Origin: Actinomycetota bacterium
GTDB taxonomy: Bacteria > Actinomycetota > Acidimicrobiia > Spongiisociales > UBA11373
NCBI GenBank assembly: GCA_018821365.1
Contig: JAHJML010000174.1
Coordinates: 10,067-74,066, forward strand
Reading direction: 5' to 3'
Length of the DNA stretch: 64,000 nucleotides
Part shown: piece after piece, positions 1 to 64,000 of the stretch
Position numbering within the stretch: the stretch's first letter is position 1
Layout: every line of letters starts with the position of its first letter
Made by a program: the position numbers and the translations under genes
The notes under the pieces: model-generated
Seen by the model: only the letters and a program-made list of their open reading frames with translations
What the model was told of the DNA's origin: nothing
The model's database searches: none

Positions 1-446
1 GGCGGGCCGGCCGTCTGCTGCTGGCCACCGTCCTCCAGATGACCCTGCCCGGTGCCCCCGGCCTGTACTACGGCGACGAGGTCGGGATGACCGGGGGCGA
101 GGAGCCCGCCTCGCGAGGCGCCTTCCCGTGGCACGACGAACCGTCGTGGAATCGAGACCAACTGGTTGCCGTCGGCGACCTCGGCGCTCTGCGCCGGGCG
201 CACCCGGCGCTTCGCTCCGGGGGGTTGCGCTTTCTGTGGCACGACCGGGATGCCATCGCATTCACTCGGGACTCGGGTGACGAACGGCTCCTGGTGGTGG
301 TCGACCGCCTCGGCGGCGGGCGGACCCTGACGGTGCCGATCTCGTCGGCGGCGCCCGCCGTGGTGTTCGGGCAGGCCGTCTGCCGGGGAGGCGACGGGAT
401 CGTCCTCGACATCGAACCCCCGGGCGCCGCCGTCGTCGCGCTGTGA
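1..446 (+). CDS. alpha-amylase family glycoside hydrolase (GH13), C-terminal part; 5-prime end lies upstream of window
   Basis: Frame open to window edge reads ...LLATVLQMTLPGAPGLYYGDEVGM..., the conserved GH13 signature, followed by a C-terminal beta-domain-like tail. Stop TGA at 444-446. Confidence 0.6.
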   Translation, partial: RAGRLLLATVLQMTLPGAPGLYYGDEVGMTGGEEPASRGAFPWHDEPSWNRDQLVAVGDLGALRRAHPALRSGGLRFLWHDRDAIAFTRDSGDERLLVVVDRLGGGRTLTVPISSAAPAVVFGQAVCRGGDGIVLDIEPPGAAVVAL

Positions 447-477
447 GTTCGATCCGCGCCGGGTACCCTGCCTCGTC

Positions 478-1173
478 GTGAAGAGAATCGTCTTGCTCCT
501 GGCCGTGCTGCTGGTGGCGGCCGCCTGTGGTGACGGCGCCCCCCCGGCGCCGGATGGGCCCTTCGACCTCGACGCCCTGATCGATGAGGCGGCGGTTGCG
601 ATGGGGGGACTGCAGTCGGCCCGGTTCACCATGGAGCGCAGCGGAGCCCCCGTCGAGGTAGCCGGCCTCGAGTTCGACTCGGCCGAAGGCCAGTATGCGG
701 CACCCGCCAGCGCCAGGGCGATCCTCCGGGTTCAGGCGGCGGGTCTCGCCGTCGAGGTGGGCACCATCGCCATCGAAGATCGGGTGTGGCTCACCAACCC
801 GCTGACCGGCGGATGGGAGGAGATCCCCGCCGGGTCCGGATTCAACATCGCGCTGATCTTCGACCCCCGGGTGGGGTGGGTCCCCCTGCTCACCGAGGAC
901 CTCAGCAACGTCGTCTACCAGGGGGTCGGCGACGCCGGTGATGGTGATCGCCACGTCATCCACGGCTCGATCGCGGCCTCTCGGGTCGAGTTCCTGACCG
1001 CCGGCCTGGTGGAGGCCCAATCTGTGGATGCCGACATCTGGATCCACCCCGCGACCGGGCACATCACCAGGGTCGAGTTCGAGACCACTCTGGAGGGGGC
1101 GGTCAGCCGGTGGGTGATCGAACTGTCGGAATTCGACCGGCCGGTGGCGATCGAGGCCCCGGACGGGGACTGA
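478..1173 (+). CDS. lprG: LppX/LprAFG-family lipoprotein (LprG-like)
   Basis: GTG start. Signal peptide with lipobox LVAAAC; about 230 aa, which is typical of the mycobacterial LprG/LppX fold family. Stop overlaps the start of the downstream MFS gene (TGATG), as in the lprG-p55 operon. Confidence 0.6.
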   Translation: MKRIVLLLAVLLVAAACGDGAPPAPDGPFDLDALIDEAAVAMGGLQSARFTMERSGAPVEVAGLEFDSAEGQYAAPASARAILRVQAAGLAVEVGTIAIEDRVWLTNPLTGGWEEIPAGSGFNIALIFDPRVGWVPLLTEDLSNVVYQGVGDAGDGDRHVIHGSIAASRVEFLTAGLVEAQSVDADIWIHPATGHITRVEFETTLEGAVSRWVIELSEFDRPVAIEAPDGD

Positions 1174-2687
1174 TGTCGAGACGATCCCCCTCGCCGGCCG
1201 CCGTCCTGGCGGTCGTCTCCTTCGGGGTCTTCATCGCTGCCGACGATCTGACGGTTGCGGCCACGATGCTGCGGCAGATCATCGGCGACCTCGGCATCCC
1301 CCTCCCCGAGGGCCTCGGTGATGCGGCTTGGATCGTCAACGCCTATCTGGTGGCCTACGTCGCGGTGATGCCGTTCATGGGCAGGCTCAGCGACGTGGTC
1401 GGCCGGCGGCGGGTCTTCACCGGTGCGTTGGCGGTGTTTCTGATCGGATCGATCTGGGTGGCGCAGACCGACACGCTCGGGTGGTTCATCGGCGGCCGGG
1501 TCCTGACGGCCATCGGCGGCGGGGCGATGGTGCCGGTGGCGCTGGCCGTGATCAGCGACGTCTACGAAGAGCGGAGGCGACCCGCTGCGCTGGGCGTCCT
1601 GGGTGCCGTCGACACCATCGGCTGGGTGTGGGGCCCGCTGTTCGGGGCCATGCTGGTGCGCTTCTTGGATTGGCGATGGCAGTTCCACTTGAACGTCCCC
1701 CTGGCTCTGATCGGGATGGCGGCGGCCTGGTGGGTCCTGCGGGAGCACGATCGGCCCTCCGAGAGGAGACGGATGGACTGGCCGGCGGCCGCCGCCCTGT
1801 CGGCCGCCCTGGTGGGGTTGAACGTGGCCCTCCTCAACACCGGCCAGATCTCCGGGGTCGGCGATCTCGCCGAGTTGGCCGACCTCACCGGTACCCGGTC
1901 GTTCCCGATGGTCCCCGTGATCGTGGCGTCGGCCGCCGCGCTGGGCCTGTTCCTGTGGCTCGAATTGCGCAGCAGGGACCCCCTCATCGACCTCCGTCTC
2001 TTCGCCCTCCCCAACGTGTCGGCGGCGCTGGCGATCAACTTTCTGGCGGGGGCGGTGCTGGTGGTGGCGATGGTGGACGTCCCGCTGTTCGTCAACCTGG
2101 TGGTCGAGACCGATCTCAAGGCGGCGGCGGTGACCAGCGGATGGGTCCTCAGCGCGCTGACGGCGGCGATGGCGGTCGCCGCCTATCTGGGAGGCCTGCT
2201 CACGGAATGGTCGTGGTACCGGCCGGTGATCATGACCGGCCTGGTGATGAGCGGCACCGGATTCGCCCTGATGGGCTGGCTGTGGAGCCCCGCCACCGGG
2301 CCGTGGGTGATGGCTGGGCATCTCGCCCTGCTGGGGGCCGGCTTCGGCCTGCTGACCGCACCGACGAACGCCGCGGTCGTCGACGCGGTCCCTGCGGAGC
2401 GGCGGGGGGTCGGCGGGGGCCTGGTGATCCTGGCCAGGCTGCTGGGACTGGCCGTCGGGCTGTCCGGCCTGACCGCATGGTTCCTGCACCGGTTCGAGGT
2501 CCTGCGCAGCACGCTCGACCTCCCACCGGCCTCGGACCCCGGTTACCGGGATGCTCTCGATGCGGCCAGGGCCTCGGTGACCGCCTCGGCCCTCGGGGAG
2601 ACCTTCGTGTTTGCCGCCGCCCTGGTGGTGGTGGCCGGGTTGGTGAGCCTGGGACTGCGGCGCCGGCCCTCCCGGATCACTTCCTGA
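1173..2687 (+). CDS. MFS drug:H+ antiporter (DHA2-like, 14-TMS; P55/Rv1410c-like)
   Basis: Protein MSRRSPSPAAVLAVVSFGVFIAADDLTVAATMLRQIIGDLG... has many TM segments and MFS motifs (GRLSDVVGRRRV). ATG 1173 overlaps the lprG stop. Confidence 0.8.
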   Translation: MSRRSPSPAAVLAVVSFGVFIAADDLTVAATMLRQIIGDLGIPLPEGLGDAAWIVNAYLVAYVAVMPFMGRLSDVVGRRRVFTGALAVFLIGSIWVAQTDTLGWFIGGRVLTAIGGGAMVPVALAVISDVYEERRRPAALGVLGAVDTIGWVWGPLFGAMLVRFLDWRWQFHLNVPLALIGMAAAWWVLREHDRPSERRRMDWPAAAALSAALVGLNVALLNTGQISGVGDLAELADLTGTRSFPMVPVIVASAAALGLFLWLELRSRDPLIDLRLFALPNVSAALAINFLAGAVLVVAMVDVPLFVNLVVETDLKAAAVTSGWVLSALTAAMAVAAYLGGLLTEWSWYRPVIMTGLVMSGTGFALMGWLWSPATGPWVMAGHLALLGAGFGLLTAPTNAAVVDAVPAERRGVGGGLVILARLLGLAVGLSGLTAWFLHRFEVLRSTLDLPPASDPGYRDALDAARASVTASALGETFVFAAALVVVAGLVSLGLRRRPSRITS

Positions 2688-3201
2688 CGGAGGTCGAGGA
2701 GCGGTAGCCGGACGGGGGTAGCCGGACCTGCTCGAAGGTCACGAACGCCCCCGGGTTCACGCTGTAGACGATCTGGAGAACCTTCTTCAGTTGGCGCCTC
2801 GGCACCACGCAGAGAGCGAGGCGGACGTCGCCCTGGAGTCCCTCCCCGTTGAGGACCGTGACGGCGAAGCCTTGCTCCCTGAGCGCCGGCGCCGACTGGG
2901 GGGATTCCACCGGCGCCACGATGCGGACGATCTTGGTGCCCATCGCCAGCCATCCCTCGATGGTCACGCCGAGGTAGGTCCCGGCCCCGAATCCGGCGGC
3001 AAACCCCACCATCAACACCGGGTCGTCGAGGTTCTTGAGGACCTGGCTGACCGCGAAGACCCACGTCAAGGACTCGACGAAGCCGACCAACCCGGCCTTC
3101 CACCCGTTGCCCCTGGTCAATAGGACGATCCGGATCGTGCCGAGCGACACGTCGACGAGTCGCAGGCCGAAGATCATGAGAGCGGAGAGGAAGACATCCA
3201 T
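2677..3201 (-). CDS. DUF2179/UPF0316-family small membrane protein
   Basis: 174 aa with two N-terminal TM helices and a C-terminal domain resembling DUF2179. Convergent with the MFS gene and overlaps it by 11 nt. Confidence 0.5.
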   Translation of the reverse strand: MDVFLSALMIFGLRLVDVSLGTIRIVLLTRGNGWKAGLVGFVESLTWVFAVSQVLKNLDDPVLMVGFAAGFGAGTYLGVTIEGWLAMGTKIVRIVAPVESPQSAPALREQGFAVTVLNGEGLQGDVRLALCVVPRRQLKKVLQIVYSVNPGAFVTFEQVRLPPSGYRSSTSVRK

Positions 3202-3399
3202 GGGCGCCCGAGTGTAGAACCGCTCCGGGCCGCCACGGTCCCCCGGCCCGTCCTCGCCATGGCCGGACCGAGGTCCGCTCTGAGTGAATCCGCAGTCCGA
3301 TGCCCGCGCTAGCGTGCGGGGACGCGCCGGGGGGTCCCGGCGTCAGAGGAGGGATCGCATGCTCTCGGTGGTACCCGGTCGACCTGGAGAGGGTCGGTC

Positions 3400-5440
<2,041 letters not shown>

Positions 5441-5448
<8 letters not shown>

Positions 5449-5842
5449 GCGGGCGCGCAAGATCGCTGCTTGGGTGGTCACCCTCGGTCTGGTGGCAACC
5501 GTGGTCTGGGGCTTCCTGGCCGGCGAACCGACGGAGAGCGACCGGGTGTTCGCCCTCGGCGCCCGCATCAAGTGCCCGGTATGCCAGGGGGAGTCGATCC
5601 AGGAGTCGCCGTCGGAGACCGCCATGGCGATGCTCGACGTGGTGGCCGAGAAGGTCGAGGCCGGGCAGACCGACGAGCAGATCCTCGAGTACTTCACCGA
5701 TCGATACGGGGACGGAATCCGCCTCGATCCGCGCTTCGAGTTCCGAACGATGCTGCTGTGGCTGCTGCCGGCCGCCGCGCTGATCGGGGGCGGGTTGATG
5801 ATCTGGAGCCGGCGCCGCCGGCCGGGAGAGGAACCGTCATGA
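5441..5842 (+). CDS. ccmH: cytochrome c-type biogenesis protein CcmH
   Basis: GTG start overlaps the ccmF TGA (GTGTCTGA). N-terminal TM; the LRCxxC-type motif RIKCPVCQGESI; C-terminal TM. Confidence 0.8.
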
Positions 5843-6657
5843 CCGATAGCGACGACATCCGCCGCCGGGCCCTCGAGGAGCGGGCGCGGCTCGCCCAACA
5901 GGACATCGAAGACCTGCGGCGCCAGGTCGACGAAGGCGAACTGGAGGAGGCCGATGCTGCCGCGCTCGAGGAGCGCTACCGGTCGGACCTCGATGCCGCC
6001 CGCACGAGCCTGGCCGGCATGCCGAAGCCCCGCAAGAGCGCTCCTCCCGCCACGGCGCCCAGCGCCGCCGGCGGAGCCACCGCCGCCGGCAAACCGAACC
6101 GCATCCCTCTGATCGTCGTCATCTCCGCCGCCGCCATGGTGGTGTTGACCATCGCCATCGTGGTGATGGCCACCAGCGGCAACGACGCCGAGACCACGAC
6201 CGACTCCGCGACGCCTCAGGCCGCAACCGGATCGCTGGCGGAGATGGAGGCGGCGGTCGCTTCCCAGCCGGACAACAACACCATGCGGCTGGCCCTGGCG
6301 GGCCTGTACTTCGAATCCGGCGACTACATGAACGCCATGAACCACTACTCGAGCGTGACCGCCAACGACCCGACGCCCCAGGACGCTGCGGTCGCCAACG
6401 CCAGGATCGGTTGGATGGCCTGGGCGGCGCTCGATGACCCGGAGACCGCGCTGTCGTTCCTTGATGCGGCGATCGCGCTCGACCCCACCTACGGCGAGGC
6501 GATCCTGTGGAAGGCCGTCGTGCTCCTCTACGGGATGGACGATGGAGCTGCGGCCGCCCCTCTCTTGGAGCAGGTGCTGGCCTTCCCGGACCTGCCCGAG
6601 GAGCTCAGGCCGGACATCCAGTCCATGCTCGACGAGGCCCGAGGAGGCGGCCAATGA
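5839..6657 (+). CDS. CcmI/CycH-like TPR protein (putative apocytochrome chaperone)
   Basis: ATG overlaps the ccmH stop (ATGA). Acidic coiled-coil N-terminus, one TM (IPLIVVISAAAMVVLTIAIVVMA), then TPR-like helical repeats (LALAGLYFESGDYMNAMNHY...). Placed between ccmH and ccmG. Confidence 0.45.
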   Translation: MTDSDDIRRRALEERARLAQQDIEDLRRQVDEGELEEADAAALEERYRSDLDAARTSLAGMPKPRKSAPPATAPSAAGGATAAGKPNRIPLIVVISAAAMVVLTIAIVVMATSGNDAETTTDSATPQAATGSLAEMEAAVASQPDNNTMRLALAGLYFESGDYMNAMNHYSSVTANDPTPQDAAVANARIGWMAWAALDDPETALSFLDAAIALDPTYGEAILWKAVVLLYGMDDGAAAAPLLEQVLAFPDLPEELRPDIQSMLDEARGGGQ

Positions 6658-7235
6658 CCGATGCTCAGCTCAAGGGCCGCCGGCCGATCTTCTGGATCTC
6701 GGTCGGCGCCGGCCTGGTCGCGTTGATCCTTCTGGCGGTTGCCCTCGCCGATGGGTTCGGGCGGGATCCCCGGGAGCCCGAGAACATCGCCAACCAGGGC
6801 GCCAAGATCGACATGACCAGGGTGCTGCCGTTGCTCGATGGGACGGGCGATGTGGCCTTCTCCGAACTGGAGGGGAAGATCATCGTGATCAACTTCTGGG
6901 CCTCCTACTGCATCCCGTGCCGGGCCGAGCATGAGGTGCTGACCACCGCATCGGAGCAGTATCGGGATCAGAACGTCCAGTTCCTCGGCATCGTCTTCCA
7001 CGACGACCCGGACGCCGCCCGTGACTTCCTCGACACCCTCGGCTGGGGCGACGGGTATCTCTACGCGGAGGATCCCGGGGCGCGGGCCACCGTGGACTTC
7101 GGGGTGTGGGGGGTACCGGAGACCTACTTCGTCGATGCCACCGGCACCATCGTCGACAAGCATTACGGAGCGATCACCCGCGACGACCTCATCCCCGTGC
7201 TCGAATCCATCCTGGCAGGCGACTCGGCCGGCTGA
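6654..7235 (+). CDS. ccmG: thiol:disulfide oxidoreductase CcmG/DsbE (TlpA/ResA family thioredoxin)
   Basis: ATG overlaps the ccmI stop (ATGA). N-terminal TM anchor; thioredoxin fold with active site WASYCIPC. Confidence 0.75.
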   Translation: MTDAQLKGRRPIFWISVGAGLVALILLAVALADGFGRDPREPENIANQGAKIDMTRVLPLLDGTGDVAFSELEGKIIVINFWASYCIPCRAEHEVLTTASEQYRDQNVQFLGIVFHDDPDAARDFLDTLGWGDGYLYAEDPGARATVDFGVWGVPETYFVDATGTIVDKHYGAITRDDLIPVLESILAGDSAG

Positions 7236-7257
7236 GCGGCGGGGATCTTTCTCCCGC

Positions 7258-7276
7258 TAGGGGACTTTTGGCCCTA
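7258..7276. promoter_or_regulatory. imperfect palindrome TAGGGGAC-TTTT-GGCCCTA, 55 nt upstream of the nonahaem cytochrome start (candidate operator, site a)
   Basis: Read directly. Same motif recurs at 9989-10006 and 17426-17443 upstream of two other multihaem cytochrome genes. Confidence 0.4.
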
Positions 7277-7331
7277 CGCGAAGTGCTCCCCCAGCGGCCA
7301 GAATGACCCCGGACGCTGCTGGGGAGACTGT

Positions 7332-8456
7332 GTGAAGGCGCAAAGAACTCACGTTTGGAGAGGATGGCGTCTCGTCGTCCTCGGGTGTGGCGCCGCCGCC
7401 GCGGCGCTGGTGCTGGTCGTGACGACGGGTTCGGCTTCTGCACAGGAGGAACAGGCCCCCCAGTTCGACAGCGAGTACTGCCTCGGTTGCCACGCCAACC
7501 CGGGAATGCAGACGACGCTGCCCTCCGGCGAGGTGCTCGACCTGACCTTCGATGTCGCCGCCCACGAGGCATCCGTCCACGGCCCCTACGACATCCCGTG
7601 TGTCCTGTGCCACACCGACGTCACCGGCTTCCCCCACGAACCGCTCGACGTGGCGGACCTGCGGGTCTGGACCCTCGAGCGAAACCAATCGTGCGCCAAC
7701 TGCCACGAGGACGAGGCGGAGAGCGCCCGGGACAACGTGCACGCCGCCGCGCTCGCCACCGGGGTGCGCGAGGCGGCGGTCTGCACCGACTGCCACGACG
7801 CCCACAATGCCCGCAAGCCGGTGGCGCACACGCCGGAGGTGGCCGAGACCTGCGGTGAGTGCCACGGCGAGATCTACCAGTTGTACGAGGGATCGGTCCA
7901 CGGCGAGGCACTCGCCACCGGTAATCGCGACGTTCCCACCTGCACCGACTGCCACGGGGTGCATGACGTCGGGGGTCCCAGCCAGTCAGAGTTCCACCTG
8001 TTCTCGCCGCAGATCTGCGCCGGGTGCCACCAGGACAAGGAGTTGATGGACCGCTACGGCGTCCGGGCCGACACCTTCGACACCTACATCGCCGATTTCC
8101 ACGGTGAGACGGTGGTGCTGTTCGAGGCGCTGGCGCCGGGTCAGGAGACCAACAAGCCGGTCTGCATCGACTGCCACGGGGTCCACAACATCCAGAGCGC
8201 CGACAATCCCGACAGCCAGACGTTCAAAGACAACATCCTCGGCACCTGCCAGCGCTGTCATCCCGATGCGTCGATCAACTTCCCCTCGGCATGGCTGGGC
8301 CACTACACCCCCTCGGCCGACAACGCCCTGCTGGTGTGGCTGGCCGGTTGGTTCTACAAGATCGTCATCCCGGTGACCATCGGCGGGATGCTCGGCTATG
8401 TCGTGCTGCTGAGCTTCAGGAGCAGGCGCTCCCGCAAGGAGGCCGCCCGTGGCTGA
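7332..8456 (+). CDS. nonahaem c-type cytochrome, signal peptide plus C-terminal TM anchor
   Basis: Nine CxxCH: CLGCH, CVLCH, CANCH, CTDCH, CGECH, CTDCH, CAGCH, CIDCH, CQRCH. N-terminal signal peptide and C-terminal hydrophobic helix. GTG start with GGGGAGA RBS. Confidence 0.85.
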   Translation: MKAQRTHVWRGWRLVVLGCGAAAAALVLVVTTGSASAQEEQAPQFDSEYCLGCHANPGMQTTLPSGEVLDLTFDVAAHEASVHGPYDIPCVLCHTDVTGFPHEPLDVADLRVWTLERNQSCANCHEDEAESARDNVHAAALATGVREAAVCTDCHDAHNARKPVAHTPEVAETCGECHGEIYQLYEGSVHGEALATGNRDVPTCTDCHGVHDVGGPSQSEFHLFSPQICAGCHQDKELMDRYGVRADTFDTYIADFHGETVVLFEALAPGQETNKPVCIDCHGVHNIQSADNPDSQTFKDNILGTCQRCHPDASINFPSAWLGHYTPSADNALLVWLAGWFYKIVIPVTIGGMLGYVVLLSFRSRRSRKEAARG

Positions 8457-9888
8457 TCGCTACCGCAGGTTCAACCTCTCGGATCGCCTCGAGCACGTTG
8501 CCCAGTTGACCGCCTTCACCGCACTGGCGGTCACCGGCTTGGTGCAGCGCTACTCGGAGGCCTGGCTGTCGCGGCGCCTCATCGACCTGCTTGGTGGCAT
8601 CGAGGCCGTCCGGATCATCCACCGAATCTTCGCCACGATCCTGATGGTGGCCGTCGTCTACCACCTGGGTGCGATCGGCTACCGCAAGTTCGTGCAGCGC
8701 CGCCCCAGGGAGATGCTCCCCACCAGCGCCGACATCCGGGCGGCCGCTCATTCGATGCGGTACCTGGCCGGCCGCGAGGCCGCCCCGCCTCTTCAGGGCC
8801 GTTTCACCTGGGAGGAGAAGGTCGAGTACTTCGCCCTCGTCTGGGGGACGTTCGTGATGATCGTGAGCGGTTTCCTGCTGTGGAACCCGATCGCCACCTC
8901 CAGGCTCCTCCCCGGGCAGTTCGTCCCGGCCGCCAAGGTGTTCCACAGCGGAGAAGCCCTGCTGGCCGTGCTGGCGGTGATCGTGTGGCACATGTACCAC
9001 GTCCACATCAGGCGCTTCAACACCTCGATGTTCACCGGATACATGAGCCGCCGGGACATGGCCCACGAGCACGCCCTGGAACTCGAGGCGATCGAAGCGG
9101 GCACCGCCTTCACGCCCCCGACCGACGATGCGTCTCGCCGCCGGGCCAAGATCTATCTGCCCGCCATCACCGGCGTGGCCGCCATCTTGCTGGGCGGCAT
9201 CTACCTGTTCGTCACCTTCGAGAACACCGCCATCGCCACCATCGATCCCCCCGAGCAGGTGGCCATCTATGCGCCGGTCGAGACCACCGGGACCACCGGG
9301 GCCACCGTGGTGACCACCACGACCCTCCCGGGTGCGACGACATCGACCACGACTCCGCTGGGAGCGTGGGAGGACACCATCGAGGCGATCTTCCGCACCC
9401 AGCGCTGCACGGATTGCCACGGCAACACCATGGCGCTGGGCGGCGTCGACCTCGCCACCTACGCTGGGGTGCTGGCCGTGGTCACTCCCGGTGATCCCGA
9501 CCGGAGCCCCCTGATCGTGCTGCAGGAGAAGGGGGCCCACCCGACGGTCCTCGACGACGGGCAACTGGCGCAGGTGCGGGCTTGGATCGCCGCCGGCGCC
9601 CTCGAGGCGCTGGGTGGCACTCCCCCGACGGGGGTGCCCGGCGGTGCGCCCGGTTGGGAAGACCCGATCTCCGGCTTGCTCGCTTCGTGCGGCTCGTGCC
9701 ACGGCGCTGCCAATCCGGCGGCGGGGCTCGACCTGACCAGCTACGAGGCTGCTCTCGCGGTGATCACTCCCGGGGACCCGGACGCCTCACGGCTCTACGT
9801 GGTCCAGGCCGCCGGGGGCCACCCGGGGCAGCTCAGCGAGGCCGACCTGGCCGTCCTCAGGGAGTGGATCGCGGCAGGCGCCCCGTAG
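8449..9888 (+). CDS. dihaem b-type membrane cytochrome (HydC/FdnI / Ni-Fe hydrogenase cytochrome-b family) fused to two c-haem domains of PSCyt1 type
   Basis: GTG start overlaps the upstream stop (GTGGCTGA). Four or five TM helices with His pairs (RIIHRIF, HMYHVH). A Thr-rich linker follows, then CTDCHGNTMALGGVDLATY... and CGSCHGAANPAAGLDLTSY..., i.e. CxxCHG-(x)n-GLDL[TS]SY modules. Confidence 0.8.
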   Translation: MADRYRRFNLSDRLEHVAQLTAFTALAVTGLVQRYSEAWLSRRLIDLLGGIEAVRIIHRIFATILMVAVVYHLGAIGYRKFVQRRPREMLPTSADIRAAAHSMRYLAGREAAPPLQGRFTWEEKVEYFALVWGTFVMIVSGFLLWNPIATSRLLPGQFVPAAKVFHSGEALLAVLAVIVWHMYHVHIRRFNTSMFTGYMSRRDMAHEHALELEAIEAGTAFTPPTDDASRRRAKIYLPAITGVAAILLGGIYLFVTFENTAIATIDPPEQVAIYAPVETTGTTGATVVTTTTLPGATTSTTTPLGAWEDTIEAIFRTQRCTDCHGNTMALGGVDLATYAGVLAVVTPGDPDRSPLIVLQEKGAHPTVLDDGQLAQVRAWIAAGALEALGGTPPTGVPGGAPGWEDPISGLLASCGSCHGAANPAAGLDLTSYEAALAVITPGDPDASRLYVVQAAGGHPGQLSEADLAVLREWIAAGAP

Positions 9889-9988
9889 CAGCCGGCCGGA
9901 TCCTTCGCGGCCGGTTGGAGTGGGCATCCCGGGTGCCGCGGTGGCTTCGATCGCGGCGGTCGCGCTCCCCGTGAGGCGTCCCTGACAA

Positions 9989-10006
9989 TAGGGCCAGAGG
10001 TCCCTA
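9989..10006. promoter_or_regulatory. imperfect palindrome TAGGGCC-AGAG-GTCCCTA, 55 nt upstream of the ImcH-like gene (site c; an extra GTCCCT half-site lies immediately upstream)
   Basis: Read directly. It is the reverse complement of the arrangement at sites a and b. Confidence 0.4.
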
Positions 10007-10061
10007 TGAGCGAGCACCTCCCATCTCCTAGCGTGGGTCCAGCACAGAGGGGAGACGTGAA

Positions 10062-11666
10062 GTGAGCGATCAGACGGACGACGGCATCGTCGAGGAACCC
10101 GCCGGCACCGACGGGATGAACCAGGTCCCGCCGACCGGGGCGCCGCCCGGCAAGGACGCCGACGGCCGTTCCCCCACGAACATCTTCACTTTCCCGATGA
10201 CGGCCATCGGGGGTGGCATGGTGCTCGCCGGTGTGGTCGCCTTCTTCGTTCTGATGCTGATCGACCTGACCAGCCAGACCGAGAACCCGTATCGGGCCAT
10301 CGTCACCTGGCTGGCGATCCCGGCGGTCATCACCCTTGGTCTCGTGATCGCAGTGATTGGGATCGTCGTCCGATCCCGGATGGCCCGGCGCCGCGGGGAG
10401 AGCATCCGATTCCTGCTGCGGATCGAGCCCTCCAACCCTCGCTACATGCGCAACCTGTGGCTGTTCCTCGGGTTGGCGGCCGTCCTGATCGTCCTGGTCG
10501 CCTACGGCGGCATACGTGCCTATGAGACCACCGAATCGGTCGCCTTCTGCGGAGAGGCGTGTCACGAGGTGATGGGGCCCCAGAACACCACCTACCTCGC
10601 ATCCGCCCACGCCAGGGTCCCCTGCACCGAGTGTCACATCGGCCCGGGACGGTCCTTCTGGGTCAAGTCCAAGCTCGACGGCATCCGCCAGGTGTGGAAG
10701 ACGATGACCAACACCTTCGACCGTCCGATCGCAACCCCGGTGACCAGTCTGCGCCCCGCCCAGGAGACCTGCGAGCACTGTCACTGGCCCGAGCAGTTCT
10801 ACGGGCAGCAGTTGGTGAACCTCAGCTACTACCGGAGCGACGAGGCCAACTCGCCGTGGACGATCAGCCTGCTGGTCAACGTGGGCGGCGGGAACCCCCG
10901 CACCGGTACCGCCGAGGGCATCCATTGGCACATGATCACCAACAACACCATCGAGTACATCGCCGTGGATCGCGATCGCCAGGAGATTCCGTGGGTGCGC
11001 CTCAACCGGGAGGACGGGACCCAGGTGGTGTACGCCGATCCGGACGCCGGCATCGGCCCCGACTCCCCCGGGGTCGAGGTCCGCACCTTCGACTGCATCG
11101 ACTGCCACAACCGGCCGAGCCACACGTTCGAGCCGCCGGCGACCGCCATCAACCTCCGCATCGCCCAGGGCAGCATCTCCCGGGACCTGCCGTTCATCCG
11201 CCGGGTGGGCCTCGACCTGCTCAACGCCGAATACCAGACCACCCCGGAGGCCAACGAGGCCATCCCGGCCGGCTTGGTGGCCTTCTACGCGGCGGAGTAC
11301 CCCGACGACGTAGAGGCGTTTCGGGCGGACATCGATCGGGCGGCAGAGGCACTGGTGAAGATCTACGACGGCAACTTCTTCCCCGAGATGAAGACCGACT
11401 ACCGGGTGCGGGTGAACAACCTGAGCCACTTCACCAACGACGGCTGCTTCCGGTGCCACAACACCGACCTCGTCTCCGACCAGGGCATCGGCATCGGCAC
11501 CGCCTGCGACACCTGCCACTCGATCGTGGCGCAGGGGCCCTCGGAGGACGTCAACGAGTTGCAGAGTGACCTGGGTGGCCTGGAGTTCGAGCACCCGGTC
11601 GACATTGGCGGCGTATGGGATCGTATCAAGTGCACCCAGTGCCACACCCCCGCTCAGGGGTACTGA
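10062..11666 (+). CDS. heptahaem NapC/NirT-family c-type cytochrome with two N-terminal TM helices (ImcH-like)
   Basis: Seven CxxCH: CGEACH, CTECH, CEHCH, CIDCH, CFRCH, CDTCH, CTQCH. N-terminal TM helices; the first two haems have NapC/NirT-like spacing. GTG start, RBS AGGGGAGA. Confidence 0.8.
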   Translation: MSDQTDDGIVEEPAGTDGMNQVPPTGAPPGKDADGRSPTNIFTFPMTAIGGGMVLAGVVAFFVLMLIDLTSQTENPYRAIVTWLAIPAVITLGLVIAVIGIVVRSRMARRRGESIRFLLRIEPSNPRYMRNLWLFLGLAAVLIVLVAYGGIRAYETTESVAFCGEACHEVMGPQNTTYLASAHARVPCTECHIGPGRSFWVKSKLDGIRQVWKTMTNTFDRPIATPVTSLRPAQETCEHCHWPEQFYGQQLVNLSYYRSDEANSPWTISLLVNVGGGNPRTGTAEGIHWHMITNNTIEYIAVDRDRQEIPWVRLNREDGTQVVYADPDAGIGPDSPGVEVRTFDCIDCHNRPSHTFEPPATAINLRIAQGSISRDLPFIRRVGLDLLNAEYQTTPEANEAIPAGLVAFYAAEYPDDVEAFRADIDRAAEALVKIYDGNFFPEMKTDYRVRVNNLSHFTNDGCFRCHNTDLVSDQGIGIGTACDTCHSIVAQGPSEDVNELQSDLGGLEFEHPVDIGGVWDRIKCTQCHTPAQGY

Positions 11667-11687
11667 TCGGCACCTAGCCGCCAACTC

Positions 11688-11724
11688 GAGAGGCCCCGGG
11701 TTCCCCCTCTACCCGGGGCCTCTC
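11688..11724. terminator. GC-rich hairpin (14-bp stem GAGAGGCCCCGGGT/ACCCGGGGCCTCTC, 9-nt loop) between convergent genes; candidate bidirectional terminator
   Basis: Perfect inverted repeat read directly. Lies between the stop of the ImcH-like gene (11666) and the stop of the bc-complex operon (11819). Confidence 0.5.
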
Positions 11725-11818
11725 TGCGCGGCATCCCGGGTGCACCGGGCTAACCCGGCAGCGGCTCGTCGACAACGACACCCGCCGGCGCCTGAGCGAG
11801 CCTGTGCGGCCGTGCCGC

Positions 11819-13912
11819 TCAGTTGTCGGGTGCCCCCTGGCGGATCCAGGCGAGGATCGCATCCACCTCGGTGGTCGGGAGGGACCCGGAGGGCGGCATG
11901 AACCCGCCTGTCCCGGTGCCGAGCAGCCATTGGCCGAGGAGGCTGTTCTCCGCATCGCCGGGGATGACCGCGGGTCCGCTGTTGCCGCTCGCCATCACCG
12001 ACTGGTACGACTCGGCCGACCATCCGCCGGACGCTCCGTGGCACGCCAGGCACTTCGACTGGAAGATGGGCAGCACGTCGCCCGAGAAGGACACCTCCGC
12101 AACCGGCCCGGGGGTGCCCGGTCCGCCCTGCAGCGAGCGGATCAACTCGACCAGTCCGGAGATCTGCTCGTCGGTGAGGATGTCCCCCCAGCCGATCATG
12201 GCGGTGGCCGGGTGGCCGAGGTCGATCGTCTCGAACAACTGGCTGTCGGAGTGGATCGCCTGCCACTCCGGAGATTGGAACGAAGGCCCGATCCCGCCCT
12301 CCCCGTCGGCGCCGTGGCATTGGGCACAGAACCCTGCGTAGATGTCGGCGACATCCACCAGCAACGGGGCCCGCTCGACCGCCGGCGGGAGCTCGACCGG
12401 AGGGTTGTCCTGCCAGGACCGGATGTAGGCGACGATCGCCCCCACCTCGTCGGCGTCCAGGGGGCCGCCGAAGGCCAGGCCGAAGGGTGACATCCCCGAG
12501 TCGGGCTGCCCCTGGGTGATGATGGCCCTGATGGTGATGTAGTCGCGGGTCACCAGGTACTGCTCGGTGCTGATCGGGCCGATCGTGAAGGATGGATCGA
12601 CCGGGCTGGCCCCTCCCTCCCCGAACTCGCCGTGGCACACCGTGCAGTGCTGCTCGAACAGGGTCTTTCCGAGCACGGCAGGCGAACCCTGGCTGGCCTC
12701 ATAGGCGTAGTCGGTCAGGGCGTCCAATTGCTCGGCGGTGAGCACGTCGCCCCAGACCGGCATCGTTTGGTGGGAACCACCCTTGACGATGATCTCGGTG
12801 GCGGCTTCCACCGACTCGGCCACCGGAACCCGGGTTCCGTGGCACACGGCGCAGTCGGCCTCGAAGAGGGCAGCACTCGAAGCGGGCGCCGTGTCGGGGG
12901 CCACCACGTAGGCGGCCAGAGCGGCGATGTCGGCATCGGGGAGGACTCCGCCCATCGCCGGCATCGTCAGATGCCCCCCACCCTTCTCGATGATCGCCAG
13001 CAACTCGTTGCGCGTTCCGGCGAACTGGGCGCTGTTGCCGTGACAGGCGGCGCAGTTGAGCACGAACAGACGGTGTCCGTCGGGTGCGATGAGGAAGTTG
13101 ACGAGGGCGGTCGCCGAACTCTCGTCGAGCGAGGGGAGGTCGAGGCCCGCGTGCGGTTCGAACTCCGAGCCGGGCTGGAGGGCCGCCCGGAGGGTGAGCG
13201 GTTGGGTGGCAGCCAGGCCGACCGCCTGGTGGCACCCCGAACAGGAGTCCTGGAACACGGCGCTGCCGTTGGGCGAGAGGACGAAGCCGACCAGGGCGTC
13301 GATCTCGTCTGAGGAAAGGTCGCCGCTCCAGGCCGGCATCCCCTCGTGGCCGCCCTGGGAGATCACGTCGCCGAGATTGACTCCGGCGGGAACGGCGATC
13401 GAGGTGCCGTGGCACCCCGAGCAGTTCTCGGTGTAGAGGAGGGCGACCGGGTCGCCGCCGGCGGCCTCGAGGGGCGGTTCCGCCGCCAGCAGCGCCTGCA
13501 CGGTGAGGCCCAGCACCCCGAGGAAGAGGAACACCACGAACCCGAGGACGATGGGACGCCCCCGGATGTTGCGGGTGCGGGATCGATCCAGCCATGGGAG
13601 TGCCGCCAGGATGAGGAGGATCGCCCCGGGCAGGATGATCACGCCGACAAACTCCAGGTTCCCCGGGAAGAACTTGAGCAACTGGAAGAGCCAGAGGAAG
13701 TACCACTCGGGCCGGGGTGTGAACGAGTCGTCGGACGGGTTGGCCTGGTCGCCCAGTTCGGCACCGATCACGGCGGAGAGCACCACCAACGCCACGAACA
13801 CCAGCAGGGAGACTATGGCGTCCTTGAACAGGGCGTTGGGGAAGAACGGGATGCCCCGCTTCTTGTCCTCCTGGTACTTCTCCAGGTAGTCACGCCTGTC
13901 CTGTTCCCGCAT
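11819..13912 (-). CDS. cytochrome b C-terminal domain (subunit IV / QcrC-like) fused to seven class-I cytochrome c domains
   Basis: N-terminus has three TM helices and the PEWY motif (PEWYFLWLFQLLKFFP) of cytochrome b / subunit IV. Then seven CxxCH (CSGCH x2, CAACH, CAVCH, CTVCH, CAQCH, CLACH), each followed about 40-60 aa later by a Met-Pro axial-ligand-like motif. Confidence 0.85.
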   Translation of the reverse strand: MREQDRRDYLEKYQEDKKRGIPFFPNALFKDAIVSLLVFVALVVLSAVIGAELGDQANPSDDSFTPRPEWYFLWLFQLLKFFPGNLEFVGVIILPGAILLILAALPWLDRSRTRNIRGRPIVLGFVVFLFLGVLGLTVQALLAAEPPLEAAGGDPVALLYTENCSGCHGTSIAVPAGVNLGDVISQGGHEGMPAWSGDLSSDEIDALVGFVLSPNGSAVFQDSCSGCHQAVGLAATQPLTLRAALQPGSEFEPHAGLDLPSLDESSATALVNFLIAPDGHRLFVLNCAACHGNSAQFAGTRNELLAIIEKGGGHLTMPAMGGVLPDADIAALAAYVVAPDTAPASSAALFEADCAVCHGTRVPVAESVEAATEIIVKGGSHQTMPVWGDVLTAEQLDALTDYAYEASQGSPAVLGKTLFEQHCTVCHGEFGEGGASPVDPSFTIGPISTEQYLVTRDYITIRAIITQGQPDSGMSPFGLAFGGPLDADEVGAIVAYIRSWQDNPPVELPPAVERAPLLVDVADIYAGFCAQCHGADGEGGIGPSFQSPEWQAIHSDSQLFETIDLGHPATAMIGWGDILTDEQISGLVELIRSLQGGPGTPGPVAEVSFSGDVLPIFQSKCLACHGASGGWSAESYQSVMASGNSGPAVIPGDAENSLLGQWLLGTGTGGFMPPSGSLPTTEVDAILAWIRQGAPDN

Positions 13913-13916
13913 ACGG

Positions 13917-14576
13917 CTACTCCCCCTTCTTGGGAGGCGCCGAGATGCCGTTGCGCACCACCAGGTAGAGGTGGAGGCCCACCAGGAGCAGCAGGATCGC
14001 CGGCAGCACCCACACGTGGATCCCGTAGAAGCGGGACAGGGTCACCGCGCTCAGGTCGTCCCCGCCCCTCGCCACCCGCAGCGCCCAGTCACCGATGAGC
14101 GGCGTCACCTCCAACATGCGGGTGCCCACCACGGTGGCCCAGTAGGCCTTCTGGTCCCAGGGAAGCAGGTACCCGGTGAACCCGAACGCCAGCGTCAGTA
14201 CCAGCAGCCCCACCCCCGACAGCCAGGTGATCTCCCGCGGGAACTTGTACGCCCCGTGGTAGATCACCCGCACCATGTGGAGCCCGACCAGCAGGACCAT
14301 GGCGCTGGCCCCCCAGTGGTGCATGCCCCGGATCAGCCACCCGGCGGTCAGGTCGTGGGAGATGAAGTCGACGGTGGCGTAGGCATCCTGGACACTGGGC
14401 ACGTAGTAGATGGTGAGGAGGATCCCGGTGATGATCTGATTGACCACCACGATCAAGGTGGCGCTGCCGAGGGTGTAGGCCCAGTTGACCTTGGGCACCT
14501 GGCGGAGGAACACCCCATCCCAGACGAGGCGCCACCCGGTTCGCTCATCCAGCCAGCCGCCGACCCGGTCGCTCAT
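13917..14576 (-). CDS. cytochrome b6 (N-terminal four-helix dihaem-b domain of a split cytochrome b)
   Basis: 219 aa with conserved His pairs in helices B and D (GMHHWGASAMV..HMVRVIYHG ... FYGIHVWVLP) and the TGYLLPWDQ motif. Confidence 0.9.
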   Translation of the reverse strand: MSDRVGGWLDERTGWRLVWDGVFLRQVPKVNWAYTLGSATLIVVVNQIITGILLTIYYVPSVQDAYATVDFISHDLTAGWLIRGMHHWGASAMVLLVGLHMVRVIYHGAYKFPREITWLSGVGLLVLTLAFGFTGYLLPWDQKAYWATVVGTRMLEVTPLIGDWALRVARGGDDLSAVTLSRFYGIHVWVLPAILLLLVGLHLYLVVRNGISAPPKKGE

Positions 14577-14577
14577 C

Positions 14578-15051
14578 TCACGCCTCCAGGCTCACGAAGA
14601 TCTGGCCGTCCTCCACCTTGACGGGGAACTCATCCAGACCCCTCGGCGGCGGGCCGGCGACCACCTGCCCGTCGACACTGAAGACGCCGTTGTGACAGGG
14701 GCAGAAGAACTCGTTCTGGTCGGCGACCCAGCGGACCCGGCACCCGAGGTGCGTGCAGACGTTGGAGAACCCCCTGAACTCGCGACCGTCGTGGGTGACG
14801 ACGTAGACGGCCACCTCCGCCTCGGTGGAGACCCATCCACTGGTCTTGGTGACCTTCGCCTTGAAGAGGGAGGGCGTTCCAATGTCGACTCGATCAGCGG
14901 CGCCGAGTACGATCCACTCCGCCTCGCCCGTCTTCTTCTTGGCCGGGCTCAGCACGTAGGCAACCCCCGGTACCGCCCAGCCGATCCCGATGGCGGCGGC
15001 AATGGCAACGGTGGCTCTACTGAGGAACTTCCGCCGGTCCATTGGTGCCAT
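14578..15051 (-). CDS. Rieske [2Fe-2S] iron-sulfur protein, Tat-exported
   Basis: Twin-arginine signal RRKFLSRATVAIAAA. Rieske boxes CTHLGC and CPCHNG. Confidence 0.9.
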   Translation of the reverse strand: MAPMDRRKFLSRATVAIAAAIGIGWAVPGVAYVLSPAKKKTGEAEWIVLGAADRVDIGTPSLFKAKVTKTSGWVSTEAEVAVYVVTHDGREFRGFSNVCTHLGCRVRWVADQNEFFCPCHNGVFSVDGQVVAGPPPRGLDEFPVKVEDGQIFVSLEA

Positions 15052-15190
15052 GGTGCTCGCCCTTCCCCGGAAACCCCGTCGTTCGGCATTCCTAGCGGAA
15101 AGCGTTCGGCGCGCCGTCCACCCGGGACGTTCGGACTCTAGCCAGCGCCTCTCACGTCCGCAGCCGTGTCGGAAAGGCGTCCGCCGGACG

Positions 15191-15223
15191 CCAAGGGGCC
15201 CGGGATGACCCCGGGCCCCTTGG
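15191..15223. terminator. GC-rich hairpin CCAAGGGGCCCGGG-atgac-CCCGGGCCCCTTGG downstream of the decahaem cytochrome gene
   Basis: 14-bp perfect stem read directly. Lies between the decahaem gene stop (15242) and the Rieske start (15051). No U-tract, as is common in high-GC genomes. Confidence 0.45.
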
Positions 15224-15241
15224 TCCTTGCGAGAGGTGCGA

Positions 15242-17362
15242 CTACGGCCGGGTGTAGCCGGTCACATCCCCACCGACGTTCTCGATCGAGTCGATCAGCA
15301 ACTGGATCACGTACTTGCCGTTGTGGGCGAATCCACCCGGATCCTTGACGGCGTACTGGTAGTTGTAGGCCGAGCCAAGCAGCGCCGGTGTCCACATGCC
15401 GAACGCCTCATCACCACTGAAGAAGTACGGATACCGGTTCGGGTCGTAGATCAGGTCCCCGAGGCCGTATGCCTCGGAATAGGCCTGGAGCGCTGCGTAG
15501 AGGTCAGCCCGGAGGGTGTCGATCTCTCCGTACAGTCCTTCGGCCGCGTCCCCGTCACCGTCGAAGTCGCCCTCGCTGATGCGGAACGCCATCGGGTCGT
15601 CGCTGCCGTGGCAGCCTGCGCACGACTCGACCTTGACCTCCAGGGTGTGGGACCCATGGCATTCGGTGCAGGTGTCGAAACCCTCGACATGGGCATTGCG
15701 ACCCGCGTACTCCTTGCCGGCGAACTGGAACCCGCCCTGCACCTCCCCTCCGAACAGGGTCGCCCCTGCTGGGAAGTAGTGCACGTTGCGGAACCGCAAA
15801 CCCTCGACGACGTCGTTGGGTCCGGCATCGCCGATGGCCGCATTGACGCTGACCGTGGACTCGCGTCCCTGGTGGCAGTTCATGCAGAGATTGCCGTCGG
15901 CGCTCCCGCTGTCGACCTCGAGCCCGCTCGGGAACTCGACTGGGCCTGCCTCGTGGCGAGTCCAGGTGGTGAAGTCGTTGTGGCAGGTCGAGCACAGGAA
16001 GCCGTTGCTGGGCTCCTGGCTGACGGTGACGCCCTCAGCGAGGAACAGCGGCAAGCCGGCTGCACTGTGGCACTTGGAGCACGACGCCGGCACCACTGCC
16101 GGGTCGTCCTCGTCCCAGTGGCGGAAGGCCTCCTCAGAGCCGGCGAAGTGCCCATGGTCGATGCGATGGGCCGCATCGACGGCGATCGGGCTGCTCAGCA
16201 CCGAGTTGAGGTCCTCGGTGGAGTCGCTCAGCAACTGGAGGATGTACTTGCCGCCGTGGGCGAACGCCCCCGGATCCTTCAAGGCCACCTGATAGTTGTA
16301 CGCCGCCCTCACGAGGCGCGGAGTCCAGGCCGGGTAGGCATTGCCGAAGTTGGCCTCGCCCTCGGTCACGGCCCCGTCGCCGTCGGTGTCGGCGAAGAAG
16401 TACGGATAGGTCAGACCGTCGTAGACAAGCCCGGTGCCCACGGTCTCGGAGGCATACGCCTGCATCGCCAGATACAGCGTGGCGGTCGCGCCCTCGATCT
16501 CGTAGTAGATGCCTTCGGCCAGGTCGCCGTCGCCGTCGTAATCGACCAGAGAGCCCATCATGCGGACGTTCTTCAGGTCGTCCGCCGAGGTCACTCCGAC
16601 GTGACACGTGGCGCATTCCTCGATCTTGAGTTCGAGGCTGTGCGGATTGTGGCAATCCACACAGGTCTCGTAACCCTCGATGTGGGTGAAGAAGGCGTCA
16701 TAGGTCCCGCCTTCGTACTGGTAGCCGCCCATCGCCTCGTTGCCGTACTTGGTGGCTGCGGCGGCAAAGTAGTGGATGTTGATGAACCCGAGATCTTCGC
16801 TGACTTCGTCGTCACCAACGCCGGCGGCGGTGATCGCCTCGTCCACCGTCACCTTGGATGCCCTGCCCTGGTGGCAGGTCATGCAACGAGCCTCTGCACC
16901 CAGGCCGGTCAGCTCGACACCGGATGGCATCGTCACGCTGTCCAGGGCCAGGGTGGCCGCGTTGTGACAGGTCGTACAGGTGATGGTCGTGTCGGGATCG
17001 TGGGCAGCGTCGACGACTCCGGCAGCGCTCCCGTCGGCGCCGACGAAGTCCTGGAAGCCGGTACCGACGTGGCACTTGGCACAGGACTCGGGCACGACCG
17101 CCGGGTCGTCCCCGTCCCAGTGTCGGAAGGCTTCGGCGTCGGCGGCATTGTGGGCAGACGCCTCCCATGCTGCGAGGAACGGGATCTCGACCGCAGGCTC
17201 CACCACCACGGGGACCGTGGTGGTGGTCGCCGGCGCCTCGGTGGTGGTCACCGGGGCGGCGGTCGTAGTCGTTCCTGCGTCGTCGCCGCTACAGGCGGCG
17301 ATGACCAGGGAGAGGGCTGCGAGCAGTGCGCCGATCGTCGACAGCCTGGATCGATGGGTCAT
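15242..17362 (-). CDS. decahaem c-type cytochrome lipoprotein with internal pentahaem duplication
   Basis: Lipobox LSLVIAACSG followed by a Thr-rich linker. Ten CxxCH: CAKCH, CTTCH, CMTCH, CVDCH, CATCH, CSKCH, CSTCH, CMNCH, CTECH, CAGCH. The two halves are clearly homologous (AFRHWDGDDPAVVPESCAKCH vs AFRHWDEDDPAVVPASCSKCH). Confidence 0.85.
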   Translation of the reverse strand: MTHRSRLSTIGALLAALSLVIAACSGDDAGTTTTAAPVTTTEAPATTTTVPVVVEPAVEIPFLAAWEASAHNAADAEAFRHWDGDDPAVVPESCAKCHVGTGFQDFVGADGSAAGVVDAAHDPDTTITCTTCHNAATLALDSVTMPSGVELTGLGAEARCMTCHQGRASKVTVDEAITAAGVGDDEVSEDLGFINIHYFAAAATKYGNEAMGGYQYEGGTYDAFFTHIEGYETCVDCHNPHSLELKIEECATCHVGVTSADDLKNVRMMGSLVDYDGDGDLAEGIYYEIEGATATLYLAMQAYASETVGTGLVYDGLTYPYFFADTDGDGAVTEGEANFGNAYPAWTPRLVRAAYNYQVALKDPGAFAHGGKYILQLLSDSTEDLNSVLSSPIAVDAAHRIDHGHFAGSEEAFRHWDEDDPAVVPASCSKCHSAAGLPLFLAEGVTVSQEPSNGFLCSTCHNDFTTWTRHEAGPVEFPSGLEVDSGSADGNLCMNCHQGRESTVSVNAAIGDAGPNDVVEGLRFRNVHYFPAGATLFGGEVQGGFQFAGKEYAGRNAHVEGFDTCTECHGSHTLEVKVESCAGCHGSDDPMAFRISEGDFDGDGDAAEGLYGEIDTLRADLYAALQAYSEAYGLGDLIYDPNRYPYFFSGDEAFGMWTPALLGSAYNYQYAVKDPGGFAHNGKYVIQLLIDSIENVGGDVTGYTRP

Positions 17363-17425
17363 GTCACTCCTCCCGCAAGGTGCGGCTAACTACCCGATAT
17401 CCTTGCAGCCCCGCATGCCGCCGCT

Positions 17426-17443
17426 TAGGGACTTTCGGCCCTA
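17426..17443. promoter_or_regulatory. imperfect palindrome TAGGGAC-TTTC-GGCCCTA, 63 nt upstream of the decahaem cytochrome start (site b); also 182 nt upstream of the divergent PQQ dehydrogenase gene
   Basis: Read directly; near-identical to site a. Confidence 0.4.
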
Positions 17444-17625
17444 ATCGACCGGGTGTCGGATTCGCCGGTTCCGGCAGGGCATCGGCCGATCGGCATCGTG
17501 CTGGTGGAGCCCAGGGTTGCCTCCGCGGCGGAACCCGTGGCCGGGTCGATCTCGCGGTGGGGGCGCACCACCAACCGGGAGTCGACGCGGCGTCGTGACG
17601 GCTTCCCTGGCATCATGAGGCCTCC

Positions 17626-18990
17626 ATGACCGTCCGTCCCCCCACTCGCCGGCCCGAAGAGCGCTTCCCGGGATTCCTCTTCACCCCCGCCAATCGTCCG
17701 TTCACATTGATCCTGGTCGTTGCCGTGGCTGTCCTGGCAGGCTATCTGCTGGTGGGAGGCGACTCGGGATCGACGGCTGCCCCCTCCTCGACCACGGTCG
17801 CCGGGCCGGCGACCAGCACCGCCGAGACGGATTCCACCGCCGGGACCACCCAGGATGCCACCACCACCTCACCGACGGTCGCTCAATCGGGAGTCACCGA
17901 GGCGGCCGACATCCCGCTGCAGGGTCTGGCGCTGGAGACCGTGGCACGGGGGTTCACCTTCCCGGTCTACGCAACCTCGCCGCCCGGCGACGGGAGGGTG
18001 TTCGTTGTGGAACGGGCCGGCCTCATCCGCATCGTCGATCCCGGCGGGAGTGTGCTGCCGAACCCCTTCCTCGACATAAGCGACCGCATCGACAGCGCCA
18101 GCGGTATCGAGTTGGGCCTCCTCGGCCTCGCCTTCCACCCTCAGTACGCCGCCAACGGGCGTTTCTTCGTCTACTACTCGGATCTGAACGCCGACTCGGT
18201 GGTCGCCGAGTTCTCGACGAGCGCCGACCCGAACCTGGCCGATCCGGATTCCGAGCAGGAGATACTGTTCGTGGATCAGGTTCGCCTCCGCCACCGCGGT
18301 GGCATGCTGCTCTTCGGACCCGACGGCTACCTCTACATCGGCCTCGGCGACGGCACCGACCACAACGTGAACCCGCAGAACCTCGAGACCCTGCCGGGCA
18401 GCATCCTCCGCATCGACATCGACGGCGGGGATCCCTATGCGATCCCCGCCACCAACCCCTTCGCATCGGCCGAGGGCAGGCCGGAGATCTGGGCGTACGG
18501 GTTCCGCAATCCGTGGCGGTTCTCCATCGACCCCGTGAGCGGCCGCCTCTACGTCGGAGATGTCGGTGAGGAGTCGTGGGAGGAGATCGATTCCGTCGCT
18601 CTCTCCAACTCGGGGAGCAACTTCGGGTGGCCGCTCATGGAGGGGTCCACCTGCTTCACCGACGCCGAGTGCGGGAGCCGGACCGATCTGGTCCGGCCGA
18701 TCCTGCAGTACCCCCACGAAGGAGACCAGTGCGCGGTCACCGGCGGCTACGTCTACCGGGGGTCGGCGATCCCCGAGATGGTGGGGCACTACTTCTACGC
18801 CGACTGGTGCGCCGGGTGGATCCATTCGTTCCTCTACGACGGCGAGAACGTCACGCTGCCCCAGGATTGGTCGGTCTCGATCGGAACCGACCACGGGTCG
18901 ATCGCCTCGTTCGGCCTCGATGGTGCCGGTGAGTTGCTGGTGGTCACTTCCGACACCGGTGACATCTTCCGGGTGGTCGCGGCCCGTTGA
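17626..18990 (+). CDS. PQQ-dependent sugar (glucose/sorbosone) dehydrogenase family beta-propeller, membrane-anchored
   Basis: N-terminal TM, Ser/Thr-rich linker, then a sGDH-like propeller (GFTFPVYATSPPGDGRVFVVERAGLIRIV..., GFRNPWRFSID). Confidence 0.7.
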   Translation: MTVRPPTRRPEERFPGFLFTPANRPFTLILVVAVAVLAGYLLVGGDSGSTAAPSSTTVAGPATSTAETDSTAGTTQDATTTSPTVAQSGVTEAADIPLQGLALETVARGFTFPVYATSPPGDGRVFVVERAGLIRIVDPGGSVLPNPFLDISDRIDSASGIELGLLGLAFHPQYAANGRFFVYYSDLNADSVVAEFSTSADPNLADPDSEQEILFVDQVRLRHRGGMLLFGPDGYLYIGLGDGTDHNVNPQNLETLPGSILRIDIDGGDPYAIPATNPFASAEGRPEIWAYGFRNPWRFSIDPVSGRLYVGDVGEESWEEIDSVALSNSGSNFGWPLMEGSTCFTDAECGSRTDLVRPILQYPHEGDQCAVTGGYVYRGSAIPEMVGHYFYADWCAGWIHSFLYDGENVTLPQDWSVSIGTDHGSIASFGLDGAGELLVVTSDTGDIFRVVAAR

Positions 18991-20303
18991 TGTCCGGCGG
19001 CGCCTCCCTTCGTCTGATCGGCGACTACGTCGCCCCGATGGACGAGGCACTCTCCGTCCACTCCCCGGGGTTCGTCGATGTCACCGACGGGCGGGTCGCC
19101 GCCTGCGGACCGCTGTCGGGCGCACCCCTGCCTCCCGACGGTGCGGTGGTCTCCAACGTCGGTGGACTGGTGATGCCGGGGATGATCAACGGCCACGCCC
19201 ACTCTGCGATGACGGTGCTGCGGGGTGCCGGGGAAGGGTTGCCGTTGGAGCGGTGGCTCTCGGAGGTCGTATGGCCCCGGGAGGGCCGCCTCGATCCCGA
19301 CGATGTCGAGGTCGGCATGATGATCGGCGCCGCCGAGATGCTCCGCAACGGGGTCACCACCTCCAACGAGATGTACTTCTTCCCCGAAGCGGTGGCCGCC
19401 GGCGTCGCGCGGGCGGGGATGAGGGCCATCGTCGGTATCGCCATCATCGAGGGTTTGGCGCGTTTCGGGACCCCCGAAGCGCAATTGGAGGCCGGCGTGG
19501 CCTTGCGCGAGCGGACCCTGGGCAACCCACTCGTCGAGATCGCCCTCGGGCCCCATTCGGGCTACAACCTCGGCGACGACACGCTCCGGAGCATCCGCGA
19601 CGAGGCCATCGCCCGGGACATGCTGATCCACATCCATGTCGCCGAGACCCCCACGGAAGGGGATGCGGTGACCGCCCGCACCGGCCGGACCGTGCCGGAG
19701 CACCTCGACGATCTCGGCCTCCTCGATGCCAGGGTGCTGGCGGCGCACGGCGTGTGGCTGACCGAGTCCGACATGCGGTTGTTCGCCGCTCGCGGCGTCG
19801 GGGTCGCCCACTGCCCCGGATCGAACGGGAAACTGGCGTCGGGGATCGCCCCCGTGAGATCGATGCGGGCGGCGGGGGTGCCGGTGGCGGTGTCGACCGA
19901 CGGACCCGCCTCCAACGACAACCTCGACGTGCTCGAGGAGGCCCGCCTCGCGCTGCTCTTCGCCCGGTTGCGCGATGGGGACGCCGCGGCACTCGGGGTG
20001 TCCGACGCGCTCCACATGATCACCCGTGAAGCCGCCGCCGCCCTCGGGCGGAACGATCTGGGATCGCTGGAGGAGGGGCGAGCCGCCGATGTCATCCGGA
20101 TCGACCTGGATCGGCCGGAATACGAACCGATTCGCTCCCCCTCCGATGTCCTCGGCCTGCTGGTATGGGCGGGTTCGAGTCGGGACGTGACCGACGTGTG
20201 GGTGGCTGGAGAGCACGTGGTTGATTCCGGGGTGGTCACGACGCTCCCCCTGGACGACATCCGGGCCGCCGGGCGCCGGATCGCCGACCGCATCGCGGGC
20301 TGA
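18987..20303 (+). CDS. metal-dependent amidohydrolase (MTA/SAH deaminase MtaD-like / chlorohydrolase family)
   Basis: ATGA overlap with the upstream stop. Motifs GMINGHAHS, HIHVAET, GVAHCP, STDGPASN. Confidence 0.7.
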   Translation: MMSGGASLRLIGDYVAPMDEALSVHSPGFVDVTDGRVAACGPLSGAPLPPDGAVVSNVGGLVMPGMINGHAHSAMTVLRGAGEGLPLERWLSEVVWPREGRLDPDDVEVGMMIGAAEMLRNGVTTSNEMYFFPEAVAAGVARAGMRAIVGIAIIEGLARFGTPEAQLEAGVALRERTLGNPLVEIALGPHSGYNLGDDTLRSIRDEAIARDMLIHIHVAETPTEGDAVTARTGRTVPEHLDDLGLLDARVLAAHGVWLTESDMRLFAARGVGVAHCPGSNGKLASGIAPVRSMRAAGVPVAVSTDGPASNDNLDVLEEARLALLFARLRDGDAAALGVSDALHMITREAAAALGRNDLGSLEEGRAADVIRIDLDRPEYEPIRSPSDVLGLLVWAGSSRDVTDVWVAGEHVVDSGVVTTLPLDDIRAAGRRIADRIAG

Positions 20304-20371
20304 CCGGGCCGGGGCCGCTGCCCGGGGGGCCCGCACCGGCCGCCCGCCACCGGATCGGGCATACTCCGGCC

Positions 20372-21310
20372 ATGGGTCCCCGGCTGCGCCCCTATCGCGA
20401 CGAGACCGACTATCAGGCCATGCGGGCCCTGCTCCAGGAGGCACTGGTCGCCAATGGCCTCCGGCAGTTCTCCTGGCACGTGAGCCGCCTCGACTACTGG
20501 CGCTGGCACGTGGTGCCCATCGTGGAGGCATTCCACGGATTCGAGGACCAGGTGCTCCTGTGGGAGGAGGGAGACGGACTGGTTGGGTTCGTGGTCCCGG
20601 ATGGCCCCGGCGAGGCTTACCTCAACGTGCTCCCGTGGGCTGCGTCGGCCGGCCTCGATCGGGAGATGCTGGCGGCCGCCGAAGATCACTTGGCCCTCGA
20701 GACCGGCGATGTCCGGCGCATCGTGGCCTGGTCGGATTCCGGCGATCTGCGGCGCCGGGGCGTTCTCACCGCTGCCGGATACGCCCGGCGGGGAGCGGCG
20801 GAGCGTCAGGGCCGCTGCCGGCCATCGCCACAGCCGCTCAGACCGCCACTGCCGCCCGGATTCGCGGTGAGGGCAGTCCGGGTCCCCGACGATCTGGAGG
20901 CCCGCTCGTGGGCTTCCTGGCGGGCCTTTCACCCCAATGACGCCGACGACCGGTATCAGGGCGCCGACTGGTACCTGCCCAACATCACGGCACAACCTCT
21001 CTACCGGCCCGACCTGGACCTGGTGGTGGCGGCCCCCGACGGCCGAGTCGCCTCATTCACGACGATCTGGCTCGACGAGAGAACCAACACCGCCTGTTTC
21101 GAACCGGTCGGCACCGCTCCCGAGTTCCAGCGCCGCGGCTTGGCGATGGCCTTGCTGGCGGAGGGCCTCGCCCGCCTGGCCGCCCTCGGCGTGGAGCGAG
21201 CCTTCGTGGGGGGCTACCGCGAGGCGGCCTGCAGCCTGTACGCCGCCGCCGGGTTCATCGATGCCGATTGGTCCGTACCGTGGCTCAAGGAGTGGGCTCC
21301 GGGCGGGTAG
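20372..21310 (+). CDS. GNAT-family N-acetyltransferase
   Basis: C-terminal acetyl-CoA binding motif QRRGLAMALLAEGLARLAALG. Confidence 0.6.
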   Translation: MGPRLRPYRDETDYQAMRALLQEALVANGLRQFSWHVSRLDYWRWHVVPIVEAFHGFEDQVLLWEEGDGLVGFVVPDGPGEAYLNVLPWAASAGLDREMLAAAEDHLALETGDVRRIVAWSDSGDLRRRGVLTAAGYARRGAAERQGRCRPSPQPLRPPLPPGFAVRAVRVPDDLEARSWASWRAFHPNDADDRYQGADWYLPNITAQPLYRPDLDLVVAAPDGRVASFTTIWLDERTNTACFEPVGTAPEFQRRGLAMALLAEGLARLAALGVERAFVGGYREAACSLYAAAGFIDADWSVPWLKEWAPGG

Positions 21311-21333
21311 GAGCCCACGCCGGGCCCCCGCTC

Positions 21334-22092
21334 TCACCAGAGGAAGGGGATCAGCGCCTTGCGGTCGGCGGGGTAGTCGGGGAAGGTCGCCCGGTACCAC
21401 CTGCGATTGGCGAATGCCCGCGGACCGATGTTGGCCGCCGTGAAGAGCGCAAAGGCCAGGCCGGCCGGCGACCAGGTGGCGAGTGCGTAGCCGAACCACT
21501 CGATGATCTCACCGAAGTAGTTGGGACTGGTGATGCGATCGAACAGCCAGCCACTCGGGATCCGGTAGCCGGTCTCCCCCGGCTTGCGGAGCCCGATCAG
21601 CATCGTGTCCGCCCGATGGTTGATCGCCGAGCCGACGCCAAAGACCGCAGCACCCAGCAGGAAGCGGGGGTCCCAGAGCCACGAGGTCTCGTACTCGCCG
21701 AAATGGGAGATCCAGCGCGCCACCACATAGACGTTGAGGACGTTGAACACGAACGCCATGGCGGCGATCACCAGTGGGATCCGCTTGCCCCGCTCCCGCA
21801 GTCGGAAGGGGAACACCAGCGTGCGATGGAGGTAGTGGAACAGCCACATGCTGCCCAGCACGATCGGTGCCACCTGCCAGGCGCGCTCCCCGAGGGCGTA
21901 GACCGCCATGAACAGCACCACCGAGGGTGACTCCATCAGCACCCACCCGAGCCGGCTCGGGATGGTCGGCCCCCACCCGGTTCGCTGGTGGCGCCCGTAG
22001 GGGGCCGTCACGAACAGGAGAGCCGTGAAGGCGGCTGCTGCGAACCCGATCTCGGTCCAGATGGCGGCGGCGTGGAGGGTGCTCTCAGCCAT
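21334..22092 (-). CDS. 3-oxo-5-alpha-steroid 4-dehydrogenase / DUF1295 family membrane protein
   Basis: C-terminal motif SGWLFDRITSPNYFGEIIEWFGYAL. Start placed at MAESTL to avoid a long overlap with the upstream gene; the track ORF extends to 22209. Confidence 0.55.
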   Translation of the reverse strand: MAESTLHAAAIWTEIGFAAAAFTALLFVTAPYGRHQRTGWGPTIPSRLGWVLMESPSVVLFMAVYALGERAWQVAPIVLGSMWLFHYLHRTLVFPFRLRERGKRIPLVIAAMAFVFNVLNVYVVARWISHFGEYETSWLWDPRFLLGAAVFGVGSAINHRADTMLIGLRKPGETGYRIPSGWLFDRITSPNYFGEIIEWFGYALATWSPAGLAFALFTAANIGPRAFANRRWYRATFPDYPADRKALIPFLW

Positions 22093-23074
22093 GGGCGGCA
22101 TCGAACCAGTCGTAGAGGTCCCGGACCGTCTCTTCGATCGGACGAACCGAGAACCCCAGGTCGCGTTCTGCCAGTCCGTGATCGATACGGCTCGACAATC
22201 CCAGTGCATCCAGGGACTCGGAGGTGTAGAGCGGCTCCACTCCCCGGATCCTGGCGGCGGCTGCGATGAACGGCAGCCCGAGCCGGGCCGTCCAGATCGG
22301 GAGCACGATGCGGGGCGGCCGCACCCCGGTGGCCTTTGCGGCGATCGCCGCCAGTTCGCCGACCGAGAGGTACCGTCCGCCCAGCAGGTAGCTCTGCCCG
22401 CTCTTGCCCCGCCGGGCGGCCCCGATCAGGCCGGCCGCCACGTCCCTGACATCCACGAAGTCGAAACCGCCCCGAACCAGGCTCGGGAGGGTGCGGGCCC
22501 GGAGGCGCAGGAAGAACCGCCCCATCCGCGACGGCTCCCGGTCGTGAGGCCCGATCACGCTGGTGGGATGCACGATGACGGCATCCAATCCCGATGCGAC
22601 GACCTCCCGCACCGCCCGCTCCCCATTGGCCTTGGACCGGTCGTAGGCGGCGTGGAGGGGAGAATCGGAGGGAACCCGGGGGGACGACTCGTCGATCACG
22701 CCGCCGCCGATCGACAGGTCGAACGCATGGATCGACGAGCAGTGCACGAAGCGGCCAACGCCGGCCTCCAGGGCAGCCACCGCCGCGTTGGCGGCCCCCT
22801 CGACGTTCACCCGGCGGACCGTCCCGGTCGGGTCTCCGGTGATGGAGATGACCGCCGCCAGGTGGTACACCACGTCCGCCCCCCGGAACGCCTCCACCAG
22901 GCCGCCGCGATCGAGCACGTCCCCCCGGACCACTTCGACGCCGAGGCCCTCGAAGGCGTCGAGGTTGCGATGGGCGACCGCCCGCACCGTGGTCCCCTCG
23001 TCGAGGAGCGCCGCCATGAGGCCGGCGCCGAGATGTCCGGAGGCTCCGGTGACCACCGCCCTCATGCCGCCCAC
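22085..23074 (-). CDS. NAD-dependent epimerase/dehydratase (extended SDR)
   Basis: GTG start; Rossmann motif VVTGASGHLG; YxxxK (YDRSK). Confidence 0.75.
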   Translation of the reverse strand: MGGMRAVVTGASGHLGAGLMAALLDEGTTVRAVAHRNLDAFEGLGVEVVRGDVLDRGGLVEAFRGADVVYHLAAVISITGDPTGTVRRVNVEGAANAAVAALEAGVGRFVHCSSIHAFDLSIGGGVIDESSPRVPSDSPLHAAYDRSKANGERAVREVVASGLDAVIVHPTSVIGPHDREPSRMGRFFLRLRARTLPSLVRGGFDFVDVRDVAAGLIGAARRGKSGQSYLLGGRYLSVGELAAIAAKATGVRPPRIVLPIWTARLGLPFIAAAARIRGVEPLYTSESLDALGLSSRIDHGLAERDLGFSVRPIEETVRDLYDWFDAAHG

Positions 23075-23377
23075 TCCTCGATACGATCGAGCGCCGACTC
23101 TACCGGGGGGCGGGGCCGGGGCAGCGGGCCTCCGGAGGTTCCGGGATCACCATCCGCGGCGGAATCGGGCTGAGGCCGGCTCACCGGGAGAAGTAGTGGA
23201 GCCCGATCCACAACCAACCGGCGAGGACGGCCACCCGGCCCGAGGCGGTTCGCATCCCCCGGGTGACCAGGGCCCCGAAACTCGGAATGCGGGAGCGCCG
23301 CCGGCGGCTGAGCGCCTCCAGCAGCAGCATGGCGACCGCCAGCCCGGCCCAGATGAGGATGGTGATCTGGCGGTTGC

Positions 23378-24040
23378 TCATCGCTCCACCAGCCACCAAC
23401 CGGCCAACATCCAGAGCGTGAGGGCGATCGCCCGGCTGGGATGTCCGATCACGACCTCGTCGAAGAGGGTGCTCAGGGTGGGGTGATCGAACGAGCCCTC
23501 CAGGCGGGAGGGCTGCAGCAGGAAGTTGACCAACTCGAACACCCCCAGCGCCAGCAGCACTCCGATCCAGAGACCGGCACCTCCGGGATCCAACCGCTCG
23601 GCCGGCGCCTCCCTCCACCGGGTCCGCGAGGCCACTACCAGACCGGTGATGCCGGGGACCAGGATCGCCACGGTCACCGGCCAGGTGTGGCGCTGCAGCC
23701 CGCCGGCCACCACCCCGAAGGCCAGGGCGACCGGGAGGGCGATCCGCCAGCGCCGCCCCCCACGCCGCCGGACTTCCACCCCGGCGGTCTCGACGGCCGC
23801 CCCGGCCCGCGGTGGGACGACCACCACTCCCACGCCGGCCCCGGCGAGCACGAGGCCGTGGATCGGATTGCCGGAGATCCCGTTGAAGAAGCCGGCCAGC
23901 ACCAGGATGCCCACCACGGGGTCGAGCGCCCGGCCCACCCAGGAAGATGCCCGGTCGGAAGGGGGCGCTGCGGAGCCCGGCCGTTCGGCGAGGGTCTTCT
24001 CGTTCATGGGCAGGGATTCTGGCACGCTCCCCGCCGGCAC
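23378..24040 (-). CDS. hypothetical polytopic membrane protein
   Basis: Best of the overlapping frames: hydrophobic helices and no Arg-rich junk. The rival frame 23181-24068 is Arg/Gly-rich. Confidence 0.35.
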   Translation of the reverse strand: MPAGSVPESLPMNEKTLAERPGSAAPPSDRASSWVGRALDPVVGILVLAGFFNGISGNPIHGLVLAGAGVGVVVVPPRAGAAVETAGVEVRRRGGRRWRIALPVALAFGVVAGGLQRHTWPVTVAILVPGITGLVVASRTRWREAPAERLDPGGAGLWIGVLLALGVFELVNFLLQPSRLEGSFDHPTLSTLFDEVVIGHPSRAIALTLWMLAGWWLVER

Positions 24041-24064
24041 ACCAGGGCCGGGCCTGCCACCCGG

Positions 24065-27019
24065 TCAACCCGGCGGCCGCTCCGGGACCAGTTGGATCTG
24101 GATGTAGTCGTCGAGCAGAATCAGTTCCCGGGCCAATGCACCCAGATCGAGAACGGTTGCCTCCTTGGCCCGCTCCTCTTCCGCAAAGATGTCCCCGGGG
24201 TCCTCCGCCGGCCGGAGCAGGTAGAAGATCAGCAGTTCGACGAGGCTCTCATTGCTGAACAGTTCCGATTGGCGGACCAGTTGTTCCTGGGCGATCTGCA
24301 ATTGGCCGGCCGTCGGCCCGTGGTCCCGCAGATCGGTGAGATCGGCGATCACCTCGGCGGCGATCGTGTCGAGATCGTCGGGGTCGGCGCTGATCGTGAC
24401 CGACAGTTCGATCGAAGGCGCCGGGTCGTCGACGACCCGAACCGAGGTCGACGGTGAGTACGTGGCAGAGAGTTGCTCGCGAATCCGCTCGGTGAGCCGC
24501 TGCCGGATCACCAGGTCGAGCAGATCGGCCTCCACCCTGGTGACCGGATCGAGGTCCAGAGCTACCTCCCACAGCAGCGACAGTTGGCCCAACTCCCCGG
24601 CGCCCGACTCGACCGTGAGCTCTGCGATGCCGGCCGCCCGATCGGTGCGGACGTCCTGGTAGGTCTCGCCGCTGCCACCGGAGGGGAGTGAGCCCAGGTA
24701 CCGTTGCGCCAGGTCGGCGGCGGCCGCCGGGTCGAAATCTCCGGTCAGCACGAACACGAAGTCGGCTGCGTCGGCAAACCGCTCCCGGAAGATCTCCAAA
24801 CCCCGGCCGAGATCGAAGGCATCGAGGTCTTCGGGTGAGGGCACCGGGAGGAAGCGGGGGTCGCTCCCGAACCGAGCATCGGCGATCGCCGTGGCGACGG
24901 CGAGGTCGGGGCTGGAGGTGGGGTCCTCGGCGTAGGGCCTGATCTCGTCGATGACGATGCCGAGCCCGATCTCGTCCGCTCTCGGCTGCGTCATGTACAG
25001 GTGGACCAGTTGGAAGAGGGTCTCCAGTTCGCCGGTTGCCCCCCTGGCGAAGATCCCCTCGGTGGTCTCGTCGATGTAGGGCCACACCGAGACGATCCGG
25101 CCGCTCAGGAATCGATCCAGGGCCAACTGGTCGTGCTCCCCCACCCCGCTGACGGTGACCACGTCGCCGATCGTCTGGGCCTCCACGGCGTCCTCCACCG
25201 GCAGTAGCGACCATCCCCCGAAGCTCTCCGCCCCCATCACCACCACGTTCTCGACGATGGTGGTCGGGAACAGGATCACCCGGACTCCGTTGTCCAGGGT
25301 GAGGATGTCGAGGCTGGTGGATGGCAGCGGTTCGGTGCTCCGGATGGCGGCAGGCTCCGGCGCATCCATCAACTGCTCGAAGGTCTCGGTGGTGTCGATG
25401 CGAGGTTCGAGGTTCGCCGACCTCACCCGCTCCAGGATGGCGGCGAGACCGGCCTCGGTGGGCAGATCGGCGGCGTCGTCCTGGGGCCCGACCACGATGA
25501 CCAGCGGCTCGGTCGATTGGATGGCGGCCCGGAAGGTGGCGGTCACCTGATCGACCGTCATCTCGTCGAGCAAGCGCCGCTGGAGGTCGGCCCACGCTGC
25601 GGCGGCATCGATGGGAGCACCACCGAGGTCGTGCTCCACGTAGCGGTCGGCGTACTCGGCGTCCTGGGTGGTGCCGCTTCGCTCGAACTCGAGTTCGACC
25701 CGACTGCGCACGTCGCGGACGGCCCGGTCGAGCTCCTCCCGGCCGAAACCGTGGAGGAGGGCGCGTTCCACCTCTCCGAGGAGCGCCTCGGCGGTGGCCG
25801 CCAGCTCACCGGGCTCGGCGGAGGCCGCCAGGCCGGGGCTGCGTTGGGTGCGGACCAGTGGGTTGGCGGCCGGCGCCGGGTCGAAGTAGGGGGTGCCGCC
25901 CCGGAGAGCGTCCTCCTGCAGCCTGGTCACCAGCATGTCCCACCCCAGAGCGAGTGCCATCTCCTGCCGCAGGGTGCCCACCGTGCCCTGCGGCAGGGCG
26001 GGCATCGGGTAGTTCAACTCGACGAACGATTGCCGGAACTCGGGGTCGGGCAGGATGAAGAACGCCGGGTCGGCGGCCGGCGGCGTGGAGAGGTCGGGCG
26101 GGGGCGGACCCTGCCGGGCGGGGATGTCGCCGAAGATCGACACGATGAGGCCCTCGACCTCCTCCACGTCGAAGTCGCCGACGGCCACGACGGCCATGTT
26201 GTCGGGCCGGTACCACGCCTCGTAGAAGGCCGCCAGTGCCTCCCGGGTGGTGGCTTCGAGGACGTCGGGGCCGGCCAGGGTGTCCTGCCCCTCATACGGC
26301 GTCCCCTGCAGCAGCCTGTCGATGACCCCCTCGAAGTACCGGCCGCTGAAGCTCTGCGAGCGGAGCCGCCACTCCTCGACAAGGACGCCGCGTTCGAGGT
26401 CGACCTCGACGGGGTCGATGGTGGCGGCGGCCGCCCACTCCCGCAGGACGTCGAGGCCGGTCGGCAGCAACTCGGCTCGATCGGTCGGCAAGGTGAGCTC
26501 GTAGACCGTCTCCTCCCAATTGGTGTAGGCGTTGATGTCGGGGCCGAACTCGGAGCCGAACCCCTGCAGCACCCGGATGAGGTCGTTGGCCGGGTACTTG
26601 GCGGTGCCGTTGAAGAGCATGTGCTCGACGAAGTGGGCGGCCCCGCTCTGGCCGGCTCCCTCCTGCACCGATCCGGCCCGCACGACTAGGCGCAGTTGCG
26701 CCCGTGCCCCCGGCCGGTCGTTGGCCCTGATGTAGTAGGTGAGGCCGTTGTCCAGGGCGCCGATGGTGACGCCGGGGTCGATCGTGATCACATCGGCGTC
26801 GTCGGCGTAGACCGGGATCTCGCCGATCGGGCGGGGAGCCATCGTCGTGACCGCAACGGCCGTGGTGGTGGTGGTCTCGCCCGCCGTCGAGGTGGTCGAA
26901 GGAAGGCTCGCCGTAGAGGCCGGCTCCGCCGATGGCGACGTGCACCCGGCGGCGGCCAGGGCGGCCACCAGCAAGCAGATCCTGGCCCTGTTGGCAGCCG
27001 CCTTCGGTCGTGCCCGCAT
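24065..27019 (-). CDS. M16-family zinc metallopeptidase (insulinase/pitrilysin-like), lipoprotein
   Basis: Inverted zinc motif HFVEHMLFNGT (HxxEH). Lipobox ICLLVAALAAAGC; two M16 halves. Start trimmed to ATG 27019 because the track ORF ran into the tRNA. Confidence 0.8.
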   Translation of the reverse strand: MRARPKAAANRARICLLVAALAAAGCTSPSAEPASTASLPSTTSTAGETTTTTAVAVTTMAPRPIGEIPVYADDADVITIDPGVTIGALDNGLTYYIRANDRPGARAQLRLVVRAGSVQEGAGQSGAAHFVEHMLFNGTAKYPANDLIRVLQGFGSEFGPDINAYTNWEETVYELTLPTDRAELLPTGLDVLREWAAAATIDPVEVDLERGVLVEEWRLRSQSFSGRYFEGVIDRLLQGTPYEGQDTLAGPDVLEATTREALAAFYEAWYRPDNMAVVAVGDFDVEEVEGLIVSIFGDIPARQGPPPPDLSTPPAADPAFFILPDPEFRQSFVELNYPMPALPQGTVGTLRQEMALALGWDMLVTRLQEDALRGGTPYFDPAPAANPLVRTQRSPGLAASAEPGELAATAEALLGEVERALLHGFGREELDRAVRDVRSRVELEFERSGTTQDAEYADRYVEHDLGGAPIDAAAAWADLQRRLLDEMTVDQVTATFRAAIQSTEPLVIVVGPQDDAADLPTEAGLAAILERVRSANLEPRIDTTETFEQLMDAPEPAAIRSTEPLPSTSLDILTLDNGVRVILFPTTIVENVVVMGAESFGGWSLLPVEDAVEAQTIGDVVTVSGVGEHDQLALDRFLSGRIVSVWPYIDETTEGIFARGATGELETLFQLVHLYMTQPRADEIGLGIVIDEIRPYAEDPTSSPDLAVATAIADARFGSDPRFLPVPSPEDLDAFDLGRGLEIFRERFADAADFVFVLTGDFDPAAAADLAQRYLGSLPSGGSGETYQDVRTDRAAGIAELTVESGAGELGQLSLLWEVALDLDPVTRVEADLLDLVIRQRLTERIREQLSATYSPSTSVRVVDDPAPSIELSVTISADPDDLDTIAAEVIADLTDLRDHGPTAGQLQIAQEQLVRQSELFSNESLVELLIFYLLRPAEDPGDIFAEEERAKEATVLDLGALARELILLDDYIQIQLVPERPPG

Positions 27020-27124
27020 GCGCCCTCCCGGCGGCCTCGGCTCGTTGGCCGGGATACTAGGCGGAGGGCCTCGGCCTGACGGAAGCGTATGCCCGGCAGG
27101 CTCGTGTCGGCCATGGGCTCGCGA

Positions 27125-27152
27125 GAAGACCCCCTCGCCGAAGGGGGTCTTC
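27125..27152. terminator. perfect hairpin GAAGACCCCC-tcgccgaa-GGGGGTCTTC immediately downstream (minus strand) of tRNA-Leu(GAG)
   Basis: 10-bp perfect stem read directly. Confidence 0.4.
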
Positions 27153-27155
27153 CGT

Positions 27156-27241
27156 GTCGGAGGGGGGACTCGAACCCCCACGCCCGTTATTAGGGCACTA
27201 GGCCCTCAACCTAGCGCGTCTACCAATTCCGCCACTCCGAC
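27156..27241 (-). tRNA. tRNA-Leu (anticodon GAG), type II with long variable arm
   Basis: Reverse complement reads GTCGGAGTGGCGGAATTGGTAGACGCGCTAGGTTGAGGGCCTAG...GGGGGTTCGAGTCCCCCCTCCGACA. Anticodon loop TTGAGGG; GTTCGAGTCC T-loop. Confidence 0.85.
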
Positions 27242-27285
27242 GCGGCGGGGCAGTATACCGCCGCACATGGGGGGTCTCGCGGGCG

Positions 27286-28335
27286 CTATGCCCGCCCGAC
27301 GACCTCGAATTCACGGTCGACCAGGTAGCAGGAGACGAAGTGGCCGGGCCGCTTCTCCTCGAGCATCGGGTGGTCTCTGATGTCGCACACGCCGTCCTTG
27401 GCGATGGGGCATCGCGGCCGGAACCGGCACTCCGGCAGAGGGTTGATCGACTTGGTGATGCCGCCCTTGATGCGCACCTCGGGCCGCACGTAGCTCGGGT
27501 CCGGCACCGGCACCGCAGACAACAACGCCTGGGTGTAGGGGTGCATGGGGTTGCTGAGCAACTCCTCGGTCTCGGCGAGTTCGACGATCTTGCCCAGGTA
27601 CATCACCGCGATCCGGGTGCACATGTACCTGGCGACCGCCAGGTCGTGGGTGATGTACAGGTAGGACACCCCGAGACGCTCGGCCAGTTTCAGCATCAGG
27701 TCCATGATCGAGATGCGGATGCTGACGTCGAGCATCGAGGTCGGTTCGTCGGCGACCACGAAATCGGGATCGAGCACCAGTGCCCGGGCGATCGCCACCC
27801 GCTGCCGCTGCCCTCCCGACAACTCGTGGGGGAACCGGAACATGAACGATTCGGGCGGCGTCAAGCCCACCAGACGCAGCAACTCGCCGACCCGTTCCTC
27901 ACGATCGGTGACCCGGCCGATCCCCTGCACCTTGAGCGGTTCGGCGACGGTATCGAACACCGTCCGCCGGGGGTTCATCGACTCGTAGGGGTCCTGGAAG
28001 ATCATCTGGACTTCGGAGCGGAACTCCTTCATGTACTCCCGAGGCAGATGGGCGATGTCCATGACGGTGCCGTCGTCGTTGAGCAAAATCCGGCCGCTCG
28101 TGGCCGAGGCCAGTTTCACCAGCAACCTGCCGGTCGTGGTCTTCCCGCACCCCGACTCCCCCACCAGCGCCAGGCTCTCGCCGGGTGCGATCTCGAAGTT
28201 GATCCCGTCCACGGCGTGCACGAAGTCGGTCGCCTTGCGGAATGCGCTCTTGGCGACCGGGAAGAGCTTCTCGAGGTTCTCGACCTTGACGCGGGCCCCG
28301 CCCGTGTCGAGGATCTCGTGGGGCGTCTCAGCCAT
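27286..28335 (-). CDS. ABC transporter ATP-binding protein (oligopeptide/dipeptide OppF/DppF type)
   Basis: Walker A GESGCGKTT, signature LSGGQRQRV, C-terminal Opp extension. Start ATG at 28333-28335 overlaps the upstream stop (TGATG). Confidence 0.85.
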   Translation of the reverse strand: MAETPHEILDTGGARVKVENLEKLFPVAKSAFRKATDFVHAVDGINFEIAPGESLALVGESGCGKTTTGRLLVKLASATSGRILLNDDGTVMDIAHLPREYMKEFRSEVQMIFQDPYESMNPRRTVFDTVAEPLKVQGIGRVTDREERVGELLRLVGLTPPESFMFRFPHELSGGQRQRVAIARALVLDPDFVVADEPTSMLDVSIRISIMDLMLKLAERLGVSYLYITHDLAVARYMCTRIAVMYLGKIVELAETEELLSNPMHPYTQALLSAVPVPDPSYVRPEVRIKGGITKSINPLPECRFRPRCPIAKDGVCDIRDHPMLEEKRPGHFVSCYLVDREFEVVGRA

Positions 28336-29387
28336 CAGCCCTCCTCCGCAGCGATCTCGGAGATCCCGACTGGGACCTGCTCGTAGTTCCAGCACGCCAC
28401 CATGTGGCCGTCACCGATGTCGGTCTCCGGCGGTTCCTCGTTGCTGCATTGCTCAGTGGCGAACGGGCAGCGGGGATGGAACCGGCATCCGCTCGGCGGG
28501 ACCATCAAGTTGGGCGGTTCGCCTTCGAGCGGCGCCAGCTTGCGGCGCGGCCCGGTGATCGACGGGGTCGACGACAGCAGCAGCCAGGCGTAAGGATGCC
28601 GGGGCCGGTGGAAGATCTGCTCGGTGGAGCCGTACTCGACGATCTTGCCGGCGTACATCACGCCGGTGTGCTCGGTGACCTGGGCGATCACCGCGATGTC
28701 GTGGGAGATGTAGATGATGCTCATCCCCAACTCGGTTTGGATCTTCTTGAGCTCCTTGAGGATCTGGTCCTGCACGATCACGTCGAGGGCGGTGGTCGGC
28801 TCGTCGGCGATGATCAGCTGCGGGTTGCAGGAGAGTGCCATGGCGATGGTGGCCCGCTGCCGCATGCCGCCCGAGAACTCGTGGGGGTAGCGATCCATCG
28901 CTTCCTCGGGGAGGCCGACCAGTTCGAACAACTCGGCGATCCGCTGCCGCACCTGGGCGGTGGTGAGCTTCTCCGGCCAATGCAGGTCCAGTGCCTCACG
29001 GATCTGGTCGCCGATCCGGTACACCGGGTTCCAGGCGTTCATGGCGCCCTGGAAGACCATCGAGATGTCGGCCCAGCGGTGCTTGCGCATCTCCTCTTCG
29101 CTGAGGTCGAGCAGGTTGAGCCCGCCGAGGAGGATCTCGCCCTCCACGATGTCGGCGTTCGACGCCTGCAGGCGCAGCAGCGTGAGGGCCACCGACGTCT
29201 TGCCGCAGCCCGACTCCCCCACCAGGCCCAGCGACGAACCACGCTGCAGGGTCAGTGAGACGTCCTTGACGGCAGAGACCCGCCCCTCCTTGGTCTGGTA
29301 GTCCATGGTGAGGTGCTTGATCTCGAGGAGCGTCTCGCCGGGCCGGACCTCTCCGCCTTCGGTCTGGGTGTCGTGTCTCATTGTCAT
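28335..29387 (-). CDS. ABC transporter ATP-binding protein (OppD/DppD type)
   Basis: Walker A GESGCGKTS, signature FSGGMRQRA. Confidence 0.85.
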   Translation of the reverse strand: MTMRHDTQTEGGEVRPGETLLEIKHLTMDYQTKEGRVSAVKDVSLTLQRGSSLGLVGESGCGKTSVALTLLRLQASNADIVEGEILLGGLNLLDLSEEEMRKHRWADISMVFQGAMNAWNPVYRIGDQIREALDLHWPEKLTTAQVRQRIAELFELVGLPEEAMDRYPHEFSGGMRQRATIAMALSCNPQLIIADEPTTALDVIVQDQILKELKKIQTELGMSIIYISHDIAVIAQVTEHTGVMYAGKIVEYGSTEQIFHRPRHPYAWLLLSSTPSITGPRRKLAPLEGEPPNLMVPPSGCRFHPRCPFATEQCSNEEPPETDIGDGHMVACWNYEQVPVGISEIAAEEG

Positions 29388-29403
29388 TGGCTAGATCCTC
29401 GGG

Positions 29404-30489
29404 TCAGCGGACTCGGAGCCTCGGATTGATCACCTCGTCCATGCCGCGGCCCACCAGGAAGAAGGCCGCCGCCAGCATGGTCACCGCCAGGCCTGCGGGG
29501 AACAGCAGCCACCAGTAGTGGGTCCCCGACAGCAGGTAGCCCTGGCTGTGGGCGGTGAAGATCATGATCCCCCAACTCATCTGGACGTTCATCAGACCCA
29601 GGAACGACAGCGTTGCTTCCAGAGCGATCGCTTCGGTGACCGTGAACATCATGTAGAGGAACGACAGAGGGAGCACGTTGGGGACGATGTGCCGCAGGAT
29701 GATGTGGCGATTGCTGCCCCCGGCGACCCGGGCCGCATCGACGAACGGCTTGACCGACACCCCCAGCGCCGACGACTTGAGCACGATGGCGGTTCCCCCG
29801 AAACCCGAGAGGACTCCGATCAGCATGCCGAGTAATGGCAGAGTCAGGTTGAAGAGGGCGCCGACCACGATCAGGACCGGGATCAGCGGCACCAGCAGGA
29901 TCAGGTCGGCGAACCGCATCAGGACGTTGTCGATCCACCCTCCGTAGTACGCCGCCACCGACCCCACCGTGGTGGCGATCAGCACGCTCATGAAGGCGGC
30001 AATGGCGCCCATGGCGAAGGCGGCCCTGGTGCTGTACATCAATTGGGAGAGGATGTCGCGTCCCAAGGGATCGGTGCCCAGCCAGTGGCCCTTCGACGGT
30101 GGGGCGGGCTGCTGGGGGATGGTGACGATGTCACCTTCTTCGACGAAGGGATTCTGCATCAGCCGGGCGGTGGCCAGGTCCATCTCGGAGGCCGGATCCT
30201 GCACCTCGGCCACGACGGTGTACTCCGCCACGGGTGCGTCGTAACCCTGCACCGGGTCGTAGATAGCGGGGTCCCACACCCTGGACATCAGGATGGGGTG
30301 GAGGATGCCGAGGAGGGCGAACAGCACGATGATGCCGAGACCGATCAGGCCGATCTTGTTGGCGACGAACATCTTCCAGTTGCGCCCGAAGCTGCGACGG
30401 GCCAACCGCAGCCGGATCCGCCACAACGGCTCCTGGACCAGTGGCCCGCCGGTGGACTGCTCCGGCTCCAGGTCGATTCGCTCGGTCAC
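29404..30489 (-). CDS. ABC transporter permease (OppC/DppC type)
   Basis: Six-TM BPD-transporter family member with an N-terminal extension. Confidence 0.85.
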   Translation of the reverse strand: MTERIDLEPEQSTGGPLVQEPLWRIRLRLARRSFGRNWKMFVANKIGLIGLGIIVLFALLGILHPILMSRVWDPAIYDPVQGYDAPVAEYTVVAEVQDPASEMDLATARLMQNPFVEEGDIVTIPQQPAPPSKGHWLGTDPLGRDILSQLMYSTRAAFAMGAIAAFMSVLIATTVGSVAAYYGGWIDNVLMRFADLILLVPLIPVLIVVGALFNLTLPLLGMLIGVLSGFGGTAIVLKSSALGVSVKPFVDAARVAGGSNRHIILRHIVPNVLPLSFLYMMFTVTEAIALEATLSFLGLMNVQMSWGIMIFTAHSQGYLLSGTHYWWLLFPAGLAVTMLAAAFFLVGRGMDEVINPRLRVR

Positions 30490-30511
30490 GATCGGGTCCT
30501 CCTCTCGATCA

Positions 30512-31690
30512 TCAGTAGCGAATGCGCGGATCGAGGTACGCGTACAGGATGTCGGCGACGAGGTGCCCGATCAGCGCCAGAGCGGCGATGACCGACAGCC
30601 CTCCCATCGCCAGCGGGATGTCTTCCAGGATCACCGCGTTGTACAGCAGCAACCCGACCCCCGGCCAGGAGAAGACGGTCTCGGTGATGATCCCGCCCCC
30701 GATCACGAACGCCAGCGCCAGCACCAGCGAGGTGACCACCGGCAGGAGGGCGTTGCGGGCGGCGTGGCGGTCCCGGATCACCTTCTCGGGAAGGCCCTTG
30801 GCCCGGGCCGTGAGGATGTAGTCCTCCCGGAGCGTCTCCAGCATGGCGCTGCGGGTCAGCAGCATGATGCCCGCAAAGGCCACCAAGGCCAGTGTCATCA
30901 CCGGCAGCAGGGTGTGGTGGAGGATGTCGAGGGCGTACTTGCCCATGGCCGAGAAGAAGAAGTAGATGAAGGGGAAGACCACCCCGAGCAGGAAGGCGAT
31001 GTTGCGCACCCGGATGGCCTGGCGAATCTCCAGGCGCTGCTTTGCGATCACGGTGGCTACGGCGGCGACCAGCATCGAGAGGACGGCCACCAGGATCATC
31101 CGCAGGAAGACCTGATTGGTGGTGAATGGTGATCCCAGCCAATCCGACACGTCGATGAACTTGTTGATCGGGAAGACCCGGATGCCGGTCACGTTGGAGA
31201 GCGTGAACCCGAAGGTCCAGATCATCAGCAGGGCAAACCACGGATAGAACACCGTGTAGAGGCCGACACCCCCCAGTGTCAGCAAGTACTCGCTCATCTT
31301 CCCCCTCCGCCAGGCCAGCACCTTCCCGGTCACGAAGCCCAGGTAGTAGGCCAGCAGGGTGGCCGAGAGGAAGAGCACGATCGTGCGGGGCAGCGCATCG
31401 AAGATCAGCTTGGTCACGGGCGTCGGGTACTGGGAGAGGCTGTTGCCCAGGTTGCCGGTGAAGAAGTTCTTCATGTAGGCCAGGTAGCGAGAGAACAGCG
31501 GCATGTCGAGGCCGAGGCGGGCGGCGAGTCGGGCCTTTTCCTCCGGTGGGATGTCCGGGTTCCCGATGTACTGCTGTGACAGGTCGCCCGGCTGCGCCTC
31601 GAGCAGGAAGAAGAGCACCGTCAGGAAGATCACGAACAGCAGGAGCATCTGGACACTTCGCTTCGAGATGAAGATGAACAACTTGAGCAT
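30512..31690 (-). CDS. ABC transporter permease (OppB/DppB type)
   Basis: BPD-transporter family permease; conserved EAA-like region ...TARAKGLPE.... Confidence 0.85.
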   Translation of the reverse strand: MLKLFIFISKRSVQMLLLFVIFLTVLFFLLEAQPGDLSQQYIGNPDIPPEEKARLAARLGLDMPLFSRYLAYMKNFFTGNLGNSLSQYPTPVTKLIFDALPRTIVLFLSATLLAYYLGFVTGKVLAWRRGKMSEYLLTLGGVGLYTVFYPWFALLMIWTFGFTLSNVTGIRVFPINKFIDVSDWLGSPFTTNQVFLRMILVAVLSMLVAAVATVIAKQRLEIRQAIRVRNIAFLLGVVFPFIYFFFSAMGKYALDILHHTLLPVMTLALVAFAGIMLLTRSAMLETLREDYILTARAKGLPEKVIRDRHAARNALLPVVTSLVLALAFVIGGGIITETVFSWPGVGLLLYNAVILEDIPLAMGGLSVIAALALIGHLVADILYAYLDPRIRY

Positions 31691-31881
31691 GTGTCTCTCC
31701 GTTGCTGCGGCCGCGGCCAGGCGGCGATGCTAACAGACCGAAGGCGGCTGCCATCCCGCCGGGGCACGGTCGGCCGGCCCGCCACGGCCCCTCCTACCAC
31801 CTACCTGCCGGGGACGCGAGAGGGGCGGGCCCTGAGGCCCGCCCCTCTCCGCGATGTGTCTCGCTTTGTGGCTGTGCTGCC

Positions 31882-34059
31882 TTAGGAGGCGGCTGCCACC
31901 AGGCCCGGGAATCCATTACCGAACTGGATACCGGACAGGGTATTCGTGAACGGGTACTGAATCGTGGCCGAGCGATAGGCCTCGATGATGCCCGTATCGA
32001 ACAGCAAGATGTAGGGCTTCTGCGTGAACAGAATCTCTTCCATCTGCCACATGATGTCGTAGGCCTCTTCGAAGGTCTTGGCGGCGTTGAACTCCTCGAC
32101 GAGGGCGTTGAACTCCGGGTCGTTGAACCCGGTGTTGTTGTTGCCGTCGTTGATGAGGGTGTCGTTCTTGCCGGCCCAGAAGGACTCGTGGTAGGTCGGG
32201 AGCGCCGGGTTGCCCAGGCTCCAACCGAGCATGAACATGTCGAAGTCGAGGTTGCCCTCGTCATCGGGCACGAACACTGCATTCACGAGGACGTTGAAGT
32301 CCGTCGGGTACGCCGTGGCGTTGAACCCGAGGTCCTTGGCGGCCTGCGCCACGAACAGTGAGAACGTCGCCCGCAGCGGGTCATACCCGGGTCCGGGCGC
32401 CAGGATGGTGATCTCCTGGACCGGAGCGCCGTCGAGCATGATGCCCTTGCCGGGGACGATCGCATTGTCGGCGAAGCCCGGCTCCTGGCCCTCGGGCCAG
32501 CTGAACCCGTCTGCCATCAGCGCCGAGACGGCGGCATGGAGGCGAGCCTCGGTGCCGGTTGCCGTGTAGGCCACGTCGTCTTCGGTGCCGAGCTCTTCGT
32601 CCTCGCCTGCTTCCATGAACGGCGTGCCGTCGTAGCGGGTGTCCAGCGCGAGATCGGTGATCTCGGCCTGCCACGCATCGGCCAACTCGGCGTTGTACCA
32701 GCTGGTGTTGCCTTCTGGCACGGTCGCGTAGAGCGGGAACGCCACACCCTGCAGCACGCTGCCGGTGATGTATTCCTTGTCGATCATGAACGCCAACGCA
32801 TCCCGGAAGCCCTGGCGGGCCATCGGGTCGCGGCGCATGTTGAAGGCCAGGTACCGGAAGCCGTTCGTCGCGTTGACGATCGGCGTCAGGTTGGCATCGC
32901 CGGTGATCTGGTCGAGCAAGCCACGCTGGAGGCCCAGCGGGTTGTACAGGTAGTCCACCTCGCCGGCCTTGAGGGCCAGCACGGCGGCGCTCTGGTCGCC
33001 GTACAGCTCGAAGGTCTGGTCACCGATGAACGGGCCGGTCGTGAAGTCCACTCCACCGGAGGAGACTGCACGGCCGTTGTCGTAGTAGTCCAGGTTGCCC
33101 ACGGACTCCGCAAAGGCACCGGCCTCGCGTGCGAAGAAGATCGTGGGGCCGCCGGACGCATCACCTGCGCCGGAAGCGGCATACAGAACCTCGGCCGGGT
33201 CCTCGGATGCCTTGGCATCCTCGGCGACCGCCTGCCAGGCAGCCTTCGACATGACCGGAGCCACGCCGACGCTGTAGGGCCAGATGGCCAGGCCGGGATC
33301 CTTGTTCCACGTGAACTTGACCGTGAAGTCGTCGACGGCCGTGACGCCGATCAGACCCAGCGCATCGCTGAACTCGCCGGTCGCTTCGTCGGTCTGCGCC
33401 CACTGGTAGCTGGCGACCCAGTTGCCGCCCAGGGCGAACTGGCAGACGGTGTCCGCCGTAAACACGACATCGTGCGCCGTGATCGGCGTGCCATCGCTCC
33501 ACGTGACGTCGGTCCGCATCGGGACGGTGACGGAGAACCCGTCGCCGTCGGCTGCGGCAACGCCCGGATCATCCGAAGTGGCCAGGTCGTTGGTGAGATC
33601 CAGGCCCGGCAGGTTGGTGCCGAACAGGGCGGGCTTGGTCGGGCCGAGCAGGTAGGCGTTCCACACCGTGCTCTGCGGGTCCATGTAGGCCCAGTAGTTG
33701 TCGGTCGTCGTGTCCTGGAAAATGCCGGTGCGATACACCGTGCCGCCCGCCGCCGCATACGCCGGTGGCGCATAGGCCGTGGTGTCGTACGGCGTATCAG
33801 GCTGACACGCATTCACATACACGATTTCCGGGAGAGCCTCGGTGGTCGTCGTCTCCTCCACGGCCGTCGTCGTCGGGGCCTCGGTGGGTTCCGTGCCTTC
33901 CGTCGTCGTTGGGGCTTCGGTGGGTTCCGTGCCCTCCGTGGTGGTCGTCGCTGCCGTTGCCGCGGTCGTCCCGGTATCGTCGTCGCTGCACGCCGAGACC
34001 ACCATCGCCAGCGCGGCGAAGATGACCATCAGGCGCAGCACCCGATTCCGTTTGTTCAT
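31882..34059 (-). CDS. ABC transporter substrate-binding lipoprotein (family 5, peptide/nickel/oligosaccharide type)
   Basis: Lipobox MVVSACSDDD. Thr/Pro-rich tandem-repeat linker (TTTEGTEPTEAPTTTEGTEPTEAPTTT). Large SBP_bac_5-like body. Confidence 0.8.
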   Translation of the reverse strand: MNKRNRVLRLMVIFAALAMVVSACSDDDTGTTAATAATTTTEGTEPTEAPTTTEGTEPTEAPTTTAVEETTTTEALPEIVYVNACQPDTPYDTTAYAPPAYAAAGGTVYRTGIFQDTTTDNYWAYMDPQSTVWNAYLLGPTKPALFGTNLPGLDLTNDLATSDDPGVAAADGDGFSVTVPMRTDVTWSDGTPITAHDVVFTADTVCQFALGGNWVASYQWAQTDEATGEFSDALGLIGVTAVDDFTVKFTWNKDPGLAIWPYSVGVAPVMSKAAWQAVAEDAKASEDPAEVLYAASGAGDASGGPTIFFAREAGAFAESVGNLDYYDNGRAVSSGGVDFTTGPFIGDQTFELYGDQSAAVLALKAGEVDYLYNPLGLQRGLLDQITGDANLTPIVNATNGFRYLAFNMRRDPMARQGFRDALAFMIDKEYITGSVLQGVAFPLYATVPEGNTSWYNAELADAWQAEITDLALDTRYDGTPFMEAGEDEELGTEDDVAYTATGTEARLHAAVSALMADGFSWPEGQEPGFADNAIVPGKGIMLDGAPVQEITILAPGPGYDPLRATFSLFVAQAAKDLGFNATAYPTDFNVLVNAVFVPDDEGNLDFDMFMLGWSLGNPALPTYHESFWAGKNDTLINDGNNNTGFNDPEFNALVEEFNAAKTFEEAYDIMWQMEEILFTQKPYILLFDTGIIEAYRSATIQYPFTNTLSGIQFGNGFPGLVAAAS

Positions 34060-34092
34060 GAACGAACTCCTCTATTGGTCGACGAAGCTGCT

Positions 34093-34106
34093 CGTTTCCC
34101 GCCCTG
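34093..34106. terminator. perfect 14-nt palindrome CCCTGACGTCAGGG immediately downstream of secG
   Basis: Read directly; possible terminator stem or protein-binding palindrome. Confidence 0.3.
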
Positions 34107-34109
34107 ACG

Positions 34110-34367
34110 TCAGGGGGCCAAGACCCACGCAAGCGTAATGGTCGTGACCGCAAACATGATGGCGACGAAAACCGTCAGTCGATCGAGATTTCGTTCGACC
34201 ACTGTGGACCCCGAGAGGCCACCACCAGGCCCCATCCCTCCTCCGAACGCGTCGGACAACCCACCACCGCGACCCGCATGCAAGAGGATCAGGGCAATGA
34301 GCGAGAGAGACAGGATGATGTGCACAGTGATGACGGTCGCGTCAACGATCCGTTCCAAAGCGAGCAC
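34110..34367 (-). CDS. secG: preprotein translocase subunit SecG
   Basis: 85 aa with two TM helices and a Gly-rich loop (MLALERIVDATVITVHIILSLSLIALILLHAGRGGGLSDAFGGG). Confidence 0.8.
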   Translation of the reverse strand: MLALERIVDATVITVHIILSLSLIALILLHAGRGGGLSDAFGGGMGPGGGLSGSTVVERNLDRLTVFVAIMFAVTTITLAWVLAP

Positions 34368-34489
34368 CTTTCGCGTCTTACTCCCGTTCGCCGGAGCGAG
34401 CGGTTACCGAAGTATGGAGGCGAAGCGCCGCCATAGCAAGTCGTCCCTGCCAGAACCTGGGGATCGAGTCGGAGGGCGGTCCGGGCCCC

Positions 34490-35236
34490 TCAGGCCTTGG
34501 CCTGGTCGGCGACCGCCTTGGCGGCGGCGGCGGCCACCTCGGGGTCGCCGAGGTAGTAGTGATCAGTAGGAGCGAGGTCTCCGTCCAACTCGTAGACGAG
34601 GGGAATTCCGGTTGGGATGTTCAGCGAGGTGATCTCCTCGTTGGAGACGCCGTCGAGGTGCTTGACCAGTGCCCGCAGGCTGTTGCCGTGGGCGGCGATC
34701 AGCACCCGCCTCCCCGAGCGGATCGCCGGCACCACCGCGTCGTGCCAGAAGGGGAGCATCCGATCCACCACCAGGGCCAGGCTCTCGGTGCCGGGGAGCA
34801 GGTCCGGAGTCAGGTCGGCGTAGCGGGGGTCGTGGCCGGGATGGCGCGGATCGTCACGGGCCAGCGGCGGCGGGGAGATGTCGTAGGAGCGGCGCCAGAC
34901 CTGCACCTGCTCGTCTCCGTGGCGGCCCGCCGTCTCGGCTTTGTTGAGGCCCTGCAGGGCTCCGTAGTGGCGCTCGTTGAGGCGCCAGTGCTTGACCACC
35001 GGGATCCACAGGCGGTCCATCGTGGCCAGGGTCAGGTGCAGGGTGAGGATCGCCCGCTTGAGCACGGAGGTGAATGCGATGTCGAAGCCGTAGCCGCCGG
35101 CCAGCAGTTCGGTGCCCGCCGCCACCGCTTCGGCCTCGCCCTGGGGGGTCAGCCCCACATCGGTCCATCCGGTGAATCGGTTCTCGAGGTTCCACTCGCT
35201 CTGGCCGTGGCGCAGCAGCACCAGTTGGGTCGTCAT
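34490..35236 (-). CDS. gpmA: 2,3-bisphosphoglycerate-dependent phosphoglycerate mutase
   Basis: [12 protein letters not shown] and RLNERHYG motifs. Start set at ATG 35234-35236 ([11 protein letters not shown]). Confidence 0.85.
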
Positions 35237-35285
35237 CGGAGCCTCCGCTCGTGTCGGGCCGACGCTAGCGCCCCGGCGGCCCGCC

Positions 35286-37070
35286 TCAACCCGTCGGCGG
35301 CCGCCAGGTCTCGATGTTCCACAACTCGCTCCCTGCCGGATTGGCCGCGATCCCGCTGACGCGGTCCGACCAGAACACCGCACCGGACTCCCCGCTGATC
35401 ATCAACGGGATCAGCACCACCTGGGAAGCCAGCAGACCCTCCGCCTCGATCAGCAGTCGGTCGATCTCGGCCGGGTCGATGGTGGCGTGGAGCTCGTCGA
35501 CGATCTCCGCGTAGCGCCGGGTCGCCCGGTTGGCCACCAGCGAGTCCACCGTCCCCCACCGGAAGAAGTTGTTCCCGACGAACGGCAGCCCCTCGGGATC
35601 GAACAACTCGATGAAGGCCACTGCTCCGCTGCGGCCCGGGTTGCCCTCGAACCTCCAGGTGGCCACGTCCCAGGTTCCGTTGTCGAGGGTCGTCCCGAAG
35701 AAGAGCGCTGAGTCCTCCAACTGGAGTTCGGCGCCGATGCCGGCCTGGTTCAGCATCACCACGATGTCCCCGGCCATCGCCACCGTGGCGGCGCTGTCCG
35801 ACGAGGTCGTGATGACCAGACGCGGCCCTCCCCCCGCAAAGAGATCCCGGCCGATGTTGGTCCCCAGCGTGTAGAGAAGTCCGGCGGTCTCCCCGGTGTC
35901 GAAGTCGTGCACCGTCCACGGGTCTTTCGCCAGATCGGGCAGGTACGTCCGCAGTGCCGAGTACAGCGGCGAGGTGCCCCGCCCCTCCGCCAGCGCGCTG
36001 CGGTCGATGGCGTGCGCCACCGCCTCCCGGTAGCGGAGGTAGCCGTTGAGCGATTCGGCGTTGCGATTCCCCGGGCCGAACTGGAAGTTGATCTGCTCCC
36101 ATGCCATCCCGGCCGCCGAGACGATCACGGCGCCTTCCCGCTCCAGGTCGAGGTAATCGGCGGACACCTCGGGAGGGAACTCCATGAGCGCCATCTCCAG
36201 ATCCTGCACCTGGAATGCCCGCAGCAGACGGGGGTCCGGCTCCCCCGATGGCTCGAAGAACCGGAACACGAGCCGGTCGAACACAGGAAGCCGGTCGCCG
36301 GAGGCCGTATCGACCTTCCAGTAGTTGTCGTTGCGCTGCAGGGCCAGGTACTGGCCGGGTTGGTAGGCCTGGAGTTCGAACGGACCCCCCGACACCCACG
36401 GGGTCTGGTTCCAGTCGACGGCGAAGTCGGATCCCTCCACGGCGTGGGCGGGGATGATGAGATCGAAGAGCAGTTCCACCGACGGGTCGATGTCCATCCG
36501 GAAGGTCAGTTGGCGACCCGCGGCCCGCACCGAGCCGGGCACGATCTTGGCGTAGCGGGCCCTCAGGTCACTCCGGATGGGAAGGGACGGATCCGTCACC
36601 GTGGCCACCGTGAAGGCCAGGTCGGCCGCGGTGATGTCGATACCGTCGGCCCATTGCGCGGCGGGATCGACCCGCACCGTCACATCCATGGTGCCGTTGC
36701 CGTTCACCACCAGGCCGCCGTTGGCCAGGGTCGGGATCGACTCGAGCACGTCGGGCACCGGCTGCCGAGTGGCCGGGTCGATGTCGTAGCCGGTGGCGAA
36801 GAAGGCCGGTGCCAGCAGGTCGAGGACGGCGGTGTCCGGCCCGTCGAGAAACGGGTTGAGGGTGCGGGGCGCGGCGTGGTCGCCGACGCCCACCACCAGT
36901 TCGGTGGCGCCCTCGGCCGGTGCGCCCACGCTGGTGGTGGTGGGGCTGATCGCTTCGGTGGTCGTGCTCGACGGCACGATGCCGGGGGCGGGCGCGCACG
37001 ACCACACGGCCATGGCGAGCACGACCGGAAGCCACACCACGGGTGGAGGCGCTCTCATCGACCCAAACAT
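35286..37070 (-). CDS. ABC transporter substrate-binding lipoprotein (family 5), orphan
   Basis: Lipobox AVWSCAP. SBP_bac_5-like. No cognate permease genes adjacent. Confidence 0.7.
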
Positions 37071-37116
37071 CGGCGCCGTCCCGGGGCTACCGGAGCGATT
37101 CCCCGGCTGCCGTCGG

Positions 37117-37884
37117 CTACACCCAGTACCGGACCAGCGCCGCCATCTGGTCGGGGTCCAGCGAGGCGCCCCCCACCAGTCCCCCGTCGATGTCGCGCTT
37201 GGCCATCAGGCCGGCGACGTTGCCGGGGTTGACCGAACCCCCGTAGAGGACCCGGGTGCGATCGGCGGCGTCCCCCCACTGTGACCTCACCTGCTCGCGG
37301 AGGTATCCGCAGGCGGCGGCGGCGGTATCGGCGTCGGCGGTGCGTCCGGTGCCGATGGCCCAGATCGGCTCGTAGGCGACCACCAGACCCCCGACGGTGG
37401 CCTCGTCGAGGCCGCCGAGCGCAGCCTGCAACTGGCCCCCGATCACCTGCTCGGTGACCTCCTGCTCACGCTGCTCGAGCGTCTCGCCGACGCAGACGAT
37501 CGGGGTCATCCCCTCGCCGAGCACGGCGCGCAACTTGGCGGCCACGACGGCATCGTCCTCGCCGAACAACTGGCGCCGCTCGCTGTGGCCAACGATGACG
37601 TAGCTCACCCCGAGCTTGGCGAGCATCCCCGGAGACACCTCTCCGGTGTAGGCGCCGCCGCTCTCCCAATGGACGTTCTGGGCTCCCAGTTTGATGCGGA
37701 GGTAGTCGGCCTCGATGACCGTCTGCACCGACCGGAGCGAGGTGAACGGAGGGCACACCAGCACGTCGACCCGGTCGTAGTCGGAGGGGTCGAGCCGGTA
37801 CCCGAGTTTCTGCACCATCTGGATCGCCTCCAGATGCGTGGCGTTCATCTTCCAGTTGCCTGCGATCAGATCCTTACGAGCCAT
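37117..37884 (-). CDS. tpiA: triosephosphate isomerase
   Basis: MARKDLIAGNWKMN... and the VAYEPIWAIGTG active-site region. Start ATG 37882-37884; overlaps the pgk end by 11 nt. Confidence 0.9.
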   Translation of the reverse strand: MARKDLIAGNWKMNATHLEAIQMVQKLGYRLDPSDYDRVDVLVCPPFTSLRSVQTVIEADYLRIKLGAQNVHWESGGAYTGEVSPGMLAKLGVSYVIVGHSERRQLFGEDDAVVAAKLRAVLGEGMTPIVCVGETLEQREQEVTEQVIGGQLQAALGGLDEATVGGLVVAYEPIWAIGTGRTADADTAAAACGYLREQVRSQWGDAADRTRVLYGGSVNPGNVAGLMAKRDIDGGLVGGASLDPDQMAALVRYWV

Positions 37885-39061
37885 CGGCCCACCTCTCCAG
37901 TGCTTCCAGTCCGGGGAGCGTCCCGCCCTCCAGCATTTCCAGTCCCGCTCCCCCGCCGGTCGACAGATGCGACACCGCCGACTCGAGCCCGAAGGCCCGC
38001 AGCGCCGCCACGCTGTCTCCACCACCTGCGGCGGTGAACCCCGGGCAGGCGCCCACCGCCTGGGCCACCCTTCGGGTCCCTTCTGCAAACGGCTCCCACT
38101 CGAACACTCCCATCGGGCCGTTCCAGAACACGGTGTCCGATCCGCCGATCACGGCCGCAAACCGCTCGGCGGTAGCCGGGCCGATGTCGAGGCCCATGGT
38201 CCCGTCGGGGATCGATGTCGCCGCCACCACCCGATGCGGGGTGTCTGCCGCAAACGAATCGCCGATGACGATGTCGCTCGGCAGCACCAGTCGCCCGCCG
38301 TCGGGACCCTCCATCACGTCCCGGATCTCATCGAGCATGCCCTCCTCCACGAGGGAGTCGCCCACTGGGTAGCCATCGGCCATCAGCAGCGTGAAGCACA
38401 TGGCTCCACCGATCAGCATGGCGTCCACCTTGGGGAGCAGCGCCCGGATCACTCCGAGTTTGTCGGAGACCTTGGCGCCTCCCAGGATCACCACGTACGG
38501 ATGATCGGGTTCGTCGAGCAGCCTGCGGAACGCCAGCGCCTCCGCCGCCAGCAGCCGCCCGGCCGCCGATGGGAGCCGTTCGGCGACCCCGACCGTGGAG
38601 GCGTGAGCGCGGTGGGCGGTGCCGAAGGCATCCAGCACGAAGAGGTCCGCCAGGCCGGCCAGCCGATCGGCCAGCGCCGGGTCGTTGGCCTTCTCGCCGG
38701 CCTCGAAGCGGGTGTTCTCGATCACCACCACCTCACCGGGCGCAGCTGCCGCCACGGCGGCGCTCGAAAGCGGCCCGGCCACATCCTCGGCGAAGGAGAC
38801 GGGAAAGCCCCCCAGCTCACCCAGCAGGGCGGCCACCGGGGCCAGCGAGAGGCCGGCGGTGGGGCCCGAAGGCCGGCCCAGGTGGCTGCAGACGACCACC
38901 CGCGCCCCGCCGTCGATCAGCTCCCTGATGGTGGGGAGGCTGGCCCTGATCCGGAAGTCGTCGCCCACCCGGCCGTCGGTAAGGGGGACATTGAGATCGG
39001 CCCGCACCAGCACGGTCTTGCCGGCGACGTCGAGGTCGTCGAGGGTCAGGAAACGGCTCAC
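37874..39061 (-). CDS. pgk: phosphoglycerate kinase
   Basis: 395 aa; conserved N-terminal LVRADLNVPL, ...GGAK..., ...STGGGA.... Confidence 0.9.
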   Translation of the reverse strand: MSRFLTLDDLDVAGKTVLVRADLNVPLTDGRVGDDFRIRASLPTIRELIDGGARVVVCSHLGRPSGPTAGLSLAPVAALLGELGGFPVSFAEDVAGPLSSAAVAAAAPGEVVVIENTRFEAGEKANDPALADRLAGLADLFVLDAFGTAHRAHASTVGVAERLPSAAGRLLAAEALAFRRLLDEPDHPYVVILGGAKVSDKLGVIRALLPKVDAMLIGGAMCFTLLMADGYPVGDSLVEEGMLDEIRDVMEGPDGGRLVLPSDIVIGDSFAADTPHRVVAATSIPDGTMGLDIGPATAERFAAVIGGSDTVFWNGPMGVFEWEPFAEGTRRVAQAVGACPGFTAAGGGDSVAALRAFGLESAVSHLSTGGGAGLEMLEGGTLPGLEALERWADGS

Positions 39062-39086
39062 AGGTCCTCCGCGGAATCGGCCTCCG

Positions 39087-40046
39087 TCACGCTAGCCGCC
39101 GCAGCACCGCTCCCAGCCGGGCCGGATCGTGCTGCGGCCACGCCGCCCCCGGATCGGCCAGTTCGGCGCTCTCGACCCGGCACCCGAGCGCCGTCTCGTC
39201 GACCTCCACCCGCTGCAACCCGGCCGGCACCTCCAGGGGGCCGTGGTGCCCGACCACGACGTCGGGGCGTCGCAGCCCGGTCCGCTCGACGAGCGCCGCC
39301 ACATGCGCGGCGGCGTCCATGCCGAGGGTCTCACCGTCCTGGGTGATCAGGTTGCACACGTACACCAGGCCCGCCGCCGAAGCGTTGACCGCCTCGACCA
39401 CTCCCGGGACGACCAGCACCGCCGCCAGCGAGGTGTAGAGGCTGCCGGGACCGATGACGATTTGCTCGGCGGAACCGATGGCGGCCAACGCCGCCCGGGT
39501 GGCCGTCACCGCCGGGGTCACCCGCAGATCCTCGATGCTTCCCCGCGACCGCGAGATGGCCGCCTGACCCGACACCGCCTTCCCGTCGATGACTGCTTCG
39601 AGGACGAGCGGCTCCGACGCCACCGGCACCACCGCCCCCCGGGCGCCCATCAGCCTCCCCATGGTGTTGAGCGCCTCTTCCAGGCCCCCCGACATCTCGG
39701 CGAAGGCAGCGAGCACCAGGTTGCCGAGGGAGTGCCCGGCTACGTCGCCGTGTTCGAAGCGGTGCTCCATCACCCGGCGCCACAGGGACCCTCCCGGGCT
39801 CAGGGCCAGCAGGGCGCGGCGGGTGTCGCCCGGCGGCGGGATCCCCAGCCCCGGCACCAGTCTGCCCGAAGATCCACCGTCGTCGGCGACGCTGACGACG
39901 GCGGTGATGGTCTCGCCATACTCCTGGATCGCCATCAACGCCTGCGCCAGTCCGTGCCCACCGCCGAGGGCAACCACCCGGAGGCCGCCGATGTCCAACT
40001 CCAACTCCTCCAGGAGGGGGTCGACGATGGTCTCGAACTCGCTCAA
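39087..40046 (-). CDS. YvcK/CofD-family gluconeogenesis factor (UPF0052)
   Basis: RVVALGGGHG and VSVADDGGSSGRL motifs. Proposed TTG start overlaps the rapZ stop (TTGA); the track ORF extends to 40151. Confidence 0.7.
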   Translation of the reverse strand: MSEFETIVDPLLEELELDIGGLRVVALGGGHGLAQALMAIQEYGETITAVVSVADDGGSSGRLVPGLGIPPPGDTRRALLALSPGGSLWRRVMEHRFEHGDVAGHSLGNLVLAAFAEMSGGLEEALNTMGRLMGARGAVVPVASEPLVLEAVIDGKAVSGQAAISRSRGSIEDLRVTPAVTATRAALAAIGSAEQIVIGPGSLYTSLAAVLVVPGVVEAVNASAAGLVYVCNLITQDGETLGMDAAAHVAALVERTGLRRPDVVVGHHGPLEVPAGLQRVEVDETALGCRVESAELADPGAAWPQHDPARLGAVLRRLA

Positions 40047-40888
40047 CGCTCGATGTCCCGATGGGTCACCGACACCGGCACGGCCCGCTCCCGCAGCCAT
40101 GCCCCGAGTTGCTCGGCGATGGCCACCGATCGATGGTGGCCCCCGGTACACCCGACCGCCACGGTGAAGTAGGCCTTGCCCTCCGCTTCGTACCTGGGCA
40201 GCAGGAAGTCCAGCATGTCGCAGACCCGGTCCACGAAGGCGGGGGTGTCCGGTTGGCCGGCCACGTAGTCGGCGACCGGTCCGTCGAGCCCGGTCAGGTC
40301 GCGCAGCGCCGGGACCCAGTGCGGGTTGGGGAGAAAGCGGGCGTCGAGCACCATGTCGGCTTCCTGGGGCACTCCGTGCTTGAACCCGAACGACAGCACC
40401 GACACCCGCATCGGCCGCACCATCTGGCGGTCCCCGAACGCCCCCTGCACGGTGGAACGGAGGTCGTGGACGCTTCTGCCGCCGGTGTCGAGCACGAGGT
40501 CGGCCCGATCCCTCAATCCGTCGAGCGCCGCCCGTTCCGCAGCGATCGACGAGGAGAGGGTCGGCATGTCCACCGGATGGGGCCGCCGGCTCTCCTGGAA
40601 CCGCTTCACGAGGATGTCGTCGGCAGCGTCGAGGAACAGGACCCTGACCGGCACGCCCGTCGCCGCCAACTCGTCGAGTGCCCCCTCGAGCGACTCGAAG
40701 TTCAGCCCGCCGCGGGTGTCCACGACGAACGCCAACAGGTCGTGCCGATTGTCATCCCACTCGACGGCCTCTCCGATCAGACCCGCCGGAAGGTTGTCGA
40801 TGACGAAGAAGCCGAGATCCTCGAGGGCGTTCGATGCCGTCGATCGCCCTGCCCCGCTCATCCCGGTGATCACGACCAGTTCAGGCAC
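40043..40888 (-). CDS. rapZ: RNase adapter protein RapZ (YvcJ family P-loop NTPase)
   Basis: Walker A GMSGAGRS at the N-terminus; conserved C-terminal CTGGHHRSV. Confidence 0.85.
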   Translation of the reverse strand: MPELVVITGMSGAGRSTASNALEDLGFFVIDNLPAGLIGEAVEWDDNRHDLLAFVVDTRGGLNFESLEGALDELAATGVPVRVLFLDAADDILVKRFQESRRPHPVDMPTLSSSIAAERAALDGLRDRADLVLDTGGRSVHDLRSTVQGAFGDRQMVRPMRVSVLSFGFKHGVPQEADMVLDARFLPNPHWVPALRDLTGLDGPVADYVAGQPDTPAFVDRVCDMLDFLLPRYEAEGKAYFTVAVGCTGGHHRSVAIAEQLGAWLRERAVPVSVTHRDIER

Positions 40889-41047
40889 GCCCGTCCTCCA
40901 GGAGATGTTCCTTCACCACTCTTCGTCCTCCCCAGGATGGTAGGGCCGCTTCCTGCTCGCCCCCACGATGGCAGGCGCCGTCCCGGGAAGGGAGCCTCTC
41001 TGAGATCGACGGAGGTGCCGCCGGCCCCCGGGTCGGCGGCCGGCCCA

Positions 41048-42901
41048 TCATCGGCTGCGGCCCGCAGCGGGCGCCGCACCGTGGAGGGCCGCTTGTAGAG
41101 CCGCGGCCACCCCGGCCGGAACCACCGAGGCCAACTCCGCTTGGGAGGCCTCCCGCATCTTCGCCAGCGACCCGAACCGCCGCAACAGCGCCTTCTTGCG
41201 GGCCGGGCCGACCCCGGGCACGTCGTCGAGGATCGAGTCGACCATCCGCTTGCCGCGCAGGCTGCGGTGGTACTGATTGGCGAAGCGGTGGGCCTCGTCC
41301 CGCACCCTCTGCAGCAGGTGGAGCGCCTCTTCGCCGCGGGGGATTCGCACCGGATCGGGCCGGCCGGGCAGGTAGACCTCCTCCATCCGCTTCGCCAGGC
41401 CGGCGATCGGGATGTCCAACCCCAACTCGTCGACGACCTTGACGGCCCGCGACACCTGGCCGACCCCGCCGTCGACGAGCAGCAGCGACGGGGGGTAGGA
41501 GAACCTGCCCCGCTCCTCGACCGGCAGATCCCGCTCGACCAGGTAGGCCGTCAGTCTCCGCCGCAGCACCTCTTCCATGGAGGCGAAGTCGTCCTGCCCC
41601 TCGACGTCCCTTATCTTGAAACGGCGATAGTGGTTGCGCCGCGGCAGGCCGTCCTCGAGGACCACCATCGATGCGACGGTGGACCGCCCCCCGATGGTGG
41701 CGATGTCGTAGGCCTCGATCCGCAGCGGTGGTTCCGGAAGGTCGAGGCTGTCCTGCAAGCTCCGCAACGCCCGGGCCCTGGCGTTGTGGTCGGATTGTCG
41801 CCGCAACCGATGCCGGGCGAAGGTCTCCCCGGCATTGGCGCGGGCCGTCTCCATCAGGCGCCGCTTCGCTCCCCGCTGCGGCACCCGCAGTGAGACCGCC
41901 GTCCCCCGCCGCGCCTCCAGCCACTCCGTCCAGAGCCGCGGTTCCTCGGGGAGCGTCTCCACCAGTACCTCCGGCGGGGGCCGCTCCGACCCGTAGCGCT
42001 GCAGGAGCATCCGGCCCACCAGTTCGCCGCTGCTGACGTCTTCCACCTTGTCGACCACCGTGGCGATCCGCCCGGTCACCCGGCCCTTCTGGATGGTGAG
42101 CATCACCGTGGCGGCCTCCAGGTCGTCCTCCTCGATGGCGATGAGGTCGAAGTCGTCGGCTCGTTCGGACGCCACCTCCTGGCGCGCCAGTGCCTTCTCC
42201 ACCGAGAGGAGTTGATCCCGGAACCGGGCGGCCTGCTCGAACTCCAGGGCGTCGGACGCCTCCTGCATCCGGGTGCGCAATTGGCGGGCCACCGGGTCGC
42301 CGTCGCCGGTGAGGAACGCCGCCAGGCCGTCGAGGTGGGCCTGGTAATCGGCGGGGTCGACCTCCCCCACGCAGGGGCCAGAGCATCGCTCGATGTGGAA
42401 CAGCAGGCAGGGGCGGCCCTGCGCCTGGTGCCGTTTCATCTTGGAGTTGGTGCAGGTGCGGATCGGGAAGGTTCGCAGCAGCAGATCGAGCGTCTGCCGG
42501 ATGGCGTAGGCATGGGCATAGGGGCCGAAGTACTGGGTGCCCTTGCGCCGCTTGCCGCGCATCACCGTCGCCCGCGGCCACTCCTCTCCCCTGGTGATGG
42601 CGAGGAATGGGAAGCTCTTGTCGTCCCGCAGGCGGATGTTGAAGCGGGGTTGGTGCTTCTGGATGAGGGTGTATTCGAGATGGATGGCCTCGACCTCGTT
42701 GTCGGTGACGATCCACTCCACCGCATCGGCCGTCTCGACCATGTTGAGGGTGCGGGCGGCGAGGTCGACCCCGAAGTAGTTGGCCACCCGCTTGCGCAGC
42801 GACTTGGCCTTGCCGACGTACAGCACCGCGCCGTGCCGATCGCGGAACAGGTAGACGCCCGGCCGATCGGGAATCTCAGAAGGAGCGGGGCGCTGCACCA
42901 T
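41048..42901 (-). CDS. uvrC: excinuclease ABC subunit C
   Basis: GIY-YIG N-terminus (PGVYLFRDRHGAVLYVGKAKSLRKR), UvrC family core, C-terminal HhH. Start ATG at 42899-42901. Confidence 0.9.
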   Translation of the reverse strand: MVQRPAPSEIPDRPGVYLFRDRHGAVLYVGKAKSLRKRVANYFGVDLAARTLNMVETADAVEWIVTDNEVEAIHLEYTLIQKHQPRFNIRLRDDKSFPFLAITRGEEWPRATVMRGKRRKGTQYFGPYAHAYAIRQTLDLLLRTFPIRTCTNSKMKRHQAQGRPCLLFHIERCSGPCVGEVDPADYQAHLDGLAAFLTGDGDPVARQLRTRMQEASDALEFEQAARFRDQLLSVEKALARQEVASERADDFDLIAIEEDDLEAATVMLTIQKGRVTGRIATVVDKVEDVSSGELVGRMLLQRYGSERPPPEVLVETLPEEPRLWTEWLEARRGTAVSLRVPQRGAKRRLMETARANAGETFARHRLRRQSDHNARARALRSLQDSLDLPEPPLRIEAYDIATIGGRSTVASMVVLEDGLPRRNHYRRFKIRDVEGQDDFASMEEVLRRRLTAYLVERDLPVEERGRFSYPPSLLLVDGGVGQVSRAVKVVDELGLDIPIAGLAKRMEEVYLPGRPDPVRIPRGEEALHLLQRVRDEAHRFANQYHRSLRGKRMVDSILDDVPGVGPARKKALLRRFGSLAKMREASQAELASVVPAGVAAALQAALHGAAPAAGRSR

Positions 42902-42933
42902 GGGCGCCGAGTGTATCGGGGGACCCCGGCGGC

Positions 42934-43638
42934 TCAGGCACGGCGCTGCCACCGCAAGCCGAGCAATCGGGGGATGCCCCGCTGCAGAGCCAGCAATGGG
43001 TCGCGCCCCGCCTGGGCGTCACCGACTCCTGCTTCGACCACTTGCTGCAGCGACCACCCGGCCCCCGCCGCCGCATTCAGCAGAGCCCCCATCGACCGGT
43101 GGTGGAAGGTCACCTCGCCCTCGGCGGCCGGTTCGGAGGTCGCACCCGATCCGAGGTAGTCGCCCCACCTCCAGAGGATCTCCCCGTCGTCGGCGTCGAA
43201 TACCGGCGCCGAACCGGGCGCCGTCATCATCGGGTGGTTGAGCACGGCCGCCAACCCCCCGCCGGGCCGCACCACCCGCCGGCAGGCCTCGAACAAGGGG
43301 CGTACCTCGCCGAGGTGCTCGAGGACCAGCACGGCATATGCCCCATCCAGTGAGTCGTCCCGCAGCCAATCGAGATCGGGCAGCCGGGCCACGACGGCCG
43401 GCCCATCGACACCGGCCCGCCGCGCCAGGGTGAGGGAGACGTCGCACCCCACCACGGAGGCGCCTTTCGCCGACAGGGCCCGCATCGTCTGCCCCTCGCC
43501 GCACCCCATGTCCAGCCACCGCTCCCCCGCCACCGGGTCGACGACGGCGCAGGCCATCGGGATCACCTGCTCGAGGTAGGCGGGATCGCCGGCCACCTCC
43601 CCGAGCCACCAGGCGGCCAGGTCGTCGCCCCAGGTCAC
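42934..43638 (-). CDS. class I SAM-dependent methyltransferase
   Basis: Motif [10 protein letters not shown] and the post-I region [10 protein letters not shown]...VVRPGG. Proposed GTG start at 43636-43638 overlaps the uvrA stop (GTGA). The 5-prime half of the track ORF is an out-of-frame overlap with uvrA. Confidence 0.55.
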
Positions 43639-46514
43639 CTTGCCATCATCTCCCGCAGGAACTTGCCGGTATAGGACTCGGGCACCGCCGCCACCGACTC
43701 CGGGGTGCCGGTCGCCACGATGCGCCCCCCTTCGTCGCCGCCCTCGGGTCCCAGGTCGATGACCCAATCCGCCGACTTGATCACGTCCAGGTTGTGCTCG
43801 ATGACCACGATGGTGTTGCCGGCATCCACCAGCCGCTGCAGCACCCCGAGCAGCTTGTGGACGTCCTCGAAGTGCAGGCCGGTGGTCGGCTCGTCGAGGA
43901 TGTAGAAGGTTCGCCCGGTGGCCCGCTTCCCCAACTCCCCGGCGAGCTTGACCCGCTGCGCCTCGCCGCCCGAGAGTGTGGGGGCGGGCTGGCCGAGCTT
44001 GATGTATCCCAGGCCGACATCGCCCAGGGTCTGCAGCACCCTTACGATCGGTGGTTGGTTCTCGAAGAACGTGATCGCCTCCGCCACCGACATCCCCAGG
44101 ACATCGGCGATCGAATGGCCCTTCCACAGGATCTCGAGCGTCTCCCGGTTGTAGCGGCGCCCCTTGCACTGCTCGCAGGGGATGTAGATGTCGGGGAGGA
44201 AGTGCATCTCGATCTTGATCTGCCCGTCGCCCTTGCAGGCCTCACAGCGCCCCCCGGCCACGTTGAACGAGAAGCGGCCCGGCTTGTAGCCGCGCATCCT
44301 CGCATCGGGTGTCGAGGCGAACAGGGTGCGAATCCGGTCGAAGAGCTTGGTGTAGGTGGCCGCATTCGAACGGGGGGTCCGCCCGATCGGCGATTGGTCG
44401 ATGTTGATGGCCTTGTCGATGAGGTCGAGGCCCTCGATCTCCTTGTGGAGCCCGGGGAGCGCCCGGCTCCCGTAGACATGGGCCGCCAGCGCCTTGGAGA
44501 GGATCTCCTCCACCAGGGTCGACTTGCCGCTGCCGGACACACCGGTGACCGCGATGAAGAGGCCCATCGGGAACTCGACATCCAGGTCCTTGAGGTTGTT
44601 CTCGGCGGCCCCCCGCACCACCACCGCACGCCCGTCGGCCCGGCGCCGCCGCCTCGGAACCGGGATGCTCCGGATGCCGCTCAGGTACTGGCCGGTGATC
44701 GAGGACTCTTCGGCCATGATGGCATCCAGGCCTCCCTCGGCCACGATGCGGCCCCCGTGCTCCCCGGCGCCCGGCCCGATGTCGACGATGTGGTCGGCGA
44801 TCCGGATGGTCTCCTCGTCGTGTTCGACCACCACCACGGTGTTGCCGAGGTCGCGCAGCCGGATCAACGTCTCGATGAGCCGCTGGTTGTCGCGCTGGTG
44901 GAGGCCGATGGAGGGCTCGTCGAGGATGTAGAGCACCCCCACCAGGCCGGACCCGATCTGGGTGGCGAGCCGGATCCGCTGCGCTTCGCCTCCCGCCAGG
45001 GTGGCGGCGCTGCGGCTGAGGGTCAGGTAGTCGAGCCCGACATCCAGCAGGAAGCGGAGCCGGGCTTGGATCTCCTTGAGGACGGCGGCGGCGATCCTCG
45101 CCTGCCGATCGTCGAGTTCCACCCGGTCGAGGAACTCACTCGCCTTGCGGAGCGATTGCGACGACACCTGGTGGATGTTGAGGCCCCCGATCTCCACGGC
45201 CAGCGCCACCGGGTTGAGGCGGGCGCCCTCGCAGGTCTCGCAGGGCACCTGGCGCATGTACTGCTGGTAGAACTCGCGGGCCCCGTCTCCGTCGGCGTTC
45301 TCGTGGCGCCGCACCAGCCAGGGGACCAGGCCCTCGTAGGTGGTCTGGTAGCGGCGTTCCTTGCCGAAGCGATTGGTGTAGGTGACGGTGATCGGCTCGG
45401 TGCCGGTGCCCTCCAGCACCAGGTCCTGGTGCTGCTTGGGCATCCTGGAGAACGGCCGATCGAGGTCCAACCCGTGCTTGGCGGCTACTCCTTCGAGCAT
45501 CCGGCTGTAGTAGGTCGCCCGGTGCCGGCCTCCCCAGGGGATGATCGCCCCTTCGCTGATCGCCTTGTCCGGATTCGGGATCGCCAGCCGCCAGTCGACC
45601 TGGAACCGGGTGCCGATGCCGTTGCAGGCGGCGCAGGCCCCGTAGGGGTTGTTGAACGAGAAGTTGCGAGGTTGCAGTTCCTCGAAGGAGATGCCGCAGT
45701 GGTCGCAGGCGAAGTGCTGGCTGAAGGTGAGGGGGGCCTCGCCCTCGACATCGATCACGGCCACCCCGTCGGCGAGTCGGAGCGCCGTCTCGAGCGAATC
45801 GGTGAGCCGCCGTTCGATCCCGTCCTTGCGGACCAGGCGGTCGACGATCACATCGATGCTGTGCTGGTAGTAGCGGTCGAGGCGGATCTCCTCGGCCAGG
45901 TCGCGGACCTCGCCGTCGATCCGAGCCCGGGAGAAGCCCTCCCGGCTCAACTCCTTGAGCAGGGACTCGTACTCTCCCTTGCGCCCCCTGACCACCGGGG
46001 CCAGCACCTGGAATCGGGCACCATCTGGCAACTCCAGGATCCGGTCGACGATCTGCTGCGGGGTCTGACGGGCCACCACCCTGCCGCACTGGGGGCAGTG
46101 CGGGATACCGGCCCTGGCGTACAGCAGGCGCAGGTAGTCGTGGATCTCGGTGACGGTGCCCACGGTGGATCTCGGGTTGCGGCTCGCCGTCTTCTGATCG
46201 ATCGAGATCGCCGGAGAGAGCCCCTCGATGAAGTCGACATCTGGCTTCTCCATCTGCCCGAGGAACTGCCTGGCGTAGGCGGAGAGGCTCTCGACGTAGC
46301 GCCGCTGGCCTTCGGCGTAGATCGTGTCGAACGCCAGGCTCGACTTCCCCGATCCCGAGAGCCCGGTGAACACGATGAGCCGGTCGCGCGGCAACTCCAG
46401 AGACACATTCTTGAGGTTGTGTTCCCTGGCACCCCGGATGACGATGCTGTCGCTGGCCACGCCCGTCCTCGGCTCGAGCGGCCGCATCATACCGGGGGCC
46501 TGTGACGGAATCAC
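43635..46514 (-). CDS. uvrA: excinuclease ABC subunit A
   Basis: Two ABC ATPase modules ([12 protein letters not shown]..., [11 protein letters not shown]...), zinc-finger cysteine clusters, [12 protein letters not shown]-terminus. Confidence 0.9.
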
Positions 46515-46603
46515 CAGGGTGTGGTTCGGTCCCCGTCGGCTCGACGGCGGCCATCTCGGGAGCGGCGCGCCCCCAGCCCGGGACCCGGCCTACACTCCCG
46601 CTC

Positions 46604-46798
46604 ATGTTCAGACAGATCGGAACCGGCGAGATCATCCTGATCGTGGTCGTGCTCGTGTTCTTGTTCGGGGCCAAGAAGCTCCCCGAGTTGGCCCGCTCGC
46701 TCGGCAGGTCGGTCAAGGAACTCCGCGGCGGGCTCAAAGAAGGCCTCGAGGAAGGCCCCGGGGGCGGCCTCGACAACGAACTGGACGAGGACACCTAG
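46604..46798 (+). CDS. tatA: twin-arginine translocase subunit TatA/E
   Basis: MFRQIGTGEIILIVVVLVFLFGAKKLPELARSLGRSVKELRGG. ATG at 46604; the upstream part of the track ORF is not coding. Confidence 0.8.
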   Translation: MFRQIGTGEIILIVVVLVFLFGAKKLPELARSLGRSVKELRGGLKEGLEEGPGGGLDNELDEDT

Positions 46799-46810
46799 GC
46801 CGCCGACTCG

Positions 46811-48823
46811 CTAGCGGGCCGCCTCTGACATCTCCCGCAACTCCCGGCGCAACTCGTTGACCTCGTCGCGCAGCCGGGCGGCGTATTCGAACCGCAACTC
46901 CCGGGCTGCCTGGCGCATCTCCTCTTCGAGGCTCTGCACCAGCCGCTGCAGGTCGTCGAACGGCATGTCGATCTTCTGGCGCTCGGACACCTCCCGGCGA
47001 CGCCGCTCGACCCCGGGCGCCTCGGCGGTGTGCAGCAGTTCGAGGATGTCGGAGATCTTCTTGCGGATGGTCTGGGGGTCGATGCCGTGCTTCTCGTTGT
47101 GGATCACCTGGAGCGCCCGGCGCCGATTGGTCTCGTTGAGCGCCGCCTGCATCGACCTCGTGACGTTGTCGGCGTACATGACCACCTGGCCGTCGACGTT
47201 GCGCGACGCCCTGCCGATCGTCTGGATGAGGCTCGTCTCCGATCGGAGAAAGCCCTCCTTGTCGGCGTCGAGGATGGCCACCAGGCCGACCTCGGGGAGG
47301 TCGAGGCCCTCCCGGAGCAGGTTGATCCCCACCAGCACGTCGAACTCCCCCAGCCTGAGGTCCCGCAGGATCTGGACCCGCTCCAGCGTGTCGATCTCGG
47401 AGTGGAGGTAGCGGCACCGCACTCCCATCTCCAGCAGGTAGTCGGAGAGGTCCTCGGCCATCTTCTTGGTGAGGGTGGTGACCAGCACCCGCTGGTCGGC
47501 CTCGGCGCGGGCCCGGATCTCCCCGAGGAGGTCGTCGATCTGCCCGCGGGTCGGCTTGACGATGACCTCGGGATCGACCAGGCCGGTGGGGCGGATGATC
47601 TGCTCGACCACGGTCGTCGAGTGCTCGATCTCCCACTTGGATGGGGTGGCCGACAGGAACACTGCCTGGCCGACCCGCTCGTTCCACTCCTCGAAGCGCA
47701 GCGGCCGGTTGTCAGCGGCCGAAGGGAGTCGGAACCCGTGGTCGATCAGTACGTCCTTGCGGCTCCGGTCGCCGAGGTACTGGCCGTGGATCTGGGGGAT
47801 GGTCACGTGGCTCTCGTCGACCACGGTGAGGTAATCGTCGGGGAAGTAGTCGAGCAGGGTGTAGGGGGGCTCCCCCGGCTCCCGCCCATCGAGGTGCCGG
47901 CTGTAGTTCTCGATGCCGTTGCAGTACCCGACCTCCCGCATCATCTCGAGGTCGTAGCTGGTGCGCATTCGGAGCCGCTGCGCCTCGAGCAACCGGTTCG
48001 CCTCCTCCAGATCGGCGAGCCGGTCGGCCAACTCCTCCTCGATGCCGGCCTGGGCCTGCAGCATCCGTTCGGCGGTCGCCACGTAGTGGGTCGCCGGGTA
48101 CACGAACAACTCGGGGAGGTCGCGGATGACCTCGCCGGTCACCGGGTTCATCTCGACGATCCGCTCGACCTCGTCGCCGAAGTACTCCACCCGCATCACG
48201 GTCTCGCCGTAGGCGGGGAACACCTCCAGAGTGTCGCCCCTCACCCGGAACTTGCCCCGAATGACGTTGATCTCGTTGCGTTCGTACTTGATGTCGACGA
48301 GGCGGCGAATGGCATGGTCGAGGGGGAACTCGACGCCGGCGACCAGTCGGAGCAGCTGGCCCTCGTACTGCTCGGGGGAACCCAGCCCGTAGATCGCCGA
48401 CACCGAGGCGACGATGATGACATCCCGCCTGGTGAGAAGGGCGGCGGTCGCCGAGTGCCGGAGCCGGTCGATTTCGTCGTTGACGGTGGCGTCCTTCTCG
48501 ATGTAGGTGTCGCTCTGGGGGATGTAGGCCTCGGGCTGGTAGTAGTCGTAGTACGAGACGAAGTACTCGACACGGTTCTCGGGGAAGAACTGGCGGAACT
48601 CGTTGGCCAGTTGCGCCCCCAGCGCCTTGTTGGGCGCCAATACCAGGGTGGGGCGCTGCACCCGCTCGATCAGCCAGGCGATCGTCGCCGACTTGCCGGA
48701 CCCGGTGATGCCGAGCAGGGTCTGGAAGCGATCCCCCTTCTCGATCCCAGCCGCCAGCGCCTCGATGGCCGCCGGCTGGTCACCGGCGGGTGAGTAGTCC
48801 GAATGGACCTTGAACGGCTGCAT
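46811..48823 (-). CDS. uvrB: excinuclease ABC subunit B
   Basis: [21 protein letters not shown]-terminus, helicase motifs, C-terminal UVR domain. ATG at 48821-48823. Confidence 0.85.
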
Positions 48824-48856
48824 CCCGAACACGATACCCGGGGGGTGTGACGGAGA

Positions 48857-49444
48857 TCAGCCCGGCGGGCGTCCCACCAGCGCCGTCCATACCCGCCGGC
48901 ATTCGGCGGCCAACTCGTCGGGGCCGCCGCTGTTGTCGATGACGTGGTCGGCCAGCGCCAGCCACTCGCCGCGCCGCGGTTGGACCGCCATTCGGCCGGC
49001 GATCTCCTCCGGTTCCATGCCGCGCAGCCTCAGTCGGAAGATCCGCAGGTCCTCGGGGGCATCGACCACGATCCGGGGCCAGCCCTCGCCGAGGACGTCG
49101 ATCGGCAACGGCACCTCCACCAGGATCAGGGGTGCCTCGCCGGCCGCTTCCACCTCGGATGCCACCACCCTGGCGATGGCCGGGTGGGTGATGGCTTCGA
49201 GTTCGAGCAGGCCGCCCGGCTCGGAGAAGACCAATCGCCCGAGTGCCCCCCGATCGATCACCCCGCCGACTACCGCCTCCGGCCAACGGGCGGCGACCGC
49301 CGCCTCGGCCTCCCCTCCGGGTGCGAGCACCAGGTGGCCCGCCGCGTCCGCCGACACCACCGCAGCACCGAGTGACACGAAGACCGCGCTTGCAGTGGAC
49401 TTTCCGGAACCGATGCCCCCACTGAGGAGGGCGTGTGCCGTCAT
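48857..49444 (-). CDS. coaE: dephospho-CoA kinase
   Basis: P-loop LSGGIGSGKST; about 195 aa. Confidence 0.8.
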   Translation of the reverse strand: MTAHALLSGGIGSGKSTASAVFVSLGAAVVSADAAGHLVLAPGGEAEAAVAARWPEAVVGGVIDRGALGRLVFSEPGGLLELEAITHPAIARVVASEVEAAGEAPLILVEVPLPIDVLGEGWPRIVVDAPEDLRIFRLRLRGMEPEEIAGRMAVQPRRGEWLALADHVIDNSGGPDELAAECRRVWTALVGRPPG

Positions 49445-49466
49445 ACCGGGACGTTACCGGCCCGGA

Positions 49467-51146
49467 TCAGCGGGGAAGGAACAACTCGGCCAGGGTGTAG
49501 AACGCCTTGGCCACCCGGGAGCGGGGGCTGAAGGTCACCGCCGGCACTCCCTCGTTGACCGACTGGGGAATCAACCGGTCGGATGGGATCGAGGCCGCCA
49601 CCTTCTCCCCGAGCGCCCGTTCCAGTTCGGCGAGGTCGAGACGCGCCTTGCTGTTGGCCCGGTTGACCGTGAGGTGGACCTTCCCGGTGTCGAAGCCGAT
49701 CGCCCGCAGCGTGTCGAGGGCGATCTTGGCGTTCTTGACGCTGGGCAAGTCCATGTCGACGACCAGCAAGACGTCGTCGGAGTGCTCGAGAAGCGTGATG
49801 AGGCCGTCGTCGAAGATCGGGGCGGTGTCCACCACCACGAAGGAGTACATCCCCCGCAGCATCTCGACCACCCGCACGACGTCCTTGGGCCCGATCTTGT
49901 CGGCACCCGCCGGCACCAGCGGCGCCGGCATCACCCGGAGCCCCGAGTCGTGGCGCAGCAGGATGGCATCGAGGCGGGGCTCCGTCAGTTCGTCGATGAT
50001 GGCGGCGGCGTCGACGATGGTTCGGGACGGATCGATCTGAAGCATCAGGGCCACGTCGCCGAACTGGAGATCGGCGTCGACGATGACCACCTTGTCCTCT
50101 CCGAGTCGCTCGGTGAGCGCGGCCGCCAGGTTGGTGGCGGTGATCGTCTTGCCGGACCCGCCCTTGCCGGCCATCACCGTGATCACCCGGCCCCCGCCGG
50201 GCCTTCGATGGGCCAGGGGAACCTCGACGGCAGCCACCTGCGGGATCGACATCGGGGCTGCCATGCCGGGCATCGGCGGCGGGGTGGCCGGCATCGGCGG
50301 CGCCTCAACCAGAAGCTCCGGCGGCGGGGGCGGGCTCGGGAGCATGGGAGGGGCAAACGGCACATCCTGGACCGGCACCGAGGGCTCGGCTACGGCCGCC
50401 GGCGGCGCTATGAGTTCCGGTGGAGCCGCAATCGGCATGTCGAGGGGGGCCGGAGCGGGCGGCGCCGGGATCGGAGCCGCCTGGGGCGCCGCCGGGGCCG
50501 CCGCGGCGATCTCATCGGCGAAGATCGCTTCGGTGCCGGAACCCGACGAGAAGCTCTCGAAGGTGGCTTGCGGCGCCGTGAAGGCGCCGAAGGCGGGCGG
50601 GGCCGGGGTCGTTATGGCCGGTGTGGCTGGGAACTGGTCGGGGAGGCTCCGGGTCGGAGGCGGCTCGGGGGCGGTGGCGGCGCCCGGCTCCTCGATCGGG
50701 TCCATGGAGACGTGTGGATGGCCGGCGGGCGGCGCCGCGCTCGCCAAGACCACCGGGACCGAACGCGCCTCGTCGAGGGCATCGGTGCGGCTCAGCACCT
50801 CCCCGAGCTTGCGGGTCGACAGCGGTGCATCGATGACGTCGGCGAATCCGGAGCGCAACGCCATGCGGAGCACCCGGTTGGTCGGCACGTCGGCAACCAG
50901 AACGGTCAGGAGGGTGCGATCGGCCTCGCGCAGCACGGCGGCCGCGGCGACCCCCGGCTCGGTTCCGAAACTCGGGCCCACCAGGGCCAGATCGAAGCGG
51001 CCACCCTCGGCGATGGCTGCCGCCTCCTCCATCGAGCGCGCCCCCACGATGCGATCGTCCGGCAGCATGGCCGTCAGGGCGTCGGCGAACCCCAGGTCGG
51101 GGTCGACGACGAGAACCAGGCGGCCCTGGGGGGACCCGGCGGTCAT
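49467..51146 (-). CDS. ParA/MinD-type ATPase with N-terminal receiver-like domain and long Pro-rich linker (Ssd/CpaE/TadZ-like)
   Basis: N-terminal approx 120 aa REC-like (LVLVVDPD...). Pro/Ala-rich low-complexity residues approx 150-330. C-terminal deviant Walker A VMAGKGGSGKT and a MinD/ParA body. Confidence 0.65.
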   Translation of the reverse strand: MTAGSPQGRLVLVVDPDLGFADALTAMLPDDRIVGARSMEEAAAIAEGGRFDLALVGPSFGTEPGVAAAAVLREADRTLLTVLVADVPTNRVLRMALRSGFADVIDAPLSTRKLGEVLSRTDALDEARSVPVVLASAAPPAGHPHVSMDPIEEPGAATAPEPPPTRSLPDQFPATPAITTPAPPAFGAFTAPQATFESFSSGSGTEAIFADEIAAAAPAAPQAAPIPAPPAPAPLDMPIAAPPELIAPPAAVAEPSVPVQDVPFAPPMLPSPPPPPELLVEAPPMPATPPPMPGMAAPMSIPQVAAVEVPLAHRRPGGGRVITVMAGKGGSGKTITATNLAAALTERLGEDKVVIVDADLQFGDVALMLQIDPSRTIVDAAAIIDELTEPRLDAILLRHDSGLRVMPAPLVPAGADKIGPKDVVRVVEMLRGMYSFVVVDTAPIFDDGLITLLEHSDDVLLVVDMDLPSVKNAKIALDTLRAIGFDTGKVHLTVNRANSKARLDLAELERALGEKVAASIPSDRLIPQSVNEGVPAVTFSPRSRVAKAFYTLAELFLPR

Positions 51147-51262
51147 GCTCTCCTGCCTTCTTCGGACGTTGCTCGACGGCGCGGTGCGCCGTCACGGAGA
51201 GCGTCGGTCCGGAAAGCAGGCTGCTTGAGGGTTTCGGGGCGGTCGGCCGTGCCGGCGAGCGG

Positions 51263-52951
51263 CTACTTGCGGCCGATCCCCTTCTCCTTCAGTTCCGCCA
51301 GGATCGCTTCGAGGTCGGCGGTGATCGGCGGCTCGTCGAGGCGCTCGGGCTTGGCGTCCTCGCGCTCGAACTCCTTGCGCTGGCGCCGCGGCGGGCCGCT
51401 CCGCTCCTCGCCGGCCCACTGCTGGCGATCCTCCCACTCGGGGGATGCCTGCTTGATGGACAGGCTGATGCGGCGGCGGTTCACGTCGATCTCGGTGATC
51501 TTCACCTTGACCTGCTGTCCCAGCGAGAGCTCCAACTCGGGGCTCTCGACGTGGTGCATGGCGATCTCCGAGACGTGCACCAGGCCTTCGACACCGTCGG
51601 TGACGGCCACGAACGCCCCGAACGGGACCGTCTTGGTCACCTCGCCGTCGACGACGGACCCCACTCCGTTCGACTCGGCGAACGACTCCCAGGGGTCGTC
51701 CCGGGTCTGTCGGATCGACAGCGAGATGCGCTCCCGCTCCCGATCGACCTCGAGCACCTTGACGTTGACCTCGTCGCCCACCGAGACGACCTCGGAAGGA
51801 TGGCTGACGTGCTGCCACGACAACTCCGATACGTGGACCAGGCCGTCCATCCCGCCCAGGTCCACGAAGGCCCCGAAGTTGACCACCGAGGACACCACCC
51901 CGGACCGCATCTCGTCCGGCTGCAGGCCGTCGAGGAACTCCTGGCGCTGGTCGGCCTGGGCCTCTTCGAGGTGGGCCCGACGGGACAGCACGACGTTGTT
52001 GCGGTTCTTGTCCAACTCGATGACCTTGGCCTCGAGCTTCTCACCGATGAAGGGATGCAGGTCGCGGACCCGCCGCAGATCCACCAGCGAGGCGGGCAGG
52101 AACCCCCGCAGGCCGATGTCCACGATGAGGCCGCCCTTGACCACCTCGATGACCTGACCGGTCACCGTCCCGCCCTCGTTCATGATCTGCTCGATGCGGC
52201 CCCAGGCGCGCTCGTACTGGGCGCGCTTCTTGGAGAGGATGAGGCGGCCTTCGGCATCCTCCATCTGCAGGACGAGGGCTTCGATCTCCTCGCCCACACT
52301 GACGATCTCCGCCGGGTTGACCGAATTGCGGATCGACAACTCGTTGCCGGGGATGACACCCTCGGATTTGAAGCCGATGTCGACGAGCACCTCGTCCGGA
52401 TCGACCCTGACGACGGTGCCGGTGACGATGCTGCCCTCGGAGAACTCGATGACGGTCTTCTCGACCGCCGCCGCGAAGTCCGCCTCGGAGAGGTCGCCGG
52501 CCAGGTCGCCGAGATCGGCCAATCCGTCTGCCGGCCTGGGCGCGATCGGCGCCTCCTGGCGCATGATCGTCGCCGAGGTGGTGGGCTCGGGGAGCACCGT
52601 CGGCTTGCGAACCGGCTTCTCGGCCGGCGGAGCGGCTTCCTCGGCCGCAGCCACCGCCTCCTCGATCGGGGCGTCCACCGCAGGAGCAGGCTCCTCGGCG
52701 GGGGCTTCCGCGGCAGGCTCAGCAACCGCCTCCTCGATGGGGGCGTCCGCCACAGGAGCGGGCTCCTCGGCGGGGGCTTCCGCCGCGGGAGCGTCGACCG
52801 CTTCCTCAGCAGGTGCCGCCTCCTTCTCGGGGTCGGATTCGGCTGCTTCTGGGGCCGTCGGCTCGATGGCTTCCGGCATCGCCTCGTCCGTGGTTGCTTC
52901 CGGCTCCTGGCCTTCTGCGTCCACAGGCGCGTTCGTCGTGTCTTCGGTCAT
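51263..52951 (-). CDS. rpsA: 30S ribosomal protein S1 with approx 140-aa acidic Ala/Pro/Glu-rich N-terminal extension
   Basis: Four or more S1 domains (GSIVTGTVVRVD..., GTVTGQVIEV..., GVVSSVVNFGAFVDLGG...). Start chosen at ATG 52949-52951 (MTEDTTN). The extension contains two copies of an approx 23-aa repeat. Confidence 0.85.
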   Translation of the reverse strand: MTEDTTNAPVDAEGQEPEATTDEAMPEAIEPTAPEAAESDPEKEAAPAEEAVDAPAAEAPAEEPAPVADAPIEEAVAEPAAEAPAEEPAPAVDAPIEEAVAAAEEAAPPAEKPVRKPTVLPEPTTSATIMRQEAPIAPRPADGLADLGDLAGDLSEADFAAAVEKTVIEFSEGSIVTGTVVRVDPDEVLVDIGFKSEGVIPGNELSIRNSVNPAEIVSVGEEIEALVLQMEDAEGRLILSKKRAQYERAWGRIEQIMNEGGTVTGQVIEVVKGGLIVDIGLRGFLPASLVDLRRVRDLHPFIGEKLEAKVIELDKNRNNVVLSRRAHLEEAQADQRQEFLDGLQPDEMRSGVVSSVVNFGAFVDLGGMDGLVHVSELSWQHVSHPSEVVSVGDEVNVKVLEVDRERERISLSIRQTRDDPWESFAESNGVGSVVDGEVTKTVPFGAFVAVTDGVEGLVHVSEIAMHHVESPELELSLGQQVKVKITEIDVNRRRISLSIKQASPEWEDRQQWAGEERSGPPRRQRKEFEREDAKPERLDEPPITADLEAILAELKEKGIGRK

Positions 52952-53039
52952 GGGTATGGAGTGTCTCCTCAATGGAAGCTCTTCGGCACGCGACCGAAGG
53001 CGCCGGAACGATACCACAGGGGTTTGGCGTCGCGACCGG

Positions 53040-55667
53040 TCAGCCCTTGGCGTCCCCCAGCGTGCGCCCGGTGGCGATATCGACCAGCAGCGGGACCTCG
53101 AGGACCGAAACCCCCTCCATGACCTCCCTGACCAGGGCCTCGGCCCGCTCCATCTCCCCCTCCGGCACCTCGAAAACCAGTTCGTCGTGCACCTGCAGCA
53201 GCATGGCGGTTGCCATCCACTCCCCGGTCAGTCTGACATCGAGTTCGATCATCGCCTGCTTGATGATGTCGGCGGCGGCTCCCTGGATCGGGGCGTTGAG
53301 CGCCATCCGCTCGCCGGCCTGCCGAATCCGGTAGTTGCCGGAGGCCAGTTCGGGCAGGTAGCGGCGCCGCCCCATCAGGGTGGTGGTGTAGCCGTCGTGA
53401 CGGGCTCGCTCCACGATCCCCTCCATGAACGCCTGCACCTGGGGGAACTGGGCGAAGTAGGCGTCCATGTGCGCCTGGGCCTCCTCGGTCGAGATCTCGA
53501 GGCGCTGGGCCAGGCCGTAGGCCTCCATCCCGTACAACAGGCCGAAGTTGATGGTCTTGGCCCGCCGCCGCAGATCGGGATCGACCGCCTCCGGATCGGC
53601 CCCGAACACCCGGGCCGCAGTGGCGGAGTGGATGTCCCCGCCGGTTCGGAAGGCTTCGAGCAGCCCGGGGTCCCCGCTGAGGTGCGCCAGTATCCGCAAC
53701 TCGATCTGGCTGTAGTCGGCGACCAGGAACCGGTGGCCCTCGTCGGCGACGAAGGCCCGGCGGATGGTCCGCCCTTCCTCGGTGCGGATCGGGATGTTCT
53801 GCATGTTGGGCCGTTCGCTCGACAGCCGGCCGGTCGCCGCCCCGGTCTGGTTGAACACGCAGTGGATCCGGCCGTCCCGGCCGATCAAGGGAATCAGTCC
53901 GTCGACATAGGTAGAGCGCAGTTTCTCGAGCGCCCGGTACTCGAGAAGGTGATCGACCACCGGGTGCTCCGATGCGAGCTTCTGGAGAACCGACGCATCC
54001 GTGGAGGGTGCTCCCTTGGGGGTCTTCTTGAGGACCGGGAGCGCCAGTTTGTCGTAGAGGATCTCTCTCAACTGCAGGCTCGAGTTGATGTTGAAGGGCT
54101 CGCCGGCGGCCTGGTAGATCCGGGCTTCCAGCCCGGCGAGGCGATCCCGCAGGCTCTCCCCCAGTTCTACCAGGTACTGGCGGTCGACCCCGATCCCGGC
54201 TTCCTCCATCCGGGCCAGCACCCGCACCAGCGGAAGCTCCAACTCACGCAAGACCGTGGCACCGCCCCTGGCCTCCAGTTGCTCGGTGAGCGGCTCCACC
54301 AGGCGGGCCACCGCCGTCGCCCTGCGGGCGGCCCCCTCCAGGTCCGGCCCCGCGCCCCCGAAGTCCAGCGTCCCCTGAGCGCCCCCCGCCTTCTGGTCGG
54401 CCGACGGGCCGATCTCCAACCCCAGCACCGTCCCCGCCAGTTCGGCCAGATCGGGGGCCCGCTCGGCCGGGTTGATGACGTACCCGGCCAGCGAGGTGTC
54501 GAACTCCAGGCCGTCGAAGTCCAGGTCCATCTCGAACAGCGCCCGTACCAGTGGCTTGGCATCGTGGAGGATCTTGGGGACTGCCGGGTCGGCGAACGCC
54601 GCCTCGAGCGGTCCGAAGTGCTCGGCCGGGACGAAGGAAGCCTCTCCTTCGTCCCCTGCGATCATCACCCCGATCAGGGCCTCGTGGTCCCACACCGGCT
54701 CCATGACCAGGGGGCCGGCCGCCAACTCGGCGAGCCGCCGAGGGTCGCGGACCGTGGCGACCTCGACGTCGATCGCCTCGTCCGCCTGTGGCGCCCCGGC
54801 CCCGCCGATCTCCTGGAGCCGCTGCCACAAGGTCTTGAAGGCCAGGCCGTTGAAGACCTCACGGACTTGGGCGGCGTCCCATTCCTCGAGGCGGAAGGAC
54901 TCGATATCGTCGTCCAGCGGCACCGAGTCGACCAGGTAGGTGAGGCGGCGGTTGAGGAACACCTGCTCCCTGGCCGCCTCCAGGCTCTCGCGGAGGCGGG
55001 GGGTCTGGTCCTCGAGATGCTCGTAGATCCCGTCGAGATCGCCGTACTCGGACACCAGTTTGGTGGCGGTCTTCTCTCCCACCCCGGGCACCCCGGGCAG
55101 GTTGTCGCTGGAGTCTCCCCGCAGCGCCGCATAGTCGGGGTACTGGTCGGGCCGAATGCCGTACTTCTTCTGGATGTAGGCGGCATCGGCGGCGACGTTG
55201 TCGCTGATCCCCCGCAGGGTGTAGATCACGGTGACCCGGTCGTCGATCAGTTGGAAGGCATCCCGGTCGCCGGTCACCACCAGCACGTCCCACCCCGCCT
55301 CGGCCGCCCGCTTCGCCAGGGTGCAGATGATGTCGTCGGCCTCGTACCCGGGAGCCTGCAGTTGGGCGAACCGCAGTGCGTCGGCCACCTCCCGGATCAG
55401 CGGGACCTGGCTGCGGAACAGATCGGGGGCCGCCCTCCGGTTGGCCTTGTACTCCTCGAAGGCTTCGCTGCGGAAGGTGGCCTCCGGGGTGTCCCAGGCG
55501 ACCGCCAGCGCGTCCGGGTGCTCGTCCCCGAGCAGTTTGATCACCATGGAGGTGAACCCGAAGACCGCATTGGTCACCTGGCCCGCTGGCGTCGCCAGAT
55601 CGGTCGGCAGGGCGTAGAACGCCCGATAGGCGAGGCTGTATCCGTCGAGGAGGGCGAGCGTCGGCAT
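53040..55667 (-). CDS. polA: DNA polymerase I
   Basis: 875 aa: 5-3 exonuclease N-terminus (MPTLALLDGYSLAYRAFYAL), polymerase motifs (RRRAKTINFGLLYG..., QVHDELVFE). Confidence 0.9.
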   Translation of the reverse strand: MPTLALLDGYSLAYRAFYALPTDLATPAGQVTNAVFGFTSMVIKLLGDEHPDALAVAWDTPEATFRSEAFEEYKANRRAAPDLFRSQVPLIREVADALRFAQLQAPGYEADDIICTLAKRAAEAGWDVLVVTGDRDAFQLIDDRVTVIYTLRGISDNVAADAAYIQKKYGIRPDQYPDYAALRGDSSDNLPGVPGVGEKTATKLVSEYGDLDGIYEHLEDQTPRLRESLEAAREQVFLNRRLTYLVDSVPLDDDIESFRLEEWDAAQVREVFNGLAFKTLWQRLQEIGGAGAPQADEAIDVEVATVRDPRRLAELAAGPLVMEPVWDHEALIGVMIAGDEGEASFVPAEHFGPLEAAFADPAVPKILHDAKPLVRALFEMDLDFDGLEFDTSLAGYVINPAERAPDLAELAGTVLGLEIGPSADQKAGGAQGTLDFGGAGPDLEGAARRATAVARLVEPLTEQLEARGGATVLRELELPLVRVLARMEEAGIGVDRQYLVELGESLRDRLAGLEARIYQAAGEPFNINSSLQLREILYDKLALPVLKKTPKGAPSTDASVLQKLASEHPVVDHLLEYRALEKLRSTYVDGLIPLIGRDGRIHCVFNQTGAATGRLSSERPNMQNIPIRTEEGRTIRRAFVADEGHRFLVADYSQIELRILAHLSGDPGLLEAFRTGGDIHSATAARVFGADPEAVDPDLRRRAKTINFGLLYGMEAYGLAQRLEISTEEAQAHMDAYFAQFPQVQAFMEGIVERARHDGYTTTLMGRRRYLPELASGNYRIRQAGERMALNAPIQGAAADIIKQAMIELDVRLTGEWMATAMLLQVHDELVFEVPEGEMERAEALVREVMEGVSVLEVPLLVDIATGRTLGDAKG

Positions 55668-55697
55668 GGCGGCGATCTTAGGTCGTGGGCGCCGGGT

Positions 55698-55970
55698 TCA
55701 CCCGAGCCGTTCGAGCAGGCGCTCCCGCTTCGCCTCCAGGCGGGCGCGCCTCGACTGCAGGCCGGCCAGCGTCGTACGGAACCGGGCGACATCGCCGGCC
55801 GTCATCCGGGCGTCGTCCCGCTCCAGTGGCCCGCCCACCGCAGCATCCCGGCGGGCGTCGTCGTCGAGGTGCTCCAGCATCCCCAGTTCGCCCTCGGTGA
55901 GCCGCTCCTCGGCCCGCAGCCGATCGATCTCCTCGTTGAGGCGGAACAGGCGATCGTGGATGCGGCTCAT
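55698..55970 (-). CDS. hypothetical small coiled-coil protein
   Basis: MSRIHDRLFRLNEEIDRLRAEERLTEGELGMLEHL...; start placed at ATG 55968-55970 so it does not overlap the tRNA. No recognisable family. Confidence 0.3.
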   Translation of the reverse strand: MSRIHDRLFRLNEEIDRLRAEERLTEGELGMLEHLDDDARRDAAVGGPLERDDARMTAGDVARFRTTLAGLQSRRARLEAKRERLLERLG

Positions 55971-56003
55971 GGTGGTGCCCGGCGCGGATATCATCCTGGC
56001 TGC

Positions 56004-56089
56004 GCCGGGATGGCGGAATGGTAGACGCGACGGACTCAAAATCCGTTGAGCTCACGCTCGTGGGGGTTCGACTCCCCCTCCCGGTACCA
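56004..56089 (+). tRNA. tRNA-Leu (anticodon CAA), type II, CCA encoded
   Basis: GCCGGGATGGCGGAATGGTAGACGCGACGGACTCAAAATCCGTTGAGCTCACGCTCGTGGGGGTTCGACTCCCCCTCCCGGTACCA. Anticodon loop CTCAAAA. Confidence 0.85.
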
Positions 56090-56430
56090 GCGGGGCGCGG
56101 CTTGGTGTTACTGCAGATGCTTCGACGCGGTTGGCGCTCCGGAAATGGAGGGTTCCCGCGTCGGAGCGGCTCCAAGTACCAACCGGTCCGCCCCACGGCA
56201 AGGGGGTAGGGTTCGACTCCCCCTCCCGGTACCAGCGGGGCGCGGCTTGGTGTTACTGCAGATGCTTCGACGCGGTTGGCGCTCCTGAAATGGAGGGTTC
56301 CCGCGTCGGGCTGGCTCCAAGTACCAACCGGTCCGCCCCACAGCAAGGGGGTCGGGTTCGAGTCCCCCTCCCGGTACTAGCGGGGCGCCGCTTGGTGCCA
56401 CTGAAGGTTCTTGCACGCGATTGACCGTCA
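56090..56430 (+). repeat. tandem array of two 145-nt units plus a diverged partial third; each unit ends in a 26-nt copy of the tRNA-Leu(CAA) 3-prime end (att-like core)
   Basis: Unit 1 56090-56234 and unit 2 56235-56379 are about 95% identical. Both end ...GGGTTCGA(C/G)TCCCCCTCCCGGTAC(C/T)A. Unit 3 diverges after about 25 nt. Confidence 0.75.
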
Positions 56431-56550
56431 CCCGGATCGCGATGCTCCGTCAGGCGGTGGCGATCGTGCTCCTGCTCGTGGTGCGCTCGATCATGGGGAG
56501 GCGGCGCAAGGCCTGAGGGCGAGGCACGGCCGCTTTCAGCCGACCTCGCT

Positions 56551-57084
56551 ATGCTTCGGTTTCGAAGGGTAGACCTGATGTCGCCGAGGCGGCTCATTGT
56601 CGGGATCGTTGCCCTGCTCGTGTCAGGGTGCGGGGCTGCCGCTCAACCCCAGCCCGGGGTCCGCTTCGTGGCAATACTGCCCGTTCCTGTCGACCAGGCG
56701 TCGCGGGCGGTGCTCACCTTCGACATCTCCGATGACGGCAGGCTCATCGAGTACCTGCTCCTCGATCTCACCGATCTCGAATGTGCCACCGTTGGCGCCG
56801 AGCGCTCGAACTTCGTGCAACTCGTCGACGCACCGATCGAGGCCGGACGGTTCACCGTTGAGAGCTCGGGCGTCGGGGTGCTCAGCGGACAATTCGTGTC
56901 CCCGACCCATGCCCGCGGCGAGGTGACGCTGCACATCGACACGCTCGGGGCGCTCACCAACTTCATCATCCACGACCCGGACGCCTCGTGCGACCTGGGC
57001 ACCTACCAATGGGAGGCCGAGGCTGCCGGCGAGGCGCCGTCGATGCCGACGGCGCCCTCCCTGCCCTCCGAGGTCGTGCCGTAG
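56551..57084 (+). CDS. hypothetical lipoprotein
   Basis: Lipobox LLVSGCGAAAQ. Likely start at the internal ATG approx 56578. Confidence 0.45.
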   Translation: MLRFRRVDLMSPRRLIVGIVALLVSGCGAAAQPQPGVRFVAILPVPVDQASRAVLTFDISDDGRLIEYLLLDLTDLECATVGAERSNFVQLVDAPIEAGRFTVESSGVGVLSGQFVSPTHARGEVTLHIDTLGALTNFIIHDPDASCDLGTYQWEAEAAGEAPSMPTAPSLPSEVVP

Positions 57085-57507
57085 GGCGTCGCCGGTGCCC
57101 GGGCTACCTCTTCACACACATGTCGTCGGCAGAGCACCACCGCCAGTGGAACGGTGCCACGATGCCCCGGTCAGTTCCTTTCTCGAAGGAGACACAGATG
57201 ATCACCCGGTCGAGTCCCAGATTGGCGATTCCCCGTTGACCAGCGGGCAGATCACGGAAGCATCCTGCGTGGCCACCGTAGAACGTGGCGCTCGGCGGTC
57301 TCGTCACGGTTCCTCCGGCCGAGGACGCACGGTCGACGACTCGGTCGACTTCGTCGCTTGAGCGCACGTTGTGAGCGAGCGCCAGGGGTCCCGAGGGGGC
57401 GTTGATGTGACCATCCCCTGGGCCCCCCTGGGCCAGCGTGCAGGAAGGTCATCGGAGGTCGAGAGCACACCGGAAGCTCTCATCTGAGTCTGTCCGGGGA
57501 GGGCGTG

Positions 57508-58053
57508 TCAGGCTGGCCGCAGTGTCACCTCCCAGCTGCAGTTGTCCACGTACTCTGAGGAAGGTCCAGTGGGTTCAGTGACTAGCCGAAACTCATCGGA
57601 AGGCAAGACGTCGGACACCAGCTCTTGCGTGTCGGACACGCTGCCGGGGTCATCAGGGGCGGAGTAGGTGAGCCACCAGTAGACGTCCTCAGGGCCGAAG
57701 GCACTGCTCTTCTCAATCCTGACAACCATTGCGCACGAGCCGTCGTCGATGTAGCTGGCGGTCGCCTCGACGATGTAGCGGTTGGATGGCCCCGGTAGGG
57801 GGAAGGGTTCTGAGGTGAAGGCACCGGTGCCGGAGAGGTGCACGGCTCCCTCCGCAAGGGTGGTGGTGCCCAGCGTGGTCGTTGTAGGTGGTGGTTCAGT
57901 TGTGGTTGTGGGCTGTGTTTCGGTCGTGGTCGCCTGACTACCGGTGGTGATCGAGGTGGATGCCCCAGTGGTAGTGAGGGTGCCCCCGTCGTCGCCACAG
58001 GCAGTGAGCATGAGAGACACCAGTGTGAGGACGAGGGCCGCTCGGGTCCGCAT
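57508..58053 (-). CDS. hypothetical lipoprotein with Thr-rich linker
   Basis: Lipobox LMLTACGDD followed by T-rich low complexity, then a globular domain. Lower GC than the window average. Confidence 0.5.
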   Translation of the reverse strand: MRTRAALVLTLVSLMLTACGDDGGTLTTTGASTSITTGSQATTTETQPTTTTEPPPTTTTLGTTTLAEGAVHLSGTGAFTSEPFPLPGPSNRYIVEATASYIDDGSCAMVVRIEKSSAFGPEDVYWWLTYSAPDDPGSVSDTQELVSDVLPSDEFRLVTEPTGPSSEYVDNCSWEVTLRPA

Positions 58054-58274
58054 GTCAAGCCTCCCCCTGGCGTTGTGATAGCAGGATACCCGGCGTGTGG
58101 TCTTCTTTGACTTGTCCGGACAAACGCGACTCGCCGCGGTGAACGGTCAAGCTGCCCCGTCAGCCGAGGGTGAGCGGCAGCGAGAAGTCGACTCTGGTGA
58201 AGTGTCCGCAGGGATCCTGAGGGACCGTTTCACGTACCCCGTCTGAGGATCAGTCTGAACCACCGGCCCGGCAG

Positions 58275-58706
58275 GTGGAGTTGGAGTACCTTGAGGGAGA
58301 GCAATTGGAGGTGTGTGTCACGCCCAAGACATGGTCGGCCATACTGATTGGGCTCGGTGTCACGGTTCTCACCTTCGTGATCCTTAGAGCATTCAGCGAC
58401 GACTTCTTGAGGGTGAGAGACGGCGGTAACTTCCGCCTCAGCCTTGTCTGGATGGTGATCCTGGGGTTTGGTATCGGTGGCGCGGCGCTGGCAGGAGTGA
58501 GGTATCACCCGCTCGTCGCGGCCGTCCCGGCAGTCCTCCTATTGGCCCTCTACGTTCCGGTCTTCAAGGATCTGATGGCTCCGAGTTGGTACCCGGAGTG
58601 GGTCAGGGCTGGGGTGTTGCCCGCGTTCAGTCCGGTGCCGTTCACGATCATTGGCGTGCTCGGCTTTTCGAGCCTGTGGTCGGCCTGGAATCGATGGCGC
58701 GACTGA
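58275..58706 (+). CDS. hypothetical four-TM membrane protein
   Basis: Hydrophobic helices and coherent lower-GC codon usage. Confidence 0.4.
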   Translation: MELEYLEGEQLEVCVTPKTWSAILIGLGVTVLTFVILRAFSDDFLRVRDGGNFRLSLVWMVILGFGIGGAALAGVRYHPLVAAVPAVLLLALYVPVFKDLMAPSWYPEWVRAGVLPAFSPVPFTIIGVLGFSSLWSAWNRWRD

Positions 58707-59245
58707 TGCCGTGCCAGCATCACGTCATCTGGGTCCTCCATTCCTGAAGGCAGCGGAAGCGGTCGTCTTACGGGGGTCGTCAGGGTCCGAGGACCACCGC
58801 CGTCCCCTCGGCCGGCGTGCCCTTACCAGATGGGTGAGAGGCTGAATCGAATTGCAGTGAACTTCTGACAGAGGTGCCGAGGGGCCCCTGACCCAACAGC
58901 ACCCTGGGGTGACGATTCCTCATCAGCTGCCCGCGCTGGTGAGAAGCGTCAGAGAGTCCGGCCCCCGGTCCTCCGAGCCACCCCCCACCTCCAGGCCGCA
59001 CTGCAATCCGCAGCGGGCGGTGCAACCAGTGGCCAAAGCCGGGGCCGACTTGCCTCCTGGTTGGCGATCGATGCTTGTTGAGCCCCAGAGGGGAGCCGCT
59101 CCGCCACTCGCGGCGGCCGACGTCACCTGCTCGGCCTATCGGCGTAGGGTGTGGGGATAGAAGATCTGGGGCCTGCTGCCCTGAGGCTTCCAAGCAGTTG
59201 GTTCCCGGATTGCAGCCAGCATCAGTGATGCGAAGGGAGAGCGAA

Positions 59246-64000: not shown

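Follow-up and report, generated by a model that had tools for sequence, protein, structure and literature searches.

Dev (DosR)-type boxes predicted upstream of multihaem cytochrome genes in an Acidimicrobiia bacterium

DevR/DosR, known as OsdR in Streptomyces, is a NarL-family response regulator that binds its operator as a dimer and is controlled by haem-based sensor kinases for O2, NO and CO. The operator, or Dev box, spans 18 bp in which G3-G5 and C7 are conserved, G5 and C7 are essential and positions 9 and 10 are usually A or T (the Streptomyces OsdR consensus reads AGGGCCGATCGGCCCT), and the recognition helix typical of DevR features K179, K182 and N183. In Mycobacterium tuberculosis every DevR promoter carries at least two boxes, arranged in tandem and in helical phase as one primary and at least one secondary box; the proximal box is 33-34 nt away from the transcription start, and the boxes are centred at -42.5 and -63.5. 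Within the same family, E. coli NarL and NarP also bind an inverted repeat as dimers (a 7-2-7 arrangement of heptamers) and control anaerobic respiratory genes, including those for cytochrome c, with TACYYMT as the half-site and a sensor that detects nitrate and not haem ligands.

The DNA analysed here, referred to throughout as the window, is a 64-kb stretch from an uncultured Acidimicrobiia bacterium; multihaem cytochromes are uncommon in Actinomycetota. A sequence-only reading had singled out three palindromic sites ahead of cytochrome genes and proposed that they are operators through which a dimeric, redox-responsive regulator co-regulates these genes. Re-reading the window returned the same coordinates and sequences for the three sites, which we list here as candidate Dev (DosR)-type boxes with no strand assigned. 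Box a (7259-7276, AGGGGACTTTTGGCCCTA) precedes a plus-strand operon (7332-9888) encoding a nonahaem cytochrome c (7332-8456, GTG start at 7332, nine CxxCH motifs) and a cytochrome b/haem-c membrane protein (8449-9888, two CxxCH motifs), with Pfam matches to Paired_CXXCH_1, Cytochrome_C7, Ni_hydr_CYTB and PSCyt1. Box c (9989-10006, TAGGGCCAGAGGTCCCTA) lies ahead of a plus-strand gene (10062-11666, GTG start at 10062, Pfam Cytochrom_NNT) for an ImcH-like inner-membrane multihaem cytochrome of the NapC/NirT type with six CxxCH and one CxxxCH motif, and box b (17426-17443, TAGGGACTTTCGGCCCTA) precedes a minus-strand gene (15242-17362, ATG start at 17362) for a decahaem lipoprotein cytochrome featuring ten CxxCH motifs, the lipobox LVIAAC and an MtrC/MtrF-like domain (Pfam Cytochrome_C7 and Mtrc-MtrF_II-IV_dom). 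The distances to the start codons, 55 nt for site a, 55 nt for site c and 63 nt for site b, were recomputed and are correct, and site b does sit in a divergent promoter region, between the decahaem gene (-) and a GSDH/PQQ-type dehydrogenase gene (17626, +). In agreement with the same reading, our scans gave no comparable box upstream of ccmF, and ahead of the Rieske gene they showed nothing beyond a degenerate half-site at 15122-15140.

Two descriptive details required amendment. The length had been given as 18-19 bp: 18 bp holds for all three sites, and the 19 bp of site a is an artefact of anchoring on the outer TA. Site a is best taken as the 18-mer at 7259-7276, so that all three sites share a single 18-bp geometry, GGGNC-N4-GNCCC. 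The "reverse-complement arrangement" ascribed to site c says little, since the motif is palindromic; relative to their own genes, sites b and c have the same orientation and site a the opposite one.

The three palindromes are most likely 18-bp Dev boxes, that is, operators of a DevR/DosR/OsdR-type (NarL/LuxR family) regulator that would activate the cytochrome genes. Exact copies of TAGGG-N8/9-CCCTA number three in the 64 kb against a chance expectation of 0.03, and in a scan of the window for TAGGG-N7-11-CCCTA the three matches observed were equalled or exceeded by none of 100 dinucleotide-preserving shuffles. All three sites fit an 18-bp inverted repeat with half-sites G3-G4-G5-(A/T/C)6-C7 and four bases between C7 and G12, resembling the Dev boxes of M. 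tuberculosis and M. smegmatis in the 18-bp palindrome, the GGGAC half-sites and the conservation of G5 and C7. The published stringent DosR consensus GGGACTTNNGNCCCT is matched exactly by sites a and b and, on the reverse strand, with one mismatch by site c. The central positions 9 and 10 are TT in sites a and b and G9 A10 in site c, and this G9 counts against a Dev box identity for site c, A or T being usual there. A matrix trained solely on sites of other genomes and then run on the window placed box b first (25.1 bits), box a second (18.7 bits) and box c third (15.6 bits), the next-best match scoring 7.2 bits; with a second matrix, derived from 25 published S. coelicolor OsdR sites, boxes b, c and a ranked first, third and sixth among 63,985 window positions. 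The operator core is identical to that of the OsdR-OsdK system of S. coelicolor, and the reverse complement of box b, AGGGCCGAAAGTCCCT, equals a predicted, listed S. coelicolor OsdR 16-mer except for its last base. In contrast to the GC-rich centre of the Streptomyces consensus (CCGNNCGG), the Acidimicrobiia centres are A/T-rich, as they are in mycobacteria.

The position of the boxes within the predicted promoters points in the same direction. A NANNNT hexamer is found 21-23 nt past the box in approximately 32 of 34 aligned promoters, against about 1 of 34 at other offsets, and with this -10-like element the predicted start would fall ~34 nt from the edge of the box and ~43 nt from its centre. 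In the window, the predicted -10 elements are CAGAAT for the nonahaem operon (7299-7304, +; 22 nt past box a, predicted start ~7311), TAGCGT for the ImcH-like gene (10029-10034, +; 22 nt past box c, predicted start ~10041), at whose offset the orthologues read TAGGCT, TAAGGT or TACGGT, and AAGGAT for the decahaem gene (17399-17404, -; 21 nt past box b, predicted start ~17392). A search of 7000-18000 for a canonical -35/-10 promoter yielded none, with neither a -35-like hexamer nor a full sigma-70-type match. On the predicted starts, the boxes would thus occupy the proximal-box position of a DevR-activated promoter and replace the -35 element, much as in mycobacterial DevR promoters, where the box edge also lies ~34 nt and the centre ~43 nt ahead of the start and a -35 element is likewise missing.

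In contrast to the obligatory tandem arrangement in M. tuberculosis, the window promoters feature one strong box each, which counts against the Dev box reading; a plausible upstream half-site is present at site c only. There, a candidate degenerate secondary box (9967-9984, no strand assigned) with a GTCCC half-site at 9978-9982 precedes box c by 22 bp from centre to centre, and it is tentative because the matrix gives it no score: the matrix scan of the window, too strict for degenerate sites, picked up no secondary box near any primary one. Tandem arrangements do occur in relatives: the ImcH promoters of loci L013 and L015 contain a pair of boxes 20 bp apart, and AGTCCC half-sites recur at intervals of ~21-22 bp ahead of the nonahaem genes of L006, L008, L010 and L019. 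Several ImcH and nonahaem orthologues also have a promoter in which a GTCCC half-site ends 6 nt short of the primary box.

Phylogenetic footprinting, which had been suggested as a check, shows boxes ahead of orthologous cytochrome genes in 14 Acidimicrobiia genomes, the boxed genes being ImcH-like, nonahaem, decahaem and hexahaem orthologues in rearranged gene order. A counterpart of box a is kept at the equivalent place in L003, box c has counterparts at the equivalent place in 12 other Acidimicrobiia loci, and box b is conserved in seven other loci. The majority-base frequency is 0.85-0.95 within the box and 0.47-0.64 in the flanks, and an alignment of 30 Acidimicrobiia sites shows no variation at G5, C7, C14 or C16 and a frequency of 0.87 for G12; this constancy arises partly by construction because the patterns and matrices used to collect the sites require the core bases. 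Together, the Dev box match and the conservation in orthologous promoters lend support to the proposed dimeric redox-responsive operator and narrow it down further.

Some relatives also encode a plausible regulator and sensor. L009, L013, L015 and L017 each combine on one contig the cytochrome cluster and, ~7 kb from the ImcH-like gene, a gene for a DevR orthologue with 55-56% identity to M. tuberculosis DevR. Among solved structures this orthologue is closest to DevR itself (3c3w, E 1.2e-67), and the best 120 homologues all share an unchanged recognition helix, LAEKTVKNYVS (DevR residues 176-186, including K182). The adjoining kinase gene encodes a GAF-HisKA_3-HATPase protein of 371-395 aa; its one GAF domain is most similar, among solved structures, to the haem GAF-A domains of DosT (2vzw, E 4.9e-41) and DevS, and the histidine of HHPPMR is kept. 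In these relatives the partner kinase is thus probably of the DevS/DosT haem-GAF type, and the identical recognition helix and haem-GAF partner parallel the mycobacterial DevR-DevS/DosT system. In the MAG CAXMQV01, a boxed cytochrome cluster (L005) is accompanied by a devRS pair (L087), and the DevR-like protein P0023 is found in the MAG of L005. Neither tblastn with DevR nor Pfam annotation of the called genes revealed a DevR-type or any other NarL-type regulator gene in the 64-kb window, nor does the contig carry a regulator gene in the 9.5 kb preceding it, and this counts against the DevR reading; four DevR-like proteins checked as candidates for the window organism's own devR all come from other genomes. 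Further differences from M. tuberculosis are the single GAF domain of the Acidimicrobiia kinase and the divergent orientation of devR and devS. Between the two genes, the Acidimicrobiia loci show no clear box but only weak candidates such as TTGGGACCTTCGGCCACA (7.7 bits), and autoregulation of the M. tuberculosis type may therefore be absent.

Three other explanations of the palindromes have to be weighed against a DevR-type operator. It is improbable, in our estimate, that another dimeric regulator is at work, be it a NarL/LuxR paralogue or a member of an unrelated family that converged on GGGNC-N4-GNCCC and answers to a metal, nitrate or quorum signal. Such a reading would accommodate the lack of a regulator gene in the window as well as the very large size of the NarL family, with 8000 candidates at E <= 1e-30, and NCBIfam holds no DevR-specific model, its best match being MadR under that model's cut-off. 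Against it, every base of the motif at the essential positions agrees with the DevR/OsdR operator, its promoter-relative position is also that expected for DevR, and the DevR orthologues encoded by box-carrying relatives have an identical recognition helix. We know of no other regulator with a GGGNC-N4-GNCCC operator, and the motif fits E. coli NarL/NarP in neither half-site sequence nor spacing. Somewhat less probable still is a repressor operator, where a DevR-like or other dimer sitting over the -35 region would block RNA polymerase and the cytochrome genes would be de-repressed on its release: a site overlapping -35 can serve repression or activation, and the comparison here covered geometry, but the missing -35-like hexamer and full sigma-70-type match are typical of activator-dependent promoters, and M. 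tuberculosis DevR activates from the equivalent position.

That the palindromes act through their own fold or repetition, whether as REP-like repeats dispersed in the genome, as a terminator downstream of the ccm operon (site a) or as a 5'-leader structure, is hardly credible. Site a does lie 23 nt past the stop codon of a thioredoxin-like gene, and stems of 6-7 bp are possible; yet the folding energies are ordinary, as z-scores of -0.8 to -2.1 and equally good folds in 6 to 42 of 200 shuffles indicate, positions 6 and 13 vary without compensation (A/G or T/T, for example), and the boxes would fall outside the predicted transcripts because they lie upstream of the conserved -10. An RNA hairpin, terminator or riboswitch was rejected on this ordinary folding, on the absence of a T-run (7000-18000 contains no terminator-like site) and on the lack of any Rfam family match. 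The sequence-only reading had itself named a REP-like dispersed repeat as what would speak against an operator. Mismatch searches and three matrices revealed no copies in the 64 kb beyond the three, each upstream of a cytochrome gene and none intragenic, and together with the conserved orthologous promoters this led us to reject a dispersed repeat.

In light of these results, we propose that a DosT/DevS-like histidine kinase with a haem-binding GAF domain would sense a fall in oxygen, or NO, CO or the redox state, and phosphorylate the DevR orthologue, which would then bind each box as a dimer centred ~43 bp ahead of the start, at the usual place of the -35 element, and bring RNA polymerase to promoters having a -10 element only. 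The consequence would be joint activation of the nonahaem/cytochrome b operon, the ImcH-like quinol-oxidising cytochrome and the decahaem lipoprotein, which look like a module for non-oxygen, possibly extracellular, acceptors. We infer DevR binding, activation as opposed to repression, the signal and the physiological role alike; that low oxygen turns on the multihaem cytochrome genes of this Acidimicrobiia bacterium is a prediction from the motif match. The operator is already known, and what is new is the predicted multihaem cytochrome regulon, with no new kind of regulatory mechanism involved. These predicted targets, multihaem c-type cytochromes and an ImcH-like quinol oxidase, differ from the M. 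tuberculosis regulon of universal stress proteins, hspX, narK2, nitroreductases and others; the OsdR regulon also includes an alternative respiratory enzyme, the nitrate reductase NarG2, whereas cytochrome c targets are unreported for OsdR. A full-text literature search returned no paper tying multihaem cytochromes to DosR.

The Dev box identity provides a testable hypothesis in organisms not yet grown, namely cytochrome induction by low oxygen, NO or CO via DevS/DevR, and the box combined with a -10 element at 21-22 nt offers a sequence handle with which the whole regulon could be predicted in MAGs of Acidimicrobiia. Cytochrome-based respiration would be added to the known reach of DevR/OsdR, which includes dormancy and nitrate respiration in Mycobacterium and Streptomyces. 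If this is true, oxygen limitation would directly activate a pathway for electron export or alternative respiration in a Gram-positive lineage. Whether in Acidimicrobiia at large DevS/DevR oxygen sensing is wired to ImcH-like, nonahaem/cytochrome b and deca- or hexahaem lipoprotein cytochromes, perhaps following horizontal acquisition of the cytochromes, we consider evenly balanced. Among ~60 non-actinobacterial ImcH loci (0.9 Mb), only two matches reach at least 15 bits, and the ImcH-like genes are 55-60% identical to versions in Zixibacteria and Ignavibacteriales that carry no box, so that the cytochromes may have been horizontally acquired and then captured by the DevR regulon.

The three palindromes that precede multihaem cytochrome genes in the window, described in a sequence-only reading as a shared operator of a putative dimeric redox- or metal-responsive regulator, were recovered with the positions and sequences it had reported (sites a, c and b at 7258-7276, 9989-10006 and 17426-17443, respectively), and their core, GGGAC-N4-GTCCC, is that of the known operator of DevR (DosR), a response regulator of dormancy and hypoxia. 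When site a is taken as the 18-mer 7259-7276, its preferred reading, the three sites have the common geometry NNGGGNC-N4-GNCCCNN, and 18 bp is also the length of the Dev box as defined by experiment in M. tuberculosis. Sites a and b agree exactly with the stringent M. smegmatis DosR consensus GGGACTTNNGNCCCT (PMC6448022), to which site c, read on the reverse strand, shows one mismatch. OsdR, the S. coelicolor DevR orthologue, has the consensus AGGGCCGATCGGCCCT; one of its predicted sites, a 16-mer, is the same as the reverse complement of site b, AGGGCCGAAAGTCCCT, except for the final base (PMC5069765). Position 9, usually A or T, is a G in site c. Two window-independent matrices converge on the same DevR/OsdR-type identity: one, built from 15 orthologous sites that all come from other genomes, puts the window sites in the top three places (25.1, 18.7 and 15.6 bits, with the next-best match at 7.2 bits), and the other, built from 25 S. 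coelicolor OsdR sites taken from PMC5069765, ranks them 1, 3 and 6 among 63,985 positions. The pattern TAGGG-N7-11-CCCTA has three matches in the 64-kb window against 0.03 expected from dinucleotide-preserving shuffles, none of 100 of which yielded three.

Gene calling by third-position GC, together with Pfam matches and haem-motif counts, upheld the gene assignments of the earlier reading. Sites a and c each precede their gene by 55 nt: that of site a encodes a nonahaem cytochrome (7332-8456, nine CxxCH motifs) and overlaps the next gene, for a cytochrome b/haem-c protein (8449-9888), whereas that of site c encodes an ImcH-like, NapC/NirT-type cytochrome (10062-11666). Site b precedes the minus-strand gene of a decahaem lipoprotein (17362-15242) by 63 nt, and a GSDH/PQQ-type dehydrogenase gene (17626-18990) diverges from the latter. 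On the minus strand, 19 nt past the decahaem stop codon, begins a perfect 14-bp inverted repeat without a T-run, CCAAGGGGCCCGGG-gtcat-CCCGGGCCCCTTGG (15191-15223); it probably forms a terminator-type hairpin between the decahaem gene and the downstream Rieske/cytochrome b/cytochrome c operon, so that the box-b promoter may not drive the latter.

When 34 promoters are aligned by their box, a NANNNT hexamer lies 21-23 nt downstream of the box in about 32 of them, taking the form TANNNT in 22, and is found at any other offset in about 1 of the 34. The predicted -10 hexamers of the window are CAGAAT (7299-7304) for site a, TAGCGT (10029-10034) for site c and AAGGAT (reverse complement of 17399-17404) for site b, with predicted transcription starts near 7311, 10041 and 17392 and predicted leaders of 21-30 nt that carry GGAG-rich ribosome-binding sites. 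With the -10 element placed at -12 to -7, the predicted start is separated from the box edge by about 34 nt and from its centre by about 43 nt; M. tuberculosis has 33-34 nt between the mapped start and the proximal Dev box, its box centres being at -42.5 and -63.5. No sigma-70-type -35/-10 pair was detected in window positions 7000-18000, which fits promoters where an activator substitutes for the -35 contact.

It is this missing -35 element that sits poorly with the boxes being repressor operators, a reading with which their position is compatible and which we consider very unlikely. That a different regulator uses the same operator is improbable too; nothing specific favours it. Readings as hairpin, terminator or REP element were rejected: folding z-scores lie between -0.8 and -2.1, the boxes lack a T-run and a matching Rfam family, they lie upstream of the -10 element and hence outside the predicted transcripts, and changes at positions 6 and 13 of the box are not compensatory. 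A dispersed REP-like repeat, which the sequence-only reading had named as the finding that would undo its proposal, is further contradicted by the lack of other copies in the window.

The window sequence is matched by contigs of uncultured Actinomycetota/Acidimicrobiia metagenome-assembled genomes (MAGs) such as GCA_018819625.1; GCA_018824165.1 and GCA_043826125.1 are further MAGs of the same species. Among other species of the genome collection, the nearest (locus L003) encodes an ImcH-like protein 72% identical to that of the window, and about 15 further Acidimicrobiia loci encode versions 55-60% identical. Phylogenetic footprinting, one of the checks proposed alongside the original observation, places boxes at orthologous promoters in 14 Acidimicrobiia genomes. 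In L003 the box is kept at all three promoters despite altered flanking and spacer bases; in a second clade (L004, L007, L008, L010, L019, L022, L024 and L006) the ImcH-like, nonahaem and decahaem genes each retain a box even with the nonahaem operon inverted and the decahaem gene relocated; and L005 and a third clade (L009, L013, L015 and L017) have boxes ahead of a hexahaem cytochrome gene as well as the ImcH-like one. The box is a conservation island, with majority-base frequencies of 0.85-0.95 within it versus 0.47-0.64 in the flanks, and G5, C7, C14 and C16 are invariant in 30 of 30 sites, which were collected in a way that partly favours these bases. Across about 60 ImcH-like loci of other phyla (0.9 Mb) only two matches reach at least 15 bits, and the element therefore tracks the lineage rather than the gene. 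The ImcH-like proteins of Zixibacteria and Ignavibacteriales MAGs (L011, L012, L014, L016, L018 and L020) are 55-60% identical to the window's, as close as most Acidimicrobiia ones, and the box is absent from their loci, which suggests that the cytochrome gene was transferred horizontally and the regulatory site gained within the lineage.

No response regulator gene was found in the 64-kb window or in the 9.5 kb upstream of it, the part of this genome that the search covered. In L009, L013, L015 and L017, about 7 kb upstream of the ImcH-like gene, a protein is encoded that is 55-56% identical to M. tuberculosis DevR; its DevR identity is independently confirmed by the best solved relative of the L015 protein, DevR 3c3w (E 1.2e-67, 231 bits), with VraR next at 154 bits. 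The recognition helix LAEKTVKNYVS (DevR residues 176-186) is identical in the L015 protein and in every one of the 120 top-ranking homologues, which come from Acidimicrobiia metagenomes and in some cases bear the JGI name DevR; it includes K179 and N183, which contact DNA, and K182, for which such a role is indicated by the title of a cited reference. The divergent neighbour of devR is a GAF-HisKA_3-HATPase kinase whose GAF domain retains the HHPPMR histidine and most resembles GAF-A, the haem-binding domain of DosT (2vzw, E 4.9e-41) and DevS. In MAG CAXMQV01 the boxed cytochrome cluster lies on one contig (L005) and a devRS pair on another (L087), its DevR-like regulator sharing 74% identity with the one in L015; the MAG bears the label 'uncultured Gammaproteobacteria' although both contigs are Acidimicrobiia-like in gene content and synteny, and its label or binning looks wrong. 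Neighbours of devRS in Acidimicrobiia include genes for a universal stress protein, CBS/BON proteins, a CtpF-like P-type ATPase, a PNPOx-family protein and pyruvate phosphate dikinase, kinds that overlap both the Streptomyces regulon (pyruvate phosphate dikinase, PNPOx, universal stress proteins) and the mycobacterial one (universal stress proteins, ctpF (Rv1997)). In several Acidimicrobiia (L009, L013, L015, L017, L091 and L093) devRS also lies beside menaquinone-biosynthesis-like genes (chorismate-binding MenF-like, TPP-dependent MenD-like, alpha/beta hydrolase, UbiA prenyltransferase), and in four loci it stands between these and the ImcH-like gene.

The motif, its promoter geometry, its conservation and the occurrence of both proteins in relatives are direct observations, while binding, sign of regulation, signal and physiological role are drawn by analogy from M. 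tuberculosis and S. coelicolor. We propose that a haem-GAF kinase would sense low oxygen, NO or CO and phosphorylate the DevR orthologue, a dimer of which would bind each box at about -43 and activate the three cytochrome transcription units together. Both the operator and the family of its regulator are familiar from Mycobacterium and Streptomyces; what the regulon is predicted to contain in Acidimicrobiia, multihaem cytochromes, appears to be new, and a full-text literature search returned no paper connecting these cytochromes with DosR. The proposal offers a testable account of how a cytochrome-based respiratory module may be controlled in uncultured actinobacteria.

Every DevR promoter of M. 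tuberculosis carries at least two tandem boxes. A matrix scan around the window boxes found no secondary box, and a plausible upstream half-site accompanies only site c (GTCCC, 9978-9982, at a centre-to-centre distance of 22 bp). Some relatives have clear tandem sites: two boxes lie 20 bp apart in L013 and L015, and AGTCCC half-sites recur every 21-22 bp in L006, L008, L010 and L019. A degenerate Dev-like element, TAGAGTCCGAACGTCCCGG (15122-15140, minus strand), which precedes the start codon of the Rieske gene by about 80 nt, has an intact right half-site GTCCC and a left half that is poor or shifted by one base; it scores 8.5 bits with the Streptomyces matrix, shows no -10-like hexamer at the usual 21-22 nt and was excluded from the site count. 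In L083, a locus of the same species as the window, a weak box TAGGGTCGAAGGTCACAA (L083 3204-3221, about 6.3 kb before the window begins; 12.8 bits) is kept in two MAGs and precedes by 58 nt an operon encoding zinc alcohol dehydrogenase, aminotransferase and 2-oxoacid:ferredoxin oxidoreductase, with a second half-site GTCCCTA 22 nt beyond the box end; it could mark a further regulon member tied to anaerobic metabolism, but its -10 spacing does not fit. In another Acidimicrobiia MAG, a DrsE/TusA/sulfide-quinone-reductase-like operon that adjoins a devS-devR-usp cluster has a box, TCGGGACCAGCGGCCCTA (15.3 bits; L091 7644-7661, L092 4203-4220), about 100 nt ahead of it. One Acidimicrobiia clade (L004, L007, L008, L010, L019, L022 and L024) shows a second conserved element, ATGCA-N7-8-GCATGTCA, which precedes the box of the decahaem gene by 25-45 nt; absent from the window and L003, it may be the site of another regulator. 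At the far end of the window, beyond tRNA-Leu(CAA) at 56004-56089, GC content drops from about 0.69 to 0.63, and the ORFs of 56004-64000 have no Pfam match except for one WD40-repeat protein (60296-62329, 677 aa) with no record elsewhere; this segment may be an integrated island.

Follow-up and report, generated by a model that had tools for sequence, protein, structure and literature searches.

A CbcL-type bc cytochrome apparently divided between two overlapping genes in an Acidimicrobiia genome

Two overlapping genes in the window (the whole stretch of DNA analysed, 64,000 nucleotides from an Acidimicrobiia genome) appear from their sequences to encode a CbcL-type module in two polypeptides. 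They are a nonahaem cytochrome c (gene 1, 7332..8456, 374 amino acids) and a dihaem cytochrome b with two tethered c-haem modules (gene 2, 8449..9888, 479 amino acids), both, with all their features, on the forward strand. The pair is probably a 'bc' cytochrome of the cytoplasmic membrane acting as a menaquinone-multihaem oxidoreductase, most likely as a menaquinol oxidase which exports electrons. The observations concern the gene structure, the cofactor-binding motifs (which give putative haem numbers and ligands), the fold and topology, the resemblance to CbcL-type fusions and the constant pairing of the two genes; that the proteins form a complex, use menaquinone, export electrons and pass them to particular partners is inferred, as is the role of the tethered modules. 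Both ORFs had been proposed in a first-pass annotation of the DNA, and both are present.

The GTG start codon of gene 1 is preceded, at a distance of 5 nt, by a Shine-Dalgarno-like GGGGAG (7321..7326), read directly from the sequence. The predicted protein is 100 % identical to MBU1226884.1 and matches Pfam multihaem families. The N-terminus is signal-like (aa 1-37, with a hydrophobic segment at residues 11-37) and is followed by nine CxxCH motifs, identified by motif scan at residues 50, 90, 121, 151, 174, 204, 229, 278 and 306, and a C-terminal transmembrane anchor (aa ~333-363, nt ~8328-8420) followed by a basic cytoplasmic tail. The haem domain is placed outside the membrane, between the signal-like segment and the anchor, in agreement with the secreted, C-terminally anchored nonahaem cytochrome described in the first-pass annotation. 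The nine CxxCH motifs and nine further histidines are invariant in 68 homologues, and exactly nine CxxCH motifs are present in 82 of the 87 upstream genes of related gene pairs, so the haem motifs of gene 1 are not there by chance. Its anchor helix contains no conserved histidine. A Foldseek comparison of the gene 1 model with the PDB gave nothing significant, the top match being MtrA (E 0.02), followed by HAO-type proteins, and the multihaem matches from a phmmer search of the PDB were all weak.

The GTG at 8449, which is the earliest start codon in the reading frame of gene 2, precedes the TGA of gene 1 (8454-8456), and the two genes overlap by 8 nt: GTGGCTGA. A Shine-Dalgarno sequence, AAGGAGG (8436..8442), is located inside gene 1 at its 3' end and precedes this GTG by 6 nt, an arrangement consistent with the translational coupling suggested earlier. 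The NCBI call for the corresponding MAG protein, MBU1226883.1, also has 479 amino acids. Promoter and terminator scans over 7100-10150 found none. A 7-bp GC hairpin without a T-run is present 3' of gene 2 (9892-9914) and was not called a terminator.

Residues 1-225 of gene 2 (8449..9123) correspond to a four-helix dihaem cytochrome b domain of the FdnI fold (PF01292, 53.2 bits, cut-off 30.1). The four haem-ligand histidines of FdnI align with H16, H58, H166 and H181, in line with the His pairs first read in this domain; H16/H181 are the putative ligands of a haem on the cytoplasmic side and H58/H166 those of the outer haem. A conserved loop, QGRFTWEEKVEY (aa 116-127), is found at the position of the FdnI quinone site, and both the loop and all four b-haem ligands are invariant among the relatives of gene 2. 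A fifth transmembrane helix follows (aa 234-256, 9148..9216; helix 227-264 in the AF2 model), which returns the chain to the outer face as judged from hydropathy, a positive-inside charge count and the AF2 model. The Thr/Pro-rich linker behind it (aa 267-301, 9247..9351), noted as Thr-rich in the first reading, is predicted to be disordered (pLDDT < 50). The AF2 model of gene 2 had a pTM of 0.56, and the arrangement of its domains relative to each other is uncertain.

A domain of this kind could also belong to a formate dehydrogenase or hydrogenase as its gamma (cytochrome b) subunit, with gene 1 unrelated to it. Many homologues are labelled 'formate dehydrogenase gamma subunit' by JGI, FdnI was the top structural match, and the gamma subunit model TIGR01583 gave 60.4 bits with gene 2. 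This score is, however, far under the cut-off of 115.85, the scores of the NCBIfam FdnI models being under their cut-offs, and gene 2 matched the CbcL-type b-domain with about 86 bits (summed) compared to 55 bits for FdnI. The window genes covered by a Pfam scan included none for a molybdopterin, Fe-S or Ni-Fe subunit, whereas a nonahaem cytochrome is encoded directly upstream of gene 2 in 78 of the 80 best-matching loci, the other two having no upstream DNA, and proteins in which the c and b parts are fused exist. It is thus hardly conceivable that gene 2 is such a gamma subunit.

The CbcL of Geobacter connects the quinone pool with extracellular electron carriers. Fused homologues support the assignment of the pair as a CbcL-type module. 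CbcL has nine N-terminal bis-His c-haems and six transmembrane helices in 619 amino acids (PMC9129911, PMC6295460, bioRxiv 10.1101/2021.04.15.440034). Both halves of the pair are collinear with a fused CbcL homologue, found at locus L081, at about 30-35 % identity, and the split point falls in the cytoplasmic linker. In tblastn comparisons gene 1 matched the c-domain of this homologue (30 % identity over 262 amino acids, E 3e-23) and gene 2 matched it in two collinear pieces (31-33 % identity, E 6e-19), while the family profiles matched it in the same order, with 70.9 + 11.8 bits and then 34.2 + 51.7 bits. L081 is frameshift-ridden and was compared frame by frame, not as a clean full-length protein, but the c and b parts are fused in it, since a single uninterrupted ORF (2998-3957) spans haems 6-8, the first transmembrane helix and the first two b-helices. 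It was called a CbcL homologue by way of machine-read (OCR) fragments from the supplement of PMC9129911, and GSU0274 itself was compared by its published features. The OCR fragments were garbled, with identical strings for every species; they matched gene 2 weakly (z 5.7 for one fragment), gave 7.4 bits with the family profile (at most 1.0 in 300 shuffles) and retrieved three short proteins when used as a database query. The conclusion rests instead on L081 and the fused relatives.

Among the latter, P0292 is a single chain of 641 amino acids with 50 % identity to gene 1 and 49 % to gene 2, and its nine CxxCH motifs are at nearly the same positions as those of gene 1. Two further nine-haem c-b fusions matching both genes (P0370 and P0385) were found in an exhaustive search. 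By hydropathy and the AF2 models, the c domain is followed by six transmembrane helices, the single anchor of gene 1 plus five from gene 2. CbcL, MtoC and MtrH are single polypeptides, whereas the pair consists of two ORFs with an internal ribosome-binding site, and separate c and b genes are likewise present in 78 of the 80 related loci. The collinear matches to L081, the fusions of about 50 % identity and the helix total of 1 + 5 bear out the earlier view that the pair reproduces the CbcL architecture in two proteins, and the motifs and the ligand alignment are consistent with the 9 + 2 c haems and 2 b haems then counted.

The C-terminal part of gene 2 contains two c-haem modules (module 1, 9361..9606, CTDCH at aa 320; module 2, 9649..9885, CGSCH at aa 414). 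PSCyt1 (PF07635) matched gene 2 with 56.3 bits in two stretches (cut-off 22), and each module alone passed the cut-off (29.0 and 34.8 bits, respectively), whereas class I cytochrome c models remained below their own cut-offs. The first-pass annotation had identified the modules as PSCyt1 and not as ordinary class I cytochrome c, and to this extent it was right, but only positions 1-43 of the 59 in the profile are covered, both modules stopping at position 43, and the canonical PSCyt1 methionine is replaced by an invariant histidine in a G-x-H-P context. These histidines, H364 in module 1 and H458 in module 2, are likely the distal haem ligands. In module 1, W307, C320, C323, H324, H364, G383 and A384 are invariant. 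Another gene of the window (11819-13912) ends in a PSCyt1 domain in which positions 1-59 are matched and Met672 lies within GFMPP.

PSCyt1 domains usually occur fused with PSD1/PSCyt2-type domains; the modules of gene 2 are instead joined to a membrane cytochrome b via a disordered tether. Their nearest solved structure is that of FoxE (PDB 5MAB), a dihaem Fe(II) oxidase, and the layout CxxCHG...GLDL.(S/T)Y...PG(D/K)P..S...WI.AGA is shared by PSCyt1, FoxE and the modules. The haems of FoxE have His/Met ligation (PMC10654088), in contrast to the His/His ligation predicted for gene 2. The number of c-haem modules in the gene 2 relatives of the 80 best-matching loci varies from 0 to 5, and a paralogue of 230 amino acids without modules keeps its own nonahaem partner; the tethered modules are therefore accessory. 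More broadly, the split family presents the 'Planctomycete' cytochrome domain as a mono-haem module of bacteria in general, one subtype of which is His-ligated.

At least 576 species-level genomes carry relatives of gene 2 with the PSCyt1 fusion, and most of these genomes belong to Chloroflexota (Anaerolineae) and Acidimicrobiia. The GC3 of the pair is the same as that of the flanking genes. The PSCyt1 domain had at first been considered unexpected in a genome of this type, which is contradicted by the occurrence of the same fusion in so many genomes, by the PSCyt1 domain in the neighbouring gene and by the GC3. Transfer from Planctomycetes was also considered, and was rejected on taxonomic distribution and composition. 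Measured in 87 pairs, the distance from the gene 1 stop codon to the codon for the conserved Arg7 of gene 2 ranges from -17 to +314 nt, with a median of 35. Division into two genes is general in the lineage and no peculiarity of this locus. In a systematic survey of 2018, CbcL-family proteins are absent from the lists for Actinobacteria and Chloroflexi, the groups to which the hosts of the pair belong (PMC6295460). Haem motifs and transmembrane helices were required within one protein in that survey (PMC6295460), and the split form would have been missed for this reason.

The surroundings of the pair in the window include ccm haem-maturation genes, an ImcH-like gene, a decahaem cytochrome and a Rieske/cytochrome b complex. 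The ImcH-like gene 3 (10062..11666, forward strand) codes for three N-terminal transmembrane helices, one CX3CH and six CXXCH motifs, and its matches to NrfH/NapC profiles are under the cut-off; an ImcH-like gene adjoins gene 2 in 45 of the 80 loci. Linkage to a Rieske/cytochrome b operon was seen in 24 of the 80, often co-oriented directly downstream, and in several Anaerolineae (for example L030 and L080) the order gene 1, gene 2, gene 3, Rieske, b6 and subunit IV/multi-c is co-directional with small gaps or none. The subunit IV fusion has six class-I c domains and a PSCyt1 domain. Such tight gene order and the composition of this fusion would fit an accessory electron entry or exit arm of a Rieske/b supercomplex, in which the tethered modules dock on the multi-c subunit, itself ending in PSCyt1, and the pair has no physiologically important quinone chemistry of its own. 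However, no more than 21-24 of the 80 loci have Rieske/b genes less than 6 kb away, and these genes are on the opposite strand to the pair in the window and are not found near the pair in a cultured carrier, Bellilinea caldifistulae GOMI-1. The invariant quinone-site loop and the four b-haem ligands also argue for quinone chemistry of the pair itself, and the role of a mere arm is quite improbable. An unsystematic look at the locus noticed no sigma-54 or BccR-type regulator. Literature searches yielded generalities on multihaem cytochromes in Anaerolineae and studies of Ardenticatena, and no paper among those found described the pair or its cluster in Anaerolineae or Acidimicrobiia.

In the preferred reading, that of a CbcL-type menaquinol oxidase, the two proteins would form one complex, in which the four-helix domain of gene 2 would hold two b-haems stacked across the membrane, with the quinone site on the cytoplasmic side by analogy with FdnI. 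Gene 1 would be exported, its C-terminal helix keeping it next to gene 2 as a presumed topological equivalent of FdnH and of the first helix of CbcL, and its nine bis-His, low-potential haems would extend the wire on the outer face. The C-terminus of gene 2, put outside by the fifth helix, would bear the two His/His mono-haem modules on a flexible Thr-rich tether, most likely as a mobile branch for electron input or output; candidate partner cytochromes are the decahaem encoded nearby, the ImcH-like protein and the c-subunit of the Rieske/b complex. The direction would most likely be that of CbcL, menaquinol oxidation and electron export, with protons released in the cytoplasm and little energy saved, which would fit low-potential acceptors.

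The same complex may also operate in reverse, as an MtoC-like quinone reductase for electron uptake, in which menaquinone at the cytoplasmic face would be reduced by low-potential electrons that arrive from outside (from reduced humics, minerals, a partner cell or periplasmic donors) by way of the c-haems and then the b-haems. An FdnI-type redox loop would then build proton-motive force and the adjacent Rieske/b complex would re-oxidise the quinol. The FdnI fold, which gene 2 matches, works in the quinone-reducing direction in formate dehydrogenase-N, and both the linked Rieske/b operons and the resemblance of the modules to an Fe(II) oxidase would be compatible with uptake. Homologues of CbcL, MtoC and MtrH come from Fe(III) reducers as well as from Fe(II) oxidisers, and no sequence feature tells the two apart, MtoC being a CbcL relative that occurs in Fe(II) oxidisers (PMC6295460). 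On the other hand, CbcL, the relative that has been characterised, acts as a quinol oxidase, and all eleven c-haems of the pair are apparently His/His, unlike the His/Met haems of FoxE, implying low potentials and a poor fit for electrons from Fe(II). Uptake is considered the unlikely direction, but one to be taken seriously.

Sediments, aquifers, sludge and bioelectrochemical reactors harbour abundant Anaerolineae and Acidimicrobiia, both rich in multihaem cytochromes, and the split pair bears on how their quinone pool is wired to these cytochromes. A CbcL-type module is now placed in all the species carrying the fusion, often beside an ImcH-type gene, and misleading labels ('hypothetical protein', 'formate dehydrogenase gamma subunit', 'NapC/NirT family', 'BatA domain') are corrected. 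Many carriers, such as B. caldifistulae, have been described as fermenters, which counts against the main reading, and a role in respiration or extracellular electron transfer would be putative in them. The cultured strain makes the idea testable. A bolder and rather doubtful extension is that the pair is the main unrecognised gateway between quinone and the outside in the two groups, which probably have no outer membrane, its 0-5 modules forming a 'haem fishing line' through the wall on a Thr-rich linker that is probably glycosylated, and that with the ImcH-like protein it makes up a Geobacter-like pair of quinol oxidases. If so, an adjustable tether of PSCyt1/FoxE-like His/His modules would carry electrons to surface cytochromes, minerals or partner cells, and the pair and the ImcH-like protein would be potential-dependent quinol oxidases in abundant sediment and bioreactor lineages.

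The closest known systems share parts of this architecture. FdnH was reportedly described by Jormakka et al. in 2002 as an outer-face electron wire held by a single C-terminal helix. In FdnH-FdnI of E. coli formate dehydrogenase-N (PDB 1KQF) this wire is encoded directly upstream of the cytochrome b and has one C-terminal anchor helix, as here, but it consists of four [4Fe-4S] clusters instead of nine c-haems; the pair lacks a catalytic molybdoenzyme, and gene 2 adds the fifth helix and the tethered c-haems.

CbcBA (GSU0593-0594) of G. sulfurreducens is also encoded by two genes, for a C-terminally anchored multihaem cytochrome c and a separate dihaem b subunit, and was set apart from the pair by its published description (bioRxiv 10.1101/2021.04.15.440034). 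CbcA has seven haems, compared to nine in gene 1, and its anchor reportedly supplies the fourth b-haem histidine, CbcB having three, whereas all four are in gene 2. CbcB is thiosulfate-reductase-like and reportedly has no sequence homology to CbcL (bioRxiv 10.1101/2021.04.15.440034).

CbcL of Geobacter sulfurreducens (GSU0274) has nine bis-His c-haems on the outer face followed by a dihaem b domain of the FdnI/HydC type, six transmembrane helices in total, as in genes 1 and 2 together, and the same order of c-domain, anchor helix, cytoplasmic linker, 'YRRF..H' motif and b-helices. The identity of the pair to L081 is in the range published for CbcL and MtoC/MtrH (about 35 %, PMC6295460), and L081 has an ImcH-like gene downstream of the CbcL homologue, as the pair does, with 39 % identity to gene 3. 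The first helix of CbcL contains one histidine, a fifth candidate, with no counterpart in the anchor of gene 1. CbcL is one polypeptide and the pair is two, and the L081 homologue ends a few residues after its last helix, whereas the chain of gene 2 runs on into a Thr-rich tether that bears two mono-haem modules.

The source of the window, whose GC content is about 68%, is the MAG of an uncultured "Actinobacteria bacterium". NCBI lists proteins identical to those of genes 1 and 2 as MBU1226884.1 and MBU1226883.1, respectively, both on an 89-kb contig. Their gene structure, cofactor-binding motifs, fold, topology, homology and conserved pairing were computed, and the haem numbers and ligands given here are those suggested by the motifs. 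Gene 1 (7332-8456, + strand) is an ORF of 374 amino acids whose GTG start codon lies 5 nt 3' of GGGGAG. The protein has a hydrophobic, signal-like N-terminus, nine CxxCH motifs (at 50, 90, 121, 151, 174, 204, 229, 278 and 306) and a single hydrophobic C-terminal helix (about 333-363) with the basic tail RSRRSRKEAARG behind it, in agreement with the first-pass annotation, which had described a secreted nonahaem cytochrome c with a C-terminal transmembrane (TM) anchor. All nine motifs are invariant in an alignment of 68 homologues, as are exactly nine further histidines (83, 102, 137, 158, 190, 211, 257, 285 and 324), a pattern that points to nine bis-His, low-potential haems.

Gene 2 (8449-9888, + strand, 479 amino acids) begins at the GTG at 8449, the sole start codon 5' of its conserved residues. 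This GTG lies 6 nt 3' of AAGGAGG, and the resulting 8-nt overlap with the TGA of gene 1, recognized from the start, is consistent with translational coupling. Four nucleotides past the gene 2 stop there is a perfect 7-bp GC hairpin (9892-9914, + strand; CCGGCCG...CGGCCGG, 9-nt loop) with no T-run after it, and gene 3, an ImcH-like cytochrome gene, follows after a 173-nt gap.

The gene 2 protein matches PF01292 (53.2 bits, cut-off 30.1) and, in two stretches, PF07635 PSCyt1 (56.3 bits, cut-off 22). Its sole PDB sequence match is FdnI of the E. coli formate dehydrogenase-N (E 3.4e-7), whose haem ligands H18, H57, H155 and H169 align with H16, H58, H166 and H181, as expected of the N-terminal dihaem-b domain that had been proposed. 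FdnI was also the sole Foldseek match (TM 0.80) of an AlphaFold2 model built on 81 homologues (mean pLDDT 86). The annotation "formate dehydrogenase gamma subunit" was rejected, because the TIGR01583 score is under the curated cut-off and catalytic partner genes were not found nearby. By hydropathy and charge counts the chain has five helices and an inside N-terminus; helix five (234-256) puts the acidic C-terminal 223 residues outside, the location needed for c-haem attachment. The anticipated Thr-rich linker corresponds to residues 267-301, which are Thr/Pro-rich and disordered in the model. Six histidines (H58, H72, H166, H181, H186 and H208) do not vary in the family, nor does much of the cytoplasmic loop QGRFTWEEKVEY. 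The counterpart of this loop in the FdnI alignment is GKYNAGQK, which lines the menaquinone/HQNO site (Jormakka et al. 2002).

CbcL of Geobacter sulfurreducens has 619 amino acids, with nine N-terminal c-haems, all bis-His, in a periplasmic domain (30-279) followed by six TM helices; its candidate b-haem histidines are in helices 1, 2 and 3, with two more in helix 5 (PMC9129911; PMC6295460; bioRxiv 10.1101/2021.04.15.440034). CbcL itself was known by description, and the related protein fragment P0255 and its locus L081 (686-kb ENA contig), reached via garbled machine-read fragments of a supplementary alignment, served as its stand-in. In the frameshift-ridden L081 gene (2635-4511), the signal peptide and nine CxxCH are followed by a TM helix bearing a His, a cytoplasmic linker, the motif HKQYRRF..H and an FdnI-like domain, and the coding sequence stops a few residues past the sixth helix. 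Gene 1 is 30% identical to its c-domain over 262 amino acids (E 3e-23), and gene 2 matches its b-domain in two collinear pieces (31-33% identity, E 6e-19) and the P0255 fragment with 35% identity over 86 amino acids (E 1e-13). The two family profiles match L081 in the same order as the genes, that of gene 2 scoring about 86 bits summed on the b-domain versus 55 bits on FdnI, and the gene boundary falls in the linker that joins helix 1 to the YRRF motif on the cytoplasmic side. An exhaustive search of 1.84 billion representatives found 2,871 relatives, 228 of them at E <= 1e-30. Among these are single-chain fusions, such as P0292 (641 amino acids; nine CxxCH at 51, 89, 120, 150, 173, 204, 229, 278 and 306), which is 50% identical to gene 1 and 49% to gene 2, the further 9-haem fusions P0370 and P0385, and P0320; fused and split forms thus coexist in one family. 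The first-pass view of a CbcL module divided over two genes is upheld by this collinearity and by the fusions.

The PSCyt1 assignment of the two C-terminal modules of gene 2 survived its refutation test: in isolation they score 29.0 and 34.8 bits, each above the threshold, and class-I cytochrome c models remained below their own thresholds in the profile search. The matches span only positions 1-43 of the 59 in the profile. The canonical PSCyt1 domain in the window, at the end of the gene 11819-13912, covers positions 1-59 and contains Met672 (GFMPP). This Met-bearing region is G-x-H-P in the gene 2 family, with the invariant H364 and H458 kept in at least 90% of sequences, and the family alignment has no conserved Met in the modules, suggesting His/His ligation. 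Module number varies among the relatives (none in 13, one in 60, two in 8, three in 7, four in 2 and five in 1). Of the 13 without modules, two are truncated at contig ends, and the other 11 are a short paralogue of about 230 amino acids that has a nonahaem partner of its own. Since the nonahaem protein and b subunit would then work together without them, the modules are probably an accessory branch. In some Anaerolineae (L008, L035, L040, L044, L050, L054, L062, L066, L073 and L074; e.g. L044 2603-4527) a second pair occurs in tandem, consisting of a nonahaem cytochrome and an FdnI-like b subunit of about 230 amino acids without the fifth helix or a c module; such a pair amounts to a minimal split CbcL. 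The fused P0320 (780 amino acids) has four different c-haems, with CxxCH of non-PSCyt1 type, added after the last helix in its post-membrane tail, which makes the C-terminus beyond this helix look like a hot spot for haem-domain addition.

When one genome per GTDB species was scanned, gene 2 relatives were found in at least 576 genomes. Most of the best 80 come from Anaerolineae or other Chloroflexota; Acidimicrobiia/Actinomycetota come next, and one is a Planctomycetota MAG. PSCyt1 had been considered unexpected in an actinobacterial genome; this did not hold, as the distribution, the neighbours and the GC3 values indicate that it is native and common in the lineage. A gene 1 homologue is directly upstream in 78 of the 80 loci, the other two having no upstream DNA. 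Among 87 pairs, the distance from the gene 1 stop to the conserved Arg7 codon is -17 to +314 nt (median 35), and gene 1 has exactly nine CxxCH in 82. The best 80 include the cultured Bellilinea caldifistulae GOMI-1, which is described as fermentative and is a possible experimental model. Its locus (L071, 2192-7158) contains a decahaem-nonahaem-cytochrome b/PSCyt1 trio, then an ArsR-type regulator and NuoB/CD/I-like genes.

The island extends from ccmF (3400) to the decahaem gene (17362), the rest of the window being housekeeping. System I cytochrome c maturation genes (3400-7235, + strand; ccmF, ccmH, a CcmI-like TPR gene and a thioredoxin-like CcmG/ResA gene) adjoin gene 1 directly upstream, a linkage seen in about 12-16 of the 80 loci. 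Gene 3 (10062-11666, + strand), named "BatA domain-containing protein" at NCBI, encodes an NrfH/NapC-like protein with three TM helices at the N-terminus, six CXXCH and one CX3CH (CGEACH), which is the published architecture of ImcH, the Geobacter high-potential quinol oxidase; a 39%-identical homologue is just 3' of the CbcL homologue in L081. A convergent operon (11819-17362, - strand) encodes a 706-amino-acid decahaem cytochrome, a Rieske protein, cytochrome b6 and a PetD-like subunit-IV fusion with six class-I cytochrome c domains and one canonical (Met) PSCyt1 domain. A gene 3 homologue lies no more than 6 kb from the pair in 45 of the 80 loci (most often directly downstream of gene 2). 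In the same range, 28 loci have a decahaem of about 700 amino acids, 21-24 the Rieske/cytochrome b6/subunit IV-multi-c set (often co-directional) and 16 ccmF. A GSDH-type (soluble PQQ-dependent dehydrogenase-like) beta-propeller gene (17626-18990, + strand) adjoins the decahaem gene. In the foxEYZ operon the FoxE cytochrome is paired with a PQQ protein; the likeness is probably a coincidence.

The architecture of the pair is solid, and its physiological role is proposed from sequence. The two products would form a complex in which the gene 1 anchor takes the role of the FdnH anchor or the first CbcL helix. Gene 2 would oxidise menaquinol at its cytoplasmic-side site and send the electrons across the membrane, via the two b-haems, to the nine-haem wire; the tethered His/His modules may hand them on to partner cytochromes on the outside. 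A serious rival is reverse flow, in which quinone would be reduced through a redox loop of the FdnI kind; relatives of CbcL, MtoC among them, are found in Fe(II) oxidisers and have no distinguishing sequence feature (PMC6295460). With menaquinol oxidation, the geometry would release protons inside and conserve little energy, as argued for CbcL (bioRxiv 10.1101/2022.08.31.506072), and would thus suit low-potential acceptors.

No published account of this gene pair or cluster was found in a literature search, and a 2018 survey reported zero CbcL homologues in the Chloroflexota and Acidimicrobiia phyla (PMC6295460). New relative to published work are the split form as the rule in these two groups, the variable tethered C-terminal array of predicted His-ligated PSCyt1/FoxE-like modules on the b subunit, and the regular linkage of the pair with an ImcH-like gene and a Rieske/b complex. 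The pair is homologous to CbcL and its relatives MtoC and MtrH and would work like a member of this group, but is not a single polypeptide. It shares the two-gene arrangement with CbcBA, another bc-cytochrome of the same Geobacter, but differs from it in haem number and in the placing of the b-haem ligands.

Follow-up and report, generated by a model that had tools for sequence, protein, structure and literature searches.

The window, the whole 64-kb stretch of DNA analysed here, comes from an Acidimicrobiia-type actinobacterium. All of its 35 haem-c sites are confined to five genes, located between 7.3 and 17.4 kb. One of these is an imcH-like gene (10062..11666, + strand), recognised by its translation, GC3, NCBI gene calls, ligand map and identity to proteins of the Geobacter clade, and predicted to encode three transmembrane helices and an extracytoplasmic heptahaem domain. 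The intact open reading frame of 534 aa begins with GTG and is exactly the one proposed in the initial annotation. It has a GC3 of 0.91, as in real genes of the surrounding 68 % GC sequence, a GGGGAG ribosome-binding site about 9 nt 5' of the start codon, and an identical gene call in two NCBI assemblies. Its NCBI product name is "BatA domain-containing protein", and that of one relative is "GAP family protein". Under such product names, these genes would be hidden from annotation-based surveys.

Upstream and on the same strand are two genes which resemble the halves of a split CbcL-type quinol oxidoreductase. The c-half (7332..8456, +) is a c-type cytochrome of 374 aa with nine CxxCH motifs (Pfam Paired_CXXCH/c7), an N-terminal signal or anchor, and a C-terminal transmembrane helix at residues 332-363. 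The b-half (8449..9888, +) is a FdnI/HydC-type dihaem cytochrome b with about five transmembrane helices (PF01292, PF07635 twice, NCBIfam formate-DH gamma), which ends in two PSCyt1 monohaem c domains. The start of the second gene overlaps the stop of the first by 8 nt, in a different frame, and 174 nt separate the second gene from imcH. Further upstream are System I cytochrome c maturation genes (3400..7235, +; Pfam, NCBIfam), encoding a CcmF/NrfE-type haem lyase (3400-5448), a TPR protein (5470-6657) and a DsbE/ResA-type thioredoxin (about 6654-7235). Such Ccm genes adjoin imcH also in the Acidimicrobiia loci L002 and L003.

Convergent with imcH is a Rieske/cytochrome b operon (11819..15051, −; Pfam, NCBIfam), composed of genes for a Rieske protein (14578-15051), a cytochrome b6-type protein (13917-14576), and a subunit IV fused to seven monohaem c domains (11819-13912). 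It is accompanied, on the same strand, by a gene for a 10-haem lipoprotein cytochrome of 706 aa (15242..17362, −; lipobox ...VIAAC; Pfam c7/c3/MtrC-like), in which a Thr/Pro-rich linker follows the lipobox. This lipoprotein is syntenic, with 58-65 % identity, in the Acidimicrobiia loci L001, L011 and L016, and no relative of it was found in the PDB. We regard it as a candidate for an electron acceptor downstream, or for a cytochrome at the surface.

Between the convergent genes, 22 nt past the imcH stop, lies a perfect 14-bp GC-rich hairpin (11688..11724), which is a candidate bidirectional terminator. The RNA fold of positions 11660-11825 reached −95.6 kcal/mol (z = −5.9), and none of 200 shuffles was equally stable. 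The hairpin was detected by folding and has no T-tract. A scan of positions 7000-12100 for sigma-70 promoters and T-tract terminators found none, this type of scan being uninformative for high-GC actinobacteria.

The window protein has seven c-type haem-binding motifs, whereas in 20,000 composition shuffles CxxCH occurred 0.0085 times on average and at most twice. The initial annotation had listed all seven as CxxCH. The number stands, yet the first motif (CGEACH) is a CX3CH, and only the other six are CxxCH. This atypical first site, C163GEAC167H168-E-V-M171 (CX3CHxxM; 10548..10574, +), is a published hallmark of ImcH. Its residues C163, C167, H168 and M171 are invariant in 97 of 97 homologues, and a CX3CH as first motif is present in all 37 clade representatives and all 97 homologues. 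We propose that this is the quinol-proximal haem. The six CxxCH sites, identified by motif scan and alignment, are at residues 188, 237, 345, 462, 482 and 524 (10623..11645, +), and conserved distal His residues are found at 183, 288, 290, 354, 456 and 511.

The membrane anchor (10194..10532, +) also differs from what had been noted before, as it comprises three helices instead of two. Hydropathy segments cover residues 41-73, 77-108 and 128-154, and AF2 places helices at 45-70 (TMH1), 76-110 (TMH2) and 126-157 (TMH3), with a pLDDT of 80-94. The final AF2 model was built from a two-clade alignment of 97 sequences (pLDDT 82.4). A model from 25 sequences was discarded (pLDDT 54.6, haem domain below 50). 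The loop between TMH2 and TMH3 (residues 109-127) contains six K/R, and therefore is cytoplasmic by the positive-inside rule, with the haem domain outside. By sequence, this is an N-in/C-out protein anchored by three transmembrane helices, whose seven covalent c-haems sit at the outer surface of the cytoplasmic membrane. Both corrections, the third helix and the CX3CH, improve the match to ImcH rather than weakening it.

The likeness to Geobacter ImcH, proposed in the initial annotation from the seven haems, up to three transmembrane helices and a NapC/NirT region, is borne out at several levels. The published hallmarks of ImcH are three transmembrane helices, a CX3CH beside TMH3, six CX2CH and a NapC/NirT-like region (PMC4251993 Fig. 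1; PMC6295460), and every one of them is present in the window protein. For ImcH of Geobacter sulfurreducens, the predicted axial ligands comprise 13 His and an unusual distal Gln179, listed together with Lys173 and Glu127 (10.1101/2023.05.03.539133, Fig. S2 legend). All 13 His (137, 152, 161, 210, 256, 258, 316, 321, 423, 433, 453, 474 and 491) have a counterpart in the window protein (H168, 183, 192, 241, 288, 290, 349, 354, 456, 466, 486, 511 and 528). The gaps between successive ligands are 15, 9, 49, 47, 2, 59, 5, 102, 10, 20, 25 and 17 residues in the window protein, and 15, 9, 49, 46, 2, 58, 5, 102, 10, 20, 21 and 17 in the Geobacter protein. By offset mapping and conservation, K204 and Q210 (10671..10691, +) correspond to Geobacter K173 and Q179, the latter being the proposed distal ligand of haem 1 (10.1101/2023.05.03.539133). 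Among 97 homologues, K204 is conserved in 97 and Q210 in 96. The distal ligands, whose conservation the initial annotation had singled out as a point to check, are retained, and the mapped ligand positions as a whole are 96-97/97 conserved across both clades of the family. E127 corresponds to E158, in a column with D or E in 95 of 97 homologues. E127 and K173 are the protonatable residues of the quinol pocket in Geobacter ImcH.

One residue near the haem 1 pocket differs. Tyr188 of Geobacter ImcH, proposed for proton handling, is Phe219 in the window protein. With 63 Tyr, 29 Phe and 5 His in this column, Tyr is not universal and thus no strict requirement in the family.

The comparison with GSU3259 itself is based on a reconstructed fragment, the fragment P0140, proteins of the Geobacter clade, and published residue and motif positions. 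The haem motifs of the window protein are offset by +31 to +38 relative to those of GSU3259 at 132, 156, 205, 311, 428, 448 and 486. The pairwise alignment with GSU3259 suggested earlier gave 38 % identity (E=6e-60), and it covers only the OCR-reconstructed residues 1-275, that is, the N-terminal half with the transmembrane helices, complemented by P0140. The latter is an authentic N-terminal fragment, and its alignment confirms the GSU3259 N-terminus and H137. End-to-end alignments with P0138, P0139 and P0130 of the Geobacter clade, 387-481 aa in length, gave 34.7-39.8 % identity (E=1e-114 to 1e-117). The neighbouring cytochrome b also prompted us to consider a CbcA/CbcBA-like identity for the target. 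This was rejected on the residue-for-residue match of the target to ImcH, and because the cytochrome b pairs with the upstream 9-haem gene, as in CbcL.

The NapC/NirT-like spacing that had been noticed in the first two haem sites is supported by PF03264 (Pfam NapC/NirT), which matches residues 134-221, an NrfH-like region covering TMH3 and haem sites 1-2 (10461..10724, +), and scores 32.5 bits there (cutoff 24.1). The more specific NCBIfam models all score below their cutoffs (NrfH TIGR03153, 55.6 versus 134.2; NapC/NirT TIGR02161, 14 versus 310.6; TorC, 13.6-13.9 versus 455-478), and the only significant relative of the window protein in the PDB is NrfH. Homologues that partner a nearby nitrite or nitrate reductase had been named in advance as the outcome that would overturn the ImcH reading; no gene for NrfA, NapA, NarG, TorA or DmsA was found in the whole 64-kb window, in line with the initial annotation. 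The gene is best assigned as a genuine member of the ImcH family, an assignment supported because the hallmarks, the ligands and the end-to-end alignment agree, PF03264 passes its cutoff, the NrfH and NapC equivalogs fail theirs, and the corresponding reductases are missing.

The view that an actinobacterial homologue would be remarkable proved overstated. With more than 7,700 sequence clusters, the ImcH family extends over many phyla, and is present in at least 599 species genomes, among them several Acidimicrobiia MAGs with close homologues. Furthermore, a survey from 2018 already included one actinobacterial homologue, from Intrasporangium calvum, which is atypical with its single transmembrane helix (PMC6295460). 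Judged by sequence, the window protein adds a member to a large known family. A strict literature search found no publication on ImcH in Acidimicrobiia, and broader searches for ImcH and Actinobacteria were swamped by unrelated matches.

The gene context is more interesting than the occurrence of the gene itself. Our neighbourhood set consists of the 80 most similar loci in a contig scan, Geobacter not being among them. In 46 of these loci, from many phyla, imcH has a cbcL-like gene, or a split pair, no more than 8 kb away. This unit is one fused open reading frame in 35 of the 46 and split in 11. Among the 64 loci with enough flank, 26, from many phyla and both ImcH clades, have a cbcL-like gene directly upstream of imcH on the same strand. 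Rieske and cytochrome b6 homologues flank imcH in 27 of the 80 loci. Many loci have no neighbouring cbcL-like gene, including those of clade-B Zixibacteria and Ignavibacteriales. Nothing relevant on a cbcL-imcH or imcH-Rieske linkage was found in the literature. In a doubtful scenario, outside Geobacter imcH could ancestrally belong to a "quinol-oxidation island" of a CbcL-type b/c cytochrome, imcH and, in some cases, Rieske/cytochrome b, whose products would act together through co-regulation or association. In the monoderm Acidimicrobiia, such an island with the 10-haem lipoprotein would represent an undescribed Gram-positive ImcH-based pathway of extracellular electron transfer (EET). The lipoprotein with its Thr/Pro linker would be lineage-specific in this scenario.

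Taken together, we give a probability of about 0.8 to the reading that the window protein is an ImcH-family inner-membrane menaquinol:cytochrome c oxidoreductase, which feeds the neighbouring extracytoplasmic multihaem cytochromes. Judged by its homologues, NrfH and the purified ImcH of Geobacter, menaquinol would bind at the membrane surface by haem 1, which is expected to have Q210 as distal ligand, K204 and E158 close by, and M171 after the motif. Two protons would be released outside, and the step would thus be electroneutral and not in itself generate a proton motive force. The two electrons would pass down six bis-His haems, with haems 1-4 arranged as in NrfH and haems 5-7 as in c3/STC. 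Gene context suggests as acceptors the 9-haem CbcL-type subunit, the haem-c-rich Rieske/cytochrome b complex and/or the 10-haem lipoprotein. imcH would come last in a (+)-strand unit that also includes the split cbcL-like pair and ends at the strong hairpin. The whole would allow a monoderm actinobacterial cell to send electrons from its quinol pool to acceptors outside the membrane, with Fe(III), Mn(IV) or humics as plausible final acceptors, as in Geobacter.

The extracellular part of this route is what we infer by analogy. A function as quinol oxidase for high-potential extracellular acceptors, as the initial annotation had it, would be carried over from Geobacter. Menaquinol oxidation, and the need for the protein with acceptors above about −0.1 V, are documented for G. 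sulfurreducens ImcH only (PMC4251993; 10.1101/2023.05.03.539133). The purified protein contains seven haems, is reduced by menadiol, shows redox activity over the range from −350 to −150 mV, reduces PpcA, and releases protons to the periplasm (10.1101/2023.05.03.539133). Geobacter ImcH has also been produced in Shewanella oneidensis. No PpcA-like gene was found in the 64-kb window, and the electron acceptor named here is therefore a guess. Counting against our preferred reading are the position of the experimentally characterised Geobacter ImcH in the other deep clade, and the replacement of Tyr188 by Phe219.

It is possible, though not probable, that the protein is a true ImcH-family member which connects the menaquinone pool in a general way with the extracytoplasmic cytochromes c, as a point where electrons enter or leave, and does not serve extracellular metal or electrode reduction. 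These cytochromes may supply oxidases or N-oxide reductases whose genes lie elsewhere, or the protein may run in reverse, as a quinone reductase in lithotrophic oxidation, for example of Fe(II). Such a general role would make sense in a huge multi-phylum family of which very many carriers are not known for extracellular respiration. It would also suit the Rieske/cytochrome b6 linkage (27/80) and the subunit IV fusion, whose seven cbb3-type/class-I monohaem domains are typical of chains to high-potential soluble acceptors. A complex of this kind fits aerobic or microaerobic chains equally well. Besides the 10-haem lipoprotein, the window has no recognisable porin-cytochrome or dedicated terminal metal reductase. 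On the other hand, the sole experimental data for the family concern EET in Geobacter (PMC4251993; 10.1101/2023.05.03.539133), the haem potentials of ImcH suit quinol oxidation (10.1101/2023.05.03.539133), and in the 2018 survey ImcH occurred, where the phenotype of an organism was known, solely in Fe(III) reducers (PMC6295460). Moreover, the 10-haem lipoprotein, with its long Thr/Pro linker, resembles a wall-spanning electron carrier and would fit such a role.

A single quinol-oxidising supercomplex, with ImcH as obligate partner of the adjacent CbcL-type b/c cytochrome or as one of its subunits, seems unlikely; its two modules might, for example, operate at different potentials or constitute a redox loop. 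The frequent vicinity of the two (46/80 loci within 8 kb, 26/64 directly upstream on the same strand) argues for it, as do the arrangement of the three window genes on one strand, the 8-nt overlap of the first two, and a sole strong hairpin after imcH. Yet this adjacency may mean co-regulation only, a gap of 174 nt precedes imcH, and many loci lack a cbcL-like neighbour. In Geobacter, cbcL and imcH are unlinked and separately essential at different potentials (PMC4251993), and ImcH is functional when purified alone (10.1101/2023.05.03.539133). Finally, an NrfH/NapC/CymA-type quinol dehydrogenase for a dedicated periplasmic reductase of nitrite, nitrate, TMAO or DMSO is highly improbable and effectively refuted: the PF03264 match, NrfH as best NCBIfam and PDB match, and the automatic naming of some relatives as "nitrate/TMAO reductase-like tetraheme cytochrome c subunit" point towards it, but the specific models score far under cutoff, the haem and helix numbers and the CX3CH do not fit, the reductases are missing from the window, and the full-length match is ImcH.

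Only three families of inner-membrane quinol oxidases for EET are known; ImcH is one of them, and serves as a genomic marker (PMC6295460; PMC4251993). With a canonical ImcH that has all its ligands, found in Acidimicrobiia-type Actinomycetota, this marker extends to a Gram-positive lineage, and the locus names candidate parts for metal or electrode respiration, namely the split CbcL-type pair, the haem-rich Rieske/cytochrome b complex and the 10-haem lipoprotein. The cbcL-imcH adjacency across phyla contrasts with the situation in Geobacter, and suggests that cooperation of the two modules merits re-examination.

Among known systems, the window protein shares with NrfH of Desulfovibrio vulgaris (2J7A/2VR0) and with NapC, NirT and CymA a transmembrane helix followed by a quinol-site haem with a Met after the motif, and with NrfH also the conserved Lys (K82, equivalent to K204) and the packing of haems 1-4. 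It differs by having seven haems, three transmembrane helices and a CX3CHxxM, instead of four (or five) haems, one helix and a CXXCHXM, so that compared with NrfH three C-terminal haems and two helices are extra. These relatives also adjoin a dedicated reductase, in contrast to the window protein.

ImcH of Geobacter (GSU3259, NP_954300.1) is of similar length (507 versus 534 aa), belongs, within the family, to the other deep clade, and is about 38 % identical. In the window protein, the acidic N-terminal tail, of about 40 aa, is longer, and 4 residues are inserted ahead of the last distal His. Geobacter imcH is monocistronic, whereas the window gene is preceded by the split cbcL-like pair and faces the Rieske/cytochrome b operon. 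Geobacter ImcH passes its electrons to the soluble trihaem PpcA, for which the window, from a presumably monoderm host, has no similar gene.

The upstream pair resembles CbcL (GSU0274), MtrH and MtoC, the likeness to CbcL being judged by motif spacing and architecture. Common to them are nine CxxCH with similar spacing, a transmembrane helix about 28-30 aa past the last motif, and next a HydC/FdnI-type dihaem cytochrome b with five helices, giving about six in total. The known proteins are single fused polypeptides, whereas the window unit consists of two overlapping genes, and, unlike CbcL, its cytochrome b has the two extra PSCyt1 domains at the C-terminus. In Gram-positive multihaem EET chains, for example in Thermincola potens, a multihaem cytochrome that oxidises quinol in the membrane of a monoderm cell feeds multihaem cytochromes associated with the wall. 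The likeness of the window to such chains is one of concept, with an inner-membrane component of the ImcH type.

The open reading frame for which the initial annotation proposed a heptahaem cytochrome resembling Geobacter ImcH (GSU3259) was recovered at the same position, 10062-11666 on the forward strand, with a GTG start and a product of 534 aa. Third-position GC (0.91) identifies its frame as the coding one, a GGGGAG ribosome-binding site lies ~9 nt 5' of the start, and the gene call is identical in two NCBI assemblies. The protein carries seven c-type haem-binding motifs (mean of same-composition shuffles, 0.0085). All seven haem sites annotated as CxxCH are real, but the first, C163-G-E-A-C167-H168, is a CX3CH, and the protein therefore has one CX3CH and six CxxCH. 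Instead of the two N-terminal transmembrane (TM) helices annotated, three hydrophobic helices are present, at 41-73, 77-108 and 128-154 by hydropathy and at 45-70, 76-110 and 126-157 in the AF2 model. The six Lys/Arg in the helix 2-3 loop indicate an N-in/C-out orientation, which places the haem domain on the outer side of the membrane, where the attachment of c-type haem requires it to be.

This corrected anatomy (three TM helices, CX3CH, six CxxCH, NapC/NirT-like region) is the literature definition of ImcH. Three putative TM helices, a NapC/NirT-like region and seven haem motifs, the first a CXXXCH, were described by Levar et al. 2014 (PMC4251993, Fig. 1), and homologues of 495-519 aa with three TM motifs, an atypical CX3CH beside the TM domain and six CX2CH by Zhong & Shi 2018 (PMC6295460). 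For the G. sulfurreducens ImcH purified by Pimenta et al. (preprint 10.1101/2023.05.03.539133), the predicted axial His are 137, 152, 161, 210, 256, 258, 316, 321, 423, 433, 453, 474 and 491, the predicted distal ligand of haem 1 is Gln179, and the pocket residues are Glu127, Lys173 and Tyr188. These 13 His map one-to-one on the motif and non-motif His of the window protein (168, 183, 192, 241, 288, 290, 349, 354, 456, 466, 486, 511 and 528), shifted by +31 to +37 and with nearly the same spacing between ligands. Q179, K173 and E127 correspond to Q210, K204 and E158, whereas Tyr188 is replaced by F219. In an alignment of 97 sequences from both family clades, C163, C167, H168, M171, H183, H192, K204, H241, H288, H349 and H354 are conserved in 97/97, Q210 is kept in 96/97 and position 158 is acidic (D or E) in 95/97; the column of position 219 holds Y, F or H, so the Tyr is not universal. 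The sequence by itself establishes the membrane topology, seven haem sites and the full set of conserved axial ligands.

Over the first ~275 aa of GSU3259, reconstructed from a machine-read published alignment, the identity to the window protein is 38 % (E=6e-60), TM helices included. The N-terminus of GSU itself is represented by the database fragment P0140, which begins with MTLRKT, in line with published N-terminal sequencing, and bears out H137 within FCGELCH. Geobacter-clade comparison proteins (62-81 % identity to GSU3259) align end-to-end with the window protein, and all haem motifs and distal His share alignment columns; the values for database entries P0138, P0139 and P0130 were 34.7 % identity over 481 aa (E 1.6e-117), 39.8 % over 387 aa (E 5e-114) and 36.8 % over 446 aa (E 9e-114). 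Together, the anatomy, the ligand map and these alignments support the interpretation of the protein as ImcH.

The c-type cytochrome genes of the 64 kb are all found between 7.3 and 17.4 kb; there are five of them, with 35 haem-c sites in total. On the forward strand, a 9-haem cytochrome with a C-terminal TM helix (7332-8456) is followed by an FdnI/HydC-type cytochrome b (8449-9888; ~5 TM), whose start overlaps the 9-haem stop by 8 nt, and, after a 174-nt gap, by imcH. System I cytochrome c maturation genes adjoin this island on the same strand (3400-7235), encoding a CcmF/NrfE-type haem lyase (3400-5448), a TPR protein (5470-6657) and a DsbE/ResA-type thioredoxin (about 6654-7235), and likewise in two related Acidimicrobiia loci (L002, 3803-7623; L003, 13815-17491). 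Actinobacteria usually use System II. Downstream, a perfect 14-bp GC-rich hairpin at 11688-11724 (GAGAGGCCCCGGGU / ACCCGGGGCCUCUC, 9-nt loop, no T-tract, fold z = -5.9) separates imcH from the convergent subunit IV gene and is likely a bidirectional terminator. The rest of the window is housekeeping (M16 peptidase, Opp-type ABC transporter, TIM, PGK, CofD-like protein, RapZ, UvrABC, PolA). At 37117-42952 on the reverse strand the order is uvrC - rapZ - cofD/yvcK-like - pgk - tpiA, with no whiA or gap between yvcK and pgk in the window; uvrC-rapZ-yvcK(-whiA)-gap-pgk-tpi is typical of Gram-positive and actinobacterial genomes, and the order is consistent with the taxonomic label of the MAG.

By homology with NrfH and the purified Geobacter ImcH, menaquinol would bind beside haem 1 at the membrane surface, near K204, E158 and Q210, and protons would be released outside the membrane, so that quinol oxidation would be electroneutral. 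The gene context suggests that one of the neighbouring extracytoplasmic multihaem proteins may be the electron acceptor, and that the final destination of the electrons is possibly extracellular. A candidate wall-spanning or surface cytochrome is the 10-haem lipoprotein of 706 aa encoded at 15242-17362 on the reverse strand (10 CxxCH, lipobox VIAAC, long Thr/Pro-rich linker). It has no PDB relative by sequence, and its synteny with imcH is confined to Acidimicrobiia loci (L001, L011, L016; 58-65 % identity).

The same ImcH biochemistry could instead serve an ordinary respiratory chain, or a reversed one. This is a serious, if tentative, alternative because of the breadth of the family (>7,700 90 %-identity clusters matched, a lower bound, and at least 599 species-representative genomes) and of the linkage to a Rieske/cytochrome b complex that carries class-I c domains. 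The convergent operon (11819-15051, reverse strand) encodes a Rieske protein, a cytochrome b6-type protein and a 697-aa subunit IV fused to seven monohaem c domains and a PSCyt1 domain; the best NCBIfam matches of the latter two are Geobacter ExtP and ExtQ, under cutoff. In 27 of the 80 loci most similar to the window imcH, the gene is flanked by Rieske and cytochrome b6 homologues (for example L017, L022 and L043-L045, at about 9500-10600).

It is also conceivable, if rather doubtful, that the window ImcH is an obligate partner of a CbcL-type unit. The 9-haem gene plus cytochrome b looks like a split CbcL. CbcL (GSU0274) has nine CxxCH (34, 57, 82, 105, 129, 158, 186, 229, 257), a TM helix 28 aa past the last motif and then five more; the 9-haem gene likewise has nine (50, 90, 121, 151, 174, 204, 229, 278, 306) and a TM helix ~30 aa past the last, but here the ~five further helices are encoded by the next ORF. 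In 46 of the 80 loci, from many phyla, homologues of the pair occur no more than 8 kb from imcH: 35 have a single fused ORF of ~650-790 aa with 9-13 haems, the CbcL architecture, and 11 a split unit, the closest Acidimicrobiia loci and the window among them. Among the 64 loci with enough flank, 26 have the cytochrome b gene immediately before imcH, in the same orientation. An unusual feature of the window cytochrome b is the fusion of an FdnI-type dihaem protein to two C-terminal PSCyt1 ('Planctomycete cytochrome c') monohaem domains (CxxCH at aa 320 and 414), which are missing from most homologues in other loci (0 CxxCH in split cytochrome b ORFs).

An NrfH/NapC-type reductase partner is effectively excluded: in agreement with the initial annotation, no nitrite or nitrate reductase, nor a TMAO or DMSO reductase, was found within the 64-kb window, and the protein scores far under the curated NCBIfam cutoffs for NrfH (55.6 vs 134.2), NapC/NirT (14 vs 310.6) and TorC (~14 vs 455-478). 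The expected NapC/NirT profile does match (PF03264, 32.5 bits vs a gathering cutoff of 24.1), confined to aa 134-221, i.e. TMH3 and haems 1-2, and a c3-like match spans haems 5-7. The sole significant PDB relative by sequence is NrfH (E=5e-4 with the single sequence, 5e-9 with the family profile); we know of no solved ImcH structure.

The ImcH distance tree has two deep clades. The Geobacter clade also includes Acidobacteria, Verrucomicrobia, Bacteroidota and others. The other contains Zixibacteria, some Ignavibacteriales and Calditrichota, a Pseudomonadales MAG and the Acidimicrobiia sub-clade (L001, L002, L003, L016) into which the window protein falls. Among the tree representatives (n=37), all have CX3CH(x)xM and at least six CxxCH except P0130, a C-terminally truncated entry with five. 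Ignavibacteriota (L005/L007/L010/L012 vs L022) and Calditrichota (L015 vs L072) are present in both clades, a distribution suggestive of ancient paralogy or horizontal transfer. The only characterised ImcH, that of Geobacter, stands for one of the two clades.

An identical protein from 'Actinobacteria/Actinomycetota bacterium' MAGs has already been deposited at NCBI, and the 2018 survey (PMC6295460) listed one actinobacterial homologue, an atypical one from Intrasporangium calvum (569 aa, 10 motifs, 1 TM). Finding this gene, a canonical ImcH in a Gram-positive lineage, therefore usefully extends the family, but is neither surprising nor the first actinobacterial hit. We found no paper in the searchable literature that brings ImcH and Acidimicrobiia together. 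Database names are misleading: the identical protein is a 'BatA domain-containing protein' and a 75 %-identical relative a 'GAP family protein' (entries P0001 and P0009 are concerned). Further relatives are named 'nitrate/TMAO reductase-like tetraheme cytochrome c subunit', and none of them ImcH.

No description of a linkage between cbcL-like genes and imcH was found in the searchable literature. Geobacter imcH is monocistronic, the only inner-membrane quinol oxidoreductase cluster without a b-type cytochrome, and is unlinked to cbcL, whereas imcH and a cbcL-like unit are neighbours in the window and in many related loci. This conserved cbcL-like/imcH/Rieske-cytochrome b neighbourhood departs from the Geobacter paradigm and merits a systematic look.

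What the first reader, a model, noticed from the sequence alone, without database searches (positions are those of the whole stretch)
11819..15051. Qcr/b6c-type complex whose subunit IV is fused to SEVEN cytochrome c domains
The operon order Rieske (Tat signal, CTHLGC/CPCHNG), then cytochrome b6, then a subunit IV-cytochrome c fusion is the Bacillus QcrABC layout (this comparison is from memory). But the C-terminal partner here carries seven tandem class-I cytochrome c domains instead of one or two. Each has CxxCH plus a downstream Met-Pro ligand. The PEWY motif is intact. A 7-haem wire attached to a bc-type quinol oxidoreductase is reminiscent of anammox and Geobacter Cbc complexes. It suggests electrons are delivered to or taken from a distant, likely periplasmic or cell-wall, partner rather than a soluble cytochrome c.
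Basis: partly seen in the sequence, partly recalled or inferred. Interest (0 to 1): 0.78.

Follow-up and report, generated by a model that had tools for sequence, protein, structure and literature searches.

The report
Rieske/b6 complex with seven-haem arm
This is a real, widely conserved but apparently undescribed version of the respiratory quinol-oxidising "complex III", in which one membrane subunit carries a built-in chain of seven haem groups outside the cell membrane, and it is encoded next to other many-haem proteins of the kind bacteria use to pass electrons to things outside the cell.

Summary
On the minus strand, Rieske (14578-15051), a four-helix cytochrome b6 (13917-14576) and a 697-aa subunit IV with seven CxxCH sites (11819-13912) are separated by 1 and 4 nt. 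The fusion is one uninterrupted ORF, not a frame-merging artefact.

- **Conservation:** more than 1,500 full-length relatives exist. Of the best 120, 116 have exactly seven CxxCH, and all seven motifs are invariant.
domain 7 is a PSCyt1-type domain. Domain 2 has no Met and carries an invariant His instead. The b6 lacks the haem-cn cysteine.
- **Evolution:** two-haem relatives keep only the domain-5 and domain-7 types, so five domains were added.
- **Distribution:** all hits are uncultured Anaerolineae (Chloroflexota) and Acidimicrobiia (Actinomycetota) genomes.
- **Partners:** the triad travels with a NapC/NrfH-like seven-haem protein, a nine-haem protein plus an FdnI-type cytochrome b, and a decahaem lipoprotein. 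The lipoprotein's model is closest to OcwA, the Thermincola cell-wall terminal reductase, and to NrfA. No oxidase genes are linked.

Best reading: a low-potential, menaquinol-type b6c complex whose haem arm feeds extracytoplasmic multihaem partners. The architecture is shown. The direction of flow, the partner and any extracellular role are inferred. I rate it a new variant of a known kind.

The parts
14578..15051 (-). Rieske [2Fe-2S] subunit, 157 aa. It has one N-terminal TM/Tat signal (MDRRKFL), CTHLGC and CPCHNGVF.
   Evidence: PF00355 at E 9.5e-11. NCBIfam b6f iron-sulfur subunit at 80 bits, below cutoff. Boxes are conserved in 57 related loci. The signature G-F or A-F after CxCH indicates a low-potential type (rule from PMC4122944).
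13917..14576 (-). Four-helix cytochrome b6-type subunit, 219 aa. All four haem-b His ligands are present. Thr replaces the haem-cn Cys (YTLGS versus YCLGG).
   Evidence: PF00033 at E 3.5e-50. The best solved relatives are plastid and cyanobacterial b6 at E 1e-51, with a residue-level alignment. TLGS (ALGS in one) replaces CxGG in all 50 family members read.
11819..13912 (-). Subunit IV fused to seven c-type haem domains, 697 aa, one ORF. The stop codon is at 11819-11821.
13469..13912 (-). Subunit IV part (residues 1-148). It has three TM helices (32-50, 88-106, 120-138). The Qo motif PEWY at residues 68-71 corresponds to nt 13700-13711.
   Evidence: PF00032 at E 6e-14. Hydropathy. PEWY is present in 57 of 57 relatives. 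It matches helices E-G of solved cytochromes b and b6f subunit IV.
12683..13465 (-). Haem domains D1-D4 (residues 150-410), short class-I domains joined almost without linkers. CxxCH lie at 164, 224, 287 and 354. The axial ligand is Met-Pro in D1, D3 and D4. D2 has no Met and an invariant His254.
   Evidence: PF13442 stretches. Invariant columns. D1, D3 and D4 are paralogues with z of 14-19. This block is absent from the two-haem relatives.
12404..12682 (-). Haem domain D5 (residues 411-503), a c6-like class-I domain with CTVCH and the GMSPFG ligand loop. It is followed by the near-invariant proline linker NPPVELPP (residues 503-510; nt 12383-12406).
   Evidence: PF00034 at 413-499. It is the membrane-proximal domain in two-haem relatives. 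Linker invariance. pLDDT is below 50 at 508-516.
12113..12370 (-). Haem domain D6 (residues 515-600), a CcoP/c551-like class-I domain with CAQCH and Met572. It is followed by a variable-length linker.
   Evidence: Best PDB sequence hit is cbb3 CcoP at E 1.4e-11. Linker length and composition vary. pLDDT is below 50 at 598-604.
11822..12097 (-). Terminal haem domain D7 (residues 606-697), PSCyt1 type, with CLACH and invariant Met-Pro (Met672-Pro673; Pro674 nearly invariant).
   Evidence: PF07635 at E 6e-8. It is retained as the last domain in the two-haem forms and in the eight-haem form read (L058). It is the same family as the two c domains of the neighbouring b561 protein.
15242..17362 (-). 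Decahaem lipoprotein, 706 aa, lipobox IAAC, built of two five-haem repeats. It lies 190 nt upstream of Rieske on the same strand.
10062..11666 (+). NapC/NrfH-like membrane cytochrome, 534 aa, with 3 TM helices and 6 CxxCH plus 1 CxxxCH. It is convergent with the fusion gene.
   Evidence: PF03264 and TIGR03153, below cutoff. Motifs. It sits directly upstream of Rieske on the same strand in 34 of 35 Anaerolineae-type loci. CxxxCH is conserved in 31 of 36.
8449..9888 (+). FdnI/HydC-type cytochrome b membrane protein fused to two PSCyt1 c-haem domains, 479 aa.
   Evidence: PF01292, PF07635 and TIGR01583. Conserved in 27 loci.
7332..8456 (+). Nonahaem cytochrome c, 374 aa, with a signal peptide and C-terminal TM anchor. 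It overlaps the start of the b561 gene by 8 nt.
   Evidence: Nine CxxCH. Paired_CXXCH and DmsE-family hits below cutoff. Conserved in 22 loci.
3400..7235 (+). System-I type haem-lyase set. CcmF/NrfE is at 3400-5448 and CcmH at 5444-5842. The TPR (CcmI-like) gene runs about 5839-6657. The DsbE/ResA-like redoxin runs about 6654-7235.
   Evidence: Gene calls come from the near-identical MAG contig. A CcmF homologue lies near the triad in about 16 loci of both phyla.
11689..11726 (.). GC-rich inverted repeat (GAGAGGCCCCGGG...CCCGGGGCCTCTC) between the two convergent operons. It is a probable bidirectional terminator hairpin.
   Evidence: Read directly from the sequence. The consensus terminator scan found nothing because there is no T-run.

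Best explanation
It is a b6c-type Rieske/cytochrome b quinol oxidoreductase (a complex III). Subunit IV carries a chain of seven covalently bound c haems on the outer face of the membrane.

**Shown by sequence.**
- It has a Tat-exported Rieske protein with a low-potential signature.
- It has a four-helix b6 with both b haems but no haem cn.
- It has a three-helix subunit IV with an intact PEWY Qo motif.
- After helix G, which ends on the outer side, come seven haem domains.
- D1-D5 are joined almost without linkers. D6 and D7 hang on linkers.
- D5 and D7 are the ancestral pair. D1-D4 and D6 are additions.

**Inferred mechanism.** Menaquinol is oxidised at Qo. One electron goes through bL and bH back to the quinone pool (a Q-cycle that builds proton-motive force). 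The other goes from the Rieske cluster (about +150 mV) into the haem arm. The arm replaces soluble cytochrome c. It hands electrons, probably through the tethered D6 and D7 domains, to membrane-anchored or lipid-anchored multihaem cytochromes encoded beside it. The leading candidate is the OcwA/NrfA-fold decahaem lipoprotein.

**Wider context.** The triad is the Q-cycle branch of a conserved multi-module respiratory island. The island also holds a NapC/NrfH-like heptahaem protein and a nine-haem plus FdnI-type b module. It most likely serves extracytoplasmic or extracellular electron transfer to fairly high-potential acceptors, in uncultured Anaerolineae and Acidimicrobiia from mostly anoxic habitats.
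For: **Architecture and motifs.**

**Reality and conservation.**
- 1,563 hits; the best 120 are 48-97% identical, and all but one fragment are full length.
- 116 of 120 have seven motifs.
- The family collapses to essentially one 50%-identity cluster.

**Low-potential Rieske.** The signature is G-F or A-F in 51 of 57 members. The rule comes from PMC4122944.

**Tethered end domains.** Linker variability is seen. pLDDT is below 50 only at the post-TM, D5-D6 and D6-D7 linkers.

**Ancestral D5 plus D7.** Two-haem relatives align to SUIV, then D5, then D7.

**Functional linkage to multihaem partners.**
- The same genes flank the triad in two phyla in two different arrangements. In Acidimicrobiia (window, L001, L080) the operons are convergent. 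In Anaerolineae they form a six-gene co-directional row.
- The median gap between the NapC-like gene and Rieske is about 60 nt.
- Partners are present in 21 of 28 loci with 7-10 haems and in 0 of 5 loci with 2-3 haems.

**Partner fold.** The decahaem model is closest to OcwA, NrfA and the S-layer undecahaem cytochrome. OcwA is the characterised Thermincola surface reductase (PMC6703420).

**No oxidase linkage.** No haem-copper or bd oxidase motif occurs in the window or in any of the 79 loci.
Against: - Nothing here shows electron flow, its direction or a physical partner.
- Synteny with three other quinone-interacting modules could mean co-regulation of alternatives rather than a shared chain.
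- A Rieske centre near +150 mV cannot usefully reduce low-potential Fe(III) oxides. 'Classical' iron-oxide respiration through this branch is therefore unlikely.
- The decahaem family is far larger than the fusion family (4,983 versus 1,563 hits). It lies within 10 kb in only about a third of well-flanked loci.
- The AF2 model of the arm has pTM 0.37, so its shape and length are unknown.
- Bc complexes of related Chloroflexi have been read simply as aerobic complex III (PMC5826079). Bacillus qcrABC is also not linked to oxidase genes (from memory).
Confidence: 0.6

Rival explanations
1. It is an ordinary respiratory complex III. The seven-haem arm is only an enlarged cytochrome c1/c equivalent in a cell without soluble periplasmic cytochromes. 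It feeds a terminal oxidase or denitrification enzymes encoded elsewhere, as the dihaem QcrC of actinobacteria feeds aa3. The neighbouring multihaem genes would be unrelated or merely co-regulated respiratory options.
For: - All core complex III features are intact.
- His/Met class-I domains are typical of oxidase-directed carriers. D6 resembles cbb3 CcoP and D4-D6 weakly resemble actinobacterial QcrC.
- Bc complexes in related Chloroflexi have been interpreted as aerobic complex III (PMC5826079).
- The Rieske potential class suits O2 or N-oxide acceptors.
Against: - No oxidase, nir, nor or nos signature lies within 10 kb in 79 loci or in the 64-kb window.
- The expansion from 2 to 7 haems coincides with the arrival of the multihaem neighbours.
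- One or two haems suffice in every characterised oxidase-directed complex, so five extra invariant domains need another reason.
- Source habitats are largely anoxic: groundwater, deep lake water, sediments and anaerobic reactors (record titles).
Confidence: 0.25
2. It runs in reverse as an electron-uptake device. Electrons from an external donor such as Fe(II), a reduced mineral, a cathode or a partner cell would enter through the surface decahaem protein and the haem arm. They would then be pushed uphill by proton-motive force through the Rieske/b6 core to reduce menaquinone, as proposed for bc1 complexes of iron oxidisers.
For: - A mostly His/Met chain and a +150 mV Rieske centre sit close to the potential of Fe(II)/Fe(III) couples at neutral pH (inference).
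- CbcL/MtoC-type modules occur in both metal reducers and metal oxidisers (PMC6295460).
- A cultured Chloroflexi relative performs both anodic and cathodic electron transfer (PMC5808234 abstract).
Against: - No carbon-fixation or known iron-oxidation marker such as Cyc2 lies in the window.
- The flanks encode peptide uptake and housekeeping genes, which suggests heterotrophy.
- Direction cannot be read from sequence.
Confidence: 0.1
3. It is an artefact. An unnoticed frameshift or stop would have merged subunit IV with a separate multihaem cytochrome gene, or the CxxCH count would be chance.
For: None was found. A few relatives have 4-6 motifs and shorter lengths, which look like truncated MAG genes.
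Against: - It is a single ORF with uniform GC3 of 0.90.
- More than a thousand independent full-length homologues come from different assemblies and sources.
- All seven motifs and the junction are invariant.
- The same 697-aa gene is called in an independent NCBI MAG.
Confidence: 0.01

Closest known systems
[quoted passage not shown]
   Same: - Gene order is Rieske, four-helix b6, three-helix subunit IV.
- A class-I cytochrome c is fused to the C-terminus of subunit IV on the outer face.
- It has PEWY and a low-potential Rieske type, and belongs to Gram-positive-type lineages, including a split form in basal Actinobacteria.
   Different: - It has seven haem domains instead of one.
- The terminal domain is of PSCyt1 type.
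- The b6 lacks the haem-ci/cn cysteine that Bacillus has as YCFGG.
- It is embedded in a multihaem cytochrome island.
Two- and three-haem subunit IV-cytochrome c fusions of other Anaerolineae and FCPU426 (L061-L079; P0254-P0279)
   Same: - Homologous Rieske, b6 and SUIV (54-67% identity for b6).
- The same membrane-proximal D5-type domain and, in the two-haem forms, the terminal D7-type domain.
   Different: - They lack D1-D4 and D6.
- None of the five well-flanked loci has the multihaem neighbours.
- They are the likely ancestral state.
Actinobacterial QcrCAB (bcc) complex of the CIII2CIV2 supercomplex
   Same: It uses menaquinol. It has no soluble cytochrome c. A multi-haem class-I cytochrome relays electrons directly to the next complex. 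The host phylum of this window is the same.
   Different: - There the cytochrome b is long and unsplit, and the dihaem QcrC is a separate subunit.
- NCBIfam scores here are far below cutoffs: QcrB 125 versus 500, QcrC 64 versus 200, QcrA 44 versus 275.
Anammox Rieske/b complexes Kuste4569-4574 and Kustd1480-1485 (PMC12954380)
   Same: A b6-like four-helix cytochrome b plus a subunit-IV-like protein, combined with a many-haem (6-8) cytochrome c instead of cytochrome f.
   Different: - There the multihaem cytochrome is a separate subunit.
- Subunit IV has five helices.
- NAD(P) oxidoreductase and HAO-like subunits are present.
- None of these is present here.
Geobacter inner-membrane quinol oxidoreductases ImcH, CbcL and CbcBA (bioRxiv 10.1101/2021.04.15.440034; PMC6295460)
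   Same: - The neighbours match in parts list. A seven-haem NapC-like protein with three TM helices resembles ImcH. A nine-haem protein plus an FdnI-type dihaem b resembles CbcL, but split.
- The b6 scores 223 bits on the Geobacter ExtP model.
- Both cases offer several quinol-oxidising entry points in one organism.
   Different: - One search lists no Rieske subunit for CbcBA and describes CbcL as a b-plus-c fusion. That these proteins run no Q-cycle and use c3/c7-type bis-His haems is from memory.
- ExtP and ExtQ scores are below cutoff (223 versus 290; 22 versus 150).
- Homology of the neighbours to ImcH and CbcL themselves was not tested.
Thermincola potens OcwA pathway and Carboxydothermus S-layer cytochromes (Gram-positive extracellular electron transfer)
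   Same: - The co-encoded decahaem lipoprotein has the NrfA-family fold of OcwA and the S-layer undecahaem protein.
- The cell type has no outer-membrane porin-cytochrome conduit.
   Different: - The quinol oxidases described for the Carboxydothermus pathway are CymA-like, CISM-anchor or ActA-like, not Rieske/b; the OcwA paper does not mention a quinol oxidase.
- The protein here is a tandem of two five-haem modules, not nine haems.

Membership tests
b6c-type (QcrABC-like, 'PEWY-cyt c') Rieske/cytochrome b complex | Rieske subunit with CTHLGC and CPCH cluster boxes and Tat export | tested here: met
   CTHLGC, CPCHNG and MDRRKFL are present. They are conserved in 57 relatives.
b6c-type (QcrABC-like, 'PEWY-cyt c') Rieske/cytochrome b complex | Split cytochrome b: a four-helix b6 with four His haem ligands | tested here: met
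   Residue-level alignment to spinach b6 shows all four His aligned. PF00033 scores E 3.5e-50.
b6c-type (QcrABC-like, 'PEWY-cyt c') Rieske/cytochrome b complex | Three-helix subunit IV with a P(E/D)WY Qo motif | tested here: met
   PF00032 is present, with three TM helices and PEWY at 68-71. PEWY occurs in 57 of 57 relatives.
b6c-type (QcrABC-like, 'PEWY-cyt c') Rieske/cytochrome b complex | Class-I cytochrome c fused to the C-terminus of subunit IV, with gene order Rieske-b6-SUIVc | tested here: met
   The difference is seven domains instead of one.
b6c-type (QcrABC-like, 'PEWY-cyt c') Rieske/cytochrome b complex | Covalent haem ci/cn on b6 (CxGG motif, as in Bacillus, heliobacteria and b6f) | tested here: not met
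   YTLGS is found in place of YCxGG. The Cys is absent in all 50 family members. This feature is not universal in the clade.
b6c-type (QcrABC-like, 'PEWY-cyt c') Rieske/cytochrome b complex | Menaquinol:cytochrome c oxidoreductase activity with a Q-cycle | not testable with these tools
   Activity is inferred only from intact motifs.
Cytochrome b6f (cyanobacteria/plastids) | Cytochrome f (PetA) as the c-type subunit, with haem cn present | tested here: not met
   No PetA-like gene is present and the c haems sit on subunit IV. There is no CxGG motif. NCBIfam b6, SUIV and PetC scores are below cutoffs.
Actinobacterial QcrCAB bcc complex | Long unsplit QcrB and a separate dihaem QcrC | tested here: not met
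   NCBIfam scores versus cutoffs: bc1_QcrB_actin 125 versus 500, QcrC 64 versus 200, QcrA 44 versus 275.
Geobacter ExtPQ/Cbc-type bc cytochromes | Match to the ExtP and ExtQ equivalog models, with a separate c3-type multihaem subunit and no Rieske | tested here: not met
   ExtP scores 223 versus cutoff 290. ExtQ scores 22 versus 150. A Rieske subunit is present and the haems are class I.
Anammox-type Rieske/b complexes | Five-helix SUIV, a separate hexa- or octahaem subunit, and an NAD(P) oxidoreductase subunit | tested here: not met
   The SUIV has three helices, the haems are fused, and no flavoprotein gene is in the operon. Definition taken from PMC12954380.
ImcH / CbcL families (for the neighbouring genes 10062-11666 and 7332-9888) | Sequence homology to GSU3259 and GSU0274 | not tested
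   No reference sequence or model was available. Only the haem counts, TM numbers and domain types agree.
NrfA/OcwA structural family (for the neighbouring gene 15242-17362) | NrfA-like pentahaem core with C-terminal long helices | tested here: inconclusive

The most novel reading that the evidence does not exclude
The island may be a potential-graded, three-entry extracellular electron transfer system of monoderm-type Anaerolineae and Acidimicrobiia. A NapC/ImcH-like entry, a CbcL-like entry and a Rieske/b6 entry would all feed one extracytoplasmic multihaem network ending in an OcwA-like surface decahaem protein. The heptahaem Rieske/b6 complex would be its high-potential, Q-cycle-coupled and most energy-conserving branch. 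That would make it the first Rieske/cytochrome b complex dedicated to respiration of external acceptors. It would also be exchanged between the two phyla as a unit.
Probability: 0.3. Interest if true: 0.8.

Novelty: new variant of a known kind. Interest (0 to 1): 0.62.

Why it matters
- **Breaks a pattern.** Every characterised Rieske/cytochrome b complex I know of hands electrons to a one- or two-haem cytochrome or to a soluble carrier. Here a seven-haem arm is welded to the catalytic core. It is invariant across hundreds of uncultured species that are abundant in groundwater, sediments, soils and reactors.
- **Gives a concrete candidate.** Anaerolineae and some Actinobacteria are suspected of extracellular electron transfer because they are rich in multihaem cytochromes (PMC7399161). 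If the arm links the quinone pool to co-encoded surface cytochromes, this would show how they connect metabolism to the outside while still conserving energy by a Q-cycle.
- **Shows an evolutionary series.** Forms with 1, 2, 3, 7, 8 and 10 haems document domain accretion on a bioenergetic enzyme.
- **Improves annotation.** It marks a gene set for better labelling of what databases now call 'c-type cytochrome' or 'mono/dihaem cytochrome c family protein'.

Tried and rejected
1. **Frame-merging artefact.** Rejected.
2. **Exact look-up of the window's fusion protein.** No record was found. The neighbouring decahaem protein is 100% identical to one in MAG GCA_018819625.1 ('Actinobacteria bacterium'), which has the same gene order.
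4. **Overall shape of the arm.**
   - The AF2 model has pTM 0.37 and gives only domain-level information.
   - Foldseek against PDB matches single class-I domains only, all with E of 5e-3 or worse.
   - No solved chain has this architecture.
5. **Promoter and terminator consensus scan of 11.5-17.8 kb.** Nothing was found. A hairpin was seen by eye.
6. **Linkage to terminal oxidases.** Signature-motif scans for haem-copper oxidase subunits I and II and for bd oxidase found none in 79 loci or in the window. This is a crude test.
7. **Literature.** Seven full-text searches and eleven papers read found no description of a subunit IV with many class-I haems. The library lacks most subscription papers (for example Dibrova 2013 and ten Brink 2013), so prior mention cannot be excluded.
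8. **ImcH and CbcL membership of the neighbours.** This could not be tested for lack of reference sequences. NCBIfam offers only an NrfH-domain hit and formate-dehydrogenase-gamma hits.

Full report
**1. What is in the sequence.**

Between 11819 and 15051 the minus strand carries three genes with the high third-position GC (0.86-0.95) of real genes in this 68% GC window.
- A 157-aa Rieske protein (14578-15051).
- A 219-aa cytochrome b6 (13917-14576).
- A 697-aa protein (11819-13912).

They are separated by 1 nt and 4 nt. The Rieske protein has a twin-arginine leader (MDRRKFL) and the boxes CTHLGC and CPCHNG (PF00355).

The b6 protein is most similar to plastid and cyanobacterial b6 among solved structures (E 1e-51). 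In a residue-level alignment to spinach b6 all four haem-b histidines are in place. The cysteine that binds haem cn (YCLGG) is replaced by threonine (YTLGS).

The 697-aa protein begins with a subunit IV/PetD module. This has PF00032 at residues 64-148, three hydrophobic helices, and PEWY at 68-71. It continues with seven CxxCH motifs at residues 164, 224, 287, 354, 423, 529 and 621. Pfam sees six Cytochrome_CBB3/Cytochrom_C class-I stretches (E 4.5e-59) and a terminal PSCyt1 domain (PF07635).

**2. It is not an artefact.**
- A protein search returned 1,563 hits. The best 120 are about 700 aa long (one is a 564-aa fragment) and 48-97% identical, and they come from NCBI, JGI, ENA and Logan assemblies.
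- Of these 120, 116 have exactly seven CxxCH, three have eight and one has ten.
- In an alignment of 115 sequences every Cys and His of the seven motifs is invariant. So is the junction between helix G and the first haem domain.
- An independent NCBI MAG (GCA_018819625.1, 'Actinobacteria bacterium') has the same genes called in the same order. Its decahaem neighbour is 100% identical to the window's.

**3.
- The axial Met-Pro is invariant in D1 (M192-P193), D3 (M317-P318), D4 (M384-P385) and D7 (M672-P673).
- D5 has Met-Ser-Pro. D6 has Met572 without Pro.
- D2 has no methionine at all and has an invariant His254. One haem is therefore probably bis-His.
- The seven domains are not a recent tandem array. 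D1, D3 and D4 are clear paralogues (z 14-19 against shuffles). D2 is a degenerate relative. D5 and D6 are longer c6/CcoP-like domains. D7 is a different subfamily.

**4. How the arm is built and how it arose.**

D1 to D5 follow each other with almost no linker. D5 and D6 are joined by a near-invariant proline segment (NPPVELPP). D6 and D7 are joined by a linker that varies in length and composition between homologues.

In the AF2 model (pLDDT 73.7, pTM 0.37) the longer stretches below pLDDT 50 are the ef loop, the post-membrane linker and these two linkers; two three-residue stretches inside D4 and D6 also fall below 50. The individual domains are believable. The overall shape is not.

Relatives with only two haems (other Anaerolineae) align as SUIV, then a D5-type domain, then a D7-type domain. 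The ancestral state was therefore a dihaem fusion. D1-D4 were inserted next to the membrane, and D6 between the two old domains.

Among 50%-identity representatives, SUIV-cytochrome c fusions occur with 1, 2 (the commonest), 3, 4 and up to 7-8 haems. The seven-haem family collapses to essentially one cluster.

[quoted passage not shown] This follows from the topology of b6f and bc1 (established knowledge), and the alignment to helices E-G is.

**5. Family traits.**

In 79 loci from species-representative genomes the following hold.
- The b6 never has the haem-cn cysteine (50 of 50).
- PEWY is universal (57 of 57).
- The Rieske boxes are conserved.
- The two residues that tune the Rieske potential are G-F or A-F in 51 of 57 members (G-F in the window). 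By the rule quoted in PMC4122944, G-F means a low-potential (about +150 mV) centre of the menaquinol-oxidising kind. The A-F reading is my inference, since both hydroxyl donors are again absent.

**6. Who has it.**

All 79 loci are metagenome-assembled genomes. Most are labelled Anaerolineales, Anaerolineae or Chloroflexota, and seven are Acidimicrobiia or Actinomycetota. Sample names point to the following habitats.
- Groundwater.
- Deep anoxic lake water (Tanganyika, Pavin).
- Mine water, sediments and permafrost.
- Danish soils and sediments.
- Anaerobic reactors.

The window itself is chromosomal. Beyond the cytochrome region it carries peptide ABC transport, tpi, pgk, uvrABC, polA and rpsA. 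Its closest relatives are Actinomycetota, probably Acidimicrobiia.

**7. The neighbourhood is the main functional clue.**

In the window the triad is preceded on the same strand, after a 190-nt gap, by a 706-aa lipoprotein with ten CxxCH in two five-haem repeats (15242-17362). It faces a convergent plus-strand operon with three genes.
- A nine-haem cytochrome with a C-terminal anchor (7332-8456).
- An FdnI/HydC-type cytochrome b fused to two PSCyt1 haem domains (8449-9888).
- A NapC/NrfH-like protein with three TM helices and 6 CxxCH plus 1 CxxxCH (10062-11666).

Upstream lies a System-I type haem-lyase set: CcmF/NrfE, CcmH, a TPR protein and a DsbE-like redoxin.

A tblastn scan and an all-against-all clustering of the 79 loci give the counts below.

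| Neighbour | Loci |
|---|---|
| NapC-like gene directly upstream of Rieske, same strand in 34 of 35 | 39 |
| b561-PSCyt gene | 27 |
| Nine-haem gene | 22 |
| Decahaem gene | about 16-18 |
| NarL-type two-component pair | about 32 |
| NrfC-like/NrfD-like pair plus an eight-haem cytochrome | 15-25 |

In Anaerolineae the order is nine-haem, b561, NapC-like, Rieske, b6, SUIV-7c in one direction. The median gap before Rieske is about 60 nt. In Acidimicrobiia (window, L001, L080) the same genes sit in two convergent operons. The association therefore survives rearrangement and crosses phyla, which argues for functional coupling.

Among loci with at least 6 kb of upstream sequence, the NapC-like gene is present in 21 of 28 loci with 7-10 haems and in 0 of 5 loci with 2-3 haems. 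The sample is small.

No haem-copper or bd oxidase signature occurs in the window or in any locus.

**8. The decahaem partner.**

- An octahaem nitrite reductase.

OcwA is the characterised surface terminal reductase of a Gram-positive metal reducer and belongs structurally to the NrfA family (PMC6703420). The partner is therefore an NrfA-fold, lipid-anchored, extracytoplasmic multihaem protein. It is not an MtrC homologue. Whether it is a terminal reductase, an N-oxide enzyme or a relay is open.

**9. Mechanism proposed.**

Shown by sequence:
- all parts needed for quinol oxidation at Qo and a two-haem b chain;
- an outward-facing seven-haem chain;
- tight translational coupling of the three genes;
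- conserved synteny with multihaem partners.

Inferred:
- Menaquinol is oxidised with a Q-cycle.
- The high-potential electron leaves the Rieske cluster (about +150 mV) into the arm. Entry is through D1, which is closest in sequence to the membrane, or through D5, the ancestral Rieske-facing domain.
- The electron crosses the compact D1-D5 block and is delivered by the tethered D6 and D7 domains to anchored multihaem proteins.
- Acceptors must lie above roughly +100 mV, because of the Rieske potential. Candidates are Mn(IV), chelated Fe(III), humics, electrodes at positive potential, O2 or N-oxides via partners. Low-potential iron oxides are excluded.

The two other quinol modules resemble, in parts list, Geobacter's ImcH (seven haems) and CbcL (dihaem b plus nine haems). 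Those serve acceptors above and below -0.1 V respectively (bioRxiv 10.1101/2021.04.15.440034). A potential-graded, multi-entry system is therefore an attractive but untested reading.

**10. Comparison with what is known.**

The kind is known. It is a split cytochrome b whose C-terminal part is fused to a class-I cytochrome c ('PEWY-cyt c' clade). It occurs in Firmicutes and others, and as a split form in Rubrobacteridae (PMC4122944).

The window's complex meets every sequence-level defining feature of that kind except the haem-ci cysteine. It fails the NCBIfam cutoffs for b6f, actinobacterial QcrCAB and Geobacter ExtPQ.

Anammox complexes have separate hexa- or octahaem subunits, five-helix SUIV and NAD(P) modules (PMC12954380). 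Geobacter CbcBA, as described, is a dihaem b subunit plus a separate seven-haem subunit with no Rieske subunit listed.

The Gram-positive pathway whose quinol oxidases were described (Carboxydothermus) uses CymA-like, CISM-anchor or ActA-like proteins (PMC7829351). Genome papers on Chloroflexi list a 'bc complex' without describing its cytochrome (PMC5826079). Surveys of Anaerolineales note many large multihaem cytochromes and suspect extracellular electron transfer, but they do not mention this complex (PMC7399161).

I found no paper describing a subunit IV with many class-I haems. The searchable library is incomplete.

**11. Verdict.**

This is a new variant of a known kind. It is widespread in uncultured Chloroflexota and Actinomycetota. 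It is interesting mainly because it may tie a Q-cycle enzyme to an extracytoplasmic multihaem network.

Noticed in passing
window 3400-7235 (+): A System-I type haem-lyase module (CcmF/NrfE-like, CcmH, a TPR CcmI-like protein and a DsbE/ResA-like redoxin) sits next to the cytochrome island, with no ccmABCDE in the window. A CcmF homologue lies near the triad in about 16 loci of both phyla. I would have expected System II in these phyla (from memory). It may be a dedicated lyase, for example for the CxxxCH site of the NapC-like protein.
   Followed up: partly
window 10062-11666 (+): The first haem motif of the NapC/NrfH-like protein is CxxxCH (CGEACH). This motif is conserved as CG..CH in 31 of 36 relatives. 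With three TM helices and seven sites it matches the published description of Geobacter ImcH, but homology was not tested.
   Followed up: partly
window 8449-9888 (+): An FdnI/HydC-type cytochrome b is fused to two PSCyt1 haem domains. In these domains the usual Met-Pro-Pro ligand loop is replaced by GGHPG or GAHPT, which suggests bis-His ligation. They belong to the same domain family as the last domain of the seven-haem arm (about 30% identity).
   Followed up: partly
related loci, e.g. L005 9552-10337, L035 13692-14951, L014 15939-16943: In 15-25 Anaerolineae loci an NrfC-like 4Fe-4S protein with a Tat signal, an NrfD/PsrC-like membrane protein and an eight-haem anchored cytochrome lie 2-4 kb downstream of the fusion gene. 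This would be a fourth quinone-interacting module. It is absent from the window.
   Followed up: no
related loci, e.g. L027 13577-14257 and L014 18291-19796: A NarL/LuxR-type response regulator and a multi-TM histidine kinase accompany the triad in about 32 loci. This suggests dedicated regulation. There is no counterpart in the window.
   Followed up: no
P0123, P0125, P0127, P0137 and similar; P0012, P0020, P0025, P0093: Both families have longer variants. Decahaem-family proteins of about 1,030-1,080 aa look like three five-haem repeats. Arm proteins with 8 or 10 haems carry extra C-terminal domains. Haem number is evolving by module gain.
   Followed up: partly
window 56004-64000: Downstream of tRNA-Leu(CAA) (56004-56089) the GC content drops to 0.63-0.67. 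ORFs there mostly lack Pfam hits. The exceptions are a 677-aa WD40-repeat protein (60296-62329) and a ParE-toxin-like ORF (63008-63526). This may be an accessory island at a tRNA gene.
   Followed up: partly
window 27154-27241 (-): ARAGORN and Rfam both call a tRNA-Leu(GAG) here. It overlaps the 5' end of the long ORF 24065-27181 (M16 peptidase), so the true start of that gene must lie further downstream.
   Followed up: no
window 11689-11726: A perfect 13-bp GC-rich inverted repeat lies between the convergent fusion gene and the NapC-like gene. The T-run-based terminator scan missed it.
   Followed up: partly
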